Assembly: GCA_965116495.1 (NCBI GenBank) | Contig: OZ220696.1 | Location: 896,001-960,000 of the forward strand | Length of the DNA: 64,000 bases | Direction of reading: 5' to 3' | DNA from: Gammaproteobacteria bacterium | Lineage (GTDB): Bacteria > Pseudomonadota > Gammaproteobacteria > Eutrophobiales > Eutrophobiaceae | In this document: positions 1 through 64,000 of the stretch, in pieces | Layout: every line of letters begins with the position of its first letter | Position numbering within the stretch: position 1 is the stretch's first letter | Notes under the pieces: generated by a model | Databases searched by the model: none | Seen by the model: the letters and a program-made list of their open reading frames with translations, nothing else | Told to the model about the DNA's origin: nothing | Translations under genes and position numbers: made by a program

Positions 1-1140
1 GCCGGAGCCGCGCAGGAAAAACGGCGTTGCGGACAGGTCATAGATGGCGCGCACGCCAAGTTTGCGCTTGAAAGTCTCTATGCCACTGAGCCAGACGCGG
101 GCCGCCTCGTTCTCATTTTTGGCCTCCTTTTTCTCGTCGGACTTGAGCGCGGCGATATCCTTATTGCCGGGTTTCTCCCGGTAACAGTGATGCGCCTCGT
201 CGTTGATGACGACGATGTTTTTCAATCCCATTAATTTATCGGCGACACGCCGAATCATCTGCCCTTCGGTCTCGGTTGTGTGTAAGGTCTGCTCGCGGCC
301 CCGCAGCAGGGACTTGCCGACCTTGCCGGTGTCCATGACTTCGCGCAGTTGGAACGTGTGGTAATTGGTAATGATGATGCGGGCCTTGTTGATCTCGTCC
401 AGCATATCCACCGGGACCAGTTCCCGGGCCTTGTAATAGCTGTCCGGGTCGTTAGGCTGCAATATCCGCAACCGGTCGCGAATGGTAATTCCCGGAGTCA
501 CGATCAGGAAGCCCCGGCTAAAGAGCCTGCTGCCGGGCGTGCGCACTGCGTTGACCGTCTGCCAGGCAATCAGCATCGCCATTACCGTTGTCTTGCCCGA
601 GCCGGTGGCCATCTTCAGCGCCAGCCGCAATAGTTCCGGGTTGGCTTGAAGGTTAGCGTCCTGTATGTAGTTCCAGATGCCTTTGTGCCGCTTTTGCCGA
701 CGCGCGACTTCCGTCAACCAGATAAGGGTTTCCATAGCCTCTATCTGGCAGAAAAACGGGCGTATGCTCTGAAATTGATAATCCCGCCAGTGTCGCAGCA
801 ACCGCGCCGTGGCCGGTGTTACTCCCCAATCCTGCTGATTATGCAACCGGCGCCAGTCCGATACATGGGAACGAATCTCATTGATAATGGGAAACGGGTT
901 GTATGCCTGTTCGTCCGATGAAAGCCCCTCATCATAAGAGAATGCAAGGCCAACCTGTTCCTGGGCGTCCTGCTGATGGCGCAACCTGGGTTGGGGAACG
1001 GGGCTGATCAACTCGGAGCGACGACGGCCGCTGACAGGCGGACCATCCACGGGTTGGCCTGTTTCATTCAGACGATGATGCAGCCGGGGCTCCTCGTAGG
1101 GCGAATTCAGGACAGGTTTTTCGTAAAATGATTCAGCCAT
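1..1140 (-). CDS. Type III restriction endonuclease Res subunit / DEAD-box helicase (5' part; runs off the window start)
   Basis: Read by hand from ATG at 1140: MAESFYEKPVLNSPYEEP...LKMATGSGKTTVMAMLIAWQ (Walker A)...GFLIVTPGITIRDRL...IVVINDEAHHCY (DEAH). Absent from the ORF track because no stop codon falls in the window. Confidence 0.85.
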   Translation of the reverse strand, partial: MAESFYEKPVLNSPYEEPRLHHRLNETGQPVDGPPVSGRRRSELISPVPQPRLRHQQDAQEQVGLAFSYDEGLSSDEQAYNPFPIINEIRSHVSDWRRLHNQQDWGVTPATARLLRHWRDYQFQSIRPFFCQIEAMETLIWLTEVARRQKRHKGIWNYIQDANLQANPELLRLALKMATGSGKTTVMAMLIAWQTVNAVRTPGSRLFSRGFLIVTPGITIRDRLRILQPNDPDSYYKARELVPVDMLDEINKARIIITNYHTFQLREVMDTGKVGKSLLRGREQTLHTTETEGQMIRRVADKLMGLKNIVVINDEAHHCYREKPGNKDIAALKSDEKKEAKNENEAARVWLSGIETFKRKLGVRAIYDLSATPFFLRGSG

Positions 1141-1301
1141 TTCTGTATGCATCTTTAAACGCAATGCGTTACATTAGCTTAATCGTAGTTGTTGTTCAAA
1201 AAAGAAGACTCAGACAGTATCGCAGATGGATTTATTCCGAAAAGATTGTTTATTGGTGTGTGGCGTGCCATCTGTGTTCCTGAAGCACGCGTCGATTCTT
1301 G

Positions 1302-2828
1302 TCAACTCTTCCAATCCACCGCCATTTCTTCCCCGATGAACTCGGCAAACGGAATTATATTCTTATGCACGGAAGCCTGCTCTAACGCTTGCATGTATTG
1401 CTCGCGACGTGATCTATCAGATCGAATTATCGTCCAGGGATAACCACCTGACACCAGCATAACGTTCATGAGAAAACGAGCTATCCGTCCGTTGCCATCC
1501 ATGTATGGGTGAATAAAAACAAAGAAGAAATGCCCCAGTATTGCACTGACGATGGGCACAGGTTCGTTAATTAAGCATTCAAAATAAGCATCCAGGGCAT
1601 CAAGTAAGGCCTCTTTCGGTAAGGGAACATGGGCTGAGTCACGAATGTAGACTTGAGCATTTCTATAGCCGGCCAGTTCAGCAGGTTTAATGATGCCGGC
1701 CTGAACGCCAGGCGAAAATAATGCCTGGTACCAGTCTTGTAGATCCTGTTTTACGGTTTCTCCCGCGTGTCCGCCATCGAATACTTTTTGCACACTCTCA
1801 CAGACAACTCTGAATGCGTCAAAATAGCCTTTTGCTGCCATTGCATTACGTTGCTCTGCATCGGATTGAACGGCGTCAGGATTCCATCCGCCGGTTCGAA
1901 CGCGCTCAATCAACTCCGGTGTAACTTCATAGCCTTCAATGGATAAAGAGTGGTAGGCATCATGTCGATATAACTCTTCGATTTCCTTCATGGAAGCAAT
2001 CGAACCTTTCGTCAATTGAGAAGGTTCCGGAAACCGGTTAATAACGGGTTCTCGTATGGCTTGCCATTGTGCGCGAATGCGAGCCGCATAAGGTGAGGTA
2101 ATACGTACCGCCGTCTTTCCAAAAACCGGCTGATTTGCTGCGAAAGGATTCTCAGGTCTTACCTGGTGTCCGGCACTGACCATGCTGCTTTCTATAAATC
2201 GTGCTGCGTCAGCATCGCCTAAAAGACGGTAGGCCCCAATCAGTCGGCCGGCAATGCTGGTGTGTCCACCCATAAGTAATATTCTGACCAACTCTGTCGA
2301 ATCAACCATGCGAAGCGCGATTTCTGCCTTAACGGGTTCATGACGGAACAGGGCAGGTGAACTGCGACATAATGCAGCCGCCAGAGGCAGTGTTTGTATG
2401 CCAAGTCGGATTTCTCTGTTACCTGGCAACTCTGCCGTTTCATATATGAACAGGGAAGTCTGATGCAACAACTCAACTCGGTTACTGCCGCCTGTCGCAG
2501 TCATCACTACTAATTGAGGGGGCAGCGCATTCTTGTCCAGATGAAAATCAAGAGAAGCTTCTGCCGACAGGCAATAATCAACACCAAATCGTTTGTTCAG
2601 GTATTGCTTAATAAAATCCCAGTATGAAGCAAACCAGCGCGTGGATTGACCCTGGTCACCGGGATGACCAAGGATATACCAACCACGGATGACCTGCGTC
2701 AACCAACCGGCTTTGAGCAGACGTTCCCGATGGACGCGTGACAGGTCACTGGAGTGTACGATATTATCCTGTGCCGCTTGTCTGGCCCGCTCCAGGGAAT
2801 TTGCCAGTAAAGTTTCAAATGTAGCCAT
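1302..2828 (-). CDS. Fic-domain protein with N-terminal wHTH/AbiEi-like region
   Basis: Fic motif HPYMDGNGRIAR; N-terminal LLKAGWLTQVIRGWYIL and YCLSAEASLDFH resemble AbiEi-type antitoxin domains. Confidence 0.85.
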   Translation of the reverse strand: MATFETLLANSLERARQAAQDNIVHSSDLSRVHRERLLKAGWLTQVIRGWYILGHPGDQGQSTRWFASYWDFIKQYLNKRFGVDYCLSAEASLDFHLDKNALPPQLVVMTATGGSNRVELLHQTSLFIYETAELPGNREIRLGIQTLPLAAALCRSSPALFRHEPVKAEIALRMVDSTELVRILLMGGHTSIAGRLIGAYRLLGDADAARFIESSMVSAGHQVRPENPFAANQPVFGKTAVRITSPYAARIRAQWQAIREPVINRFPEPSQLTKGSIASMKEIEELYRHDAYHSLSIEGYEVTPELIERVRTGGWNPDAVQSDAEQRNAMAAKGYFDAFRVVCESVQKVFDGGHAGETVKQDLQDWYQALFSPGVQAGIIKPAELAGYRNAQVYIRDSAHVPLPKEALLDALDAYFECLINEPVPIVSAILGHFFFVFIHPYMDGNGRIARFLMNVMLVSGGYPWTIIRSDRSRREQYMQALEQASVHKNIIPFAEFIGEEMAVDWKS

Positions 2829-2940
2829 TACAGTGTTACCTGTATTTGTTGCTGTTACATCCCAATGTTTTAATGTTGTTATATTATTATGTTTTATTGT
2901 TATTACAACACGAAAGGAACTGATATAGATAGTTCGGGTA

Positions 2941-2968
2941 GAGAATTATGATGGGAGAATTATGATGG
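2941..2968. repeat. 14-bp perfect tandem duplication (GAGAATTATGATGG x2)
   Basis: Directly visible between the divergent fic and antitoxin genes. Confidence 0.9.
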
Positions 2969-3000
2969 GTTGTAAGTATTGCTATAGTCTGATAACTATA

Positions 3001-3029
3001 GTATGACTTCCTGAGACAGTAATTCATAC
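3001..3029. promoter_or_regulatory. Inverted-repeat operator upstream of the TA operon
   Basis: GTATGACTTCCTG-aga-CAGTAATTCATAC (11/13 inverted match) 10 bp upstream of the antitoxin ATG, as expected for TA autoregulation. Confidence 0.55.
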
Positions 3030-3038
3030 GAGAAAATC

Positions 3039-3254
3039 ATGAGAATTTCTGAACGAGGCCAGATTACCATTCCCAAGCAGTTGAGAGACCGCTTCGGCAT
3101 GGGCTGTAACGTCGAGGTCGAGATTACTCCGACCAGTGACGGCCTGCTCATCCGTAAACAAACAGCTTCTCAACACCCGGTAGAACGGGTGTACGCTATC
3201 CTGGGACGCGACGGCAATACTGACGATTACATTGAAGATATCCGCGGAAGGTGA
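3039..3254 (+). CDS. AbrB/MazE/SpoVT-family antitoxin (VapB-like)
   Basis: MRISERGQITIPKQLRDRFGM...VEI...DGLLIRK is the typical AbrB fold signature; GTGA overlap with the next gene. Confidence 0.9.
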   Translation: MRISERGQITIPKQLRDRFGMGCNVEVEITPTSDGLLIRKQTASQHPVERVYAILGRDGNTDDYIEDIRGR

Positions 3255-3300
3255 TCAGCGCCGTTGACACCAGCGTCCTCCTGGATGTGTTTCTCCCGCC
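3251..3300 (+). pseudogene. vapC: VapC (PIN) toxin, N-terminal remnant only
   Basis: MISAVDTSVLLDVFL is a PIN N-terminus; similarity stops after ~15 codons where the convergent minus-strand gene region begins. Confidence 0.7.
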
Positions 3301-3328
3301 CGGCACCATGACACAACCGGCGGTTGGT

Positions 3329-3947
3329 TTAATTGACAGAGACCCTGGACGTTGGCATGCCTACGTGGTTCATTGTAGTCTGGTTGCCGAGCAAAGGCGG
3401 CGAGTGCATTTCATTAAATTCGGCGTCGGACTGCAATTCCAGCCACACTTCACCAACATAGCGATCAGTTCTGCCGCTGGATGAATATGACGTTGTACAC
3501 ACACCTCCTCCACTGGGGGGGCAGGTGCCCGTCGTGGTGACTGTCTCGTTGTGATGGCAGTCATTGTCGGATGCCGTACAGTCCCACTCCATAGAGATGT
3601 CATACACCGTATTGCTGACCTTCTTGATTTCTTCACCAACTGATCCCAGGCCGTACCTGCGGTCAGTGTGGCCCGGGACCAGGTTGGTCGTCTCGTCTGT
3701 CATAAAGTCATGCCAACTGACTCCGCTCACCGGTTCGGAGAAAGTCACCCGCCACGTCACTTTCTGAGTGCTGCTCCCGCTTGCCGGTGTCGGTACGGGC
3801 GCTGTACAGATGTAAGGCTTATAAGATGTCCGATCCGCTTCAGCCAGAGGGCAGGTAATTTGCGCGCTTGCTTCACCGGCAAGGCCAAACAGGGCTACCC
3901 CCCCCCCAGAAGACGGCAATCGTCAGATATCGTATGATGGTGTTCAT
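3329..3947 (-). CDS. Secreted Cys-containing Ig-like protein, frameshifted in a G10 tract within the signal peptide
   Basis: ATG at 3947 with GGAG RBS gives MNTIIRYLTIAVFW. After the G10 run (3898-3907) another frame continues VALFGLAGEASA/QITCP...VTWRVTFSEPVSGV. G9 or G12 would join them. Confidence 0.65.
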
Positions 3948-4044
3948 GATCTCGCTCCCACTCCCGGTGTATTAACTGTCCCGAGTATAGCATAACCAAA
4001 AAAGATCCAGTACTAAATGAGTACCGGCAGACCTGTCATCGCTA

Positions 4045-4073
4045 TTGACTTCCCGTTGTCATCCTGTTAAAAT
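4045..4073 (+). promoter_or_regulatory. Sigma70-type promoter with no obvious downstream gene
   Basis: TTGACT-17 bp-TAAAAT with TGn extended -10 and GC-rich discriminator CCGCCTC. Confidence 0.6.
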
Positions 4074-4397
4074 CCGCCTCTGTTTTGAGCGCCTGTTCAG
4101 AGGCTTTTTCACATACGAGGGGTAACCGAAAGGGGAAAACCAATGTGCACGTCTTTCACCCAACGGGCGGTCCCAATTACACCCGGGTCACTGGCGTCAA
4201 GACTTTAGCTGACGATGAGTGCGAAGGTGAGGAGAAATTCAGGATATAGTATTCACTGCGGGGCAGAACAAAAGCCGGGGGGACGGATTGGTCTGGAGGC
4301 GCCAGGGGGTTGCCCGGCAGTTTCACTGTTGTAGCCGCGATCCAGGATAGTTGCTCTGCGGATGAATAAACTAATCCGCGTCATCCACTGACCCAAA

Positions 4398-7300
4398 CTA
4401 CCCATCGTAATAGGGCCCTATTATATCCTCAATGCCAAACCCATCCACGCCGGCATCGTACCCCCCCACACCCCCATCCCCCAAGGTCAATGACAGCGCC
4501 GGGACGGACACGCGACCGGCCACCTGGGCGCTCAACTGGGACGCCGGGGGCGTCGGCCCCGTGCCCTCGAAAATCGCAAACTGGGATTCGTCCAGATCGG
4601 CGAGGTCGGTGTCCAGCAAGGTGATGCTGTCTTCCTTGCCGCTGGGATCCGTGTAAATGACCACGTCGTTGCCAATTTGTTCGGCATGGTTCGCCAGCAT
4701 CTCGTCGAAGTCGGCGAAGCCCACCTGGATGAGGAAGAAGCTGTCGCCCTCGTCCGGGTTGAAATCGGTGATCACGTCGCGGCCGAAATTGCCGTAGATG
4801 GTAAACCTGTCGTCGCCCGCGCCGCCGGTCATGCGATCGTGGCCGAAGCTACCGTTGATATAGTCCCTGCCGCCGCGCCCGTCGATCAAGTCGTTGTCGT
4901 CTGAGCCAACCAGCGAGTCCACCTCGTCGGTGCCGGTCATCGTGAGGCCGTTGTGGCGCCAGGGGGTGGGCGCCGGGTCGGATTCGGGTTCTGGCTCGGG
5001 TTCCGGGTCTGGCTCCGGGTCTGGTTCCGGCTCAGGTTCGGGTTCCGGGTCTGGCTCCGGCTCTGGTTCGGTTGAGGTCTCCTCGGGTTGTTGCTCCTCC
5101 TGTTCCGCTTCGATCTCGGTGAGGGCTTCCACCACCGGGTCCCAACGGCTCGCCGACCATCTGTCCGCCATCTCCTGCGCCTCGGTGGCGGTCATGGGCG
5201 TGTAGCCGTTGTCGTCGCCCAAGGCCGCGAGCACTTTCATCCAGCGGTCGACATGGGCCTGGCCGTTGTGGGTCTCGGCGGCATAACCGCGCACGTCGGC
5301 AATTAACTCGCTGTAGTCGTTCCCTTCATCCGCCTTCTTCCCCTGGCCGTTGTCGGGCGGGGTGAGCTGGTCGTCCAGGGTGGGGGCCGGCTCATCGTTG
5401 TCGGTGATGGTGGCCTCGCCGCTGGCATCGCCCAGGGTGGCGTTGCTGGGGGAGCTCAAGGTGACGGTGAAGGTCTCGTCGGTCTCATCCTCACTGTCAT
5501 CCGTGGTCTGCACCCAGAGGGTCGCGAATTGTGCGCCGGCGCTGATGGTCAGGGTTTGACCGGTCTGGCCGGTGTAGTCGCTGCCATCCGTTGCGGTGCC
5601 GTCGGTGGCAGTCCAGTTGACCGTAACGTCCTTGCCGGAGACCGCATCGAGCGAGACGGTGAACTGGAGCATATCACCTTCGGCCACGGTTACGTCGTCA
5701 ATGGACAATGAGGGCGCGGCGTCGTTGTCGGAGAGGGTGGCCTCCCCGGTGGCTGTGCCTATGGTGGCATTGGTAGGAGCGCTCAATGTAACAGTGAAGG
5801 TTTCATCCGGCTCGTCGATGGCGTCATCGGTGGTCTGCACGGTGATGGTGGCGCTCTGCTGACCCGCGGCGATGGTAAGGGTTTGACCGGCCTGGCCGGT
5901 GTAGTCACTGCCATCCACTGCTATGCTGTCGGACGTGTCCCAGGTAAGGGTGACGTCCTCCGTCCAGGTCTTGTCGAGACTCACAGTGAATTCGACCTCG
6001 TTGCCTTCGGTGACGGATACATCATCGATAGCGGCCACCGGCGGGGTGCTTGCCGCTTGCTGCGCCGCCTGCTCCGCTTCGATCTCGGTGAGGGCTTCCA
6101 CCACCGGGTCCCAACGGCTCGCCGACCATCTGTCCGCCATCTCCTGCGCCTCGGTGGCGGTCATGGGCGTGTAGCCGTTGTCGTCGCCCAAGGCCGCGAG
6201 CACTTTCATCCAGCGGTCGACATGGGCCTGGCCGTTGTGGGTCTCGGCGGCATAACCGCGCACGTCGGCAATCAGCGCGTCGTACCGGCCTGGCGGGGGC
6301 GGGTCATCGTTATCGGTGAGAGTAGCTTCGCCGCTGGCATCGCCCAGGGTGGCGTTGGTGGGGGAACTCAGGGTGATGGTGAAGGTCTCGTCGGTCTCAT
6401 CGTCACTGTCGTCGGCGGTCTGCACCGTGATGGTGGCGCTCTGCTGGCCGGCGGCGATGGTAAGGGTTTGACCGGTCTGGCCGGTGTAGTCACTGCCATC
6501 TGTAGCCGTGCCGTCAGATGTGTCCCAGGTAAGGGTGACGTCCTCGCCCCAGGTCTTGTCCAGACTCACGGTGAACTCGACTCTGCCCCCTTCGGTAACG
6601 CTCACATCGTCAATGGACGCCACCGGCGGAGTGGGCGGCGCTTGTTGTTTCGCCTCCTGTGCCGCCTCTATCTCAGTCAATGCCTCGGCCACCGGGTTCC
6701 AGCGCGGCCAGCCGTAACCGGCATAGTTCCGGGCTTCCTCCGCAGTCATGGGCGTATAGCCGTTGTCATCACCAAACGCCGCCAGTACCTGCATCCAGCG
6801 GTCCACGTGTGCCTGACCCTGGAACGTCTCCGCAGCATAGCCGCGCACCATGCCAATCAACTCGCTGTAGTCCGGGTCGGTTGCCTGCCCCGTGTCCTGG
6901 CTAGTGTCCTCGCTGAAATCTTCCGATGGTGTGATCGAAAAATCGTTCGTACTCAGATCTGACAGTTGCGTGTTCTTCAGGGTGACACGATTGGTCGTGC
7001 CGCTCTCATCCGTATAAATCACCACATCATTGCCGTCCTGCACGGCATGATTGGCCAGCATCCCGGCATAGTCGGCAAAGCCCACCGAGTCCAGGATGAC
7101 TATATCGCCCGCATCCGGGTCGAAGTCCTCCACCACGTCCTGCCCGTCACCGCCGTAAATATCAAACGCATCCGCGCCCGCGCCGCCGCGCAAGGTGTCG
7201 TTGCCCTGGGCGCCGGTCAGGACGTCGCTGTCCGCGCCACCTTCGAGCGTGTCATCGCCCGCACCGCCTTCGAGGAAATCCTTGCCGGGCCCACCCTTGA

Positions 7301-8723
7301 TAATGTCATCGCCGCCGTAGCCAAACAGATCGTCATCCCCGCCATGGCCCTCGATCAGGTCGCCGTCCATGTCGCCTTCCAGCACCTCACCGGCGTCGGT
7401 GCCGGTGACGGTGAGGCCGTTGTGTATGGTGAAGTTGGCTGCATTCAAATCCGACAGCAGTGTGTTCTTCAGGGTGACACTATTGGCCGTACCGCTCTCG
7501 TCCGTATAAATCACCACGTCATTGCCGTCCTGCACGGCATGGTTGGCGAGCATCCCGGCATAGTCGGCAAAACCGACCGAGCCCAGCCTGACCTCATCGC
7601 CGGCATCCGTGTCGAAGTCCTTAACCACGTCCCGCCCATGCCCTCCGTACACCACGAAGGCATCAGCCCCGGGCCCGCCGGTCAGGGTGTCGTTACCCGC
7701 ACCGCCAATGAGCCTGTCGTCCCCAGCGCCACCCATCAGAATGTCGTTGCCTGGCCCTGCGTTCAGGACGTTATCGGCCTCATTGCCCGTCAAACTATCA
7801 TTGCCACTGCCTGACGTGGCATTCTCGATCACCACGCCGTTGGCGATGAGAAAGCCACCAGGGATTTTCCATGCCCAGGAAACGTGGCCACCACCACCGG
7901 GTTCATATTCAAGCGTGGCCGCGCGCAAGTCGATCACGACATTGGCGGCGCCGGTGTACTCGATCACATCGGTCCCGCCGGTATCCCAGATGGTGTGATA
8001 GCCGTTTGCCTCTGCACGGGTGGCGGCCAGTGTATAAACATCATCGCCCCCTGCGTGGGTGGTGTTGGCGCCGTACATGTTTTGCAGGGCGGCAATGTCC
8101 AGCGCGCCGAACGTGGCATTGGCAGAGCCATCGCCGGGATCGTCCCAGCGACCGTCCCACGTATTTACAGTGTCCGCATTCGACGTCACGGTGAATATCG
8201 TCTGGTGCAGCCCGTAGCCGGATTTCATGATCTTGCTGAAGTTGCCTTCATCATCCGGGTGGGCCAGCCCCACTCCATGTCCTACTTCATGGAGGACCAC
8301 AAAGTAAAACCTCCCTCCCTGGTCGAATTGACCGCCGGGTTTATCAGTCCAGTCACCGCTTTTGGTGTTTGCCATGCCTTCCCCGCCGTTGCCGTTCCCA
8401 TCGGGGAAATCAAACTGGCCCCAAGGCATGCCGCGGCCCCCGGGTATACCACCAATGTGAATGCTGTTCTCTGGGGTGCCCTCGAAAACTCCGAACTTGA
8501 GATCGGCAGCATCCTTATCCGTCGTGAGTTGGAAATCAACGTTGATGAAGGTTTCCAGATTCTCGAAGACCGACCAGATCTGGGTTTTTTCATAGTCGGT
8601 CATGGTGCGGGCGTAGTACCAGTAGAAGGCAAGGTCACCTTCCTTGAACAAATACACCAGGACCGGATCCGAGGTATCCAGCTTGTGTTTTCCCTGAACG
8701 GCGTCAACAGGGTTATCGCTCAT
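4398..8723 (-). CDS. Serralysin-like (M10B) metalloprotease with RTX repeats, Calx-beta domains, three novel helical repeats and a Pro/Glu linker
   Basis: HEVGHGVGLAH zinc motif; DIAALQNMYG; TIWDTGGTD; IENATSGSGND; many GGxGxDxL nonapeptides; three Calx-beta units (SIDDVSVTEG...TATDGSDY...ETFTVTLS); no signal peptide. Confidence 0.9.
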   Translation of the reverse strand: MSDNPVDAVQGKHKLDTSDPVLVYLFKEGDLAFYWYYARTMTDYEKTQIWSVFENLETFINVDFQLTTDKDAADLKFGVFEGTPENSIHIGGIPGGRGMPWGQFDFPDGNGNGGEGMANTKSGDWTDKPGGQFDQGGRFYFVVLHEVGHGVGLAHPDDEGNFSKIMKSGYGLHQTIFTVTSNADTVNTWDGRWDDPGDGSANATFGALDIAALQNMYGANTTHAGGDDVYTLAATRAEANGYHTIWDTGGTDVIEYTGAANVVIDLRAATLEYEPGGGGHVSWAWKIPGGFLIANGVVIENATSGSGNDSLTGNEADNVLNAGPGNDILMGGAGDDRLIGGAGNDTLTGGPGADAFVVYGGHGRDVVKDFDTDAGDEVRLGSVGFADYAGMLANHAVQDGNDVVIYTDESGTANSVTLKNTLLSDLNAANFTIHNGLTVTGTDAGEVLEGDMDGDLIEGHGGDDDLFGYGGDDIIKGGPGKDFLEGGAGDDTLEGGADSDVLTGAQGNDTLRGGAGADAFDIYGGDGQDVVEDFDPDAGDIVILDSVGFADYAGMLANHAVQDGNDVVIYTDESGTTNRVTLKNTQLSDLSTNDFSITPSEDFSEDTSQDTGQATDPDYSELIGMVRGYAAETFQGQAHVDRWMQVLAAFGDDNGYTPMTAEEARNYAGYGWPRWNPVAEALTEIEAAQEAKQQAPPTPPVASIDDVSVTEGGRVEFTVSLDKTWGEDVTLTWDTSDGTATDGSDYTGQTGQTLTIAAGQQSATITVQTADDSDDETDETFTITLSSPTNATLGDASGEATLTDNDDPPPPGRYDALIADVRGYAAETHNGQAHVDRWMKVLAALGDDNGYTPMTATEAQEMADRWSASRWDPVVEALTEIEAEQAAQQAASTPPVAAIDDVSVTEGNEVEFTVSLDKTWTEDVTLTWDTSDSIAVDGSDYTGQAGQTLTIAAGQQSATITVQTTDDAIDEPDETFTVTLSAPTNATIGTATGEATLSDNDAAPSLSIDDVTVAEGDMLQFTVSLDAVSGKDVTVNWTATDGTATDGSDYTGQTGQTLTISAGAQFATLWVQTTDDSEDETDETFTVTLSSPSNATLGDASGEATITDNDEPAPTLDDQLTPPDNGQGKKADEGNDYSELIADVRGYAAETHNGQAHVDRWMKVLAALGDDNGYTPMTATEAQEMADRWSASRWDPVVEALTEIEAEQEEQQPEETSTEPEPEPDPEPEPEPEPDPEPDPEPEPEPESDPAPTPWRHNGLTMTGTDEVDSLVGSDDNDLIDGRGGRDYINGSFGHDRMTGGAGDDRFTIYGNFGRDVITDFNPDEGDSFFLIQVGFADFDEMLANHAEQIGNDVVIYTDPSGKEDSITLLDTDLADLDESQFAIFEGTGPTPPASQLSAQVAGRVSVPALSLTLGDGGVGGYDAGVDGFGIEDIIGPYYDG
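4971..5070 (-). repeat. (EP/DP)n low-complexity linker in the RTX protein
   Basis: EPEPEPDPEPEPEPDPEPDPEPEPEPESDP encoded by degenerate 6-bp repeats. Confidence 0.9.
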
Positions 8724-8772
8724 AATTATCTCCAGCCTTGTCGATTACAGGCGGCTTCATAGCGGGATATAC

Positions 8773-8801
8773 GATATTAGTATAAATATCATGCCTGTCA
8801 A
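8773..8801 (-). promoter_or_regulatory. Putative promoter of the RTX protease gene with overlapping palindrome
   Basis: Minus-strand TTGACA (8796-8801)-16 bp-TAATAT, overlapped by GATATT-N6-AATATC (8773-8790). Confidence 0.45.
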
Positions 8802-8933
8802 GGAGGAGAGATCGGTAGCGCGGGCAATCATGTTGCTCTTAAATTAAAATCTGTAGCATTTCCGCTATCTTCTTGGCATATAATATTTTCTGATAAGGTT
8901 CGCGCTAATCATCATCCTGAACATGAGAACAGA

Positions 8934-9140
8934 ATGAACGAACATGCCCGTATCGTCATCATCGGTGGCGGCATCATGGGGGTTGGGTTGCTGTACCACC
9001 TGGCCGAAGAAGGCTGTACTGACGTTGTGCTCATCGAGAAGGGTGAACTCACTTCAGGTTCGACCTGGCACGCGGCGGGACAATGCCCGAACTTTGTGGG
9101 TAATTACAACCTCGCCAAAATCCATGAATACAGTATCTCC
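8934..9140 (+). pseudogene. GcvT-family FAD oxidoreductase (dimethylglycine/sarcosine dehydrogenase-like), N-terminal fragment
   Basis: IVIIGGGIMG...VVLIEKGELTSGSTWHAAG; only ~69 codons of a normally ~800-aa protein. Confidence 0.8.
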
Positions 9141-9169
9141 GTGCCTGCGCCACCTGCTGTACGAGCAGC

Positions 9170-9480
9170 ACAAACCGCGCAGTGCCGCTTTCTTCGACCG
9201 TGACATCGTCAATAGCCAGGCTCGGATTGGCGTCGGCGAAGATGAAGTCTGCCGCGTCGATCGTGGCGCCTGCCTGCGCGGTCAGGGTGATGCGGGGGGT
9301 CAGGTCCACGCGGCTATCCTGCGTTGCCCCGGAATAATCGAAAGTGTCTGTACCGCCGTCGTCGATCAGCGTGAAGGCGAACAGCCCGCCTGCCTGCATG
9401 TGCCGGGCAAGCTCGTCGAGGAAGCCGCCGGCATTGGCGTTGAAGCCGTAGGTGGTGTCGCCGGTGCGGATGGCATTGAT
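9170..9480 (-). pseudogene. Collapsed relic of a second serralysin/RTX/Calx-beta gene
   Basis: IRTGDTTYGFN...FTLIDDGGTDTFDYSG..VDL (serralysin C-domain) joined to ITL...IDAADFIFA (RTX tail) joined to PSLAIDDVTVEESG (Calx-beta start). Confidence 0.7.
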
Positions 9481-9673
9481 TGTGAAGAGCGCGTATCTTG
9501 ATTTGTTCCACATGCACAAATGTCCCACATTTTGCTCGTATGTATCAAGCACCGTTCCCAACAATGATCAACAGAGGTTTTCTGAAGAAATTCGATTGGC
9601 AGTTACAAAATCCCCTCCTAACACGTTAGAATGGTATCCTCAAACCGTACGTATATTTTTTTGGGAGCACTAC

Positions 9674-9810
9674 ATGAAAGCAGTGGTATTGGAAGAACTC
9701 GGTGGGCCGGATCACCTGGAGATCAAGGAGGTGGATACGCCGGAACCGGGGCCGGGTGAGGTACGGGTAAGACTGAAAAATTCCGCCTTGAACCGGCGCT
9801 ATTACTGGAA
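9674..9810 (+). pseudogene. MDR/zinc-binding dehydrogenase (quinone oxidoreductase-like), N-terminal fragment
   Basis: GGGAG RBS then MKAVVLEELGGPDHLEIKEVDTPEPGPGEVRVRLKNSALNRR, then similarity is lost. Confidence 0.8.
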
Positions 9811-9909
9811 TCATTACGGCAACTGGAACGCAGCGCGGGCCGCTACGCGCTGGTCAGCATGTGTATCGGTATCGGACAGGGGATTGGCGTGGTGATTGAA
9901 CGTATGTAG
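9811..9909 (+). pseudogene. Thiolase C-terminal fragment
   Basis: Manual translation LRQLERSAGRYALVSMCIGIGQGIGVVIERM* contains the thiolase C-terminal active-site signature (MCIGxGQG). Confidence 0.8.
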
Positions 9910-9921
9910 TGGTTGTTCGTT

Positions 9922-11319
9922 ATGAGGCAAAGTCCGATCAGAAACCCTGAGCGAATTTTGCTGCAATATGTCTGGGCCGTAGCCTTCCTGCTGGTCCCGC
10001 TGTCCCTGACCGCGGACACCGTCTCGCTCGACCTGACCCTGGAGCGGGCGATCGATCTTGCGCTGGAGCAGAACCGGCCGCTGCTTAACCGGCGCCTGGA
10101 TCGCGAGGTGCAAAAATTTTCCCTGGAAGTGGTTGAAGACCGTTGGACGCCTCGAGCCACCCTCCGCCCCTTCGTCAGCAAGGACCGGCAGGATCGCGAG
10201 ACGGGAGTCAGCAGCCAGATCAGCATGCGCGTGCCCACCGGCGGTCAGTTTGCCCTGCGCTGGGATGAAAGACTGTCCAGCGAGTTCGAGGATTCCCGCT
10301 CGCAGTCCCTGAGTTTTTCCCAGCCGCTGCTGAAAGGCGCCTGGATTGACATGGAGACTGCCCCGATCAGGCAGGCCCGACTGGGTGAAAGGCTTAACGT
10401 GCTCTCGTTTCGACAGACGGTGGAAGATCTGGTCGTTGCGGTCATCAGCGCATACCGCACGCTCATCGGCGCGGTGCGGCAAGTGGAGATTTCCGAGACC
10501 GCATTGCAGCGCGCGCGTGAGCAGTTGCAGGCAACCCGCGCCCTGATACGCGCCGGGCGCATGGCAGAGCGGGAGGCCGTGCGCGCCGAGGTGACCATCG
10601 CCACTCGAGAGTTGGCGTTGACCCAGGCGCGCAACCGCCTGGACGCCTCAAACTTCCGTTTGCTTGATATCCTCGAGCTGGGCAGTACGGTGCGTATCCA
10701 TCCGTTGGAAAGATTGAACGTTGAACCGAATCGAGCCACCTTCGAGGCAGTATTCGCCGAAGCGTTGCGCAAGCGCGCCGATTACCTTCAATCCGGGGCG
10801 CTGATCGACATTGCCCGCATCAACCTGGCGGTTGCCAAAAACAACCGGCTGCCGGACCTGTCCCTGGGGGTTGAGTTAAGCGATAACGACCCGGGACGCA
10901 AGGACGCGCAGGTTCGGCTGGACATTTCCATCCCTTTCAATGACCGTTTTCGCGACGTGGACCGTCTCAGGGCGCGCAACGACCTGCGCAAAGCCGAGAG
11001 AGCCCAGCTTGAGCTGCGCGAGTCGATCGACGTGTCCGTACGTCAGGCTGTCAACGACGTCAAGGTAGGGCATCGGTTGACGGAACTGGCCCGCGACGCG
11101 CGCCTGCTGGCAGAACAGAACCTGGACATTGAACGCGAGAAATTCGGTTATGGTCTGTCATCATCCTTCGAGGTATCGTCGTCCGAGGACGAACTCGTGC
11201 AGGCGGAGCAGGCCGAGGTGGATGCGATCCTCAGCTATCTCGACGTGCTGACGCGGCTTGACTATATCTCGGGCCGCACCCTGGACAGTTGGGGCATTCA
11301 AGTGGAAACTCTCCCGTAA
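9922..11319 (+). CDS. TolC-family outer membrane efflux protein
   Basis: Signal peptide; LTLERAIDLALEQN; two OEP-like halves (LPDLSL, DISIPF); first gene of a four-gene exporter operon. Confidence 0.85.
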   Translation: MRQSPIRNPERILLQYVWAVAFLLVPLSLTADTVSLDLTLERAIDLALEQNRPLLNRRLDREVQKFSLEVVEDRWTPRATLRPFVSKDRQDRETGVSSQISMRVPTGGQFALRWDERLSSEFEDSRSQSLSFSQPLLKGAWIDMETAPIRQARLGERLNVLSFRQTVEDLVVAVISAYRTLIGAVRQVEISETALQRAREQLQATRALIRAGRMAEREAVRAEVTIATRELALTQARNRLDASNFRLLDILELGSTVRIHPLERLNVEPNRATFEAVFAEALRKRADYLQSGALIDIARINLAVAKNNRLPDLSLGVELSDNDPGRKDAQVRLDISIPFNDRFRDVDRLRARNDLRKAERAQLELRESIDVSVRQAVNDVKVGHRLTELARDARLLAEQNLDIEREKFGYGLSSSFEVSSSEDELVQAEQAEVDAILSYLDVLTRLDYISGRTLDSWGIQVETLP

Positions 11320-13112
11320 TGGCAAACGACCCTCAAGACATTTACCGGACTTTGCTGGAGAACCTGTCCGACGGTGTGATGGCAGTTGACGTTGATGGGG
11401 CCGTGCGCCTCACCAACCCTGCCTTTTGCCAAATCTTCGGACTCGAGTCCGAGGCGGTAACCGGTCGCCCCTTTGCAGAAATATTTGTGGCATTTGAGGG
11501 CTTTGACGAGTTCGTCGAGATTATCCTGGACGCCATTACCGAGCAGGGCGAGATCAAGCGCCGCGTCGCGAGTGTGCATATCGGTGACGCAGTCCGCTCG
11601 TTGTCCGTCACGACCTCGTACCTGCTGGCATCCGGGCCAAAACAGACCGGGCAGGTAGCAATGATTGCCGTGGTTTCCGACATCTCCGAGATCAAGGAAC
11701 TGCGCGAGACCGAACTGCGCATGGCGAAAGTCGTCGAGAATCAGCTCAGTGAGCTGCAGAACGCCTATCGGGATATTGAGTCCCGCAACGAGACGCTGTC
11801 CGTGATGATGAAGAAGGTCCAGGCAACGCGTGGTGTCGCAGCGTTATTGGTGGCCGGACTGTTTCTCGCCATTGGTGGTTGGTACATTCAGCCGCTGGAT
11901 ATCATCAATTCCGACCCGGCGCCGGCGCTGTTGGCGGATGGCCAGGCCGCCGACCAGGCCACTGACCCGGAGACCTTGCAGACCATAACTCTTGCACCCC
12001 GGGAGTTCCGCTCGACCCTCGCGGTGCGCGGCAACCTGACACCGGGACACGTCGTGAAAGTCGTCAGCTCGGTCGATAGCCATGTGAGTGGGGTCCACGT
12101 TGCCCATGGCGAGAGAGTGGACGCAGGCGACGCGCTGCTCGAGCTTGAGCCCGGTCAGCTACTGATGGATTACCGTCGGATCCAGATCGAGTATATCCAG
12201 GCGCGCGACAAGCTGCTCGAGCTTGAAGACTGGGAAAGCAGCGACGAAATGGCGGGTGCCCGGCGCCTGTTGCGACGGGCAAAAATAGCGCTCGAAGATT
12301 CTGAGCTGAGGCTCCGGCGCACTGCTTTTCTGCTGGAAAAGGGGATAGTCCCTACCTCCGAGCACGAATCTGCGCAGCAACAACACCAGGAGCGCAAGCT
12401 GGATTTTGAACAAGCCGAGCGGGATTTGGAATCGACCAGAGAAAAAGGAGATGCTGAGGCAAGACGGGTCGCGCGCCTACAAGTGGAGAATGCGCAAAGC
12501 CAGGTTGAACAGCACGAGCAGAAACTGAATCAACTTGAGCTCGAGGCCCCGATTGCAGGGATCGTTGTTGCCGATGCAGGCATTGCGAATAAGCCCCTGG
12601 CCAAAGGCCGTCCGGTGGCCCAGGGTGAGCTGCTGCTGAGCATTGCCGATTTCGAGCAGATTTCGGTAGCCTCCAGTGTCGATGAGGTGGATGTCAGGAA
12701 GATCGAACCCGGCCAGCGCGCCTTGGTTACCGGCCCCGGGTTTCCGGGCCTGGAAATCGGCGGAACCGTTACCCGGATCTCGTCGCGCGTACTTGGCGGC
12801 AGGAGGCAGCGGGGCGCGCCTGAGTTCGATATCGTGATTGCCCTGGACAGGTTGGATGCGGCCGCGCGTGAACAGTTACGGGTCGGCATGTCGGCCTACG
12901 TCACGATCATCGTACACAGCGATCCGGAGGCGTTGCTGATTCCGATCGACGCGGTGCAGGAGTCCGGCGCTGAAACCTGGGTGCGTGTGCTCGACCGGAA
13001 CACTGCCGCGGTGGAGCAACGCGCGGTCAGACTGGGCTTCACGACACTGGATTCGGTCGAAGTGATAGCAGGACTCGCGGTCGGGGAAGAAATCGTCCTC
13101 CCGGAAAGATGA
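11319..13112 (+). CDS. PAS-domain-fused periplasmic adaptor (MacA/HlyD-like membrane fusion protein)
   Basis: TAATG coupling to tolC; YRTLLENLSDGVMAVDVDG...NPAFCQIFG...GRP...DISE (PAS), coiled coil, one TM helix, then lipoyl/hairpin/barrel MFP (V.HGERV.AG, LEAPIAG, VDEVD, LRVGMSA). Confidence 0.85.
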   Translation: MANDPQDIYRTLLENLSDGVMAVDVDGAVRLTNPAFCQIFGLESEAVTGRPFAEIFVAFEGFDEFVEIILDAITEQGEIKRRVASVHIGDAVRSLSVTTSYLLASGPKQTGQVAMIAVVSDISEIKELRETELRMAKVVENQLSELQNAYRDIESRNETLSVMMKKVQATRGVAALLVAGLFLAIGGWYIQPLDIINSDPAPALLADGQAADQATDPETLQTITLAPREFRSTLAVRGNLTPGHVVKVVSSVDSHVSGVHVAHGERVDAGDALLELEPGQLLMDYRRIQIEYIQARDKLLELEDWESSDEMAGARRLLRRAKIALEDSELRLRRTAFLLEKGIVPTSEHESAQQQHQERKLDFEQAERDLESTREKGDAEARRVARLQVENAQSQVEQHEQKLNQLELEAPIAGIVVADAGIANKPLAKGRPVAQGELLLSIADFEQISVASSVDEVDVRKIEPGQRALVTGPGFPGLEIGGTVTRISSRVLGGRRQRGAPEFDIVIALDRLDAAAREQLRVGMSAYVTIIVHSDPEALLIPIDAVQESGAETWVRVLDRNTAAVEQRAVRLGFTTLDSVEVIAGLAVGEEIVLPER

Positions 13113-13143
13113 ACGGCAACCCCTGCTATTGCCAGCCACCGTC

Positions 13144-13899
13144 ATGAACGCGCCAGATAAAATGTTGCGCCTGGTTGACGTGCGCAAATCCTACCGCATC
13201 GGGCCGGCTACCAGGGAGATCCTGCAAGGCATCCACCTGGAAGTCAACACTGGTGACCTGCTATCGATCATGGGGCCCTCGGGTAGCGGCAAGACTACGT
13301 TGATGAACATCATTGGCCTGCTCGACCGTCCCGGCGCCGGCGACTGTTACCTCAATGGGCGCGCGATCTCCGGGTTGACGGATGACGAGCTGTCCTCGCT
13401 GCGTAACGAGCATATCGGGTTTGTGTTCCAGTCCTTCCAGTTGTTGCCGCAGTTGACGGCCATCGAAAACGTTTGCCTACCGCTGGTGTACCGGGGTATG
13501 GGGCAGGCGGAGATGAGGCAGCGGGCGCAGACCCTGCTGGCGCGCGTGGGCATGGATGACTGGGCGGGGCATCGGCCCGACCAGCTCTCCGGCGGACAGA
13601 AGCAGCGAGTTGCCATTGCCCGGGCACTGGCGGGAGAGCCGGCGCTGTTGCTCGCGGATGAACCCACCGGCGCCCTGGATAGCGACACCGCGACCGAGGT
13701 CATGACCCTGCTCCTGGAATTGAACTCGGAGCAGGGGGTGACGATCCTGATCATCACCCATGACCCACTGGTGGCGCGGCAATGCACGCGCCAACTGCGC
13801 ATCAATAACGGCTTGTTACAGGAGAAGGGAATGTCTGCCCGGGGGGTTGCCGCCACGCGGCAACCGCTTGCAGGCGCCCAGGCAGGGTATGCGGGTTAG
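13144..13899 (+). CDS. ABC transporter ATPase (MacB/LolD family)
   Basis: GPSGSGKT, IGFVFQSFQLL, LSGGQKQRVAIARAL, LLADEPTGALD. Confidence 0.95.
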   Translation: MNAPDKMLRLVDVRKSYRIGPATREILQGIHLEVNTGDLLSIMGPSGSGKTTLMNIIGLLDRPGAGDCYLNGRAISGLTDDELSSLRNEHIGFVFQSFQLLPQLTAIENVCLPLVYRGMGQAEMRQRAQTLLARVGMDDWAGHRPDQLSGGQKQRVAIARALAGEPALLLADEPTGALDSDTATEVMTLLLELNSEQGVTILIITHDPLVARQCTRQLRINNGLLQEKGMSARGVAATRQPLAGAQAGYAG

Positions 13900-15106
13900 A
13901 TCTCTTGCAATCCTGCAGGCAAATGCCCGCGAGGCGGTTAACAGCCTGCGCAAGGCAAGGCTGCGCACACTGCTGGGGCTGCTTGGCATCATGATCGGTA
14001 TCTCATCGGTTATTACAATGGTCTCGTTGGGCGAAATAGCCAGAGAGCAGGCGCGCAAAGAATTCGAAGCTATCGGCACCGACATCCTGATCATTCGCAA
14101 GTCGTACGAGACCTCGACCCCAGAGCAGGAGGCGGCGGAAATTGACCTGGCGGATGCCGTAGCATTGGCGCCGGCGCTTCCTTCAATTGCCGAGGCTGCG
14201 CCCAGGATCGCGAGCTATGGGGAATTCCGTTACGCCGGCAAGACAGTCGGCGAGGGAACCATCCAGGGCGTCACCGCGTCGTACTTCAGTGTGAACCGTT
14301 TGTCCATGGCATCCGGCCGGTTTATCTCGAACCTGGATGCCAACCGCCACTACTGTGTCGTTGGCGCCGGCATTGCCGAGGCAATGCGCCAGGTCGGGGT
14401 ACAACAGCTTGTGGGACAGATCCTGGAGATTGACGAGGAACTCTTCACGGTCCTGGGCACATTAAATGACAAACAGGAGAGTTACACCTTGCCCATCCGG
14501 GTGGAGGCAAATAATTCTGTCTTCATACCAATCACGACCGCGCAGCGCCTCGACTCCAACCCGGAGATCGACGTGATCGTTGCCAGGTCAAGCGCCGGCG
14601 TCCATTACGAGCAGGCGGTGCAAGACGTTCATTCATTCATGCGGAACAGGTCGCGGGATCTCCTCCTGGACATCATCACCGCCAAGGAATGGATAGCCCG
14701 GATGGAAGCGCAAATGCGCATCATGACCCTGCTGCTGGCCGCAGTGGGCAGCATCTCCCTCATCGTCGGCGGAATCGGGATCATGAATATCATGCTGGTG
14801 TCCGTAGCGGAACGCCGCCGCGAGATCGCGATCCGGCGTGCGCTGGGCGCGCGCCGGGGGGACATTCAAAGCCAGTTCCTCATTGAATCCATTATCCTGA
14901 CGGTAGCGGGGGGAGCGCTTGGCGTTGTGCTCGGCTTGCTGGTGACCTGGGTAGCCTGCCAGTTCACCGAATGGGAGTTCCTCATCTCAGGCATATCCGT
15001 GGTAAGCGGTATCGGTACCGCCTCCGCAGTCGGCCTGTTCTTCGGCTTCCAGCCCGCTCGTCAAGCCTCCCGCCTGGACCCGATCACCGCGCTTCAGGGA
15101 AGCTGA
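13889..15106 (+). CDS. ABC transporter permease (MacB/FtsX family)
   Basis: LRTLLGLLGIMIG; GGIGIMNIMLVSVAERRREIAIRRALGA; PARQASRLDPITAL. Confidence 0.95.
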   Translation: MRVRSLAILQANAREAVNSLRKARLRTLLGLLGIMIGISSVITMVSLGEIAREQARKEFEAIGTDILIIRKSYETSTPEQEAAEIDLADAVALAPALPSIAEAAPRIASYGEFRYAGKTVGEGTIQGVTASYFSVNRLSMASGRFISNLDANRHYCVVGAGIAEAMRQVGVQQLVGQILEIDEELFTVLGTLNDKQESYTLPIRVEANNSVFIPITTAQRLDSNPEIDVIVARSSAGVHYEQAVQDVHSFMRNRSRDLLLDIITAKEWIARMEAQMRIMTLLLAAVGSISLIVGGIGIMNIMLVSVAERRREIAIRRALGARRGDIQSQFLIESIILTVAGGALGVVLGLLVTWVACQFTEWEFLISGISVVSGIGTASAVGLFFGFQPARQASRLDPITALQGS

Positions 15107-15240
15107 ACGGGTGTCAAAAACAACGGCCATGGTCTGAGGGCAGGTCGCGGTGCAAGCGCACCACTGCTGCGCAAGCAGGAGTCTCCATCAAGAGTTGTGA
15201 TCAACATCCCCAAGAGAGATCCCCAGGAGAGAGAACACTG

Positions 15241-15440
15241 CAGGGCTATCTCAAAGTCGGTATACGCCCCGCTGTCATTCCGGGCTTGGTCCGGAATCCA
15301 ATGAAAACGTAATGTTTTATAAACAATGAATGATTGTTTGACTGGATTCCTGCCCCTGCTCAACGCCATACAGGGACAGGCTTGTGCAGGAATGACGGGT
15401 GGGAGATTTGAAAGCCGGTAATGACTTTAAGATGACCCTG
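15241..15440. mobile_element. MITE-like element with 18-bp imperfect terminal inverted repeats enclosing a REP doublet
   Basis: CAGGGCTATCTCAAAGTC ... GACTTTAAGATGACCCTG (15/18 inverted); internal GTCATTCC..GGAATCC / GGATTCC..GGAATGACG at 15274-15397. Confidence 0.6.
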
Positions 15441-15458
15441 TGTTCCTAACAAAGTGCA

Positions 15459-15487
15459 TTGACAAGTGTATGATTTCACGGTATAAT
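15459..15487 (+). promoter_or_regulatory. Perfect consensus sigma70 promoter
   Basis: TTGACA (15459-15464)-17 bp-TATAAT (15482-15487), upstream of the small Calx-beta gene. Confidence 0.85.
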
Positions 15488-15540
15488 ACCACACATTGCA
15501 AGGCACAATCCGTGCCCGCGACAGCAATGGGAGACCACAG

Positions 15541-16092
15541 ATGACCGCTACCTCACAAGCTGTTTTTTCACACCTTCAACCTGGGCGGGATTGCCGCTAC
15601 AAGGGTTTGCGCGCATTGCCGAGAAGCGCCGCCTGCGCTGTCGCACTGGCGCTTGGAATGGCGCTGACAGCCCCGGCCACGTTAGCGTGGGATGCATCAA
15701 CCACGGAGGGTCAAGAGCTGGTAATGCAATTGGAGATACCCTATGGGAGCGAAGGAGAGTCCTATCGCTGGTCATGGAAGACGGAAGATGATACGGCCAC
15801 GAGCGGGGCCGACTATACATCAAAATCAGGCACGGTGACATTCACCTGGGATGACGATAAGCAATACATTAAAGTCAAGACACTGCTGGATTGTGACATG
15901 AATGAAACTGCCGAATACTTTAATCTGAACTTTTCCAATTTCCAGGTCAATAACAGTCGGACTAATGGCTGGGCATCGCCGAGTTGGTCGTTCAGCGACC
16001 CGAATTGGGGAAGCACCTTCACGAGACAGGCACGGATCAAGAATCGATATAGCATGACCAATAAGCAGAAAGAACAAGCAGGCTGTTCTTAA
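15541..16092 (+). CDS. Small exported Calx-beta-domain protein
   Basis: GGGAG RBS before ATG 15541; hydrophobic segment AVALALGMALTAPATLA; TEDDTATSGADYTSKSGTVTF...E.F.L. Confidence 0.75.
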   Translation: MTATSQAVFSHLQPGRDCRYKGLRALPRSAACAVALALGMALTAPATLAWDASTTEGQELVMQLEIPYGSEGESYRWSWKTEDDTATSGADYTSKSGTVTFTWDDDKQYIKVKTLLDCDMNETAEYFNLNFSNFQVNNSRTNGWASPSWSFSDPNWGSTFTRQARIKNRYSMTNKQKEQAGCS

Positions 16093-16151
16093 AGGAACCT
16101 CAAAAAATACCATCCTTGGCATTTTTTGAGCATATCCCTATGCTGCAAGGG

Positions 16152-16194
16152 CAGGACCGGGGACAGAACAGGTCTGTCCCCGGTCCTGGTTTTT
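16152..16194 (+). terminator. 16-bp perfect hairpin followed by T-run
   Basis: CAGGACCGGGGACAGA-acagg-TCTGTCCCCGGTCCTG-gttttt downstream of the Calx-beta gene. Confidence 0.7.
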
Positions 16195-16245
16195 GACTCA
16201 GGCGACGCGTTCTACCTCCACCAGGCTGTCAAATACCCGGGGGGG

Positions 16246-16466
16246 CAGGGCAACCGCATACTTTTGAATCCGGCCTGTCGTCATTCCGGCGAATCATGCC
16301 CTGGCATGTTGTAAGGCAGGGGCCGGAATCTAGTGAACAAACCAACCTGTTACCATAAGGAATCATTTTTTTGACTGGATTCCGGCATTCGCCGGAATGA
16401 CGGACGGCCTTTTCCTGCCTCATTTCGGTCCTTTGCGGCAGAATCTAAAAGTATGCGGTTGCCCTG
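16246..16466. mobile_element. MITE-like element with 20-bp perfect terminal inverted repeats enclosing a REP doublet
   Basis: CAGGGCAACCGCATACTTTT (16246-16265) / AAAAGTATGCGGTTGCCCTG (16447-16466); CGTCATTCCGGC...GCCGGAATGACG doublet at 16279-16402. Confidence 0.7.
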
Positions 16467-16525
16467 ACTTGTTCCTAATAACCCTGCATACTGGTTGTGA
16501 CAAAGCATATTGTTTATTGCATATA

Positions 16526-16788
16526 GTACTCTTTCAACTTAATATTGACATGTTCAGAGCCACACAGCGGCGTCAAGACAAGGCGCAGCCCGCAGAGAAT
16601 GGCGCGCCCTTGTCAAGGGCTGCAACGCCGTATTGGCGTCGCTGTGTGGCTCCCTGCGGGCGGGCCGGGAAGCGGTCGCCCGCGGCGTTACACCGCTTGG
16701 CAAGGACGCGCCATTACCGGCGCAGCGTGCCTTGCGCTCAACCGCTTCCCGACCCGCTGAACATGGCAATATTAAGTTGAAAGAGTAC
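16526..16788. mobile_element. 263-bp structured MITE-like element, copy 1
   Basis: 32-bp terminal inverted repeats GTACTCTTTCAACTTAATATTGACATGTTCAG; second copy of identical length at 56305-56567. Confidence 0.85.
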
Positions 16789-16826
16789 CAGCCTGTATTC
16801 GTAGGTGGTTACCCGAATGTTCTCAT

Positions 16827-19800
16827 GTGCTACGAGAGGGTAGGGCGCGGTGTTCAATTTTGAAGATCATTTCGGCAAGAAAAACTAATGAGTGGCGCGC
16901 CGGCGTGTTTTGCTTGTTGGCGTTGCTGCTTGCGGGTGGTTGGTCAACCGCGGTCCAGGCCCAGAACAGTGCATACCTGACGCTTGACCTGGTTCAGATA
17001 CGGGCCAATGCGCTGCACGGCGCCACGATCAAAATCACTCCGAAAAACGCCACTTTCCTCGGTGCCGGCGGGGGCGCCGGCTTCGATCTCGAGGACTTTG
17101 TGCATTCGGATGATTGGGATTCCGAAAGCGGCCAGCTCACCGCTGCCGCCATAGCCGGCGAAATCAGGCTGAACGCCACGGGTCTTTCCAGAATCACATT
17201 GCAGGGCGCGCCTGCGGGGCTGAGCATCGCGCGCGCGAAGCTGCTGGCGCGCGAGCAACCCCACTCGCACGGCAGGGCCAGCAAAGGCCATCGCTCCGCG
17301 CAGATCACCCTGGCCTACACCGGCTCCGGCATCAATGCCGACGTTGCGGTCACGGTGGCTGTGCAGGGCGGCGCCGATGGCCTGCTTTCGTATGGCAATC
17401 AACACGCGGGCTACCCGGGCGCATCCTGCTGCACTGCCGGCTTCACCATCAGGACCGGGACCCTCACCGACGGCGTCAGCGTGAATCCGGCCTCCCTGGC
17501 CGTCACCGAACGCGGTGGCGCCAGCGCCGAGGCCGGCTACAAGGTGGGGCTGCTGACGGACCCGGGCGCCGATGTCACCATCACGGCCACGGTGCCGGCG
17601 GCCAATACCTCCGATGTTGAGGTCAAGGCGGGCAGCGGCTCATTCGGCAGCGCCGCGACCCTGACCTTCACCCACGGGAGCGGCGGCAACTGGACCCAGG
17701 CGCAAACGGTGACGGTGCGGGCGAAGAACGACAGCGACACCGCCGACGAATCGTTCAACATCACTCATTCGCTGAGCGTGGCGAGCGGGCCCTACCGAAC
17801 CATAACGCCGGCCTCGGTCGCGCTGGCCGTCACCGATGCCGGCGCCGGCGTACCGCTGTCCTTCAGCGCCGCGGCTTACCGCGCGAACGAGCCTGCGTCC
17901 ACCACCAACGCGGCGCTGGGCCTCACGCTGTCGAGCACGCGCCCCTCGGCCACGACGGTGACCGTCGAGAGGACGGGCGGCAGCGCCACGGCGGACGACG
18001 ACTATACGGCCGGCCCCTGGACCGCGACCATCGCCGCGAACACCATCACCGGCACGGTCAACATTCCCATCCGTCACGACACGACGGACGAGCCCAACGA
18101 GACCGTCGAGCTCAGCATCCGGGCGAGCAGCCTGCCGACAGGGGTGGTACCGGGCAGCCAGGGAACGGCGACGCTCACAATCACCGACAACGACGCAACC
18201 AGCGTGACGCTGGCGGGTTCCGGCACGGTGAAGGAGGACGGCAGCGATGCGGCGGACGTGGCGGTCACGCTGGGCCGCAAGCTGGCGGGCGGCGAGTCGG
18301 TGACCGCACCGCTGGTCATCGCGGGCACCGGCATCACCCGCAAGGACTACGATATCGGATTGAAAACCGGCGGCAACTACAACCGGGGGGTGTCGCTCAA
18401 TAGCGCCAGCCCCTACAGCCGCTGGAGCCCCGCGGTGGTGTTCACAGGCTCCGACGTGAATACGGTGCGGGTGGCGACGCTTGCAGTGACCGGGAAGGAG
18501 GACACCCGCGACGAGGGCGCTTCGGAGACGCTGACCGTAAACTTCGGCAGCGGCGACCAGGCGGTCAGCAGCAACCTCGACCGCCCCTCGGGTACCGGCG
18601 CCGCCGGCACCACCGCCTCGGGCTCGGCGAGCGTGGCGATCACCGACAACGACCAACCGCCGTCCCTTGTGGTCAGCCCGCGCATCATCAGCGCCCGCAA
18701 CCTTCAAGACGGCGGCACGGCCACGCTCACGCTGACACCGAAGAATTCGACCTTTTTCGGCGCGGGCGGCGGTGGCGGCCACAGTGGCAGCAATCCATCC
18801 GCACCCTATGTGTTTTTCGACGACCGCAACGACCGGGGCGAAATCCCCAACACCGAGGTTCGCCTCAGCGCGACCGGCTTGTCGAAAATCAGCTTGTCGG
18901 GCACGTCGGCACCTCTGACCATCAGCGCCGGCCGGCTGCTCCCGATCCAGTACGACGTGCACGGCGCGGAACAGCACCGGTCCGTGGAGATCGACCTGAG
19001 CTACGCCGGCCCGCCGATCACAGCGGACGACCAGGTGACAGTCACGGTGGACAGCGACCTGCTGCGATTCGGAGATCAGAGCGGCGGCAGCCCCGCCAGC
19101 CAGTCCGCCCGTTTCACGATCAAGCCACTCGACCCCAATGCCGGTCTGACTATCAGGGAAACCGGCAGCCCCGCCGAGACCGTCGTTGGCGAAAACGGCG
19201 GAGCGGACCGCTACGACGTGGTGCTGAGGACCCGACCGACGCATCCTGTCACCGTGACGGTAACGGCGGGCGCCGGAACGCTGGTGGATGGGCCCGACGC
19301 GGGCAACGCGGGCGCGTCTACCGAAACCCTCACATTCAACCCCACCGGGAGCGCTCTCTGGAGCACGCCACAGACCATCACCGTGACCGGCGTCGATGAC
19401 GACATCGACAACGCCGGCAACGCCCGCACCGTGATGATCGATCACGCGGCCAGCTCGAACGACCACAACTACGCCGTCAACGACGCCGGCAGCCTGAGCG
19501 TGAAGGTGACTGACGATGACCGCGCCGGGGTGACTGTCTCTCACGCCGCGCACACGCTGGCCGAGAACGGCGGCGTCGCCACCTACACCCTGAAGCTCGA
19601 CTCGCAGCCGCTCAAGGCGGTGACGATCACTGTGGACGCCGGCGACGGCAGCGTCGTGAAGGTGGATGGACCGGACAGCGCGACCGACTTCACCAACGCG
19701 GAAGCCCTCACCTTTACGCCCTCGAACTGGAATTCGGCGCAACAAATCAGCATCGAGGGCCAGAACGACAATGCCGTGACCTACCTGCCGCGCAGGGCGA

Positions 19801-22800
19801 CGATCGCGCATTCGATCGCCTCGCTGGCACTCGGCGATGGACGCCGCTACCTCCCGGACATGGCCATTGCCGGCGTGGACGTGAGCGTGTCCGACGATGA
19901 CAAGCCGGTCCTGACGCTCACGGAGAAGAACGGGAACACGGAAATCCGCGAGGGCGGCAGCGCCACCTTCACCGTGACCTCGAGCGACCCCGCGCCGAGC
20001 GGCGGCTTGCCGGTCACGCTGCCGACGCTGAGCTTCTCCGACGGCTACAGCGGCAGCCTGTCGCCCGCCACGATCACCATTCCGGCTAATGCCACGACCG
20101 TGGATTTCAACGTCGATATCGACGACCGCGCCGACGAGCCGGACGGGACGTTTACCGTGTCCCTGAACACCGGGACGCACTACGAGCTCGGCGCCGCTTC
20201 CTCGCTGGAGCTGGCGGTCACGGACAACGATCCCACGTCCGTGACCCTGGCGGGCAGTCCGGCCGGCTACCTGGTCGAGGGCGGCGCCAAGACCCTCACG
20301 CTCACCCTGGGCCGGGGCCTGGTCAAGGGCGAGACCCTGACGGCGCCGCTCACTTTCGCGGGCACGGCGGCGCGCAACACCGACTACAGGCTCACCACAA
20401 CTGCGGCGAGGGGCGTGGCCTACAACAACCTCGGCAGCGGCAGCGCGAGCGTGGTGTTCACCGGCCCGGCCACGGGAACCACCGCGACCGTGGCCACCAT
20501 CAACTTCACCGCCACCTCGGACAGCGTAGTCGGGAGCACCACGGAAACGGTGGGCATCGGGCTGGGCACAGCCACGAATACGGGTTCGGGCGGCGGCGTG
20601 ACCGCAACCGACAACCTTCCCGGCTTTCACATCGTGGACTCCGTAGCGCCCTCCGAGCCGATTGTGACGCTGTCGCAGCCCGACACGACGACGCTGAAGG
20701 AGGGTGGGGACGCGGTGGAGTTCGACCTGCTCGTGAGCCCGCCTTACTTCCAGCAACCGTTCTCGCTGGTAACGCTTGAACTTTCAGGCAAGGCGGCCAG
20801 TGGCCAGGACTATCGCCTGGAAGCTGTGAGCGGGGGATCGGTCAGTTCGTGGGCCTTTTTCGTGAACCAGGGCGTGTCTTCGATGCGGCTGCGGCTGGTG
20901 CCGCTGGCGGACGACCGGGATGAGCCGAGCGAGTCCATCGTGATTTCGGTGCCGGATCAACTGCAGGTGTACCGCGATGCGGGCAACGCCGCCTACACGG
21001 TGAGCGCGCCGCGATCGGTGAAATTCACGCTGACGAGCGCCACCGCACCCCCGCCACCACCCCCGCCGGTCGAAACTCCCGGGGTGACGGTCTCGACCGC
21101 ATCGCTCGATCTTGCCGAGGGCGGTTCGACCGGCAGCTACACGGTAGTGCTCGACAGCAAGCCGACCGCGAACGTGACGGTTACCGCCGCCAGCGGCGAC
21201 GCGGCCACGGTTCGGGTGCAGGCCCCGGGCGGCAATCCGGGCGCCAGCGCCACCCTCACCTTCACGCCAACGACCTGGGACCAGACGCAGGCCGTGACGG
21301 TGACGCCGCAAGACGATGCAAACGCCGACGACGAGACCGTGACGATCGCGCACGCGGTGAGCAACACCGGCGGCTACGGCGGGGTGACCGCAGACTCCGT
21401 CACCGTCACGGTGGACGATGACGAGACGCCGGTGGCGCCAACCCCTTCAGTGTCCATTGCGCCCACCTCGGCCAACGCCGTCACCGAAGGCGCCGCCGCC
21501 ACCTTCACGCTCACCGCCAGCCCGGCGCCGCAAAGCACGATCACGGTGGACGTCAACGTGGTGGACAGCGGCAGCTTTGCCGATAGCGGTCAGGCCGGGT
21601 CGCGCCAGGTCACCATTGGCACGGGTGGCAGCGGTACGCTCACCGTCACCACCGACAACGACAGCGCCGACGAGCCCAACGGCACACTCACCGCGACCGT
21701 CAACAGCGGCACGGGCTACACGCCGTCCAATACCAACGCGTCAGCGTCGATTTCGGTCAATGACAACGACGATCCTCCGCCGGCGACGCCGGTGGTGAGC
21801 ATCAGTGGCGGCGGCGCGATTACCGAAGGCGGCACGGCCACCTTCAACCTGAGTGCCAGTCCGGCGCCACAAAGCACGATCACGGTGGACGTCAACGTGG
21901 TCGACAGCGGCAGCTTCGCCGGTAGCGGACAGGCCGGGTCGCGCCAGGTCACCATAGGCACGGGTGGCAGCGGCACGCTCACGGTCACCACCGACAACGA
22001 CAGCACCGACGAGCCCAACGGCACGCTCACTGCCAACGTCACCAACGGCACGGGCTATGCGCCATCCAGCAGCAACGCATCGGCATCGATTTCGGTCAAT
22101 GACAATGACGATGCCATCATCCCGAGCGCCTGCGTGTCGGACACACTTCTGCAACAGGTTGAGGACTATTACGATCACAATAGCAGTAATTCGCCCGGCT
22201 ACGGGCATAACTGGTTCCGCGTACTCGTTGCGTTTGGTGCGCGCAGTCCTTCCGACTGGACAGCGGACAACCGCGTTATCGAGCCGATGACCGCTGCGTC
22301 CGCACGCGTGCGGGAGGCGAGTTGGTTTGGCTGGGGACCGGTTGCGGACGCGCTGGAATGTCTGGAAGCGGTTAACCCCGCCCCCGATCCCGAGATCGCC
22401 ATCGCCGGTGGCAGCGCGGTCACCGAGGGCGGCAGCGCCACCTTCACGTTCACTGCGACCCCGGCGCCGCAGAGCACGATCACGGTGAACGTCAACGTGG
22501 TGGACAGCGGAGACTTTGCCAATAGCGGCCAGGCGGGTTCCAGGACCGTCACCATCGGCGCCGGTGGCAGCGGCACGCTCACCATCACCACCGATGACGA
22601 CAGCACCGACGAGCCCGATGGCACACTCACCGCGACTATTGCCAGTGGTCAAGGCTATACGCCGTCCAATACCAATGCTTCAGCGTCAATCGCGGTCAGC
22701 GACAACGACGATCCGCCCCCGCCCGTAGTCAGCATCGCCGGTGGCAGCGCTATTACCGAGGGCGGCACCGCCACCTACACACTCACCGCGACCCCGGCGC

Positions 22801-25800
22801 CCGCGAGCTCAATTACCGTGAACCTTAACGTCGTGGACAGCGGCAATTTCGCGGACAGCGGCCAGGCAGGCGCCCGTACGGCCACCATCGGCACGGGCGG
22901 CAGCGGTACGCTCACCGTCACCACCGATAACGACAGCACCGACGAGCTTGACGGCACGCTCACCGCGACTATTGCCAACGGCCAGGGCTATACGCCGTCC
23001 AACACCAACGCTTCGGCATCGATCTCAGTCAATGACAACGACGACGCCATCATTCCGAGCGCCTGCGTGTCGGACACACTTCTGCAGCAGGTTGAGGACT
23101 ATTACGATCACAATAGCGGTAATTCGCCCGGCTACGGGGAGAACTGGTTCCGCGTGCTGGTGGCGTTTGGCGCGCGCAGTCCCTCCGACTGGACAGCGGA
23201 CAACCGCGTTATCGAGCCGATGACCGCTGCGTCCGCACGCGTGCGGGAGGCGAGTTGGTTTGGCTGGGGGCCGGTTGCGGACGCGCTGGAATGCATCGAA
23301 GGGGCCGGCCCCGACCCTGATCCCAATCCTGTAATCACCATCGCCGGCGGCAGCGCCATTACCGAGGGCGGCAGCGCCACCTTCACGTTTACTGCGACCC
23401 CGGCGCCGCAGAGCACGATCACGGTGAACGTCAGCGTGGTGGACAGCGGCAGCTTCGCCCGCAGCGGCCAGGCGGGATCGCGCCAGGTGACCATCGGCAC
23501 AGGCGGCAGCGGCACACTCACCGTCAGCACGGCCAACGACAGCACCGACGAACCCAACGGCTCGCTCACTGCAACCGTCACCAGCGGTACGGGCTACACG
23601 CCGTCCAACACCAACGCGTCAGCATCCATTTCGGTCACAGACAACGACGATCCTCCGCCGGCGACGCCGGTGGTGAGCATCAGCGGTGGCAGCGCCGTTA
23701 CCGAAGGCGGCACGGCCACCTTCAGCCTGAGTGCGAGTCCGGCGCCGCAAGGCGAGATCACGGTGAACGTCAACGTGGTAGACAGCGACAGCTTCGCCGG
23801 TAGCGGCCAGACCGGATCGCGCCAGGTGACCATCGGCACCAACGGCAACGGCACGCTCACCGTCACCACCGATGACGACAGCACCGACGAACCCAACGGC
23901 AGTATCAGCGCCACGGTGACGAGCGGCACGGGCTACAGCGTGCACAGCCGGAACAATTCGGATTCGGTGGCGGTCAACGACAACGACCTGCCGCCGCCCA
24001 CGCCCGCCGTCAGCATTTCCGGCGGCAGCGCCATCACCGAGGGCGGTTCGGCCACCTTCACGCTCACCGCTTCGCCCCCGCCGCAAGGCAGTATCAGCGT
24101 GAACGTCAGAGTGACCCAGAGCGGCAACTTCGCCCGCAGCGGCCAGACCGGGTCGCGGCGCATCACCATCGGCGGGAGCGGTACCGCGACCTTCAACGTC
24201 ACCACCACCAACGACAGCGACGACGAGCCCGACGGCAGTATCAGCGCGGCAGTGATCGGCGGTACTGGCTACAGCGTGCACAGCCAGAACAATTCGGATT
24301 CGGTGACGGTCAACGACGACGACGTGGTGGTGCCCGTCATTCGTGTGACCTCGGCGCAATCCTCGCGCACCACCGACTATGAGGGCGCCACACTCAAATT
24401 CACACTGCACGCCGACGTTGCCCCCAGTGTGGATCTGGAGGTAACCGTTAACGTCGCCGAGCCGGGCAACGCCTTCGTCAACAGCGCCGACGTCGGTACC
24501 CGCCAAGTCACGATTCCGGCGCGCCAGAAGCAAGCCACGCTGAACGTGCGCACGAATGACGACAGCGTTGTGGAAGATTCCTCAAGCGCCAGGGTGACCG
24601 TGACCGTGACCGTGCAGGCCGGCACCGGCTACACCGTGGCGTCGGCGCCCCGGCACCAGGCCGAGGCCACCGTACACGACAACGACGGCCTGCCGACGCT
24701 ATCCATCGGCGACAGTGAGGCGGCAGAGGGCAGTGAGGTCTATTTTGAGGTCACGCTGTCAAAACCGGTGGCGCACAAGGTGCGGTTCAGCTACTACACC
24801 GAGTCGGGGGACTACCAGGGCCGCCACTACGGCAGTGCCTTGAGCTCGACGGATTATCCCTACACCAGCAATAACGGCAGCATCCACCCTGGCGGCACCC
24901 GGTTCGAGATTTGGATACCGACCTTCGATGACTCCCATGACGAGGGCAACGAGACCTTCACGGTCATCCTGCGCAACCCCGAGGGAGCGACCCTTGAGGA
25001 CGGCGAGGGGACGGGCACCATCAAGAACTCCGACCCACTGCCCACCGCCTTCCTGGGCCGCTTCGGACGCGGTCTGGCCGAGCAGGCTGTGGGCGGCATC
25101 ACCGGCCGCTTCAAGGCGACCCGCACCCCGGGCTTCCACGGCCAGTTCCTCGGCCGCGCCCCGTCCGGGGGCGAGAACAGGGAGGCCGACAACGCCGAGC
25201 GTGCACTGGCCCTGTCCCAGGACCGCGCCCCGGCCTTTGCCGGGAACGGCATGGACGGGGCCACAGGCATGGCCGGTAGTGACCTGGGTGGTGTGGGCAT
25301 GGGTGATAGGGGTATGCCTGGTGCGGGTGCTGTATCTTCATCCGGCGCCCTCAGCGGCCATCCTCCCCCGTCCGCGCCTACCCGCACCCTGACCCTGGCT
25401 GAAGCCCTGGCCGGCTCGGCCTTCACCTACACACGCGAGGCCGACGAGGCCGGCGGCAGCTTCGGCCTCTGGGGCCGCGGCATGCATTCCACCTTCAACG
25501 GCTCGGAAGGTACGCTGAACGTAGAAGGTAAACTCACCACGGGACTCATCGGCGCCGACTACGCCCGTCACGACTGGCAGGCCGGCCTGGCCGTGCTCCT
25601 GACCGGGGGCAAGGGCCGCTTCAGGGGTGAGACCGGCCACGGCAAGCTGGACACGTCCATGACCGCCTTTGTGCCCTACGCCGCCAAACAGGCCGGCCGC
25701 CTGTCCCTGTGGGGCGCCGCCGGGGTGGGGCTCGGAGAGATGACCCTCTCTGAGACCCTGTCCGAGACCCACAGCACGGCGTCCCTGAGCACGGACATGG

Positions 25801-26573
25801 GCTGGCAGATGGCCGCCGGTGGGGTACGCAGTGACTTAGGAATATTCTTCGGTGAGACCGGCCCCGAGCTTGCCCTGGTGGGCGATGCCCAGTGGACCCG
25901 GACCACCTCGGAGCAGACCCGGGGGTTGAGTGCCTCTGAAGCCCAGACCACGCGCCTGCGGGTGGGGGTCGAGGGGGGCTGGTCGCTGGCCTTTGCCGAG
26001 CAGTCCCTGCGTCCGACGCTGGAGGCCGGGGTGCGCTACGATGCCGGGGATGCCGAGACCGGGTTGGGTGTGGACGTGGGCGCAGGACTTAGTTGGGCAC
26101 ACACCCGCTGGGGCCTGGCCGTGGATATTGAGGGCCGGACCCTGGTCCTGCATGAGGCTGAACGCTTCAGCCACAGCGGGTTCGCCGCCTCACTCACCTT
26201 TGACCCGGACCTGACCTCCCTGCTGGGGCCGTCCCTGACCTTGACCCACCGCCTGGGCGGGCCGTCTAACGGGGGTGTGGATGCCTTGTTTGGGGAGAGC
26301 TTGCCGGGCAGTGGAGACAACGGCAACACCGGCGGGCGGTGGCAGGCGGAGGCGGCCTATGGGATGGCCCTGTTCCAGGGCCGCTTCATCGGCGCCCCAA
26401 CGTTAGGGTATGCCTTGTCCGGCCAGGGCAATGACTACCGCCTGGGCTGGCGGCTGACTCCGGCGGGGGTGGGCTCTTTGCCTGTCAGTGCTGAGGTGGG
26501 GGCGATGCGCAGGGAGATGGTTGGGGCGGAGGTTGACCATGGTGTGACCTTTAACTTGAGGTCGCAGTGGTAG
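16827..26573 (+). CDS. Giant Calx-beta/Ig-repeat adhesin with C-terminal autotransporter-like beta-barrel (3248 aa; start may be TTG at 16860)
   Basis: Signal peptide ending STAVQA/Q; many V.I.GG...TEGG.ATFT...DD..DEP.G...DND units; C-terminal GLWGRG...GADY...LRPTLEAGVRYDAGDAETGLG...terminal W. Confidence 0.9.
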   Translation: MLREGRARCSILKIISARKTNEWRAGVFCLLALLLAGGWSTAVQAQNSAYLTLDLVQIRANALHGATIKITPKNATFLGAGGGAGFDLEDFVHSDDWDSESGQLTAAAIAGEIRLNATGLSRITLQGAPAGLSIARAKLLAREQPHSHGRASKGHRSAQITLAYTGSGINADVAVTVAVQGGADGLLSYGNQHAGYPGASCCTAGFTIRTGTLTDGVSVNPASLAVTERGGASAEAGYKVGLLTDPGADVTITATVPAANTSDVEVKAGSGSFGSAATLTFTHGSGGNWTQAQTVTVRAKNDSDTADESFNITHSLSVASGPYRTITPASVALAVTDAGAGVPLSFSAAAYRANEPASTTNAALGLTLSSTRPSATTVTVERTGGSATADDDYTAGPWTATIAANTITGTVNIPIRHDTTDEPNETVELSIRASSLPTGVVPGSQGTATLTITDNDATSVTLAGSGTVKEDGSDAADVAVTLGRKLAGGESVTAPLVIAGTGITRKDYDIGLKTGGNYNRGVSLNSASPYSRWSPAVVFTGSDVNTVRVATLAVTGKEDTRDEGASETLTVNFGSGDQAVSSNLDRPSGTGAAGTTASGSASVAITDNDQPPSLVVSPRIISARNLQDGGTATLTLTPKNSTFFGAGGGGGHSGSNPSAPYVFFDDRNDRGEIPNTEVRLSATGLSKISLSGTSAPLTISAGRLLPIQYDVHGAEQHRSVEIDLSYAGPPITADDQVTVTVDSDLLRFGDQSGGSPASQSARFTIKPLDPNAGLTIRETGSPAETVVGENGGADRYDVVLRTRPTHPVTVTVTAGAGTLVDGPDAGNAGASTETLTFNPTGSALWSTPQTITVTGVDDDIDNAGNARTVMIDHAASSNDHNYAVNDAGSLSVKVTDDDRAGVTVSHAAHTLAENGGVATYTLKLDSQPLKAVTITVDAGDGSVVKVDGPDSATDFTNAEALTFTPSNWNSAQQISIEGQNDNAVTYLPRRATIAHSIASLALGDGRRYLPDMAIAGVDVSVSDDDKPVLTLTEKNGNTEIREGGSATFTVTSSDPAPSGGLPVTLPTLSFSDGYSGSLSPATITIPANATTVDFNVDIDDRADEPDGTFTVSLNTGTHYELGAASSLELAVTDNDPTSVTLAGSPAGYLVEGGAKTLTLTLGRGLVKGETLTAPLTFAGTAARNTDYRLTTTAARGVAYNNLGSGSASVVFTGPATGTTATVATINFTATSDSVVGSTTETVGIGLGTATNTGSGGGVTATDNLPGFHIVDSVAPSEPIVTLSQPDTTTLKEGGDAVEFDLLVSPPYFQQPFSLVTLELSGKAASGQDYRLEAVSGGSVSSWAFFVNQGVSSMRLRLVPLADDRDEPSESIVISVPDQLQVYRDAGNAAYTVSAPRSVKFTLTSATAPPPPPPPVETPGVTVSTASLDLAEGGSTGSYTVVLDSKPTANVTVTAASGDAATVRVQAPGGNPGASATLTFTPTTWDQTQAVTVTPQDDANADDETVTIAHAVSNTGGYGGVTADSVTVTVDDDETPVAPTPSVSIAPTSANAVTEGAAATFTLTASPAPQSTITVDVNVVDSGSFADSGQAGSRQVTIGTGGSGTLTVTTDNDSADEPNGTLTATVNSGTGYTPSNTNASASISVNDNDDPPPATPVVSISGGGAITEGGTATFNLSASPAPQSTITVDVNVVDSGSFAGSGQAGSRQVTIGTGGSGTLTVTTDNDSTDEPNGTLTANVTNGTGYAPSSSNASASISVNDNDDAIIPSACVSDTLLQQVEDYYDHNSSNSPGYGHNWFRVLVAFGARSPSDWTADNRVIEPMTAASARVREASWFGWGPVADALECLEAVNPAPDPEIAIAGGSAVTEGGSATFTFTATPAPQSTITVNVNVVDSGDFANSGQAGSRTVTIGAGGSGTLTITTDDDSTDEPDGTLTATIASGQGYTPSNTNASASIAVSDNDDPPPPVVSIAGGSAITEGGTATYTLTATPAPASSITVNLNVVDSGNFADSGQAGARTATIGTGGSGTLTVTTDNDSTDELDGTLTATIANGQGYTPSNTNASASISVNDNDDAIIPSACVSDTLLQQVEDYYDHNSGNSPGYGENWFRVLVAFGARSPSDWTADNRVIEPMTAASARVREASWFGWGPVADALECIEGAGPDPDPNPVITIAGGSAITEGGSATFTFTATPAPQSTITVNVSVVDSGSFARSGQAGSRQVTIGTGGSGTLTVSTANDSTDEPNGSLTATVTSGTGYTPSNTNASASISVTDNDDPPPATPVVSISGGSAVTEGGTATFSLSASPAPQGEITVNVNVVDSDSFAGSGQTGSRQVTIGTNGNGTLTVTTDDDSTDEPNGSISATVTSGTGYSVHSRNNSDSVAVNDNDLPPPTPAVSISGGSAITEGGSATFTLTASPPPQGSISVNVRVTQSGNFARSGQTGSRRITIGGSGTATFNVTTTNDSDDEPDGSISAAVIGGTGYSVHSQNNSDSVTVNDDDVVVPVIRVTSAQSSRTTDYEGATLKFTLHADVAPSVDLEVTVNVAEPGNAFVNSADVGTRQVTIPARQKQATLNVRTNDDSVVEDSSSARVTVTVTVQAGTGYTVASAPRHQAEATVHDNDGLPTLSIGDSEAAEGSEVYFEVTLSKPVAHKVRFSYYTESGDYQGRHYGSALSSTDYPYTSNNGSIHPGGTRFEIWIPTFDDSHDEGNETFTVILRNPEGATLEDGEGTGTIKNSDPLPTAFLGRFGRGLAEQAVGGITGRFKATRTPGFHGQFLGRAPSGGENREADNAERALALSQDRAPAFAGNGMDGATGMAGSDLGGVGMGDRGMPGAGAVSSSGALSGHPPPSAPTRTLTLAEALAGSAFTYTREADEAGGSFGLWGRGMHSTFNGSEGTLNVEGKLTTGLIGADYARHDWQAGLAVLLTGGKGRFRGETGHGKLDTSMTAFVPYAAKQAGRLSLWGAAGVGLGEMTLSETLSETHSTASLSTDMGWQMAAGGVRSDLGIFFGETGPELALVGDAQWTRTTSEQTRGLSASEAQTTRLRVGVEGGWSLAFAEQSLRPTLEAGVRYDAGDAETGLGVDVGAGLSWAHTRWGLAVDIEGRTLVLHEAERFSHSGFAASLTFDPDLTSLLGPSLTLTHRLGGPSNGGVDALFGESLPGSGDNGNTGGRWQAEAAYGMALFQGRFIGAPTLGYALSGQGNDYRLGWRLTPAGVGSLPVSAEVGAMRREMVGAEVDHGVTFNLRSQW

Positions 26574-26631
26574 TGGCAAAGAGTACCCTTAAATATAATT
26601 AACGGAGTAATACTCGAATAAGGAGACTGGA

Positions 26632-26877
26632 ATGAATACCGATACATTGACAACCGCGAAGGAATTGGGAGCGAAGGGCGTGGAACACACTGCCGCTGTG
26701 GCGATAGCCGCGGCAATTCATAATCATACAAAAACTCAATTTGAACATCTCGTCACCAAAACGGATCTGGCTTTAGCCATCCAAACGTTGGAAACCCAAC
26801 TTATTAACAAAATGTATAGCACCGCCGCAGTAGCGGTAGGCGTGCTGGTAGCGCTGGACCGTTTGCTTCCGGGTTGA
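26632..26877 (+). CDS. Small DUF1640/CCDC90-like coiled-coil membrane-anchored protein
   Basis: AGGAG RBS; TDTL..AKEL...G......A.AI; LVTKTDL; C-terminal TM. Confidence 0.65.
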   Translation: MNTDTLTTAKELGAKGVEHTAAVAIAAAIHNHTKTQFEHLVTKTDLALAIQTLETQLINKMYSTAAVAVGVLVALDRLLPG

Positions 26878-26918
26878 GCGGGGCAGAGTCAGCCAATAAA
26901 CCGGCTGATTTAGCCCAA

Positions 26919-28241
26919 TTAATTGTCGACTTTCCCCAGTAATTCCAGGGCGCTGGTTGTCATAACCTCAACACCGGTCAGGATGGTCGGTTGCGGGTCC
27001 GGGGCAAAGAAAGGGGAGTGCAGGGAGGGCAGAACTTCACCTTTTTCCACGGCAGCAGCATATTTACCGGCCTCTACGCCGCCAATCCAGAGAAACAGGC
27101 TCGGTATTTTCGGTTCTACCCGGCCATACTGGGCGAAATCCTCCCCACCCATAACCGGCTCACCGGGTATGAGATCTTCATCGTCGAATACTGTCCTCAA
27201 TACCTTGACAATACGGTCTGACAAGTCCGGGTTGTTATACACGGAGGGAGTGGATTCATCCTTGATTTTTACTACTGGTAACTTGTCCGGAGGCAATCCC
27301 ATGGCCATGGCCTGGCCGATCGCAATTCTTTTTATGCCTTCAAGCAGCGTATTGCGGGCTTCATCGGTATAGGAACGCACAGTCAACTGTAATTCAACCC
27401 TGTCAGGGATGACATTGTGCTTCGTGCCCCCGTGTATCGAACCGACCGTGACCACACCGGCATCAATGGGTTTCAACTCGCGTGACACCAGGGTCTGCAA
27501 GGCATTGATAATCTGTGCAGACAACACGACAGGGTCCTTGGTGCGATGCGGGTAGGCGCCATGTCCGCCGATGCCGTAGACAGTAAGGTCAACGCTGTCA
27601 ACTGCAGCCATGACATAGCCTTTGGTGTAAATGACCTTGCCGGCAGGGACGGAGGCGCTGACGTGCAGTCCGAAGTTGTAGTCCGGGCGCGGAAATCGCT
27701 CGAACAGACCGTCTTTCAGCATGGCGCGGGCGCCTGCGCCGACTTCCTCAGCCGGCTGGGCAATCATCACCAGGGTGCCTCGCCACCTGTCGGTCATGGC
27801 CGTCAGGCGCCTTGCAGTACCGGTAAATACGGTCATGTTCACGTCATGGGCGCAAGCATGCATGACACTCACCGTGTCCCCATGATCATCGACCGCGGTC
27901 GCCTCGCTGGCATAGGGTTTGCCGGTTTTCTCAAAGACGGGCAGGGCGTCCATATCCGTCCTTAACAATACCGTAGGACCTTCATCATTCTTCAATACGC
28001 CGACGACACCGTAACCGCCGACTTTTTCGGTTACCGTAAAACCAAGGCTGCGGAGTTCGTCCGCCATCCGCTCACTGGTCTTTTCCTCATGGAAAGATAA
28101 TTCCGGATTCTGGTGTAAATGCAGGTACAGGGATTCGAGATAAGGGTAATCTTCCTGAATCGTCGTCTGCAAGGCGGTATCCGCCCGCACGCATAGCGTG
28201 AGTTGCGTCAGGAATAAAAAGAGCAGGGTGGATGATTTCAT
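26919..28241 (-). CDS. M20D-family amidohydrolase (hippurate hydrolase-like), with signal peptide
   Basis: HLHQNPELSFHE, RTDMDALP, MHACAHD, QPAEE, GGEDF, LHSP. Confidence 0.92.
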   Translation of the reverse strand: MKSSTLLFLFLTQLTLCVRADTALQTTIQEDYPYLESLYLHLHQNPELSFHEEKTSERMADELRSLGFTVTEKVGGYGVVGVLKNDEGPTVLLRTDMDALPVFEKTGKPYASEATAVDDHGDTVSVMHACAHDVNMTVFTGTARRLTAMTDRWRGTLVMIAQPAEEVGAGARAMLKDGLFERFPRPDYNFGLHVSASVPAGKVIYTKGYVMAAVDSVDLTVYGIGGHGAYPHRTKDPVVLSAQIINALQTLVSRELKPIDAGVVTVGSIHGGTKHNVIPDRVELQLTVRSYTDEARNTLLEGIKRIAIGQAMAMGLPPDKLPVVKIKDESTPSVYNNPDLSDRIVKVLRTVFDDEDLIPGEPVMGGEDFAQYGRVEPKIPSLFLWIGGVEAGKYAAAVEKGEVLPSLHSPFFAPDPQPTILTGVEVMTTSALELLGKVDN

Positions 28242-28295
28242 TGGTCCCGACAGGAATAAAACCGGGTTATTTAAGAATACGAAGGTATCCTTTTC

Positions 28296-28526
28296 TCAGA
28301 TAAAACGCATTGCAGCCAGGATGATGCCGGTCAACGTGATCATCAGACCGCCCAGGGTAATAATCAGTTCGCGCTTTTGCAGCGACAAGCCGCGATTTAA
28401 CTCGGCAGTGGTGACCAATTCTGCGCCTTGTTCATTAAGAATATGTACCATTGCCTCTGCCTGGTCCTGGCTGAAACCGGCGGCTTCCAGCCGGCGTACA
28501 GCCTTGAGTGTATCTGTGATAATCAC
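28296..28526 (-). CDS. Small DUF1640/CCDC90-like protein
   Basis: GGAGG RBS; TDTLKAVRRLEAAGFSQDQAEAMV...LVTTAEL; C-terminal TM. Confidence 0.75.
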   Translation of the reverse strand: MIITDTLKAVRRLEAAGFSQDQAEAMVHILNEQGAELVTTAELNRGLSLQKRELIITLGGLMITLTGIILAAMRFI

Positions 28527-28625
28527 CTGTTTACCTCCATGACGATCTCCATGGTTTCCATGTTAGAATTGAACAGTCGTCACTCTATCATCATGAGTTG
28601 ACCAAGTAAATATCGGAGGTAAAAC

Positions 28626-29024
28626 ATGGTCCTGGACTCCATCACTGATCCACAGGAATTACGCGATCATTTCGGTGAACCAGTGGAAAATCCTAAAGTT
28701 TCACTGATATTTTTCATACCCGGCATAACGGAGACATTACGCGTCCATGGTGCAGCGGAAATTGTGCTGGACAAGGAACTTCTCAAGTTCGGCAAGGCAG
28801 GAGCCAAATTACCCAAAACGGCCACGCTCATAAGAGTCAGCAAGGCATACATGCACTGTGGCAAAGCTTTGATCCGTTCAAAACTCTGGGATTCAGACCA
28901 GCACATCTCCAAGGGAGTGATACCACCGTTCGGTCAGATCATCAAAGAACAGGCAGGCGTACCGATGTCGCAGGAAGAGGTACAGGAAGTAGTGGACCAG
29001 GAATACCAGGACAACCTTTACTGA
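28626..29024 (+). pseudogene. Pyridoxamine 5'-phosphate oxidase-like FMN-binding protein (MSMEG_1061 type) with in-frame internal deletion
   Basis: ITDPQELRDHFGEP is fused directly to ENPKVSLIFFIPGITETLRVHG...YMHCGKALIRSKLW; the central SPRGD/PDRPGN segment typical of the family is missing. Confidence 0.7.
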
Positions 29025-29130
29025 AACTGATTCGGCTCTTCATGTGAGACGCCGGAACCGCTACTTTTAATCAGGTATTTATTGCAAAACTGCGTGTTTC
29101 TGTTTAGGTATCTTTGTCATTCCTCCATAT

Positions 29131-29158
29131 TATGCGCATAATATATATTATGTTAAAT
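29131..29158 (+). other. dif: dif site (XerC/XerD chromosome dimer resolution site)
   Basis: TATGCGCATAA-TATATA-TTATGTTAAAT versus E. coli GGTGCGCATAA-TGTATA-TTATGTTAAAT (25/28, XerD arm identical); intergenic and AT-rich. Confidence 0.92.
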
Positions 29159-29203
29159 AGAATATTGATCAGGGGTTAAAACCGGTAATTCACTGGATGT
29201 TTC

Positions 29204-30370
29204 TTATACTGCTCTCTTCTGCTTTAAATACAGCAGGCTCAGGACCGTAATCATGCTCAACAGGATCAGGACGATCCCGAGAATGCTCACGGCAGAGAAA
29301 TCACTACCCCGGATCATTGATCCGACCACCCCCGGACCCAGACCCAGGCCGGCAGTCTGAACCGCCCCCATCATGACAACCACACGGCCCTTTGGATCCA
29401 GCTCCGCCATGATTCCGGAGAAATAAGGTTGTGTCAGGTTCCAGGCAAACAGGTACAGCATGGTCGCCATGCCGAAACGCAGTCCATCGATATCTCCTGA
29501 CAGTATCACCAGGCCGCAAATCGACATCACGGCACTGATGATGATCGGCAAGGCGCGACCGTAACGGATGCTGATTGACGCCGCTATAAGTGCACCAACT
29601 ACCCCGCCGATGTTGGATAAGGCAAGACTGGTGCCAATGGTTTGTCCTGGAAGTCCGGCGTCTGACCCAATGCGTTCCATGAATGCCCAGGCTTCCCCCT
29701 GTGCCATGAAATAAAGGAAGACGGTAGCCAGCCCCAGACCTACCAGTACATAAGGCAAGGGCTTTTCTTCACTTGTCAAGCTGCTATGCTCCTCACCGTG
29801 GGAGATAGGCAACCAATGTACAAACAGAAAGTTAATCACAACAAGCAGGCTTATAATTGCAAACACATAGGCCTTTCCGCCGGAGGCAAGGATCATGGGA
29901 ATGAAATACAGCAGGGTCGCCGCCAAAGTTAAAATCACCACTAGGTAAATCCCGAATTGCCGGTCAGGATTATGCGTCCCGCCAAAGATGGCAAAGGCCA
30001 CAGAGACTGCCATGCCCTCCCCTATACCGGCAATCAAGCGCGCGAGGATCATGGCTTGATAGGAATCTGCCTGGATTGATAACAGGCTGCCGGCCAATAA
30101 CACGGCTAATGCTGCAACTGCCAGCACACGCCAGTTTGATTTGTGGATGAGAAATGCCGTGATGCCCATGGCTGCTGCCATGGTAATGATATCCGCGGAC
30201 ATGACCAGACCGACCTGGCCCGGACTCAGCTGCAGGCTGTCAGATATTACTCCTACAATGCCGGGCAGTATGACAATGGTCAAGGCGCCAATGCTGCCGA
30301 GGTAATTTGCTGCCACTAATGAGCGGATGCTGTTCAGATCGGCAGCTTCTACCGTTGTTGATTTTAACAT
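29204..30370 (-). CDS. MFS transporter
   Basis: About 12 hydrophobic segments; ARLIAGIGEG motif; similar to 45421-46599. Confidence 0.85.
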   Translation of the reverse strand: MLKSTTVEAADLNSIRSLVAANYLGSIGALTIVILPGIVGVISDSLQLSPGQVGLVMSADIITMAAAMGITAFLIHKSNWRVLAVAALAVLLAGSLLSIQADSYQAMILARLIAGIGEGMAVSVAFAIFGGTHNPDRQFGIYLVVILTLAATLLYFIPMILASGGKAYVFAIISLLVVINFLFVHWLPISHGEEHSSLTSEEKPLPYVLVGLGLATVFLYFMAQGEAWAFMERIGSDAGLPGQTIGTSLALSNIGGVVGALIAASISIRYGRALPIIISAVMSICGLVILSGDIDGLRFGMATMLYLFAWNLTQPYFSGIMAELDPKGRVVVMMGAVQTAGLGLGPGVVGSMIRGSDFSAVSILGIVLILLSMITVLSLLYLKQKRAV

Positions 30371-30406
30371 GGGGAATTAATACACCTGAACCAGGACGTC
30401 GTGTCA

Positions 30407-31663
30407 CTATTCCGCATTCTTCTCGAAAACAATATCTCCGTTCTGTATCACCAGGCTCGGTTTTACCAGTGCTTCCAGGCTTTCAAGGGGGTCAGAATCA
30501 AGCAGTATCACATCGCCCCACTTGCCAGCTTCAATACTACCGGCCACGGCATCCAGCCCCATCGTCTCTGCGCCGATCAAGGTGGCTCCCTGTATGATTT
30601 CCATATGTGTCAGGCCGCCCAGTGTGAAACCCTCAAGTTCTTGAAGATACACATCGTCCATGGTCGGCAGATCCTTTGCGTTTGAATCCGTGCCGACGGC
30701 AAACTTCACGCCCAGCTCATGCATTCTCCTGAACCGCTCAACCATACCTTCATAGGTATGGCCCAGGTATTTCGCCAGGTAGTCCGCATCATACGAGTAT
30801 TGACCGTCCAGTTCGCGCAGGTGGTAGCCGATGGTCGGGACCAGGTTGATTTTTTTCTCCACCATGTCCCGGTACACGTCATCACCACCGAACGGATAAA
30901 GGTGCTCCATACTGTCAACACCGGCGTCAACGGCTATGCGTCCGGAGGTATGATGCAGGTCCTGGGCGCCGCCCAGGTGTGCGGTGAGGCGTAAATTCCA
31001 GGAATGGGCTTCCTCTACCGCGGCGCTGAGTTCCTCCAGCGTATACGGCGTGGTCGTTTTGATCAGGTCTGCGCCCAGTTTCGCCGCTTCGCGCACGCGT
31101 TTGCGAAATTCCCACGGACCGTCCGCCTCCACCGCCCATATCGGTGGTATTAACGGTTGAAACTCCGTGGCATGCCCTCCCGTCGTGGTAATCAAGGGAC
31201 CGGATACGTATAACCTGGCGCCTCCTATAAGCCCGTCCCGCTGCGCCCGCTTAAGCGAATAGCCGACATGGTAGCGGGACGCCACGTCCCGTATCACCGT
31301 GACACCGATTTCCTGGTAGCGTTCCAGGAAACGCTCCGAACGCAGGGCGTTGACGACATCGTCTTCCAGGTCCCGGGCGCCGGCCAGTTTAAAGGTAATG
31401 TGCGCATGCAGGTCGTACAAACCTGGCAGGACCCATTTCCCTCCGGCATTGATTTCTTGTGCACCTTCCGGCAAAGCATCAGGTTTGCCCAGGTAAACTA
31501 TGTTGCCTTCATTGATGAGAATGCCGGGGTTGGGTCTCGGCCCGGCCCCGGTGCCGTCAATCAAAGTACCCCCCGTTATCCAGTATGGGGCTGCTGCCAC
31601 CGGATAGCAAAACAACAACAATGCCAGTTTCCCGGCTTTCAGAAAAAAAGATTGTAATGTCAT
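30407..31663 (-). CDS. Metal-dependent amidohydrolase (exported)
   Basis: Signal peptide; LIDGTG, PGLYDLHAH, GVTVIRD, VGTD, GSIEAGKWGD. Confidence 0.9.
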   Translation of the reverse strand: MTLQSFFLKAGKLALLLFCYPVAAAPYWITGGTLIDGTGAGPRPNPGILINEGNIVYLGKPDALPEGAQEINAGGKWVLPGLYDLHAHITFKLAGARDLEDDVVNALRSERFLERYQEIGVTVIRDVASRYHVGYSLKRAQRDGLIGGARLYVSGPLITTTGGHATEFQPLIPPIWAVEADGPWEFRKRVREAAKLGADLIKTTTPYTLEELSAAVEEAHSWNLRLTAHLGGAQDLHHTSGRIAVDAGVDSMEHLYPFGGDDVYRDMVEKKINLVPTIGYHLRELDGQYSYDADYLAKYLGHTYEGMVERFRRMHELGVKFAVGTDSNAKDLPTMDDVYLQELEGFTLGGLTHMEIIQGATLIGAETMGLDAVAGSIEAGKWGDVILLDSDPLESLEALVKPSLVIQNGDIVFEKNAE

Positions 31664-31690
31664 GATCAGAACCTCGCGTTATCGCGTCAT

Positions 31691-31714
31691 GGGGACGGAT
31701 TAAAATCCGTCCTC
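31691..31714. terminator. Short intergenic hairpin
   Basis: GGGGACGGATT-aa-AATCCGTCCTC just downstream of the amidohydrolase-3 gene. Confidence 0.5.
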
Positions 31715-31718
31715 GGTA

Positions 31719-33416
31719 TCATTCGACCGGATATGAGCCGTATACCACATTACCGGCCAGTACCGTAGCCTCGACTTCAATATCCTTGATATCCTCGGCA
31801 GGCACGGTAAGGATATCGTCCGACAGCACCACAAAGTCCGCATACTTGCCCGGCTCGATGGAACCTTTTACGTCTTCCTCAAAACTGACGTAAGCTGAAT
31901 CGAGGGTGATGCCGCGGATGGCCTCTTCCCGGGTCAGTCCCTGGTCCGCACCCAGTACCCCGCCCCACCCCGTACCTCTGGTGACGGCGACGTAAATCTG
32001 CGTTATCGGTTTTGAACGGGAGGATACCGGCTTGTCTGCGCCCAGTGAAAATTTTATGCCGTTGTCCAGCCAGTCCCTCAGACGATAGGATTTATGCGCC
32101 AGTTCCTCACCCCAGTGTTCTATGAATTTGTCGCCGATGATATACAGGTGCCTGGGTTGGGGCAGCACAATGAGGCCGAGCTTTTTGACCCGCTCGTAGT
32201 GGTCTGGTTGCAACAGGATGCCATGGTCCACAATCCAGCGCTTGTCAGTAATATCGATATGGCTGTTCACATACTCATAGGCATCCAGGAGCTGATCGAT
32301 GGATGCGTCGCCGACGGCATGGGGGCCCGGACGCCAGCCGTGCCGCGCGGCTGCCAGCACAAACCGGTTCAGTTGATCCTGTTCAATAAGCCGCAGTCCG
32401 TAGTAGCCGGGCCGGCCCCGGTATTCCGTGCGGATCTGGGCTGATTCCTCGGCGCCGTCCAGCATCATTTCCGCCAGGCCGTCAGTCCTGAATATACCAT
32501 CTCCCCATCTCTCTTTCGGGTCGCCCAGGGTCTCAAACAAGGCGTCGATCTCATCTGCCGGGGTATTGGCATCGACGTCGTAGCACCAGTCGACCCTGAC
32601 GGTCAGTTCCCCGTCTTCATACAGTTCGCGCAGCATTTCGACAAGTTCCCGGCTGCCGCCGGGTTCTCTCAGACTCGTCATGCCCCAACTGTTCACGCGC
32701 CTGATTGCCTGGCGGATACCGTCCAACTGCACTTCCCTCTCCGGTGTCTGAAAATGATCCAGAAACGGGTACATGGCATTGCGTACAAGAAAGCCGGTCG
32801 GTTCTCCCTCCTCATCCTTCCATATTTCTCCACCAGGCGGATTTTCGCTGTCCTTGTCGTAGCCTATCCGTTCCAGCGCCATGCTGTTGGCTATGACATA
32901 ATGGCCGCCTTTCAACGTCACCGGGTTGTCGGGTGAGACCTCGTCGAGATCGTATCGATTCGGCAGGCGTCCGTCCTCCAGCATGAACTGCCACCAGCCG
33001 CCCTCGCTGAATATCCATTCACCCTTTTCCGTAACTTTAACCCGTTCTGCGACTGCCTGTTTTATGTCGTCGATCGATGTTATTTCGGTCAGGTCAATCA
33101 TCGTCGGCAGGTTGATCCCCATGGTCGTCATATGGCTATGGGTATCGTTGAACCCGGGAAGCACCGTCTTGCCTCCAAGGTCCACGATCGCCGTATCAGG
33201 GCCCGCGCTCTCAAGGACCAAATCTTCCGTTCCCACCCGCATGAACTTCCCATCCTTGACTGCAGCAGCTTCTGCAATGGAGAAATCCTTGTCGACCGTG
33301 ACAATTTTCCCATTGTGAATAATCAGGTCTGGCGCCGGATTTTGTTCGGCACAGCCGCTGCAAAGAACAGCGAAGGCAACTAAAATTGGCAGGAAATCTG
33401 CGTGTATGTGTTTCAT
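31719..33416 (-). CDS. Amidohydrolase-3 (YtcJ/NfdA-like), probable lipoprotein
   Basis: AVLCSGC lipobox-like; PGFNDTHSH, HAVGD, DHG, GSIEPGKYADFVVLS. Confidence 0.9.
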   Translation of the reverse strand: MKHIHADFLPILVAFAVLCSGCAEQNPAPDLIIHNGKIVTVDKDFSIAEAAAVKDGKFMRVGTEDLVLESAGPDTAIVDLGGKTVLPGFNDTHSHMTTMGINLPTMIDLTEITSIDDIKQAVAERVKVTEKGEWIFSEGGWWQFMLEDGRLPNRYDLDEVSPDNPVTLKGGHYVIANSMALERIGYDKDSENPPGGEIWKDEEGEPTGFLVRNAMYPFLDHFQTPEREVQLDGIRQAIRRVNSWGMTSLREPGGSRELVEMLRELYEDGELTVRVDWCYDVDANTPADEIDALFETLGDPKERWGDGIFRTDGLAEMMLDGAEESAQIRTEYRGRPGYYGLRLIEQDQLNRFVLAAARHGWRPGPHAVGDASIDQLLDAYEYVNSHIDITDKRWIVDHGILLQPDHYERVKKLGLIVLPQPRHLYIIGDKFIEHWGEELAHKSYRLRDWLDNGIKFSLGADKPVSSRSKPITQIYVAVTRGTGWGGVLGADQGLTREEAIRGITLDSAYVSFEEDVKGSIEPGKYADFVVLSDDILTVPAEDIKDIEVEATVLAGNVVYGSYPVE

Positions 33417-33472
33417 GGTGTTCTCCGGAATTGATAAGTTACTGTTCCATTTGCTGCTGGAAATGCATGTGC

Positions 33473-34789
33473 TCAGTTGTAACAATGTAGACCCGTGATT
33501 CTATGCATTACCCGGGAGCGAAGCCTGGCAGTATTGATAAGTATAGCGGGTAAGCGCGACATCAACCCGTAATGGCGAATTGCATCCGGTCTCTCAATCA
33601 ATAAATTCAGTTTTCCGGTGTGTCCCTGTTTAATATATCCGGCTACTTCGCGCCCAAGAACCGTGTTAATCGCCAGGCCCCTGCCGTTACAGGCCTGCAC
33701 GGCAAATAATCCCTCCGATAACTGCGTAAACCTGGGCAATATGGAACGGCCTATCCACGTTGTCCCCATCCACAGGTAACGGATGCGGGCCGAAGCCAGC
33801 AGTGGAGAGAAGTGCTTTAACCGTTGTTCGACAATACGGATAATCCGGCTTCTGGCATTATTGAACATAAATGCAGGACAGGCGGTAATCAGCCGTCCAT
33901 CCCTGTCGTAACGCATCGAATAAATATTCGGACTGACATCTGTCATTGCGTGGTTTTCAGGCAGGATAACCTCCCTGACCTTATCGTCCAGAGGTTCCGT
34001 TGCCATCTGGAATACCCGGAACGGCAGGACCGTGTTGGCGAGGCCGGCAGACAGTTTTCGATTGCCGCCACCTGCACAAAGCACGACTATTCTTGCATTA
34101 ACCCGGAATTTATCTGACTCGAGGCGCCACCCTGTGCCGGTCTTATGCACTTCAAGCACCGGGCTGTTAATGAGTACCCGGGCGCCCTGCCCTGTCGCCG
34201 CCCGCGCCAGTTCCCGCACATAAGCAAGCGGGTTGATTGCGCCGCCGGCCGGGTCCAGCAGCGCTCCCAGGTAGGCATCCAGTCCGGACAGGTGACAAAT
34301 TCCCTCCCGGTCCACCGTTTCGATCCCGTAACCCAGCGAACGCCACTCTGAAGCTACCCGGTTGACCCGTTCAACCTCCCGAACGGTTCTCGCCGGGCCC
34401 AGGAATCCCGTTTGCTGGGGTGCGCAATCGAGACCCAGTTTACGTATCAGGGAAAATACATATTCCCCGGACTCACCTATCATGTTCACAAGGCGTCCGC
34501 CTTTTTCTTCACCGTATTGTTCCAGCAACTCATACGGGCTGTGACGGACTGAAAGAGATACTACGAGGCCGGCGCTTTTACCGGCAGCGTCGCTACCAGG
34601 AGTTAGCGCCTCCAATACCAGGGGAGCCATCCCTGCATCGGTTAAATGGTACGCAAGCGATAGTCCGGCAACCCCCGCTCCCACGACTGCAATCTCAGTT
34701 TCATGAATGCCTGTCAAGGAATTAAGGCCTGGCACAGCCGGTGTAACTTTACTCCAGAGCGTGTTGTCTTCTACCTCAACCGCACTCAT
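33473..34789 (-). CDS. FAD-dependent oxidoreductase (DAO family, PuuB/OrdL-like)
   Basis: VVGAGVAGLS; INPLAYVRELA; CNGRGLA. Confidence 0.88.
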   Translation of the reverse strand: MSAVEVEDNTLWSKVTPAVPGLNSLTGIHETEIAVVGAGVAGLSLAYHLTDAGMAPLVLEALTPGSDAAGKSAGLVVSLSVRHSPYELLEQYGEEKGGRLVNMIGESGEYVFSLIRKLGLDCAPQQTGFLGPARTVREVERVNRVASEWRSLGYGIETVDREGICHLSGLDAYLGALLDPAGGAINPLAYVRELARAATGQGARVLINSPVLEVHKTGTGWRLESDKFRVNARIVVLCAGGGNRKLSAGLANTVLPFRVFQMATEPLDDKVREVILPENHAMTDVSPNIYSMRYDRDGRLITACPAFMFNNARSRIIRIVEQRLKHFSPLLASARIRYLWMGTTWIGRSILPRFTQLSEGLFAVQACNGRGLAINTVLGREVAGYIKQGHTGKLNLLIERPDAIRHYGLMSRLPAILINTARLRSRVMHRITGLHCYN

Positions 34790-34801
34790 GGCAGGGTCTG
34801 A

Positions 34802-35287
34802 TCAGTCCAGGGGTTCTATGGATAACTTGCAGGCGCCGTTGGAACGGATCCGGCCGATACAGGATTGCGCATCGGCAAGATCCTCTGCGACAATCTCACC
34901 ACAGATATTGGCCATCAACCAACCGAACGGGAAAAACAGGCGGCCTCCATCCCCATAGAATATACCCAGGTCAAAGAATGCCCCGGGTGGTATTCCTTTT
35001 ATGCTGCCTGACCTGGCATAGGCAAGGACAATTTCCCCTGCCTGCGGAAATGAACTGGCATTTTCCAGCGGCATGTCTATCTGCGCGAGTTCTTCAGGCA
35101 ATACCGAAGCGGGTAATGGACAGGAAAGTTCCGGGCCTGTCCACATGGCATGGATGGCGTCGTGCGTGGGCCGGGTCTGCGCCAGTTGCCATAAAAATTC
35201 AGCCGAATGCGGCGCTTTATCATCCAGGAGCGCACACCTGGCCGACAGCCCGGACCGCGGTTCAGTAAGCCTGATGATTCGATTCAC
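34802..35287 (-). CDS. DUF3830-family (cyclophilin-like fold) protein
   Basis: LLDDKAP, HAMWTGPE, ENA..FPQAGEI, GIFYG. Confidence 0.75.
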   Translation of the reverse strand: MNRIIRLTEPRSGLSARCALLDDKAPHSAEFLWQLAQTRPTHDAIHAMWTGPELSCPLPASVLPEELAQIDMPLENASSFPQAGEIVLAYARSGSIKGIPPGAFFDLGIFYGDGGRLFFPFGWLMANICGEIVAEDLADAQSCIGRIRSNGACKLSIEPLD

Positions 35288-36672
35288 TGGATAAAATCGC
35301 GTATCACCCTGCCGTCCGCAACGACCAGTTTCACATCCTGGAGGTTTTGTATGTCCTCCAGGGGGTTACTGCCGACTACAAGGATGTCCGCCAGCTTGCC
35401 TGGCTCCAGGGTGCCGAGTTTGTCTTCCAATTTCAGTATCTCCGCACCGACACGCGTGGCTGAGGCTAATACATCCTCGTCAGACAGGCCCGCATCTTTC
35501 AACAGGCCAAGCTCCACATAATAATCCTGGGGATAGCGCACGTCGTTTTCAAACGGGATATCCGAACCTACACCGATACGGATTCCAGCCTTGTGCGCGA
35601 GTCCGACCATCTCGAGATGTTGTTCATGAACGACGGGAAAACGGCGGGAAAACGTATAGAAAAAACCACCGGAGGGTATTCCCGCCGAGGGATAGCCTGT
35701 TTTCTCTACGTTGTAGAATGCAGTCAGTGTCGGAACAAAGTCCGTCTTGTTGCGGGCCATGACTGCGATAATATGCTCGTCCATCCCCAGAGGATGCTCG
35801 ATCGTATCGATACCGGCTTCTGACGCCCACTCGGTATATTTGCCGAATGAGTCAACAGCAACAGGGATACCCTGCATATGGGCTTCATTAACTGCAGCGG
35901 TGACTTCTTCCCGGGTGTACGGCGCGGTCAGTTTTATCCAGTCCGCATGCTTGCGAATCTGTTCCCGCACCGCCAGCCGCCAGTCCCAGGGACCGGTTGC
36001 GACACGCACCCTGCTGGAAGGCGCCAGGCTTTTCGGCTTGCCCGTAGCGGTTGACGTGATCTCGTCCGCGTGCCCGCTTCTTGCAGCAATAAGATTACCG
36101 CTCCATAGTACGCGCGGCCCGTCAACCATGCGCCGCTCAACGGCCTCCTTGATCCGTAATGCAACGTCATTGGACGTCCCCACGTCACGGACCGCGGTAA
36201 CGCCGGCGTCAGCGAATTGCCCCAGCAACAGGACCCCGCGAATGGCCGCGGCCGCATCCGAGTTGCGGTAGCGGGTGAAATCCATACCGCGCTGCTGGGT
36301 GAAATGGATATGCAGGTCAATCAGTCCGGGCACGATATATAAACCTGACGTGTCGATCACCTGCCCTTCTTCCGTTGAGACCTCGGCCCCGGCCGCAGTG
36401 CCGGCATACATTATCCGGTCGCCGCGCAGCGCCACCAACGCGTCGGCTATGGGAGCAGTACCGGTACCGTCAATCAGGGTCCCTCCCTGTAATACGAGCA
36501 AGGGATCTGCAGAGTAATCATGGGGTGGAACCGGCACCCGCCGGGTATCGTCCGTGGTGGTAAATGTTGTTTCCTGTGCTGCGCTGACACCTGGCGCGGC
36601 TAACATGAAAAAACATACGATGACTGAAAAAGTATTCTTGATGATAACCATTTTGCCGTATCTCCTCATCAT
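35284..36672 (-). CDS. Metal-dependent amidohydrolase (exported)
   Basis: Signal peptide; PGLIDLHIH, GVTAVRDVG, IEH, GSD, GTLEPGKLAD; paralogous to 30407-31663. Confidence 0.9.
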   Translation of the reverse strand: MMRRYGKMVIIKNTFSVIVCFFMLAAPGVSAAQETTFTTTDDTRRVPVPPHDYSADPLLVLQGGTLIDGTGTAPIADALVALRGDRIMYAGTAAGAEVSTEEGQVIDTSGLYIVPGLIDLHIHFTQQRGMDFTRYRNSDAAAAIRGVLLLGQFADAGVTAVRDVGTSNDVALRIKEAVERRMVDGPRVLWSGNLIAARSGHADEITSTATGKPKSLAPSSRVRVATGPWDWRLAVREQIRKHADWIKLTAPYTREEVTAAVNEAHMQGIPVAVDSFGKYTEWASEAGIDTIEHPLGMDEHIIAVMARNKTDFVPTLTAFYNVEKTGYPSAGIPSGGFFYTFSRRFPVVHEQHLEMVGLAHKAGIRIGVGSDIPFENDVRYPQDYYVELGLLKDAGLSDEDVLASATRVGAEILKLEDKLGTLEPGKLADILVVGSNPLEDIQNLQDVKLVVADGRVIRDFIQ

Positions 36673-36686
36673 TCCTCTACAGGGCC

Positions 36687-36736
36687 CGTCATTCCTGCGA
36701 AGCTTGTCCCTGCGGCAGCAGGGAGCAGGAATCCAG
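36687..36736. repeat. CGTC-type REP
   Basis: CGTCATTCCTGC-gaagcttgtccctgc...gcaggga-GCAGGAATCCAG. Confidence 0.8.
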
Positions 36737-36770
36737 TGACAGCTTAGACCTTAACGGATATTAGCCAGAG

Positions 36771-36810
36771 ACAGGCCGCGCACCCTGTTCGGAAAGGGTG
36801 CGCGACCTGT
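36771..36810 (-). terminator. Hairpin downstream of the TonB receptor gene
   Basis: ACAGGCCGCGCACCCT...AGGGTGCGCGACCTGT. Confidence 0.6.
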
Positions 36811-36813
36811 TGA

Positions 36814-39153
36814 TCAATGACTGTAGCTGATGCTTACCCCGAATATCCTCGGCGGACCGTAGTGAAGACGGCCGGGCAGGAAGCCTGAAGCTGGCCCGAA
36901 AATCTCACTGAAGTACTCCTTGTCCGACAGGTTACGGCCCCAGCCCGCCAGTTCCCAACGTCCATTGTCGGACCTGAGACCTATTCGGGCATTCAGCAGC
37001 GTATAGGAATTCTGCACCGCGCCGGGGTGATTCGGCAGGATAAACTGGTTTGAATCAGTATAGCTGTAATCAAACTGGGCAAAAGGCCGGAACCCGCTGA
37101 TTGCCTGTGACGCCGTGTAGCTGACCAGGCCGTTTATCGTGAAGTCAGGCGCATGGGCAGGGGTCTGGTCTTCATAATCCCCGTTTTGAATATCCGCATC
37201 CATCAGGTTAACGCCGGTATAGACCAGCAATTCAGGAGTAAGCTGCCAGGTTAGCTCCGCCTCAGCGCCGTAGATGTTAACGTCACCTGCAGTGCCCAAT
37301 GTAATCACCCTGACATTCTGTCCCGAAACGGGGTCGATCCTGTCGAGCGCCGCGCGCGCCTGCATGTCATTCCAGTCGTAGTAATAGCCCGCCGCGTTGA
37401 AGCGTACGTTGCCGTCAAGCAGCGCGGACTTGAAGCCGGCTTCGTACGCCAGTAATTCCTCGGACTGAAACGGCAAAAGCTGGTTGCGATTGAAGGCAAT
37501 CGACGCCGGGAACCCGCCGCTCTTGAACCCGCGGTTGAAACTGGCGTAAAACAGCAGGTTGTCGGTTGGCGTGAACTCCAGCGCCACCCTGCCGCCGACC
37601 TCCTCGGTATTCAGCTTCGGATGCGTGAACAAAGGAAGCGGTACCGGCCCACTGCCGGTAATCTTACCACTGAAGGAAAACTCGCGATCTTCATCGGTAT
37701 AGCGAATGCCCAGCGACAGTTTGAACATTTCATGCATACGCCAGTCAACCTGGGCAAACGCGGAGATGCCTTCCGTCTCCTGGTCTGATCCGCTTTCAAA
37801 AAAACCGGAGAACGAGGCATGGTCGCGAAAATCGGTATCCGAGAAGAAGTCATTATCATCTTTACTGTAGAACCCGCCGACGATCCAGTCTATCGGCCCC
37901 CAGCTGTCATCGGAGGCAAAGCGTATTTCCTGGGTAAAACTGGTAATATCTTCCCAGTTCCTGATTTCATGTATATACGCAGGCGAACCGCCCTGGTCCA
38001 ACGGCTGGTACCGGTCAAATTCCCGGTAACCGGTGATGGAGGTGGCGGTAAACCGGTCGAAATCAATGTTGACAGTCGCTGAAATTCCCCATGATTCGGC
38101 ATCTACCTGGTTGCCGGTGGAGAATTCGCCCAGTACCGTGCGTATATCCGGGTTGCGGTCCTGGATTATCTCTCGTTCTGGCGTCAAAGCCATGCCGCCC
38201 GTGCGGTCGCGTATCTGCGCGAACGAGGCGCATTCCACCTCATTGCGTATGCCTTCAGCTCCATAGGAACAAAAGCCTGGTGAACCATCCGCAAACAAAT
38301 TACCCGCATGTTTGAATGCCATTACCTCGGATTTATCCTCTGAATAATCGCCGCTGATGAGGATGTCAAATTGCTCGGTGGGTTCCCACAGTATCGAGCC
38401 GCGGTAGGCCTTCCTGTCAATCTCCCCGTTATCGGGGTCCACCCCCGGACCGAACGGTACTTCCGGTATTGTCTCCAGGGTCTGCCAGCCGTGCTGCGAT
38501 ACGTTGATGTTCGTGGCAACCCGCGCCGACAGGGTATCGCTCAAAGGACCGCCGATACCCAGCTCCAGTTCCGTCCTGTCATATTCCGCGTAATCGAAGC
38601 GCGCCTGCAGGTCGAACTCCTTGGTGGGTTTGCGCGGCACGACCTTTATCGCGCCGCCCGTGGTATTGCGGCCATACAGGGTACCTTGCGGTCCCTTCAA
38701 TACCTCGACCCGGTCCACGTCGAACATCTGGAAGCCCAGCATGACGTGCGACGGCAGGGCGATTTCATCCAGGTAGATCATGACCGCCGGGTTCTGCTTG
38801 CTGGTAACGTCGTTCATCCCCACACCGCGAATGGTGAACACCGAATCGCCCTCGTAGGAGGAACTGGCGTTGACCGTTAACCCAGGGGTGAACTGTGCCA
38901 GGTCCCGGGGTTGGGCAACACCCAGGTCCTGCAACACATCACCTGTGAATGCCGTTATCGAAATAGAGACATCCTGAACATTCTGCTCACGCTTTTGTGC
39001 CGTGACGATAATTTCCTCAATCTGGGCGGAAACAGGTGTAGAAAATAAGGCAATACATGAAATAAGTATTGTAATAGGCTGAATATTAAATATTTTATTT
39101 AGGCAACACAGAAAAGAAACGGAAAACCGTCCAATCGAGTAATTCATCATCAT
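36814..39153 (-). CDS. TonB-dependent receptor
   Basis: TonB box EEIIVTAQKR; RVEVLKGPQGTLYGRNTTGGAI; C-terminal GRNLSDKEY...PRIFGVSISY. Confidence 0.95.
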   Translation of the reverse strand: MMMNYSIGRFSVSFLCCLNKIFNIQPITILISCIALFSTPVSAQIEEIIVTAQKREQNVQDVSISITAFTGDVLQDLGVAQPRDLAQFTPGLTVNASSSYEGDSVFTIRGVGMNDVTSKQNPAVMIYLDEIALPSHVMLGFQMFDVDRVEVLKGPQGTLYGRNTTGGAIKVVPRKPTKEFDLQARFDYAEYDRTELELGIGGPLSDTLSARVATNINVSQHGWQTLETIPEVPFGPGVDPDNGEIDRKAYRGSILWEPTEQFDILISGDYSEDKSEVMAFKHAGNLFADGSPGFCSYGAEGIRNEVECASFAQIRDRTGGMALTPEREIIQDRNPDIRTVLGEFSTGNQVDAESWGISATVNIDFDRFTATSITGYREFDRYQPLDQGGSPAYIHEIRNWEDITSFTQEIRFASDDSWGPIDWIVGGFYSKDDNDFFSDTDFRDHASFSGFFESGSDQETEGISAFAQVDWRMHEMFKLSLGIRYTDEDREFSFSGKITGSGPVPLPLFTHPKLNTEEVGGRVALEFTPTDNLLFYASFNRGFKSGGFPASIAFNRNQLLPFQSEELLAYEAGFKSALLDGNVRFNAAGYYYDWNDMQARAALDRIDPVSGQNVRVITLGTAGDVNIYGAEAELTWQLTPELLVYTGVNLMDADIQNGDYEDQTPAHAPDFTINGLVSYTASQAISGFRPFAQFDYSYTDSNQFILPNHPGAVQNSYTLLNARIGLRSDNGRWELAGWGRNLSDKEYFSEIFGPASGFLPGRLHYGPPRIFGVSISYSH

Positions 39154-39245
39154 CCTTCTCCCCTTGGTGAGTAAGCACTGCATCTGTTACAGGATATTGA
39201 TTACGCGTAAAATTGTCAATAATCGACAGCGTTGCTATTTTACAA

Positions 39246-40604
39246 CTACTGCCACCCCTGTTCTGCCTCCGCCAGGCTGGCCCGGTAATATTTCAGTCCG
39301 GTATAAATGATGAGCGCCGACAACGGCGCCGATATTGCAACTACGGTTGCCAGGGAATGGCCGACCAGGGCTGGATCCTTGTAAAAATAGTCAGTCAGCA
39401 GGGCGACGAAGGTCGGACCTATACCTAGTCCTATTAGGTTAACAGCCAACAAATACAGCGCCGAGACCTGGGCGCGCATCTGGTTGGGTGTAATCGGCTG
39501 TAACGCGGCAGGCGCGATACCGTGCGGCAGGCTCCAACAAAAGGTGAAAGGCGCCATGAGCGCCAGTGTAAACCAGATATTGTCGACCAGGGGTGCGGCA
39601 ACACCGAAAGGAATGGAACAGAGCGCTCCTATCATGATGACCCTCAGGTTGGCGTCGGAATAGCCGCGCCGGCGCAGCGCATCCGCCATCCAACCCGCGC
39701 TGACGACACCGGAAGTGCCGAAGACCAGCAACATGCTTCCGTAGACGAGTCCGACCTCACCCGGCGTCCAGCCATACTTGCGAATAAAAAATGCCGGTGT
39801 CCAGGACAGTATTGAATAGGCCAGCATCACGAACATGGATACCCCGATCATGTGATGCCCGTAGGTGCGCCAGTTTGTGCGCAAAAATGCAATGATTTCC
39901 CTAACCGGAATGCCTTTGGGAACTGCACCCGGTTGACCTCCAAGCAGCCCCCTGCGCACCGGTTCGCGTAGGGAAAACACCAGTAACGCCAGTAAAATTC
40001 CGGGTAATCCGACTACGATGAATGCCATCTGCCAGGCGCGAATCTGCCCGAATACCGGGATATCAACAACATCGAGCCGAGTCACGAAATCAACGACGAA
40101 CCCCCCGATAATATAGGCCAGTCCCGCGCCTAGAAAGCTGCCCCCGGTAAAGACTGCAATCGCCCGGGTAACCTTGCCTGGCGGAAAGTAATCTGTAAAC
40201 AACGAATAAGCCGGCGGAGATAGCGCGGCCTCCCCTACTCCCACCCCTATACGCGCGGCAAACAACTGCCCGAAAGATTTTGCCAGACCGCACATGACGG
40301 TCATCAGGCTCCAGAGGAACACGCCGGCGGCGATAATGGTGCGCCGATTTGAAACGTCTGCAAGGCGGGCAATGGGAATGCCCATCAAGGTATAAAACAG
40401 GGCAAAAGCAATCCCCTGCAGGAGGGATATCTGTGTGTCGCTGAGTTGAAGGTCCTCCCGTATCGGTTCGACCAGCAGGTTTATAATCTGCCGATCGACG
40501 AAGGAAAAAATATAGGCAACCGTCAAAACGCCGACAACGTACCAGGCATAGACCTGGTTTGGGTACTCTTCGTGTTCAGAAATCGGTAAATCTGGTTTAT
40601 TCAT
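39246..40604 (-). CDS. MFS transporter (spinster-like)
   Basis: FSFVDRQII, GIPIARLAD..NRR, RIGVGVGEAALSP. Confidence 0.92.
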   Translation of the reverse strand: MNKPDLPISEHEEYPNQVYAWYVVGVLTVAYIFSFVDRQIINLLVEPIREDLQLSDTQISLLQGIAFALFYTLMGIPIARLADVSNRRTIIAAGVFLWSLMTVMCGLAKSFGQLFAARIGVGVGEAALSPPAYSLFTDYFPPGKVTRAIAVFTGGSFLGAGLAYIIGGFVVDFVTRLDVVDIPVFGQIRAWQMAFIVVGLPGILLALLVFSLREPVRRGLLGGQPGAVPKGIPVREIIAFLRTNWRTYGHHMIGVSMFVMLAYSILSWTPAFFIRKYGWTPGEVGLVYGSMLLVFGTSGVVSAGWMADALRRRGYSDANLRVIMIGALCSIPFGVAAPLVDNIWFTLALMAPFTFCWSLPHGIAPAALQPITPNQMRAQVSALYLLAVNLIGLGIGPTFVALLTDYFYKDPALVGHSLATVVAISAPLSALIIYTGLKYYRASLAEAEQGWQ

Positions 40605-40668
40605 CTTTTTAGCCGCGCCTTGTTTCAGCCTCCTGAGTAATCCTGCATTTCAGTCTTTCATTCCCGCT

Positions 40669-41979
40669 TCAGCAATCCAGCGTATTGCGCCGCTCCCAGT
40701 CACTGAGATGCGCTGTATACTCCCTCCATTCCTGCATTTTCAGTTTGATATAGGAATCCACAAACTCGTCACCCAGGCCGGCGCGTAATACCTTGTTTTT
40801 TTCCAGCAGACGTAAGGCGTCCAGGAGGGTGGCCGGTAATTTTCGTGCAGATTTCACCTTGTGACCCTCTGCGTACATATCGAGAAACAACGGTTTACCC
40901 GGGTCGCGTTGGTTATCTATCCCGTCCAGGCCGGTGGCCAGTATGCCGGCCTGTGACAGGTACGGGTTGGTGGAACCGTCCATCAGGCGCAGTTCGAACC
41001 GGCCCGGATCCGGGATGCGGATCATGTGGGTACGGTTGTTCCCGGTGTAGGTAACCGAACTTGGCGACCAGCTTGCCCCGGACAGGGTGCGCGGCGCATC
41101 GATCCGCTTGTAGCTGTTGACGGTCGGGTTGAACAGCGCGCAGAGTGCAGTGGCACTGTGCATGACGCCGCCCAGGAACCGGTAGGCCAGCCCGGACAGG
41201 CCCAGGTCATCGTTTTCATCCAGAAACAGGTTGTCGTCACCCGCCGCATCCCACACCGAGACGTGGGTATGGCAGCCGTTGCCGGTGAGGTCGGCAAAGG
41301 GTTTCGGCATGAACGTCGCGCGGTAGCCGTGCTGCTCCGCAATGGTCTTGACCATGTACTTGAAAAAGACGTGGCGGTCAGCCGTCTTCAGGGCATCGGC
41401 ATAGTCCCAGTTCATTTCAAACTGGCCGTTAGCATCCTCGTGGTCGTTCTGGTACGGGCCCCAACCCAGTTCCAGCATACAGTCACATATGGCTTTGATG
41501 ACGGGATAACGGCGCATCAGCGCCTGTTGGTCGTAACAGGGCTTGCTCTGTATATCGTTGGGATCGGAGATGGCCGTGCCTTCCTGGTTAATCAGGAAAT
41601 ACTCACACTCGACGCCGGTCTTCATCCGATAACCCGCCTGCTCCGCTTTGGCCAGTTGCCGTTTCAGGACGATACGCGGGGATGCTTCCACTTCTTTGCC
41701 GTTCATCCACAGGTCCGAGGCCAGCCAGCCTACTTCCCTGTTCCACGGCAACTGGATCAGGCTGTCCGGGTCAGGTATGCCGAACATGTCGGGATCCGCC
41801 GGCGTCATGTCCAGCCACGCGGCAAATCCGGCAAACCCGGCGCCCTCTGCCTGCATGCCCCCGATCGCCCGTGCCGGAACCAGCTTCGACCGCAACGTGC
41901 CGAACAGGTCGACGAAACTGATTAAAAAATATTTGATGCCTTTTTGTTCTGCAACTTGTGCCAGATCGGTTGTCATCAT
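40669..41979 (-). CDS. gmaS: Gamma-glutamylmethylamide synthetase (type III GS, GlnT)
   Basis: KYFLISFVDLFG..RSKLVP, GAGFAGFA, KPCYDQQALMR, YQNDHEDANGQFEMNW, NNRTHMIRIP, terminal TLDC; follows mgsABC. Confidence 0.9.
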   Translation of the reverse strand: MMTTDLAQVAEQKGIKYFLISFVDLFGTLRSKLVPARAIGGMQAEGAGFAGFAAWLDMTPADPDMFGIPDPDSLIQLPWNREVGWLASDLWMNGKEVEASPRIVLKRQLAKAEQAGYRMKTGVECEYFLINQEGTAISDPNDIQSKPCYDQQALMRRYPVIKAICDCMLELGWGPYQNDHEDANGQFEMNWDYADALKTADRHVFFKYMVKTIAEQHGYRATFMPKPFADLTGNGCHTHVSVWDAAGDDNLFLDENDDLGLSGLAYRFLGGVMHSATALCALFNPTVNSYKRIDAPRTLSGASWSPSSVTYTGNNRTHMIRIPDPGRFELRLMDGSTNPYLSQAGILATGLDGIDNQRDPGKPLFLDMYAEGHKVKSARKLPATLLDALRLLEKNKVLRAGLGDEFVDSYIKLKMQEWREYTAHLSDWERRNTLDC

Positions 41980-41998
41980 TGTTTCCTCCTGGTTAACG

Positions 41999-43324
41999 TT
42001 ATCTGTTGTCTCCGGGAATCCAGTCAGTGCCTGCAAGCGGCACCTTGGCCATGGCGGCTGCTTCCATGGTTAATGCCGCCAGGTCCTCGGGTTCCATGTT
42101 ATGCACGTGGCTCTTGCCGCAGGCGCGCGCCAGGGTCTGTGTCTCCAATGTCAATACCCGCAGGTAATTGGCGAGCCTGCGCCCCCCCTTTACCGGGTCA
42201 AACTTTTCCGCGAGTTCATCGCTCTGCGTGGAAATACCTGCAGGGTCCCGGCCCTCCTGGTAATCGTCGTAATAACCCGATGACGCGCCCAGCTTGCGGT
42301 ATTCCTCTTCGTACTCCGGACTGTTGTCACCCAGGGCAATCAAGGCTGCAACCCCTATGGAAACCGCATCGGCGCCCAGCGCCAGGGCCTTGGCCACGTC
42401 TGCGCCGCTGCGTATCCCCCCGGATACGATCAATTGCACTCTCCGGTGCATATCCATTTCTTTCAGGGCCTCCACAGCCAGCCTTACCGCCGGTAAGGTG
42501 GGTATGCCGACGTGCTCGATAAACACATCCTGGGTTGCCGCGGTGCCGCCCTGCATACCGTCAACGACGATGACGTCCGCGCCTGCCTTGACCGCCAGCA
42601 TGGTGTCGTAATAGGTCCGGGCTGCTCCTATTTTAATGTAAACAGGTATTTGCCAATCGGTAATTTCACGCAGCTCCCGAATCTTTATCTCAAGATCATC
42701 CGGCCCGGTCCAGTCCGGATGGCGGCAGGCGCTGCGTTGGTCGATTCCTTCAGGCAGGTCGCGCATTTCCGCAACCCGGGCGCTGATCTTCTGGCCCAGC
42801 AGCATACCGCCTCCGCCGGGTTTGGCGCCCTGCCCCACCACCACTTCAACAGCGTCCGCCTTGCGTAAATCATCCGGGTTCATCCCATAGCGGGACGGCA
42901 GTAACTGGTACACCAGCAGGTCCGAATGCTCCCGTTCCTCCGCTGTCATGCCGCCGTCTCCGGTGGTGGTGCTGGTACCCACTTCGGAAGCGCCCCGGCC
43001 CAATGCCTCCTTTGCCTGCGCCGACAGGGCGCCGAAACTCATTCCGGCTATGGTAACGGGTATTTTCAGCTCGATGGGCTTTTTCGCATAACGCGTGCCC
43101 AGCACCACGCTGGTATCACACCGTTCCCGGTAACCTTCGAGTGGATAGCGCGACATGCTGGCGCCGAGAAAGACCAGGTCGTCAAAAGTCGGCAATTGCC
43201 GCTTGGCGCCGAACCCCCGTATGTCATATATCCCGGTACGCGCGGCGCGCTGGATCTCGGCAATGACCGGCCGCGGAAATGTCGCGGATTCGCGCAGCCA
43301 GTCCGTATTGTTTTTCTCAGTCAT
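41999..43324 (-). CDS. mgsC: N-methylglutamate synthase subunit C (FMN-binding glutamate synthase family, GlxD)
   Basis: GASMSRYPLEGYRE, MSFGALS, GQGAKPGGGG, CRHPDWTGPDDL. Confidence 0.92.
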   Translation of the reverse strand: MTEKNNTDWLRESATFPRPVIAEIQRAARTGIYDIRGFGAKRQLPTFDDLVFLGASMSRYPLEGYRERCDTSVVLGTRYAKKPIELKIPVTIAGMSFGALSAQAKEALGRGASEVGTSTTTGDGGMTAEEREHSDLLVYQLLPSRYGMNPDDLRKADAVEVVVGQGAKPGGGGMLLGQKISARVAEMRDLPEGIDQRSACRHPDWTGPDDLEIKIRELREITDWQIPVYIKIGAARTYYDTMLAVKAGADVIVVDGMQGGTAATQDVFIEHVGIPTLPAVRLAVEALKEMDMHRRVQLIVSGGIRSGADVAKALALGADAVSIGVAALIALGDNSPEYEEEYRKLGASSGYYDDYQEGRDPAGISTQSDELAEKFDPVKGGRRLANYLRVLTLETQTLARACGKSHVHNMEPEDLAALTMEAAAMAKVPLAGTDWIPGDNR

Positions 43325-43348
43325 CCTCCCCACTCCCGTATCACTGTC

Positions 43349-43514
43349 CGTCATTCCCGCGAAGCTTGCCCCTGCATGCCGTAAGCAGGGGGCGGGAACC
43401 CAATGAAATACTTGTCCCGCAGGGACACTTTATAAGGTGTCGCAAGCGACGGTGTCTTACTGGGTTCCTGTCCCCTGCTTACGGCATGCAGGGGCAAGCT
43501 TCGCAGGAACGACG
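43349..43514. repeat. Inverted doublet of CGTC-type REPs inside the mgs operon
   Basis: CGTCATTCCCGCGAAGCTTGCCCCTGCATGCCGTAAGCAGGGGGCGGGAACCC and its inverted copy at 43460-43514. Confidence 0.85.
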
Positions 43515-43528
43515 AACCACACAGGAAT

Positions 43529-44215
43529 TCAATAAGCATCCACATTGTCAACATCGAAGTGATACAGTTTTCGGGCGGAACCGTAACGGCGAAAATCAGC
43601 CGCATCGACGCCGGTGATGCCCGCTTGTTGCAGTAACTGTTCAACCTCCTGTTCGTGATCTTCTGCCATCGGTTTCTCCACACAATCTGCACCCAGGCCG
43701 GCAACCTTTCCCCTCACATAGATGCGCGCTTCATATAACGAATCACCCAAGGCGGTACCGGCGTCGCCGCAGATGACCAGGCGCCCTGTCTGCGCCATGA
43801 ACGCGCTCATGTGTCCGACGGACCCCCTGACGACGATATCCACGCCCTTCATGGAGATGCCGCAGCGGGAACTCGCATTGCCCTCGATAACAAGCAACCC
43901 GCCGCGCGCGCTGGCGCCGGCGTACTGTGACGCATTGCCCGTCACCCTCACCCTCCCCGACATCATGTTCTCCGCGACCCCGGGTCCGGCATTGCCGCGC
44001 ACCGTAAGCGACGCCCGCTTGTTCATGCCGGCACAATAGTAACCCACGTGCCCGGCTATCGTGACTTCCAGCGGCGCGTCAATGCCTACCCCTACCGCAT
44101 GTTTTCCCTTCGTGTTCGTTACCGACCAGGCGGAACGCTCTTCACTGCCGTTATGCTCGTGCAATGCCTGGTTCAACTCCCTGATACTGACATCGTCCAG
44201 GTTAAACTCACGCAT
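43529..44215 (-). CDS. mgsB: N-methylglutamate synthase subunit B (GXGXG, GlxC)
   Basis: GHVGYYCAGMN, GVAENMMSG, RCGISMKG, GSARKLYHF. Confidence 0.92.
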   Translation of the reverse strand: MREFNLDDVSIRELNQALHEHNGSEERSAWSVTNTKGKHAVGVGIDAPLEVTIAGHVGYYCAGMNKRASLTVRGNAGPGVAENMMSGRVRVTGNASQYAGASARGGLLVIEGNASSRCGISMKGVDIVVRGSVGHMSAFMAQTGRLVICGDAGTALGDSLYEARIYVRGKVAGLGADCVEKPMAEDHEQEVEQLLQQAGITGVDAADFRRYGSARKLYHFDVDNVDAY

Positions 44216-44218
44216 GCG

Positions 44219-45115
44219 TCAATGACTCCAGCTATAGACCGTCGCCGGTTCGGGTTCCCAGCATTCGGCCTGGTCGGCGCCGGGCAATACGGCAATTGCA
44301 CGGTATTCCGACGCCATTGCCACCCAGTCGGCAGTTTCCGCCATCACCGCAGGCTTGCAGGCGATCGGGTCGCGCAGGACGGCAAAACCGTCCTTTGTGC
44401 CTATGGCGAATGTAAAAAAACCGTCCAGGTCCTGCAACGCCGCCTGCAGGGCTTCATCAAGCGACATGCCCTCACGCATGCGCCAGGTCAGGTAACCTGC
44501 CGCCACCTCGCTGTCGTTATCCGTATGGATATCGATACCCCGTTTTATGAGAAACTCACGTAAGCCGTTATGATTGCTGAGAGACCCGTTATGGACCAGG
44601 CACAAGTCCTCGCCTGTGGAAAAAGGATGCGAATGTTCAGTGGTCACCGCACTCTCCGTAGCCATGCGCGTATGTCCCAGGGCGTGGGTACCTTGCATCC
44701 GGGTGACGCCGAAACGTTCAATCACCTCCGACGGCAGGCCTTTTTCCTTGTATATTTCAATACTGGTGCCCGTACTGTTGACATGCAACGCCGGATATTC
44801 CCGGGCAACCCATTCCCGGAACCTGCCTGCCGGCACGGTGGTGGTCACTACGGCATGGTTTTGCGCCGGACTGACGCTGCCGAACCCCGGGAATACCCGG
44901 GACATCTCATCGTCCATCTGCTGCCAGTCGAACTCCGTCTCCGGGCTGAGCAAGGTTATCTTGGCCATTGCTTCAGGCGCGCTATCACGATAGACCGCTA
45001 TACCGGTACTGTCGGGACCCCGTTCCGCCATCTCCAAAAGCATCCGCGCAACCAGTTCTCCCAACTGATCTTCAATGAACGGGGATTTACTGAATAAGCC
45101 GACTATTCCGCACAT
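44219..45115 (-). CDS. mgsA: N-methylglutamate synthase subunit A (class II GATase, GlxB)
   Basis: MCGIVG, RGPDSTG, GHTRMATES, HNGSLSNHN, NDSE, RDPIACKP. Confidence 0.92.
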   Translation of the reverse strand: MCGIVGLFSKSPFIEDQLGELVARMLLEMAERGPDSTGIAVYRDSAPEAMAKITLLSPETEFDWQQMDDEMSRVFPGFGSVSPAQNHAVVTTTVPAGRFREWVAREYPALHVNSTGTSIEIYKEKGLPSEVIERFGVTRMQGTHALGHTRMATESAVTTEHSHPFSTGEDLCLVHNGSLSNHNGLREFLIKRGIDIHTDNDSEVAAGYLTWRMREGMSLDEALQAALQDLDGFFTFAIGTKDGFAVLRDPIACKPAVMAETADWVAMASEYRAIAVLPGADQAECWEPEPATVYSWSH

Positions 45116-45121
45116 GACACG

Positions 45122-45292
45122 CTACGCAGGCAGGCACTGGGATAGACCTGCCTGGTTCGAGACCTCGGCGACAGTCATTTTCAGTTGTTTGCAAAATTCC
45201 CGGATCCGGGCACCGATCGCCCCGGCAAGTAAGCGGTCTTTCTCTCCGACATCAGGCAGCCGGGTAATACTGCTCTCGTATTGTTTAACCGA
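45122..45292 (-). pseudogene. Truncated XRE-HTH regulator upstream of mgsA
   Basis: AIGARIREFCKQLKMTVAEVSNQAGLS then stop; the recognition helix and cupin domain usual for this regulator type are absent. Confidence 0.65.
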
Positions 45293-45420
45293 AGTTGACA
45301 ACAGGCTTCTCCTGTGGAAGAAAAACAAAATTGTCAGTGCGCACATTTTTTGTAATAGTTGCATGGTTGTTCAGTTTACTATAAATATGTCCCGGATCAG
45401 GCGTCAGTGAGAAATGCGGG

Positions 45421-46599
45421 CTAGAGGTGCTTTTTCTGTGCAATCAACCCCGGGACCAGGACGACGGCACTGGCGATAAACAGCACGGTCGCCACGCTGT
45501 AGACGTGGTCATAACTGCTGCTGCCGAGTATGGTTGCGGCGATAAAGGGCCCGATGGCATATCCCAGAGTCTGCATGCAGATGCCGTAGATCACCACCTT
45601 GCCCCTGCGGTCGAACGAGGCCATTGTCGCCAACAGGTAGGGCATGCTCACGTTCCAGAGGAAATTGAACAGGCACACACCCAGGGCGAAATGGAACAGG
45701 GCGATCTCGCCCACTAGTATGTAGATGCCGATAGCGGTACCGATGATACTCACCTGCAGGGGTATGATCCGGCCAATGCGCAGCTGCAGGACTACGGCGA
45801 CAAAAGCCCCGACAATGCCCAGGAACTGGGAGATGGTCAGGACGTTGGCCACGGTCTGCTCGGCGATGCCGGCTTCCAGCCCCAGCAGGAACAAGTAGGC
45901 CCAGACGATACCGATGGATGTGTTGTAGACCAGGATGGCAAGCAGGGACACCCCTTTTAAGCGCCATGAATAACCGACTTTCTCAGGCACCGACAGGTCC
46001 AGGTGGTGGACGCCGGAGCGCGGCAGGTAGCGGGTGAAAAACAGGCCCGAAACATTGAACAGAGCAAAGAACACCAGCACGCCGTTCATGCCTATGCTCG
46101 CGAACGCGGTGGGCATAACCAGTATGCCCAAGGCGCCGTAGATCAGCACCCAGGTGATGATGTAACCAAAATTCCTGTCGGATTTATCGGTGAGGCCCAT
46201 CATGGCGAAGGTCAGCGACATCAGTCCGCCGGAGCCCATACCGGTGAGGAAGCGCACCGCTGCCAGCGAATTGAAATCCACCAGGGACAGGGACAGGAGA
46301 TTGCCCGCGGCGGCAATGATCAGGCACAACACTGCCAGTTTGCGCCAGTCGAAGTGCGCCTCCATAAAGATGACCAGGATAGTGGTGCAGGCGATGCCGA
46401 ACATCTCTGCGGAGGCGATATAACCCGCCTGTTCCTCGCTGAATGCCAGGTGTTCGACCAGGCCCTGGACATAACCCGGCTGGAGGATGAAGACACAGGG
46501 CGCAATCACCGCAATATAGACAATCGCGCTGATCGACACGCGCGAATTCACATGCACAGGATTCGTACCATTCCCCAATAGCCATTGCATAGGACTCAC
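45421..46599 (-). CDS. MFS transporter
   Basis: About 12 TM segments; RFLTGMGSG. Confidence 0.85.
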   Translation of the reverse strand: MSPMQWLLGNGTNPVHVNSRVSISAIVYIAVIAPCVFILQPGYVQGLVEHLAFSEEQAGYIASAEMFGIACTTILVIFMEAHFDWRKLAVLCLIIAAAGNLLSLSLVDFNSLAAVRFLTGMGSGGLMSLTFAMMGLTDKSDRNFGYIITWVLIYGALGILVMPTAFASIGMNGVLVFFALFNVSGLFFTRYLPRSGVHHLDLSVPEKVGYSWRLKGVSLLAILVYNTSIGIVWAYLFLLGLEAGIAEQTVANVLTISQFLGIVGAFVAVVLQLRIGRIIPLQVSIIGTAIGIYILVGEIALFHFALGVCLFNFLWNVSMPYLLATMASFDRRGKVVIYGICMQTLGYAIGPFIAATILGSSSYDHVYSVATVLFIASAVVLVPGLIAQKKHL

Positions 46600-46643
46600 C
46601 CTCCTTATGGCAATCGTTGTACTAGACGGTCAGATTATTCGAC

Positions 46644-48059
46644 TCAAACACTACCCAGAACATCGAGTAATATATCCACGGCCTTGTTCATGTACTCGCG
46701 AGTGATGGTCAACGAGGGCATCAGCCGCAGCACGTTGCCGTTACGGCCACAGGGCACCATGATGATACCGTTCGATAACAGGCCCATGACCACCTTCATC
46801 ATCGTATCCTGGTCGGCGGGTTCCCGCGTCTCCCTGTCCATCACCAGTTCTATGCCGATCATCAGCCCCCTGCCCCGCACTTCACCGATGATGGACAGGT
46901 TCCCACTGGCGGCCTGTAACCGGTCCAGTACTTCCTTGCCCACCTGGGCCGCCCTCTGCACCAATTCGCCTTCCTGGATGATGTCGATATTGGTCATGGT
47001 TACCGCAGAAGATACCGCATTGGCGGCAAAGGTCTGGGGTTGTGACATGTCGTCAAGCTGTTGCGCCAGGTCCTTGCGCATGATGACACCGGCCATGGGC
47101 AGGTCTCCACCCATGCCCTTGCCGAAGGTGATCATGTCCGGTTTCACCCCGGCGTGTTCGATGGACCACATCTTGCCGGTGCGGCCGGTGCCCGCCTGAA
47201 CCTCGTCGGCGATAAACAGGGCGCCGTGTTTTTCACAGGCGGCTTTAACCCGAAGGAAGAATTCGGGCGCCGGCGGCACGTACCCCCCTTCCCCCTGCAC
47301 GGGTTCGACGATGACGGCCGCCACGTCATCCGCCGCGGTATACGGTGTATTCAACAGGTAATCCACGTAGTCACCGCAAACTTCCTCGCAGGACTTGTCT
47401 CCAAGGGGCAGTGGGAAACGGTAGGCGTAAGGGTAAGGTGCGTGTATGACGCCCCCCATGAACGGGCCATAACCCTTGCGGTACTGGGCGCCGGTGGTGA
47501 TGGCATTGGAGGCGGCCCAGACACCGTGGTAGGCGCCGTGGAAGGCCATAATCTGGTGGCGCCCGGTCACCCGGCGGGCAAACTTGATGGCGCATTCCAG
47601 TGCGCCGCTGCCACTCTGGGTGAAATAACTGATACAGTTGTTCCTGAGGCCCGGCGGCGCGATGGAGGCGATCTTTTTCGCCAGTTCCCCGCGCTTGGTA
47701 TTACTGATATCCGAGGCGTGCATGAGAATCTTCGACTGGCGTTCCATGGCCTCGATAACCCTGGGATGGGACCGGCCGACGCTGCTGACCCCGACACCGG
47801 CAGACACATCAATATACAGGTTACCGTCCGGATCCTTCACCGTAACCCCCTTGCCCACATCGAACACAAGCGGAAAACCGCCGCCACCCCGGGTCATCGA
47901 TTCAAATTCCGGCGCTTCGGCGAGCAACTCTCCGGCCTTCGGGCCAGGGACACTGCCGGTAACTATCTTCGGTGCATCGGGAAAGGAAAGTTCTGCCAGT
48001 TGCTGTTCCGACATCATGATAGTCTCCTGTGTAATCGAAGGTGGATTGGTTATAGGCAA
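46644..48059 (-). CDS. Class III PLP aminotransferase (GabT-like)
   Basis: PGPK, DPDGNLYID, SGSGALE, FHGAYHG, EPVQGEGG, DEVQAGTGRTG, GKGMGG. Confidence 0.95.
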   Translation of the reverse strand: MPITNPPSITQETIMMSEQQLAELSFPDAPKIVTGSVPGPKAGELLAEAPEFESMTRGGGGFPLVFDVGKGVTVKDPDGNLYIDVSAGVGVSSVGRSHPRVIEAMERQSKILMHASDISNTKRGELAKKIASIAPPGLRNNCISYFTQSGSGALECAIKFARRVTGRHQIMAFHGAYHGVWAASNAITTGAQYRKGYGPFMGGVIHAPYPYAYRFPLPLGDKSCEEVCGDYVDYLLNTPYTAADDVAAVIVEPVQGEGGYVPPAPEFFLRVKAACEKHGALFIADEVQAGTGRTGKMWSIEHAGVKPDMITFGKGMGGDLPMAGVIMRKDLAQQLDDMSQPQTFAANAVSSAVTMTNIDIIQEGELVQRAAQVGKEVLDRLQAASGNLSIIGEVRGRGLMIGIELVMDRETREPADQDTMMKVVMGLLSNGIIMVPCGRNGNVLRLMPSLTITREYMNKAVDILLDVLGSV

Positions 48060-48135
48060 TCGGTGTAATTTGTCCCACCCGGGCTGACGGGGTAAAGTCG
48101 AGCGTCCGGCATATTCAAAACTGTGCTACCAGGTA

Positions 48136-49197
48136 TCAGCCGGAGCTTTTATCAGCCGCATGTTCATTCGGGAGCAGCGGCCAGAAGCGGAAATAATCCA
48201 GCAAAATCACCAGCACGGGGAAGGTCAGGCCCAGCAGCGCATTGGCCAGCCACAGTTCCTGCTGGTAGTGGCCTTCCGGTCCGGCAACCAGGGGCCCGGA
48301 CACGATCGGTCCCATGTACAGGTAAATTCGCTGTAATATAAATGCTGCCACCGTACACAGCAGCACAAGCAGGATTCCCCTGAGAGGTTGCTCCATATTC
48401 TTCAGCAATCCGCCCTGGAAAAAGGTCAGGGGCACAAAGGTCCCGAAAATGAACGATATGGGCACCAGCACCAGGTACCTGACCTGGTCCATACCCAGCA
48501 CCATGGTACAGACAGAGTAAAGCAGTCCCCCCAGCGCCGCCACAATAGCCGTTGAGGCCAATACGCCGAGGGTGGGATTCCTGATGGCCCGTACCGGCCA
48601 GCCTTCAAACAGCGGGAAGACCATGATAACCGCAACAGTCGATACGCCCACTGCCAACGGACTCCACGCCATAAATAATCCGCCCGGGTCGGCGTCCGCG
48701 AAATACACCGGCGCCCCTTCCAGGAAACTGAAATCAAATAACAAATGAAAGATTGCATAGCCGCCCAGGTAGGCGACGACCAGCACGCTCAGGCCGATTA
48801 GCAGCGGGTTGCTGCAGAAAAGTGTCACCGGCCAGCAATGCCAGAGGGCCACATACCAGAAGGTCACTACGACTACCAGGATGGAATACATCATCATCAT
48901 GGGGGTAATGCCGTGGCCCTTGCCGACAAGATGATAGGACACGAAAGCCAGGGACAGCCCGACTGCCATCGTGATCAGTGTCATCACCAGGCCCTTCAGC
49001 GGCTGTGGTATCGTTGTCAGCAATGCCGGGTAATTTGTCTGCCAAACCATGGCCATGATGAGTTGCATGGGTACCAGCGCCATAAACAACCATGCCACCC
49101 AGGTACTGAATGTGGCCTCCTCAAACAGGCTGATGATACCCAGTGAAATAATCACCACAGCGATCAAACTGATGACTCCCAGCAAAGGCTGTTTCAT
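48136..49197 (-). CDS. Polytopic membrane protein of unknown function (possible permease)
   Basis: About 10 TM helices; recurring (W/Y)P...(Q/N)PxxG motif; ATGA overlap with the upstream molybdoenzyme gene. Confidence 0.7.
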   Translation of the reverse strand: MKQPLLGVISLIAVVIISLGIISLFEEATFSTWVAWLFMALVPMQLIMAMVWQTNYPALLTTIPQPLKGLVMTLITMAVGLSLAFVSYHLVGKGHGITPMMMMYSILVVVVTFWYVALWHCWPVTLFCSNPLLIGLSVLVVAYLGGYAIFHLLFDFSFLEGAPVYFADADPGGLFMAWSPLAVGVSTVAVIMVFPLFEGWPVRAIRNPTLGVLASTAIVAALGGLLYSVCTMVLGMDQVRYLVLVPISFIFGTFVPLTFFQGGLLKNMEQPLRGILLVLLCTVAAFILQRIYLYMGPIVSGPLVAGPEGHYQQELWLANALLGLTFPVLVILLDYFRFWPLLPNEHAADKSSG

Positions 49198-51332
49198 GTT
49201 GTTCTGTTCTCCTGTGCTGCTTTATTAACCTGGCACATCAACCCTTTCAGGTTCGTGGCCCCCATGCCCGGGTCCAGCCCGCCGGCATCCTCGGTGAGCA
49301 TATTGATATTGGACTCTAACTGAACTTCAATATCCGTGCGATCTTTTTCCGGGAACCACCAACCCCACTCGGCACTGACGACTCTCGGGTCGATACCGTC
49401 AAACAACCTGGCCCGGAACTTGACCTTGCCGCGCGGCGATTCGATATGGACCCAGTCGCCGTCATCGATGCCCCGCGCCGTTGCCGTATCCGGGTGCATT
49501 TCCACCAGGGGATCGGGATGCGTACGGCGTAAATAATCGCCCTGGCGGTGCTCGGAGCCAAAAAAGTTGAATATCCGCTGGCCGGTGATCAACACCAAAG
49601 GATATTTTTCCACAAACTCGGGTTCCCGTTCCGGGCTTTCCGGCGGTTCCACATAACCGGGCAAGGGGTCATAGCCCCACTCTTCGTATTTATGCAGGTA
49701 AAAATCCAGCTTGCCGGATGCCGAGTTGAAACCGTCCTTTTCATACTTGCGGTATTTCACTTCCGTTTGAATATACGGCATTTCCCTGAATTCATCCCAG
49801 GTCAACCCGGCAGGCTCAAGGATGTGGTCCAGGGACTCTTCATAACTGTCCCAGAAATGCTCCGTAAAGCCCAGTTTCCGACCCAGTTCATTGAGTATCA
49901 GGTGATCCGGTCGGGCTTCGCCCTCCGGTTCCACCGCCTTGTTGCGGGGAAAGACATAACCGTGCACCTTCCAGTAATCGGCAATATTGTCATTTTCCAG
50001 CCAGGTGGCCGCCGGCAACACGATATCCGCCAGTTCCGTAGTCAGCGTAGGGAAAATGTCTACGGCTACGAAATACTCCAGCTTGTCTTTCAGGAGGTTA
50101 TAAACACGTCTTGAGTTCTCGCGCGCGGTCAGTGTATTACTGGCGAATATCACCATCGCCCTGACCTGGTAGGGATCTGCTTCTTCGATGGCGTCCCAGA
50201 CCACGTGGGGTGTGATCCGGTTAATGGTTGCCCCGAGTTTATAACTGTCTGCTCCCAGCATTTTGGCATGCTGCTCCGGCGGCAACCGGTCAAACATGGA
50301 GAATTTCGCCCGCGGCAGACCCGGCGGCAGACCAAAAATCACGTTGCCGCCCGGCACATCCAGGTTACCGGTCAGTGCAACCAGGTAGATCAATGCCCGG
50401 TCGGCATCGACACAGTTGATGTTCTGTTCTATACCGACCCCCCACTGCATGGCCGCCGGCCCGGTAGTGGCATACAGCCGCGCCGCCTCGATAATCTTCT
50501 CCTTCGGCACCCAGGTGATTTGTTCGGCGCGTTCCGGCGTGAACTCTTCGAGCCGTTCGACAAACTTGTCAAAACCGGTGGTGTAATTCTCCACGAAGTG
50601 ATGATCGTAAAGGTCCTCTTTCACTATGACATGCATCATGGCCAGGGCCAGGGCCGAATCAGTGGCGGGGCGGATCTGCAGAAACAGGTCAGCCTTATCG
50701 GCCAGTTTTGTGCGGCGCGGGTCGATCACAATAAACTTCGCTCCATTTTTTAATGTCCTGGCCAGGTTGATGCCCTTGTTTTCATCCGGGTTGGAAATGA
50801 GGTGATTACTGCCCCAGGCCACCACACAGGCCGGGTTGTTGTCATAGTCGCAAAGGGATATATCCATCCCCATCAATTTTGATATCGCCACCCGCGGCAG
50901 ATAACACATATGCCCCGGCGTAAGCACATTGGGCGAACCGAAGAGATTGGCCACACGATAGACAAAACGATGGAAATCGCGGCCGGTGCCGTGGCCGAAA
51001 ACAACGGATTCTGCGCCTGACTCCCGTTTGAATTGATTCAGCTTTTCGGCTATTTCGGTCAGCGCCTCCTCCCAGGAGATACGTTCCCACTTTCCCTCCC
51101 CACGGGCGCCTGCCCGCCGTAGAGGGTGCAATAAACGGTCGGGATGGTATTGTAATTCAATAGACCCGTATGCCTTTTTGCAGGTATAGCCTTTACTGAC
51201 CGGATGTGCCTTGTCCGGTTTAATCTTCACAACCTTGCCGTCTTCCACAACGACATACACGCCGCAACCACCATGACCGCAAGAACGGCAGATTGTACGA
51301 ATCGATTGTTGATTATCTACATTTGTTTCCAT
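49194..51332 (-). CDS. Mo/W-bisPGD oxidoreductase, acetylene-hydratase-like clade
   Basis: CRSCGHGGC...C-K [4Fe-4S] motif; WERISWEEAL; GSPN....HMC (Cys ligand position); IDPRRT; ADIVLPAATWLE; no Tat signal. Confidence 0.88.
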   Translation of the reverse strand: METNVDNQQSIRTICRSCGHGGCGVYVVVEDGKVVKIKPDKAHPVSKGYTCKKAYGSIELQYHPDRLLHPLRRAGARGEGKWERISWEEALTEIAEKLNQFKRESGAESVVFGHGTGRDFHRFVYRVANLFGSPNVLTPGHMCYLPRVAISKLMGMDISLCDYDNNPACVVAWGSNHLISNPDENKGINLARTLKNGAKFIVIDPRRTKLADKADLFLQIRPATDSALALAMMHVIVKEDLYDHHFVENYTTGFDKFVERLEEFTPERAEQITWVPKEKIIEAARLYATTGPAAMQWGVGIEQNINCVDADRALIYLVALTGNLDVPGGNVIFGLPPGLPRAKFSMFDRLPPEQHAKMLGADSYKLGATINRITPHVVWDAIEEADPYQVRAMVIFASNTLTARENSRRVYNLLKDKLEYFVAVDIFPTLTTELADIVLPAATWLENDNIADYWKVHGYVFPRNKAVEPEGEARPDHLILNELGRKLGFTEHFWDSYEESLDHILEPAGLTWDEFREMPYIQTEVKYRKYEKDGFNSASGKLDFYLHKYEEWGYDPLPGYVEPPESPEREPEFVEKYPLVLITGQRIFNFFGSEHRQGDYLRRTHPDPLVEMHPDTATARGIDDGDWVHIESPRGKVKFRARLFDGIDPRVVSAEWGWWFPEKDRTDIEVQLESNINMLTEDAGGLDPGMGATNLKGLMCQVNKAAQENRTT

Positions 51333-51362
51333 CTGTTCATCCGCAAGTCAATTACTGACATA

Positions 51363-52712
51363 TTAATCCTTTATCTCTGCTGCAAGATAGGTAACTGCTG
51401 CCCAGGCCGCGACATTTTGTTTCAACTGCGCGGGGTCGATCTTGTCCAGGGTGTCATCTGCCGTGTGGTGGTAGTCAAAATAGTCGGAACCGTCCTGCCG
51501 TAACCGGAATATGCGCACGCCCTTGTCCTGCAAGGGTCCGATATCGGGGCCACCGGAACTGGCAGCCTCCCCTTTTTTAACACCCAGTCCTTCCAGCACG
51601 GGCATGGCGCTGTCCATCAATACGGGATTATCGGTATCTAAGCGCCAGACCGGTCCTGCGCCAAAGTCCGATTCGGAGGCATAGAGGTGATCGTCCAGGA
51701 TGCCGGCATTGGCCGCCACATACTGCTTCGCCCCCCATAGACCGGCTTCCTCATTCCCGAACAGCACCAGTCGGATACTGCTGCGCGGTTTACGCGGCAG
51801 TTCACCTACCAGGTGCGCAGCAGCAGTGGTAATGGCAACGCCTGCCCCATCGTCCAGCGCTCCCGTACCCGGATCCCAGGAATCCAGGTGGGCGCCGATC
51901 AGCACCACTTTTTCTGGTGTTTCACGGCCGTTGACCTGGGCGATCACGTTCCAGGAGTGACCGATCTCCCGGTAGGCGACTTTAATATCCAGGGAGATCC
52001 TGACGGTTTCAGTACGCTCCATGATGCGCACCAGTTGATCTGCATCCGGTGCGGAAAGTGCTGCCGCAGGCAAGGGGTTTTTGTTCAGCGTTGATACGCC
52101 GGTATGAGGAAAGCGGTGGCTGTCGGTGCCGATAGAACGGATCAACACGGCGACAGCCCCTTTTTCCTTGGCCAGCGACCCCGCTTCATAACGGACCACG
52201 ACGGAATTGCTGTAACCTTCCCCGGTGCGGGAGCGTTCGGTAAAATAGTTGATAAAAATAATCCTGCCTGTCGTCTGTTCCAGGGGTGCGGCCTCCAGGG
52301 CCTCCAGACTTGCGAAACCGGCCACGTCTGCAACGATCTCACCGCCGGTAGACCCGCTGTAACCCAGTGCGGTGATATGCAGGTCCTGCGGAAAAGGAGA
52401 CACAATCCTTGCAGTTTCGTGATGGCGGGTCCAGACGGGAAATTCGATGCGCTCAAGCCATACTTTATCGAAAGAGAGCGACTCCAGTTTCTGTTTCGTC
52501 CACTCGACTGCGCGGTGATCCGCTTCCGTGCCGGCAAGGCGGGAACCCACCTCCGTGGTCAACCCTTCGACAATCTCCCAGGCCAGGTCGGATGCCAGAC
52601 CTGCCTCCCGCAACTGCACTGCCGTGCTGTGTACGGTATCATCCTGCGCCGGCGCTACCTGGAACAGCAGGAATAATACTGATGCCGGCAGCAAGCGGTT
52701 CATATCGGTCAT
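51363..52712 (-). CDS. M28-family metallopeptidase (carboxypeptidase Q-like), exported
   Basis: Signal peptide from MTDMNRLL; GAHLDSWD, GALDDGAG, NEEAGLWG, ESDFG, YHHTADD. Confidence 0.92.
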   Translation of the reverse strand: MTDMNRLLPASVLFLLFQVAPAQDDTVHSTAVQLREAGLASDLAWEIVEGLTTEVGSRLAGTEADHRAVEWTKQKLESLSFDKVWLERIEFPVWTRHHETARIVSPFPQDLHITALGYSGSTGGEIVADVAGFASLEALEAAPLEQTTGRIIFINYFTERSRTGEGYSNSVVVRYEAGSLAKEKGAVAVLIRSIGTDSHRFPHTGVSTLNKNPLPAAALSAPDADQLVRIMERTETVRISLDIKVAYREIGHSWNVIAQVNGRETPEKVVLIGAHLDSWDPGTGALDDGAGVAITTAAAHLVGELPRKPRSSIRLVLFGNEEAGLWGAKQYVAANAGILDDHLYASESDFGAGPVWRLDTDNPVLMDSAMPVLEGLGVKKGEAASSGGPDIGPLQDKGVRIFRLRQDGSDYFDYHHTADDTLDKIDPAQLKQNVAAWAAVTYLAAEIKD

Positions 52713-52847
52713 GGGTCGGTTTTCAATACAGGTTTTTCGGTTAACAGTCTGGGTCATCGATATTATGATGCATGCCGGCCTGACTTTCCATAAGCAGGCT
52801 GCAGGAGTGTTGTCTTTGCCGGGTCCGCTGAAGGAATAAGTTGCCCA

Positions 52848-52897
52848 CTGGATTCCTGCTCCCTGCTTCCGCAGGGACAAGCTTCGCAGGGATGACA
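52848..52897. repeat. CGTC-type REP (reverse orientation)
   Basis: CTGGATTCCTGCTCCCTGC...GCAGGGACAAGCTTCGCAGGGATGAC, reverse complement of the 36687 copy type. Confidence 0.8.
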
Positions 52898-53031
52898 GCA
52901 TGGAGTTTGACCATACTTTGAGCCACACCCCAACCAGGAGGTTCACTGGGTTGATACCAGCCAGGTAGCCTTCCATTCGACATAATGATATAACTTGCAA
53001 GAGATGACCATACGAAGAGTGAGATGGCGAA

Positions 53032-54564
53032 ATGACTGAAATAACGCCTGTTCTGGAATTTATAAAAGTAGCAAACAGTGAATCCGCTGCAATAAACGCC
53101 CCCGGACAGGAAGCCCTCAGCTTCGGCGAGTTGCTGAAACTAGTTGAAAACACGGTATCAACACTGAACCGGAACGGCATTCGCAGAAACGACAGGGTCG
53201 CGATCGTATTGCCTAACGGCGCCGAGATGGCGGCAGCTTTTATAGCAATTTCCTGTGGCGCTACTGCCGCGCCGCTTAATCCTGCGTATCAGAAGGCTGA
53301 ATTTGATTTTTATCTGTCAGATCTCAATGCCGGCGTGCTGATCGTGGACGAGAACAGCCGCTCTCCGTCCCTTGAGTCTGCACGGGAGTTGAATATCCCC
53401 GTGCTGTTATTAAAAAAAGGAGGCTCCCTGACAGCAGGCGAATTCAGGCTGGAACCGGCCGCTAAAGTCCGGCAGGACAGGACGGTCATGACCCCGGATC
53501 TGGCCGGCAGCAACGATGTGGCGCTGGTTTTACATACATCCGGCACCACATCGCGCCCCAAAATTGTCCCGTTGACGCAACGGAACATCTGCGCCAGTGC
53601 AGAAAATATCCGGACCACCCTGAACCTCACAGCCGCAGACCGCTGTTTGAACGTGATGCCGCTGTTTCATATCCATGGCCTGATCGCAGCCGTTCTATCG
53701 AGTATCAGTGCCGGGGCGGGTATCTTCTGTACGCCGGGTTTCAATGCATTGAAATTTTTTGCCTGGCTGGAGGAAGCGCAACCAAGCTGGTATACCGCGG
53801 TCCCGACCATGCACCAGGCTATTCTGGCCAGGGCCGGTAAAAATAAAGAGATAGCCAGACAGTCCGCTTTGCGGTTTATCCGATCTTCGTCCGCGTCATT
53901 ACCCCCACAAGTCCTGAATGAACTGGAGCAAACTTTTAACACACCTGTCATCGAAGCTTATGCCATGACGGAGGCATCCCACCAGATGACGAGCAATCCG
54001 TTACCCCCCGGAACAAGAAAGCCGGGCAGCGTCGGCATGGCAGCCGGACCAAAGGTGGCGATCATGAGCAAGACCGGCAAGCTGCTGGAGCAAGGTTCCA
54101 TCGACGAGGTGGTGATTCAAGGGGAGAACGTCACGGCAGGGTATGACAAAAACCCGGCAGCAAACCGGGAAAACTTTGTCAACGGCTGGTTCCGCACCGG
54201 CGACCAGGGGGTGATGGATGAAGATGGGTACCTGACAATCACCGGGCGTTTGAAGGAGATCATCAACCGGGGTGGAGAAAAAATTTCACCCAGGGAAGTG
54301 GACGAAATCCTGCTGGACCATCCTTCGGTAAGCCAGGCTGTCACATTTGCCTTCCCCCACGATAAACTGGGCGAAGAAGTGGCGGCGGCTGTTGTGTTAA
54401 AAGACGGTCAGACAGCAAGCGAGAGTGAACTTCGCTCCTTTGCCGCAGAATATCTGGCCGGTTTTAAAGTGCCAAAGAAAATCATGTTGCTTGACGATAT
54501 TCCCAAAGGCGCGACCGGAAAAGTACAGCGCATTGGTCTGGCCGGGAAACTGGGGCTGGTCTGA
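53032..54564 (+). CDS. Acyl-CoA synthetase (oxalate-CoA ligase-like)
   Basis: LHTSGTTSRPKIVPL, MPLFHIHGL, WYTAVPTMHQ, RSSSASL, EAYAMTEASHQMTSNPLPP, INRGGEKISP. Confidence 0.88.
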   Translation: MTEITPVLEFIKVANSESAAINAPGQEALSFGELLKLVENTVSTLNRNGIRRNDRVAIVLPNGAEMAAAFIAISCGATAAPLNPAYQKAEFDFYLSDLNAGVLIVDENSRSPSLESARELNIPVLLLKKGGSLTAGEFRLEPAAKVRQDRTVMTPDLAGSNDVALVLHTSGTTSRPKIVPLTQRNICASAENIRTTLNLTAADRCLNVMPLFHIHGLIAAVLSSISAGAGIFCTPGFNALKFFAWLEEAQPSWYTAVPTMHQAILARAGKNKEIARQSALRFIRSSSASLPPQVLNELEQTFNTPVIEAYAMTEASHQMTSNPLPPGTRKPGSVGMAAGPKVAIMSKTGKLLEQGSIDEVVIQGENVTAGYDKNPAANRENFVNGWFRTGDQGVMDEDGYLTITGRLKEIINRGGEKISPREVDEILLDHPSVSQAVTFAFPHDKLGEEVAAAVVLKDGQTASESELRSFAAEYLAGFKVPKKIMLLDDIPKGATGKVQRIGLAGKLGLV

Positions 54565-55538
54565 TGCGGATCTGTATATACGGCGCGGGGGCTATCGGGG
54601 GGTATATGGGCGCCCTGCTCTCCTTATCGGGGATTGACGTCACCCTGGTTGCCCGCGGGCCGCACCTGCAGGCGATGAAAAAAAACGGCTTGAAAATCAT
54701 TTCAGACGGGCAGGAAATAACCGCTTATCCGCACTGTACGGATGATCCCGCTGAAGCGGGTCCCCAGGATTACGTGATTATCACGCTGAAAGCCCCATCG
54801 GTGTCGAAGGTCCTGGATGCGATGCAGCCGTTGCTGGGGGAGCGAACCAGTGTAGTCACTACGGCCAACGGCATCCCCTGGTGGTATTTTTACGGGCTCA
54901 AGGGGCCCTGGGAGAATCACCGGCTGAAAACTGTCGACCCCGATAACCGCCAGTGGAACGGGATCGGCCCTGGGCGCGTCATCGGTTGTGTCGTCTACCC
55001 TGCCTGTGAAATCAGCGAACCGGGCGTGATTAAACATATGGAGGGAAACAGGTTTGCCCTGGGCGAACCCGACGGTGAAAAGTCTGAACGCTGCATGCAA
55101 CTGAGCAAAGCGCTGATCGGCGCCGGTTTCAAATCACCGGTGAGGTCCGAACTACGCAATGAAATCTGGGTGAAGTTATGGGGCAACCTCTGCTTTAACC
55201 CCATCAGTGTCCTGACACACGCAACGCTGGATGTGATAGCGACCGAGCCGGGTACGCGCGCGCTGGCAAAATCCATGATGCTGGAAGCACAGGCCATCGG
55301 GGAACAACTGGGAGTGCGATTTAGTGTTGGCGTTGAAAAGAGAATCGATGGGGCCGCGGCTGTCGGCGCCCACAAAACATCCATGCTGCAGGACCTGGAA
55401 GCCGGCAGGACCATGGAAATCGATGCGCTACTGGCTGTGGTAAAGGAACTGGGACAACTGGTCGGCGTCGCGACACCGGTAATCGACCTGGTACTGGCGC
55501 TGGTACAGCAACGGGCGCGCGTCGCGGGTTGTTATTAG
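54564..55538 (+). CDS. panE: Ketopantoate reductase family protein (possible oxalyl-CoA reductase)
   Basis: [37 protein letters not shown]; TGATG coupling to the ligase. Confidence 0.85.
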
Positions 55539-55770
55539 TCCCTTGCGAGGCTGAGAAATTTTGCCATATGATCAAGTTCGCGCCCGGTATCGGTATTCAA
55601 TATTGACGCATAGCCTTCCCTGCCGCCCCAGAAAACGTAGTTTTCACCGTTCAGGGCTACCGTTGCATCCAATGCGCTCTTTACCTGTGCAGCAGCGTGG
55701 GCAAGTACATAAAAGTCCGGATTGGTGGCGGCGTCGTTCATGTAACGGGGATGGCTGAACATGGGATTGC
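55535..55770 (-). pseudogene. xylA: Xylose isomerase internal fragment
   Basis: FSHPRYM..AATNPD....AHAAAQVK...[16 protein letters not shown]...ELDHMAKFL. Confidence 0.85.
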
Positions 55771-55871
55771 CCACAAAGATAAGATACACAGGATGCCGCA
55801 GCGTTTCATTCTCCTGCGCACCACGATGGATAATGAAGAATGCATGCGGAGTGTGAAACCACCCATTAACT

Positions 55872-56150
55872 TTAATTCAATAGATGTAATTTCTTCAACG
55901 GCGAAATATCAATCGACCTGAACAGCGGGTAAACACTGATCCGGTCCCCCTGTTGCACGGCATAGGAAAAACCCACCGATTCGCCGTTTGCGATGATCAA
56001 ATCCACGTCCGTAACCGGAATAGCCAGCAGTTCAATCACATTCCTGACCGTATTTTGCTCCGGACAGGAAATATTTAATCGCCGCTGCCGGAATGACCGG
56101 CGCAGATGAGCATTCAATTCACCGTAGAAGCGTAAGCTGGCTGTGATCAT
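55872..56150 (-). CDS. Ubiquitin-like Mut7-C N-terminal domain, without the RNase domain (possibly truncated)
   Basis: LRFYGELN...[19 protein letters not shown]...[14 protein letters not shown]. Confidence 0.7.
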
Positions 56151-56287
56151 GTAATCATCCGTTGTTTTCTATTGTTCATCTCCTCGAATGCCCGTTCAAC
56201 CCGTTCCCCGAGCTTACCACGCCGATACATCCGCAGACAGGCAGGTTCAAAGTCGTGCAGGATAAACTCCGGCATTTGCTCTGTCAT
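56147..56287 (-). pseudogene. Probable N-terminal remnant of a PflX-like radical SAM gene
   Basis: Manual translation MTEQMPEFILHDFEPACLRMYRRGKLGERVERAFEEM, ending before any CxxC motif. Confidence 0.4.
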
Positions 56288-56304
56288 CGATGCTAATTAT
56301 ACCA

Positions 56305-56567
56305 GTACCCTTTCCAGTTAATATTGACATGTTCAGAGTGAAGCAGCGGCGCCAAGACAAGGCGCAGTCCGCAGAGAATGGCGCGCCCTTGTCAAGGACT
56401 GCAACGCCGTATTGGCGCCGCTGCTTCGCTCCCTGCGGGCGGGCCGGGAAGCGGTCGCCCGCGGCGTTACGCCGCTTGGCAAGGGCGCGCCATTACCTGC
56501 GCGGCGCGCCTTGCGCGCAACCGCTTCCCGGCCCGCTGAACATGTCAATATTAACTGGAAAGGGTAC
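56305..56567. mobile_element. 263-bp structured MITE-like element, copy 2
   Basis: Perfect 32-bp TIR GTACCCTTTCCAGTTAATATTGACATGTTCAG; colinear with 16526-16788. Confidence 0.85.
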
Positions 56568-56698
56568 TAGCATGCCGGCGTAAAGTGATGTTTGGCGGGA
56601 TGTTTGAAAATGCCTGTATATGCAAGCATGATGTCCGGACCGGTTGGTTTCCGCTAATCGGTCAGTTAAGATAATCAACGAACACAAATAGCCAATAC

Positions 56699-58090
56699 AT
56701 GCACAAACTCATCATTCAATCACTACGTGACAACGTTCGCGGCCCGGTGTTATGTCCGGGTGACGCGGGTTACGACGAAACACGGGTCCTGCACAACGGC
56801 ATGATCGACAAGCGTCCGGCGGCAATCGTGCGCTGCACGGGTGTTGCCGACATACGTTATTGCGTCAATGCGGCCCGTGAAAACGACCTGTTGCCGGCCG
56901 TACGCGGCGGCGGTCACGGGGTGGCAGGCAACGCCAGTTGCGATGATGGTTTGATGATCGACCTGTCGCTGATGCGCGGCGTACGGGTCGATGCCGGGCA
57001 GCACATTGCCTGGGTCAGCGGTGGTGCGACGCTGGGCGACATCGACCACGAAACCCAGCCGTTCGGCCTGGTCGCACCGGCCGGCGTGGTGTCCGAAACA
57101 GGCATTGCGGGTCTCGCGCTCGGCGGCGGATTCGGCTGGGTGCGCGGCAAGTACGGGATGACTGTCGATAACATTCTCGGCGTCGACATAGTCACTGCCG
57201 ACGGCGAGTTGCGCCATGCAAGCGTGTCGGAGAACCCGGACCTGTTCTGGGCGGTGCGCGGGGGTGGCGGCAATTTCGGCATCGTCACGAGCTTCGAATT
57301 CCGCCTGCACCCGCTGGGACCCATCGTCATGCACTGCGCGCCGGTGTACGCCGGAACGCAGGCGCGCGACATCCTTCAGGGTTGGCGGGAATTCATGCAC
57401 ACGGCGCCGGATGAGTTTACGACCGAATTCTTTTTCTGGACCATCCCGGATCACGACACCTTCCCGCCGGACCTGCGCGGCGAGGACGTCGTCATCCCCG
57501 CCGGGGTCTACGCCGGACCGGCTCATGAAGGTGAGCGATACGTACAACCATTGCGGGAACTCGCCACACCGCTCATCGATCTCAGTGGCCAGCGGCCTTT
57601 CACGGCCGTGCAGCAGATGTTCGACGTGTACCTGCCGAAAGGCGAGTTGCTGAATTACTGGAAATCGCTATACCTGGATCGTATGACGGACGATGTGTTC
57701 GATGCACTGATTACGGTCTTCAACGAACGCCCCGCCAGACGCACACCGTTCGTACTGCATGACCTGCGCGGCGCCAGCGCCCGGGTTGACGCCAACGCTA
57801 CCGCATTCGGCAGTCGCGCCATGCCGTACCTTATGGAATTCAACTCATCGTGGACAGACCCCGGTGACACGGACGCCAACATCGCCTGGACCCGCAAGGT
57901 GTGGGACGATATGGCGACCCGATTCTCGTCCGGTCACGGCGGCTACCTCAACATGACTTCCTACAACGAACACGGCGAGGGGCTGGTTAAGGAGACTTAT
58001 GGTGTGAATTACCCGCGGCTGCGTGAGGTCAAGCGGCAGTACGACCCCGGCAATTTGTTCAGGTTGAACGCCAATATACTGCCGGGTTAG
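56699..58090 (+). CDS. FAD-linked oxidase (berberine bridge enzyme-like)
   Basis: VRGGGH, GLALGGGFG, DLFWAVRGGGGNFGIVT, YLN...YPRLREVKRQYDPGNLF. Confidence 0.93.
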   Translation: MHKLIIQSLRDNVRGPVLCPGDAGYDETRVLHNGMIDKRPAAIVRCTGVADIRYCVNAARENDLLPAVRGGGHGVAGNASCDDGLMIDLSLMRGVRVDAGQHIAWVSGGATLGDIDHETQPFGLVAPAGVVSETGIAGLALGGGFGWVRGKYGMTVDNILGVDIVTADGELRHASVSENPDLFWAVRGGGGNFGIVTSFEFRLHPLGPIVMHCAPVYAGTQARDILQGWREFMHTAPDEFTTEFFFWTIPDHDTFPPDLRGEDVVIPAGVYAGPAHEGERYVQPLRELATPLIDLSGQRPFTAVQQMFDVYLPKGELLNYWKSLYLDRMTDDVFDALITVFNERPARRTPFVLHDLRGASARVDANATAFGSRAMPYLMEFNSSWTDPGDTDANIAWTRKVWDDMATRFSSGHGGYLNMTSYNEHGEGLVKETYGVNYPRLREVKRQYDPGNLFRLNANILPG

Positions 58091-58096
58091 TGTCTT

Positions 58097-59365
58097 TCAA
58101 TGATCTGTCTTTTTGTAAGGCGGTAGCAATAGAGTTGTAACAGCCGATATTATGATCACAATGGCGGCTGCCACCAGTATTTCCCGGTAAGAACCATACG
58201 TCTCATAAGCCAGGCCGAACAGGTAAGGGCCGAGTGAGGTACCGATAAGGAAGGAAGCAAACAGGATACCGTAGATCTTACCGAAATTAGCCACCCCGAA
58301 GTAGCGGCTGGTGAGGTAAGCCAGCACGTCTATCTCCGCGCCCATACTCAACCCGATGCAAAGCGCGGCCAGGAAAGCCGGTGTGCCGGCTGCGCCGGCT
58401 GCTAGGATGCCCACACCGCAGGCGCTGATCATAAAGCAGACAAAGGCGACCCGGGTGGCGCTGAACAGGTCTATCAGGTAACCGACGAAAATACGCGAAA
58501 CCACGATGGCTATACCCAAGGTGGACTGGACCAGTGCCGCCTCGCCCGTCGTCATGCCGCGGTCCGTCATCATCGGGACCATATGCGATAACACGCCGTA
58601 AAGGCCGAAAGATAACAAGCTGAATATCAGGAAAAGTTGCCACAACAGTCGTGATTTAAGTACGGGCAGCAGGTTCAACGTTGTTTTTTCAGCGTTCCCG
58701 GTTGCTACGGCGTCCTTATCAGGTGATACAGCTTTGCCATGTCCCGACGGTGCGTCACGCAGAAAAAAATAGACCAGCGGCACGGCTACTGTCACTGCGA
58801 CTATCGCCAGACATAAATAACCGGCCCGCCAACCGTAACTGTCGATGACATACTGCGCCAGTGGAGGTACATAGGCATAACCCATCCCGCTCCCCCCCAT
58901 GGCAATCCCGATTGCCAGTCCCCGCCGGCTGTCGAACCAGGTTGTAATGGTGCGCAAATAGGGCAGCGCATTCGCGCCGGCCCCCAAACAACCAATCAAA
59001 ATATAGATAACAAGTAATTCCCACAGGTTATCGACAAACAGGGCCGGCGTGGCGAGCAAGACAGCAAAGAGCAGGATGGAAGGTAATAACACCCGTCTAC
59101 TGCCAAAGCGATCGACCAGTTGACCAATGATGGGGATGCAGAGCGCCAGTGAAATGGTGGAGTAAGTCGCTGCAAGACTGATTTGAGCGCGATCCCAGCC
59201 GAACTCTTCCCCCAACGGCTTGATGAACAGACCAAGGGCGCCGAACGCAAACTGGCCGGGTCCGGTGGACATGGCGACCGCGGCAATCGCCACGATCCAC
59301 CAGCCGCGGTAGGTAATGTGATTTTCCCCGGCCAATCCCTGCCGATGTGTGGCGATATTTCTCAT
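58097..59365 (-). CDS. MFS transporter (OFA/MCT-like)
   Basis: GWWIV, EFGWDRAQIS, GQLVDRFGSRR, WFDSRRGLAIGI, RYFG..NFGKIYG. Confidence 0.9.
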   Translation of the reverse strand: MRNIATHRQGLAGENHITYRGWWIVAIAAVAMSTGPGQFAFGALGLFIKPLGEEFGWDRAQISLAATYSTISLALCIPIIGQLVDRFGSRRVLLPSILLFAVLLATPALFVDNLWELLVIYILIGCLGAGANALPYLRTITTWFDSRRGLAIGIAMGGSGMGYAYVPPLAQYVIDSYGWRAGYLCLAIVAVTVAVPLVYFFLRDAPSGHGKAVSPDKDAVATGNAEKTTLNLLPVLKSRLLWQLFLIFSLLSFGLYGVLSHMVPMMTDRGMTTGEAALVQSTLGIAIVVSRIFVGYLIDLFSATRVAFVCFMISACGVGILAAGAAGTPAFLAALCIGLSMGAEIDVLAYLTSRYFGVANFGKIYGILFASFLIGTSLGPYLFGLAYETYGSYREILVAAAIVIIISAVTTLLLPPYKKTDH

Positions 59366-59530
59366 TGGTCTTATACTGTGGGATAAATATAGTGAGATTA
59401 GACAGCTTTACTGTCTATGTTTACTCTATCAGAGTATCGGGTAAAAACATGAAGTATAACTATGATAAAGAACATATCACGTACCCATCTTGTCTTTTAC
59501 CGCTAAACACACACAACCGAGGACGCGAGC

Positions 59531-60685
59531 ATGAACATTGAAACGCTGTTGATCCATGCAGGAGAAGAAGACAAAAAATATGCCGGGGCGGTTGTGCTTC
59601 CCATATTTCAGAGTGCCACATTTGCATATGGCGGTGAAGACAACTACCACGATCAAAAGTATATCCGGCTGAACAACACCCCCAGTCACAAGGTGGTTCA
59701 GGAGAAACTGGCACGGATTACCGGTGGTGAGGACGCCGTGGTCACTGCGTCGGGGATGGCTGCGATTACCACCGCACTGTTGACCGTATTAAAAAAAGGC
59801 GACCACCTGCTGGCACAGGATTGTCTCTATGGCGGCACACAATCCTTTTTGGCGCACACTATCGCTGACTTCGGGATTGATGTGGATTTTGTGCCGGCAA
59901 ACGAGCCGGGTGAATGGGAAAAACGGCTTCGGCCTGAGACGCGCGCAATCTATGTCGAGACCATGAGTAATCCCCTGCTGGAAGTTGCCGATCTCTCATC
60001 CGTTGTTGCGTTTGCCCGATCCCATCGCCTCGTTTCCATGGTCGACAATACCTTTGCCTCGCCGGTGAACTTCCGGCCCCTGGACATGGGCTTTGACCTG
60101 TCATTGCATAGTTGTACAAAGTATCTGAATGGACATTCGGATATTGTAGCCGGCTGTGTGATTGGCAAAAACGACCTGATCACTCGCATCACGCACCGTT
60201 TAAATCTTTTGGGTGGTTGCCTGGATCCGCACGCCTGTTTTCTGTTGCTGCGCGGCATGAAAACGCTGGCCTTGCGCGTGGAAAAGCAAAATGCAAACGC
60301 ACAGGCGTTGGCTTCTTTTCTGGAAGCTCACCCGGCCGTGGTGCGTGTGAATTACCCGGGCCTGCCCGGCCATCCGCAACACAGCCGGGCAAAAATGCTC
60401 TTTAACGGGTGTGGCGGGGTGTTGAGTTTCGAGTTGGCGGGCGATTACCGCGTGGCTGATGGAGTGATATCAAGATTAAAATTGCCGACCCCTGCGCCAA
60501 GTCTGGGCGGCGTCGAGACATTGATCACCCGGCCCGTGCAAACGTCACATGCAGAGATGAGTGCCGAAGAACTGGAAGCAGCGGGGATATCAGCGCGATT
60601 GATTCGCCTGGCGGTAGGCATTGAATCAGCAGCGGATCTATGCGCGGATTTTGAGCAGGCAATGCAGGGCGTTCAGGCTGAATGA
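59531..60685 (+). CDS. Cys/Met metabolism PLP enzyme (cystathionine gamma-synthase/lyase family)
   Basis: SGMAAI, YGGT, ETMSNP, VDNTFASP, HSCTKYLNGHSD, SLGGVETL. Confidence 0.93.
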   Translation: MNIETLLIHAGEEDKKYAGAVVLPIFQSATFAYGGEDNYHDQKYIRLNNTPSHKVVQEKLARITGGEDAVVTASGMAAITTALLTVLKKGDHLLAQDCLYGGTQSFLAHTIADFGIDVDFVPANEPGEWEKRLRPETRAIYVETMSNPLLEVADLSSVVAFARSHRLVSMVDNTFASPVNFRPLDMGFDLSLHSCTKYLNGHSDIVAGCVIGKNDLITRITHRLNLLGGCLDPHACFLLLRGMKTLALRVEKQNANAQALASFLEAHPAVVRVNYPGLPGHPQHSRAKMLFNGCGGVLSFELAGDYRVADGVISRLKLPTPAPSLGGVETLITRPVQTSHAEMSAEELEAAGISARLIRLAVGIESAADLCADFEQAMQGVQAE

Positions 60686-60765
60686 CTGAAAAGCTGTTTC
60701 ATGACATGGATGGACAAGATAAACAGGATGTTTGAGATTCTTTATGGCAGCCGGACTTCAGGACC

Positions 60766-62097
60766 ATGAAGGATAACGATACGGATTATATCCGCTCCCT
60801 GGTGCGCCCTGATTGCGTCCACAGGGATGTATATATCGATCCGGAAATTTTCACTCTGGAAGTAAAACGTATCTTTGCCCGTTCCTGGAACTACCTTTGC
60901 CATGAGAGCCAGATAAGGCATCCCGGTGATTACCTGACCGGTGATATCGCCGGTAATCCTTTTATCGTAATCCGTCATGAGGATAATTCCATCAGGGTAT
61001 TGCATAACCGTTGCGCCCATCGCGGCGCGAAACTGCTGGAAAACGGACAAGGCAATGCAGCAGTCATAAGCTGCAGTTATCATGGCTGGTGCTATAAGAC
61101 GAACGGCAAGTTGCTGTCCGTCCCCTGCCGGGAGAATTACCAGGATACGGAAATTGGCAATAACCTGGCAAATTACGGCCTGTCGGAAATCAGGACAGGC
61201 AGCTATCGCGGCTTCATTTTTGCCAACCTGGACGGTAACGCTCCCGATCTGACCGGATACCTGGGTAGCTCCCGGCGCGCGCTGGACAACATGGTTGACC
61301 GTTCCCCGGAAGGAAAACTGGAAGCTTTGGGAAGTTCGTTCCGCGCCATCTACCGCAACAACTGGAAGATTTACCTGGAAAACCTCCATGACGGCATGCA
61401 CCCGTTGCACGTGCACCAGTCTTCTATTGCGGCAAGTCGGGAGCAAATCGGCAAGATTGAAAAAAACTCAGCCGGCACACCTCCCCTCGCCCTGCAACTG
61501 GTACAGGCAAACGCACAGAGTTACCGGCAGATGGAGGAACTGGAGGTCACCTGTTACGAACACGGACACAGTGATATGCGCGGGTTTCGCAATCCCGATA
61601 ATGACGCTGATCCGGTCTACCGGGAATACGTCAACCGGCATCAGCGACAGTACGGAGAAGAAAAGTCCGGAGAAATCCTGAATACGAACCTGCACAATGT
61701 GAATTTCTATCCCAACGCCTCGGCACACCCGCGTTTTCTGCAGATGCGCGTGATAACACCGATTTCAGTGGATAGAACAGCCATCGAAATTTACGTTTTC
61801 CGTTGGAAAGGAGCGCCGGAAGAGATCAACCGGAGAAATGTCATTTACGCCAATACCATCCACTCCCCTTCCTCGCTGATCAAGCCCGACGATCTCGAGA
61901 CCTACCGCCGGGTACAGGAAGGGCTGCATTCATCCGGCAGGGAGTGGATAAGCCAGCACAGCCTGTTTGACCCGGGCTCGGATGATATATCACCCCAATC
62001 CGCACTGAGCGAACAGTACATTCGAAACCAGTATCGAGCCTGGCTGGCATACATGTGCAACCCGAATATTGCCCCGAAGGCAGGCACAGAAGCGTGA
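60766..62097 (+). CDS. Rieske ring-hydroxylating oxygenase alpha subunit
   Basis: NRCAHRG...CSYHGW; NWK...EN.HDGMH..HVH; PDDLE. Confidence 0.93.
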   Translation: MKDNDTDYIRSLVRPDCVHRDVYIDPEIFTLEVKRIFARSWNYLCHESQIRHPGDYLTGDIAGNPFIVIRHEDNSIRVLHNRCAHRGAKLLENGQGNAAVISCSYHGWCYKTNGKLLSVPCRENYQDTEIGNNLANYGLSEIRTGSYRGFIFANLDGNAPDLTGYLGSSRRALDNMVDRSPEGKLEALGSSFRAIYRNNWKIYLENLHDGMHPLHVHQSSIAASREQIGKIEKNSAGTPPLALQLVQANAQSYRQMEELEVTCYEHGHSDMRGFRNPDNDADPVYREYVNRHQRQYGEEKSGEILNTNLHNVNFYPNASAHPRFLQMRVITPISVDRTAIEIYVFRWKGAPEEINRRNVIYANTIHSPSSLIKPDDLETYRRVQEGLHSSGREWISQHSLFDPGSDDISPQSALSEQYIRNQYRAWLAYMCNPNIAPKAGTEA

Positions 62098-62131
62098 TGA
62101 ATCCGGATTATTTTACCCGGACCGATAAATC

Positions 62132-62650
62132 GTGACTGTTTTTGCCGACAAGACAAACTCAACCGGGCTGACGGATGACGATCGGGAAGCAATCGAATTA
62201 TTGCTCTACCGGGAAACGGAATATCTTGACCAGGCCCGTTACGAGGAGTGGCTGGGATTGTTCACCGATGATTGCAGATACTGGGTCCCGGCAAGGAAGG
62301 GGCAAACGGATCCTGTCGATGACATTTCCCTGTTCTATGAAGACCGCGACCTTATGGAAATGCGCATAAGCCGAATTCAGCATCCGCGGGCACATTCTCT
62401 CGATAATCCGGTTACGACAAGCCATGTTACCGGGGATAAACTGGTCGAGGACATCAGCGCCGATACGGGTGAGATAATCATCACCACCCGGTTCCAGATG
62501 GTCGAACACCAGCGCGGTGAACAACGCCTGTTTGCCGGCGCATACCGTTACCACCTGCGCCGGGACAACGGGGGGTTTAAAATCAGCCTCAAACGGGTAG
62601 ATTTAATAAACTGTGAGGATTACTTCGAACCCCTGCAGGTCTTTATATAG
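62132..62650 (+). CDS. Ring-hydroxylating oxygenase beta subunit
   Basis: LLYRETEYLD...EEWL.LF..D..YWVP; KRVDLIN. Confidence 0.9.
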   Translation: MTVFADKTNSTGLTDDDREAIELLLYRETEYLDQARYEEWLGLFTDDCRYWVPARKGQTDPVDDISLFYEDRDLMEMRISRIQHPRAHSLDNPVTTSHVTGDKLVEDISADTGEIIITTRFQMVEHQRGEQRLFAGAYRYHLRRDNGGFKISLKRVDLINCEDYFEPLQVFI

Positions 62651-62701
62651 GAAAGCAGGTAATCCCATCTCTTACACCAGAGCATACGAGGTAGAAACAA
62701 A

Positions 62702-63337
62702 ATGTTTCCGCAATTATCACCCAAAAATACAGCCCTGCTCATCATAGACATGAGCCTGGATTTTTTACAGGTCGGCGCGCCTTTTGAAACTGTAGAAGGA
62801 CGGGATATGCTGCCCAACCTGATCCGGTTTACCCGGCATTGCCGTGAGGTGAAACTGCCGGTCATTTATTTGAACCATGTCCATTACCCGGGCGCCAACG
62901 ACAAGGGCACCCTGGCAGACCGTTTTCCTGTTATCCGGGACGGGAAGGCCGTGCGTGCAGGTACGGAGGGGGTCACTATCTGGCCGGATATCGCGCCCCA
63001 GGCCGGTGATATCGTGATCGAGAAGATCAGGCAATCCGGTTTCATGTACACCAGGCTGGATGCAATACTCAAGGAACTGAAAGTCGTCAATCTCCTGGTG
63101 TCAGGCGTTTCAAGCGGGGCCTGTGTTGAATCCACCGCCAGAGATGCGGTTTCACGGGACTATTTCGTCTACATGTTGAGTGACGTCACGGCTGCATCGG
63201 ATATCCCGGACCTCGGCTGGGGAGCAGTGAATTTCGATACCCTGCAACGGGTGTTTTTGACCAATTTTGCCTGCCACCTGGGGAAAGTCGCTTCGACAGA
63301 AGAGTTAATGACCGGGCCGCTTGCGAAAAGTCCGTAG
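62702..63337 (+). CDS. Isochorismatase-family cysteine hydrolase
   Basis: TALLIIDM..DF; IEK.R.SGF; CVESTARDA. Confidence 0.9.
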   Translation: MFPQLSPKNTALLIIDMSLDFLQVGAPFETVEGRDMLPNLIRFTRHCREVKLPVIYLNHVHYPGANDKGTLADRFPVIRDGKAVRAGTEGVTIWPDIAPQAGDIVIEKIRQSGFMYTRLDAILKELKVVNLLVSGVSSGACVESTARDAVSRDYFVYMLSDVTAASDIPDLGWGAVNFDTLQRVFLTNFACHLGKVASTEELMTGPLAKSP

Positions 63338-63344
63338 ATATTTG

Positions 63345-63588
63345 CACCTAACGGCAGGGTTGTAAGACCGCGCAGCACGATGCCGTAGCGGAATGCCGGA
63401 TGCTCCGTGGGCAAGCGCAGGGTCATCTGTACCGGCGAACGCTGCCGCAATTCCGCGTAGACCGGATACGGGCCCTGAGTTACCTTGTCCGAAAACGGGT
63501 TGTAGGTGACTCCGTACTGCCGGCGCTCGGGGATCAGCAGAGCATTGACCGCGAGGGATTTTATCGTTCGAGGTAGTGATAGGTTCAT
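63345..63588 (-). pseudogene. Cytochrome P450 remnant (N- and C-termini fused by deletion)
   Basis: YNPFS......PYPVYAELRQRSPV joined in frame to LRL...P......VLRGLTTLPL; no heme-Cys motif. Confidence 0.7.
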
Positions 63589-64000
63589 TAAAGCTCAAAC
63601 AGTGTGTAATTTGCCTTGTCTGATAGCTTGATAATCGTCTTGTCCAGAGTAGCCAAGGGGCAGGATTGTTTTAATGCCAACATAACATAAGAGGCGTCAT
63701 ACGCGGATACGCCATACCTGTAACAGAATTCATATAACCTCGCCGGTACTTCCTCGCCACGAATCACCAGGGATAATTCAAACAACCAGGTTAATTGGGT
63801 CTTGTACTGTTCGTATGCCATTTCATTTTGTTTGCTATAGCGCTGCACTACAAAAGCAGCTTCATAAACCCAGATGTATGGAACGATGATTTGCAGATTG
63901 TGTGAACCAATAGCGCTTAAAACCTGACGCGCATAGGATTGATCAGCTTCAGACCCGTCATGGAATAACCAGCGCATCATCACACTGTTATCAACCACGA
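63588..64000 (-). CDS. vapC: VapC/PIN-domain toxin (start just outside the window)
   Basis: VVDNSVMMRW, VPYIWVYE, SAYDASYVMLA, LATLD. Confidence 0.88.
   Translation of the reverse strand, partial: VVDNSVMMRWLFHDGSEADQSYARQVLSAIGSHNLQIIVPYIWVYEAAFVVQRYSKQNEMAYEQYKTQLTWLFELSLVIRGEEVPARLYEFCYRYGVSAYDASYVMLALKQSCPLATLDKTIIKLSDKANYTLFEL

Follow-up and report, generated by a model that had tools for sequence, protein, structure and literature searches.

The question raised by this locus is whether a gene joining a PAS domain to the periplasmic adaptor of an exporter is real and, if so, what such a pump would export and what the PAS domain would do for it. The window analysed is a stretch of 64,000 nucleotides, in which an open reading frame of 597 amino acids runs on the + strand from an ATG at 11319 to a stop codon ending at 13112, with no internal stops in the sequence. 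Based on Pfam and TIGR profiles, an AlphaFold2 model and structure relatives, it encodes, in this order, a PAS domain, a coiled coil, a membrane helix and a MacA-type periplasmic adaptor. An origin of the fusion by an assembly or deletion artefact is ruled out by near full-length homologues and by an independent contig across the locus: query coverage is 98-100% in 120 of 120 homologues among the matches listed, and a contig from another study's sequencing run covers positions 9812-15113 with a sole gap of 3 bases, which is in frame. The fusion is also not peculiar to one assembly, a possibility that a preliminary description of this DNA had raised against its own reading, as at least 240 related proteins share it. 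In the window's own genome, tblastn and a profile search revealed no second copy of this adaptor.

The N-terminal domain had been described as a PAS domain of about 125 residues. Its identity stands, as the Pfam cut-offs are passed by PAS (E 9.5e-10), PAS_8 (E 9.2e-9) and PAS_4 (E 1.3e-7), TIGR00229 matches adaptor residues 7-130 (E 1.8e-15), and the AlphaFold2 model has a complete PAS fold at residues 5-121; its length needs correction, the core being about 115 residues long (residues 7-121; 11337..11681, + strand; cytoplasmic). When the PAS model of one relative was used in a fold search, the cytoplasmic PAS domain of CitA was matched with Z 14.2 and rmsd 1.6 over 102 aligned residues; the fold searches with the PAS domain yielded generic PAS matches and no clue to a ligand, and the ESM Atlas, searched with adaptor residues 1-192, gave generic PAS clusters and nothing more specific. 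The PAS fold is followed in the model by an unbroken helix (residues 123-186). A coiled coil is present here as described earlier, but its soluble part is of about 50 rather than about 45 residues, reaching to about residue 170; the coiled-coil helix (residues 122-170; 11682..11828, + strand) runs on into the membrane helix, and the 40-residue stretch quoted in the preliminary description corresponds exactly to adaptor residues 121-160. The single membrane helix that had been proposed (residues 172-190; 11832..11888, + strand) is confirmed by hydropathy, as the best 19-residue window begins at residue 172 and the eight top windows of the adaptor all begin within residues 167-175. Between this helix and the adaptor body lies a variable periplasmic linker that had gone unmentioned (residues 191-221; 11889..11981, + strand) and that is modelled with low confidence (pLDDT <50 at residues 188-216). 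The body (11982..13109, + strand) consists of beta-barrel, lipoyl, long helical hairpin and membrane-proximal domains. It is, as had been claimed, a complete membrane-fusion protein, which scores above the cut-off of TIGR01730 (110.6 vs 94.9 bits) and recovers MacA in fold and sequence searches, MacA chains being its best solved relatives. The statement that the protein has no kinase or cyclase output also agrees with the Pfam and NCBIfam profiles, by which no catalytic domain of either kind is found in the adaptor.

The adaptor gene is part of a four-gene operon (TolC channel, PAS-adaptor, ATPase, MacB permease), which is referred to here as the cassette. Its first gene encodes a TolC-family outer-membrane channel (9922..11319, + strand; open frame from 9913; Pfam OEP E 1.2e-35), the stop codon of which overlaps the ATG of the adaptor gene. 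The ABC ATPase (13144..13899, + strand) is of the MacB/LolD type by Pfam (ABC_tran) and NCBIfam, where its best match is the ATPase part of MacB (E 1.1e-73; LolD, E 9.5e-71), and its Walker A, signature and Walker B motifs are invariant across 60 relatives. The MacB-type permease (13889..15106, + strand; open frame from 13760), whose start at 13889 was placed from the overlap with the ATPase end, matches MacB_PCD (E 2.3e-34) and FtsX (E 5.2e-20) in Pfam, and its best solved relative is E. coli MacB (E 5.9e-48). Judged by these features, viz. a permease with MacB_PCD and FtsX, an ATPase of the MacB/LolD clade, a four-domain adaptor with an N-terminal helix and a TolC-family channel, the cassette is a MacAB-TolC-type tripartite ABC exporter, for which ATP-driven export from the periplasm is predicted. 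It is not a strict equivalog of the MacA/MacB macrolide exporter (MacA, 48.1 vs 342 bits; MacB, 248.7 and 204.3 vs 966 bits, on two genes), nor is it a type I secretion system (HlyBD-TolC), as TIGR01843 is matched with 36 vs 208.65 bits and the permease is of the MacB type. A separate HlyD that passes the cut-off and adjoins a TolC is present elsewhere in the window's genome.

Transfer of the cassette crosses phylum boundaries, for the most part among organisms that appear to be sponge symbionts, and Desulfobacterota carry it too; the gene order is the same in 96 of 120 loci as determined by tblastn. Over 27 pairs of sequences, dN/dS is 0.23 for the PAS domain, 0.12 for the coiled coil, 0.15 for the membrane helix, 0.52 for the linker and 0.23 for the adaptor, and by this estimate purifying selection on the PAS domain equals that on the adaptor in strength. 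The coiled coil is the region of highest conservation, and F182 and G186 of the membrane helix are kept in 96-98% of 240 proteins. D121 and L146 lie 25 residues apart in 237 of 240 proteins and 18 apart in the other 3, and E154 and G186 (n=235) lie 32 residues apart in 204, 28 in 30 and 29 in 1; the coiled-coil deletions, which are of 7, 4 or 3 residues only, preserve helical phase. Long helices in general resist indels, and the length of the adaptor hairpin is likewise fixed (227 of 240 proteins). Across the linker, the distance from G186 to G238 varies from 39 to 60 residues. Within the PAS domain no conserved cofactor-binding residue was found over the 240 proteins, and C37 is present in 92% of the window's clade and 47% of all 240. 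An acidic helix motif (D63, D71 and neighbours), which is specific to this PAS subfamily, is kept in pumps as well as cyclases.

The non-adaptor PAS relatives, from 38 loci, comprise 31 proteins of cyclase type (adenylate cyclases among them), 4 HD-GYP proteins, 1 GGDEF protein, 1 oxoglutarate dehydrogenase E1 (of 2-oxoglutarate dehydrogenase) and 1 stand-alone domain; SpoIIE phosphatases are also headed by the same subfamily, and in several of these enzymes it is the sole N-terminal input domain. In a quick PAS tree (132 columns), the labels cluster and the non-adaptor PAS needs 2 changes; being unrooted, this tree gives no order of the fusions, and its long-branch row (the second hit of L010) is probably spurious. 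Many of the non-sponge-type cassettes adjoin STAS/RsbW partner-switch genes. STAS, RsbW or SpoIIE genes occur at 10 of 37 metagenome cassette loci, at 15 of 43 other-PAS loci, and in 3 of 7 Desulfobacterota cassette regions, being absent in the other 4; the genomic background is 1-4 STAS genes per genome. Eight of the close STAS/RsbW cases, viz. L085, L086, L091-L095 and L193, look like a single lineage. The STAS proteins in these neighbourhoods score above the TIGR00377 cut-off and have retained the motif with the phosphorylatable serine; RsbW-like kinases as well as SpoIIE phosphatases lie alongside, and at several loci the STAS/RsbW genes head the operon. In the window's clade, partner-switch genes are found at 2 of 73 loci, and the window itself has none; an unlinked STAS/RsbW/SpoIIE trio is located at G000:C1:768907-772922. 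As STAS genes are present in 23 of 23 genomes of the window's genus, with the cassette or without it, their co-occurrence is uninformative. Sigma-54 activators with a common N-terminal helical domain are found near the cassette in L085, L086, L091, L095, L100, L193, L194 and L197, and this domain was not detected in the window's genome or at the 73 loci of its clade.

The genes surrounding the cassette provide a lead to its cargo. Within 3 kb of the cassette, 158 small ORFs with a predicted signal peptide are found in 547,144 bases (2.89 per 10 kb), compared to 52 in 541,668 bases (0.96 per 10 kb) beyond 4.5 kb from it at the same loci, and 0.75 per 10 kb in the window's own genome; the signal peptides in these counts are called by an in-house heuristic and the genomes include related, non-independent ones. 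At least two cysteines are present in 125 of the 158 cassette-near ORFs. Among the 98 loci with sufficient flank, 26 lack any small exported ORF in this 3-kb range, and the closest relative, L001, is one of them. In L194, seven tandem cysteine-rich paralogues precede the pump genes on the same strand, and in L075 two exported paralogues lie between the adaptor and ATPase genes; small exported arrays are also seen in L097, L108 and L112, and unrelated small exported families recur across lineages. In the window, a candidate cargo is a small single-domain Calx-beta protein (15541..16092, + strand; Pfam Calx-beta E 1.2e-9), with a signal peptide predicted by the heuristic and two cysteines in its mature part. 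Its gene is preceded by a site resembling the sigma-70 consensus promoter (15459..15487, + strand; a pattern match at 12/12 positions) and followed by a terminator-like hairpin of 16 pairs with a T run (16152..16188, + strand). The small Calx-beta family occurs at 50 of 73 related loci. In the window's family, each of the 8 genomes that carry the main-clade cassette has stand-alone small Calx-beta ORFs, the 14 cassette-free genomes for which the listing was complete have none except one contig-end match, and both genomes with a divergent cassette are without one, the profiles used here having been built from these same loci and G010 left out of scoring. A weaker candidate is a small six-cysteine protein with a signal-peptide-like start (3329..3919, - strand; no Pfam family), relatives of which adjoin the cassette in L013, L048 and L070. 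The MacB pumps are reported to export disulfide-bonded, Sec-dependent proteins, viz. STII and dispersin (PMC5985334, PMC8277102, PMC7943197). Due to the enrichment of small exported genes near the cassette, some of them inside the operon, the small, often cysteine-rich neighbours are likely cargo of the pump by two-step secretion (Sec, then the pump), as for STII or dispersin. The candidate cargo ranges up to 25-27 kDa, above the size of about 10 kDa reported for the cargo of MacB pumps (PMC8277102).

From the observed domain order, four-gene cassette, conservation and neighbours we infer PAS gating, a signal and cargo in the following manner, a reading to which we assign roughly even chances. 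The MacAB-TolC-type pump would secrete small periplasm-folded proteins, and the cytoplasmic PAS domain would tune it via a rigid helix leading into the membrane. Cargo of about 10-27 kDa would be taken across the inner membrane by Sec, or perhaps by Tat in a few cases, its disulfides would then form, and the MacB-type permease and ATPase would push it from the periplasm via the adaptor and TolC. The PAS domains would pair through the coiled coil, and input would alter the helix register and thereby the packing of the adaptor membrane helix on the permease, where MacA stimulates the MacB ATPase; the MacA cytoplasmic region and membrane helix are reported to be required for this stimulation (PMC5985334). 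Direct transmission to the adaptor body is unlikely because the periplasmic linker is floppy. The PAS input would be shared with a family of cyclases, phosphodiesterases and phosphatases that begin with the same PAS; in many members of non-sponge type it may be tied to a STAS/RsbW partner switch, either by STAS docking on the PAS domain or by one signal for both. The earlier suggestion that a cytoplasmic signal gates the pump gains from the comparative evidence (conservation, helical phase, PAS-headed enzymes and the MacA precedent), the gating itself remaining putative. However, the accompanying suggestion that the PAS domain recruits cargo is unlikely, because MacB-type permeases are loaded on the periplasmic side (PMC5985334), and signal peptides are predicted for the candidate cargo. 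It had also been stated that no characterised example of a PAS-adaptor is known. In the literature searched, which was mostly outside subscription journals, nothing relevant was found on a PAS and adaptor fusion, nor on a PAS-adaptor pump in work on sponge symbionts and partner switches ('PAS domain' is absent from the searched part of PMC8277102 and 'PAS' from PMC4446572); however, another sensor/adaptor fusion, GAF-HlyD, has been published (PMC4452313).

It could be argued that the pump secretes small proteins while its PAS domain and coiled coil are a mere scaffold for pairing, hexamer stability or positioning, carrying no signal. The lack of a conserved cofactor residue, the top structural matches to the CitA cytoplasmic PAS and other generic PAS domains, and the retention of the PAS domain in the window's clade with almost no linked partner-switch genes are consistent with this, and a purely structural hairpin has a fixed length too. 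However, ordinary MacA functions without such a domain (PMC5985334), many enzymes have the same PAS as their only input domain, and the acidic helix motif is common to pumps and cyclases; a mere scaffold is thus unlikely. We regard as quite improbable that the cassette is a small-molecule or drug efflux pump, in which the PAS domain senses the pump's own substrate and the small exported genes are island neighbours: the enrichment by distance within the same loci is threefold, the unrelated small exported families recur by lineage, in tandem arrays and inside operons, and no recurrent biosynthetic gene family was found among the neighbour clusters, even if MacAB-TolC also confers macrolide resistance (PMC5985334), many loci lie amid mobile or unrelated genes, and the 26 loci noted above have no small exported neighbour.

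If the signal instead passed in the reverse direction, then the pump state would move the helix and the PAS domain would report to the partner switch or to a sigma-54 activator controlling the cargo genes. The sigma-54 activators near the cassette at eight loci and the STAS/RsbW genes heading several operons could be so interpreted. However, in the cyclase, GGDEF, HD-GYP and SpoIIE relatives the PAS domain is N-terminal with nothing upstream, and it must therefore be an input there, and the activator domain is missing from the window's genome and from the 73 loci of its clade, making reverse signalling very improbable. Lastly, a 1441-residue serralysin-like RTX protein is encoded 1.2 kb upstream on the opposite strand, and the cytoplasmic parts of type I adaptors are reported to aid substrate recognition (PMC8277102), which would suit a PAS domain capturing cytoplasmic cargo, e.g. 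this neighbouring metalloprotease, for one-step type I secretion. However, a MacB-type permease offers no path through the inner membrane (PMC5985334). As the adaptor also scores below the cut-off of the type I HlyD model, the genome has another HlyD over that cut-off adjoining a TolC, and the RTX protein's cluster is found in only 3 of 74 loci, one-step secretion is extremely improbable.

The regulation of tripartite pumps is known mainly at transcription. If two-step secretion tuned by the PAS domain is correct, then a sensor placed on the ATPase-stimulating helix of the adaptor would constitute a direct protein-level pump switch, and the PAS-adaptor would provide a handle on how MacB is activated by the cytoplasmic region and membrane helix of MacA. 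A general periplasmic export route for folded, disulfide-rich small proteins, with possible use in biotechnology, is suggested by the cargo link, which also points to candidate proteins with which uncultured symbionts may face their hosts. With its cyclase members, whose read-out is simple, the PAS subfamily lends itself readily to testing. What is new here is the candidate cargo link and a PAS subfamily common to several enzymes with partner-switch neighbours, the tripartite pump itself being already known. A wider reading is possible but doubtful. By this reading, the cassette would be a mobile four-gene system that secretes small disulfide-bonded proteins in two steps, and a phosphorylation-controlled STAS protein, or its signal, would switch the adaptor at the protein level; the dedicated PAS subfamily would join cyclases, phosphodiesterases, phosphatases, a TCA-cycle enzyme and the pump in one partner-switch circuit, and the cassette, exchanged among sponge symbionts of several phyla, would serve to export Calx-beta proteins and cysteine-repeat proteins where symbiont and host meet.

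Among known systems, the RsbU/RsbV/RsbW-type switches, including STAS-only proteins (PMC8256260), share with the cassette neighbourhoods the STAS serine motif, RsbW-like kinases and SpoIIE phosphatases; they differ in that no sigma factor was recognised beside the STAS/RsbW genes in the annotated loci, and no such genes adjoin the window's cassette. The input modules of histidine kinases and class III cyclases (CitA, NtrB, FixL, LOV-kinase chimeras) have a similar PAS domain, a D-I-T type motif and a long helix, but in the window's protein this helix leads to no enzyme and ends by anchoring a pump adaptor in the membrane, and the cassette PAS conserves neither the cysteine of LOV nor the histidine of heme PAS domains. 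The GAF-HlyD fusions of the SecA_DEAD loci (Kamneva et al. 2015, PMC4452313) also carry a sensor-type domain on a membrane-fusion protein, for which a regulatory role was proposed from sequence alone; however, the domain is GAF and not PAS, and those loci contain SecA_DEAD and peptidase M50 without an ABC transporter. The Aat system (AatPABCD; dispersin, CexE) resembles the cassette in its TolC, adaptor, separate ATPase and MacB-like permease, and is reported to secrete small proteins in two steps, the first by Sec, the genes of this cargo lying close by (PMC7943197). In contrast to Aat, neither the window's cassette nor the recurrent neighbour clusters contain a gene for the AatD acyltransferase, and the candidate cargo sequences examined have no conserved N-terminal glycine; the available description of AatB makes no mention of PAS. 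The cassette also resembles MacAB-TolC of E. coli (PDB 5NIK, 9QGY), with which it shares the adaptor fold, the N-terminal membrane helix, the MacB-type permease and ATPase and the TolC partner, and which is reported to export Sec-dependent, disulfide-bonded STII out of the periplasm (PMC5985334). However, the window's adaptor, which is about 20% identical to MacA, carries 170 residues of cytoplasmic PAS and coiled coil, its ATPase and permease are on separate genes, a dedicated TolC is part of the operon, and the small exported neighbours of the cassette vary in set.

The gene at 11319-13112, as translated, encodes a protein of 597 aa, whose residues 7-121 are recognised by Pfam and TIGR00229 as a PAS domain. 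In an AlphaFold2 model built on 92 sequences (mean pLDDT 81.3, pTM 0.46), the PAS fold is followed by a single helix (123-186), a low-confidence stretch (188-216) and then a complete adaptor, and the sole membrane segment of the protein (172-190) overlaps this helix. Its closest matches, by fold as well as by sequence, are MacA chains. The gene, which is single-copy in this 4.34 Mb genome, is flanked on one side by TolC, the stop codon of which overlaps the adaptor start, and on the other by genes for a MacB-type ATPase and permease. The Pfam, TIGR00229 and structural results thus bear out the preliminary description of a PAS domain fused to a complete MacA-type adaptor with one transmembrane helix. 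That the fusion might be unique to one assembly is refuted by a whole-protein search, which gave 191 matches among 7,992 candidates; the best 120 of these all cover 98-100% of the query, at 50-100% identity, and every one carries a PAS family. With the PAS part of a divergent member as query, 142 matches were obtained among 867 candidates, and the best 120 of these are further proteins that can be aligned along the adaptor as well. The PAS-adaptor fusion is real and widespread. One relative (P0433) is a 1064-aa chain uniting PAS, adaptor and MacB permease, a single case that is possibly a read-through artefact.

In GTDB (128 confirmed, 80 kept) the fusion is represented by 73 loci, all from records titled MAG, which belong to Gamma- and Alphaproteobacteria, Candidatus Binatia, Thermodesulfobacteriota, Acidobacteria and Gemmatimonadetes; names such as Porisulfidus and Poriferihabitaceae we take as a pointer to sponge symbionts. 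Metagenomes supplied 80 additional loci, 37 of them with the adaptor fusion, and it is present in 7 of 401 sampled Thermodesulfobacteriota genomes. The order TolC, adaptor, ATPase, permease is kept in 96 of the 120 loci examined; the other 24 are rearranged (3), lack at least one partner within reach (17, many at contig ends) or are cut inside the gene (4). Because the distances of the five parts correlate at 0.84-0.95 (81 complete loci), and cassettes of different phyla can be highly similar (93.5% identity for loci L007 and L058, 88.4% for L008 and L038), the cassette moves as a unit. The near-identical pairs L013/L014 and L060/L061, on short contigs, may be binning errors. Within the window's family 10 of 25 genomes have the cassette, and none of 16 genomes sampled from other families of the class does. 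Two cassettes each are seen in L098, L018/L019 and genome G041, and in L026 the remnant of a second, divergent cassette (5714-7900; TolC and a broken PAS/coiled coil) lies directly ahead of the main one. In the window, short remnants directly ahead of TolC (8934-9900) resemble the starts of an FAD-dependent oxidoreductase and a zinc-type dehydrogenase; intact dehydrogenase-like genes occur near the cassette in L001, L027 and L028.

The same PAS subfamily is also joined to other outputs. Translation of 38 metagenome loci matching PAS alone gave 31 class III cyclases, 4 HD-GYP, 1 GGDEF, 1 2-oxoglutarate dehydrogenase E1 and 1 protein ending after a short helix, where one example of each output was confirmed by Pfam or NCBIfam and the remainder were read from motifs. 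A single full match is seen in 76 of the best 150 representatives (50% identity): 46 adaptor fusions, with cyclases, GGDEF, HD-GYP and two SpoIIE phosphatases among the remainder. More remote relatives are mostly PAS-histidine kinases. As the PAS is N-terminal in relatives with enzyme outputs, with nothing ahead of it, it is an input module there. A helix motif around D63, F65, L70, D71 and A72 is retained in 96-100% of the 52 adaptor and enzyme sequences compared. Neither a heme histidine nor a LOV cysteine is conserved, and fold searches retrieve generic PAS domains, the best being the cytoplasmic PAS of CitA (Z 14.2, rmsd 1.6, 102 aligned). The neighbours of the PAS-cyclases include cyclic-nucleotide-binding proteins at 24 of 43 loci and STAS/SpoIIE genes at 15, which may together constitute a cyclic-nucleotide and partner-switch module; the cyclases of L122, L124-L126 and L130-L156 have a C-terminal domain of no assigned family. 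The dehydrogenase fusion (L119:5607-6623, E 3.9e-62) is a single case that runs off its contig; its neighbours include a STAS gene and a fusion of glutaminase, ankyrin and RsbW-like parts. Three stand-alone members (P0307, P0308, P0448) consist of PAS and coiled coil plus a short, conserved acidic tail and lack any output domain.

Estimates of dN/dS from 27 disjoint close pairs are lowest for the coiled coil (0.12) and the membrane helix (0.15), intermediate for the PAS and the adaptor body (0.23 each) and highest for the periplasmic linker (0.52). D121 and L146 lie 25 residues apart in nearly all proteins (237 of 240; 18 in the other 3), E154 and G186 are separated by 32 residues in 204 proteins, 28 in 30 and 29 in 1, and the periplasmic linker varies freely in length; the rigid path ends at the membrane's outer face. 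The coiled-coil deletions of 7, 4 and 3 residues approximate whole helical turns, as a phase-sensitive helix would predict. However, the structural hairpin of the adaptor is equally fixed in length (227 of 240), and hence the fixed coiled coil is compatible with signalling but not proof of it. In the portions available of a review citing Tikhonova 2007 (PMC5985334), loss of the MacA cytoplasmic region or membrane helix impairs stimulation of the MacB ATPase and abolishes resistance; since both are required to stimulate MacB, the PAS is placed on a known lever.

Clustering of neighbours revealed recurrent small proteins with signal-peptide-like starts, among them single Calx-beta domains and a three-repeat family with 18 cysteines. 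Profiles from the Calx-beta and cysteine-repeat neighbours match 50 and 16 of the 73 loci, which is circular, the profiles being built from the same loci; of the 7 ORFs that match in the window's genome, 4 are less than 10 kb from the cassette, and 2 of these 4 are small. A separate heuristic for small ORFs with a predicted signal peptide gives a density of 2.89 per 10 kb up to 3 kb from the cassette and 0.96 past 4.5 kb in those loci, with 0.75 across the window's genome; of the 98 loci flanked by 3 kb or more, 72 have at least one such ORF, versus 36% of random 6-kb windows. In the window's family, all 8 genomes with the main-clade cassette have small stand-alone Calx-beta ORFs, whereas neither of the 2 with a divergent cassette does, nor, bar one contig-end match, does any of 14 cassette-free genomes (G010 left out). 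The predicted-exported family built of three six-cysteine repeats (L004:13804-14649 plus 15 further loci; 1880773-1881375 of contig C1 in the window's genome) has no Pfam match of note, is at times fused to Calx-beta, and occurs in 2 of the family's 25 genomes, both cassette-bearing. At the non-sponge-type loci the small exported families are unrelated ones, viz. seven tandem cysteine-rich predicted-exported paralogues of 116-130 aa on the pump's strand (L194:13179-15912; no Pfam family for the three scanned), small-ORF arrays in L097, L108 and L112, and Lcl-domain and pentapeptide proteins elsewhere. A gene resembling the L194 paralogues precedes TolC in L082. In L075 two paralogues are located inside the operon. 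The window's small Calx-beta gene (15541-16092) shows, by pattern matching, a 12-of-12 promoter and a strong hairpin; between it and the permease gene, 15225-15441 has DNA-run depth far above its flanks and a visible imperfect inverted repeat, and is probably a multi-copy element. It is likely that the pump carries protein cargo. MacB pumps export STII and dispersin following Sec transport, and STII requires periplasmic disulfide formation, according to parts of three papers (PMC5985334, PMC8277102, PMC7943197).

Two large neighbours have Calx-beta repeats. A serralysin-like metalloprotease (4398-8723; 1441 aa), which also has RTX repeats and a Pro-Glu run, was considered as pump cargo but fits better with the separate type I system of this genome; at 9049-9564 there is part of a similar gene. 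The C-terminal region of a 3248-aa protein (16827-26573) looks like an autotransporter barrel and has no Pfam or NCBIfam match.

A possible source of the input is a partner switch. STAS, RsbW-like or SpoIIE genes are present at 10 of 37 metagenome cassette loci (8 of 19 among those of at least 10 kb), 15 of 43 other-PAS loci (9 of 16 among those of at least 10 kb), 3 of 7 Desulfobacterota cassette regions and 0 of 5 distant PAS-kinase regions. They lie at most 2.3 kb from the PAS start in L085, L086, L091-L095, L117, L193 and L195; as five such genomes hold only 1-4 STAS genes each, adjacency is far above chance. All of these loci except L117 and L195 look like one lineage, which leaves about seven separate placements by our count. 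In the neighbouring STAS proteins, which pass TIGR00377, the motif with the phosphorylatable serine is intact. However, only 2 of 73 loci in the window's clade have partner-switch genes, which, together with their absence from the distant PAS-kinase regions and their remote position in the window's genome, counts against the link. In the window's genome, Cache-SpoIIE phosphatase, RsbW-like kinase and STAS genes (locus L161; 768907-772922 of contig C1) lie about 135 kb from the cassette, and the neighbours scanned include no sigma factor. A STAS occurs at this site throughout the genus, and the trio is a candidate partner in trans. Literature searches on partner switches retrieved nothing on this system. 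The partner-switch connection is considered rather doubtful. Some sigma-54 activators and HD-GYP proteins (L085:11071-12354, L194:15982-17211, L197:3719-5047, L091:5505-6422) share a helical domain of about 90 aa at the N-terminus that matches no Pfam family; it is present in 10 loci, always beside the cassette, and absent from the window's genome.

In the proposed mechanism, Sec would bring small proteins into the periplasm, the MacB-type motor would drive them out via the adaptor and TolC, and a cytoplasmic input on the PAS would displace the coiled coil and membrane helix, thereby tuning the motor. The parts of the pump are observed, whereas for cargo, gating and input we infer this as the most likely arrangement. 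A regulatory PAS is reasonably probable, slightly less so than protein cargo, and the chances that both hold are about even. The preliminary description knew of no characterised example; this stands for the PAS-adaptor fusion, for which literature searches retrieved no paper, but a sensor-adaptor fusion of another kind, GAF-HlyD, is in print as a precedent for a sensor domain on an adaptor (PMC4452313, in the part available). The PAS pump is uncharacterised, and can be tested directly through the leads on cargo and partner switch. NCBIfam model scores reject it both as a MacA/MacB equivalog and as a type I secretion system; by its parts it belongs to the MacAB-TolC-type exporters. In its proposed working it would be closest to MacAB-TolC with STII, or to the Aat system.
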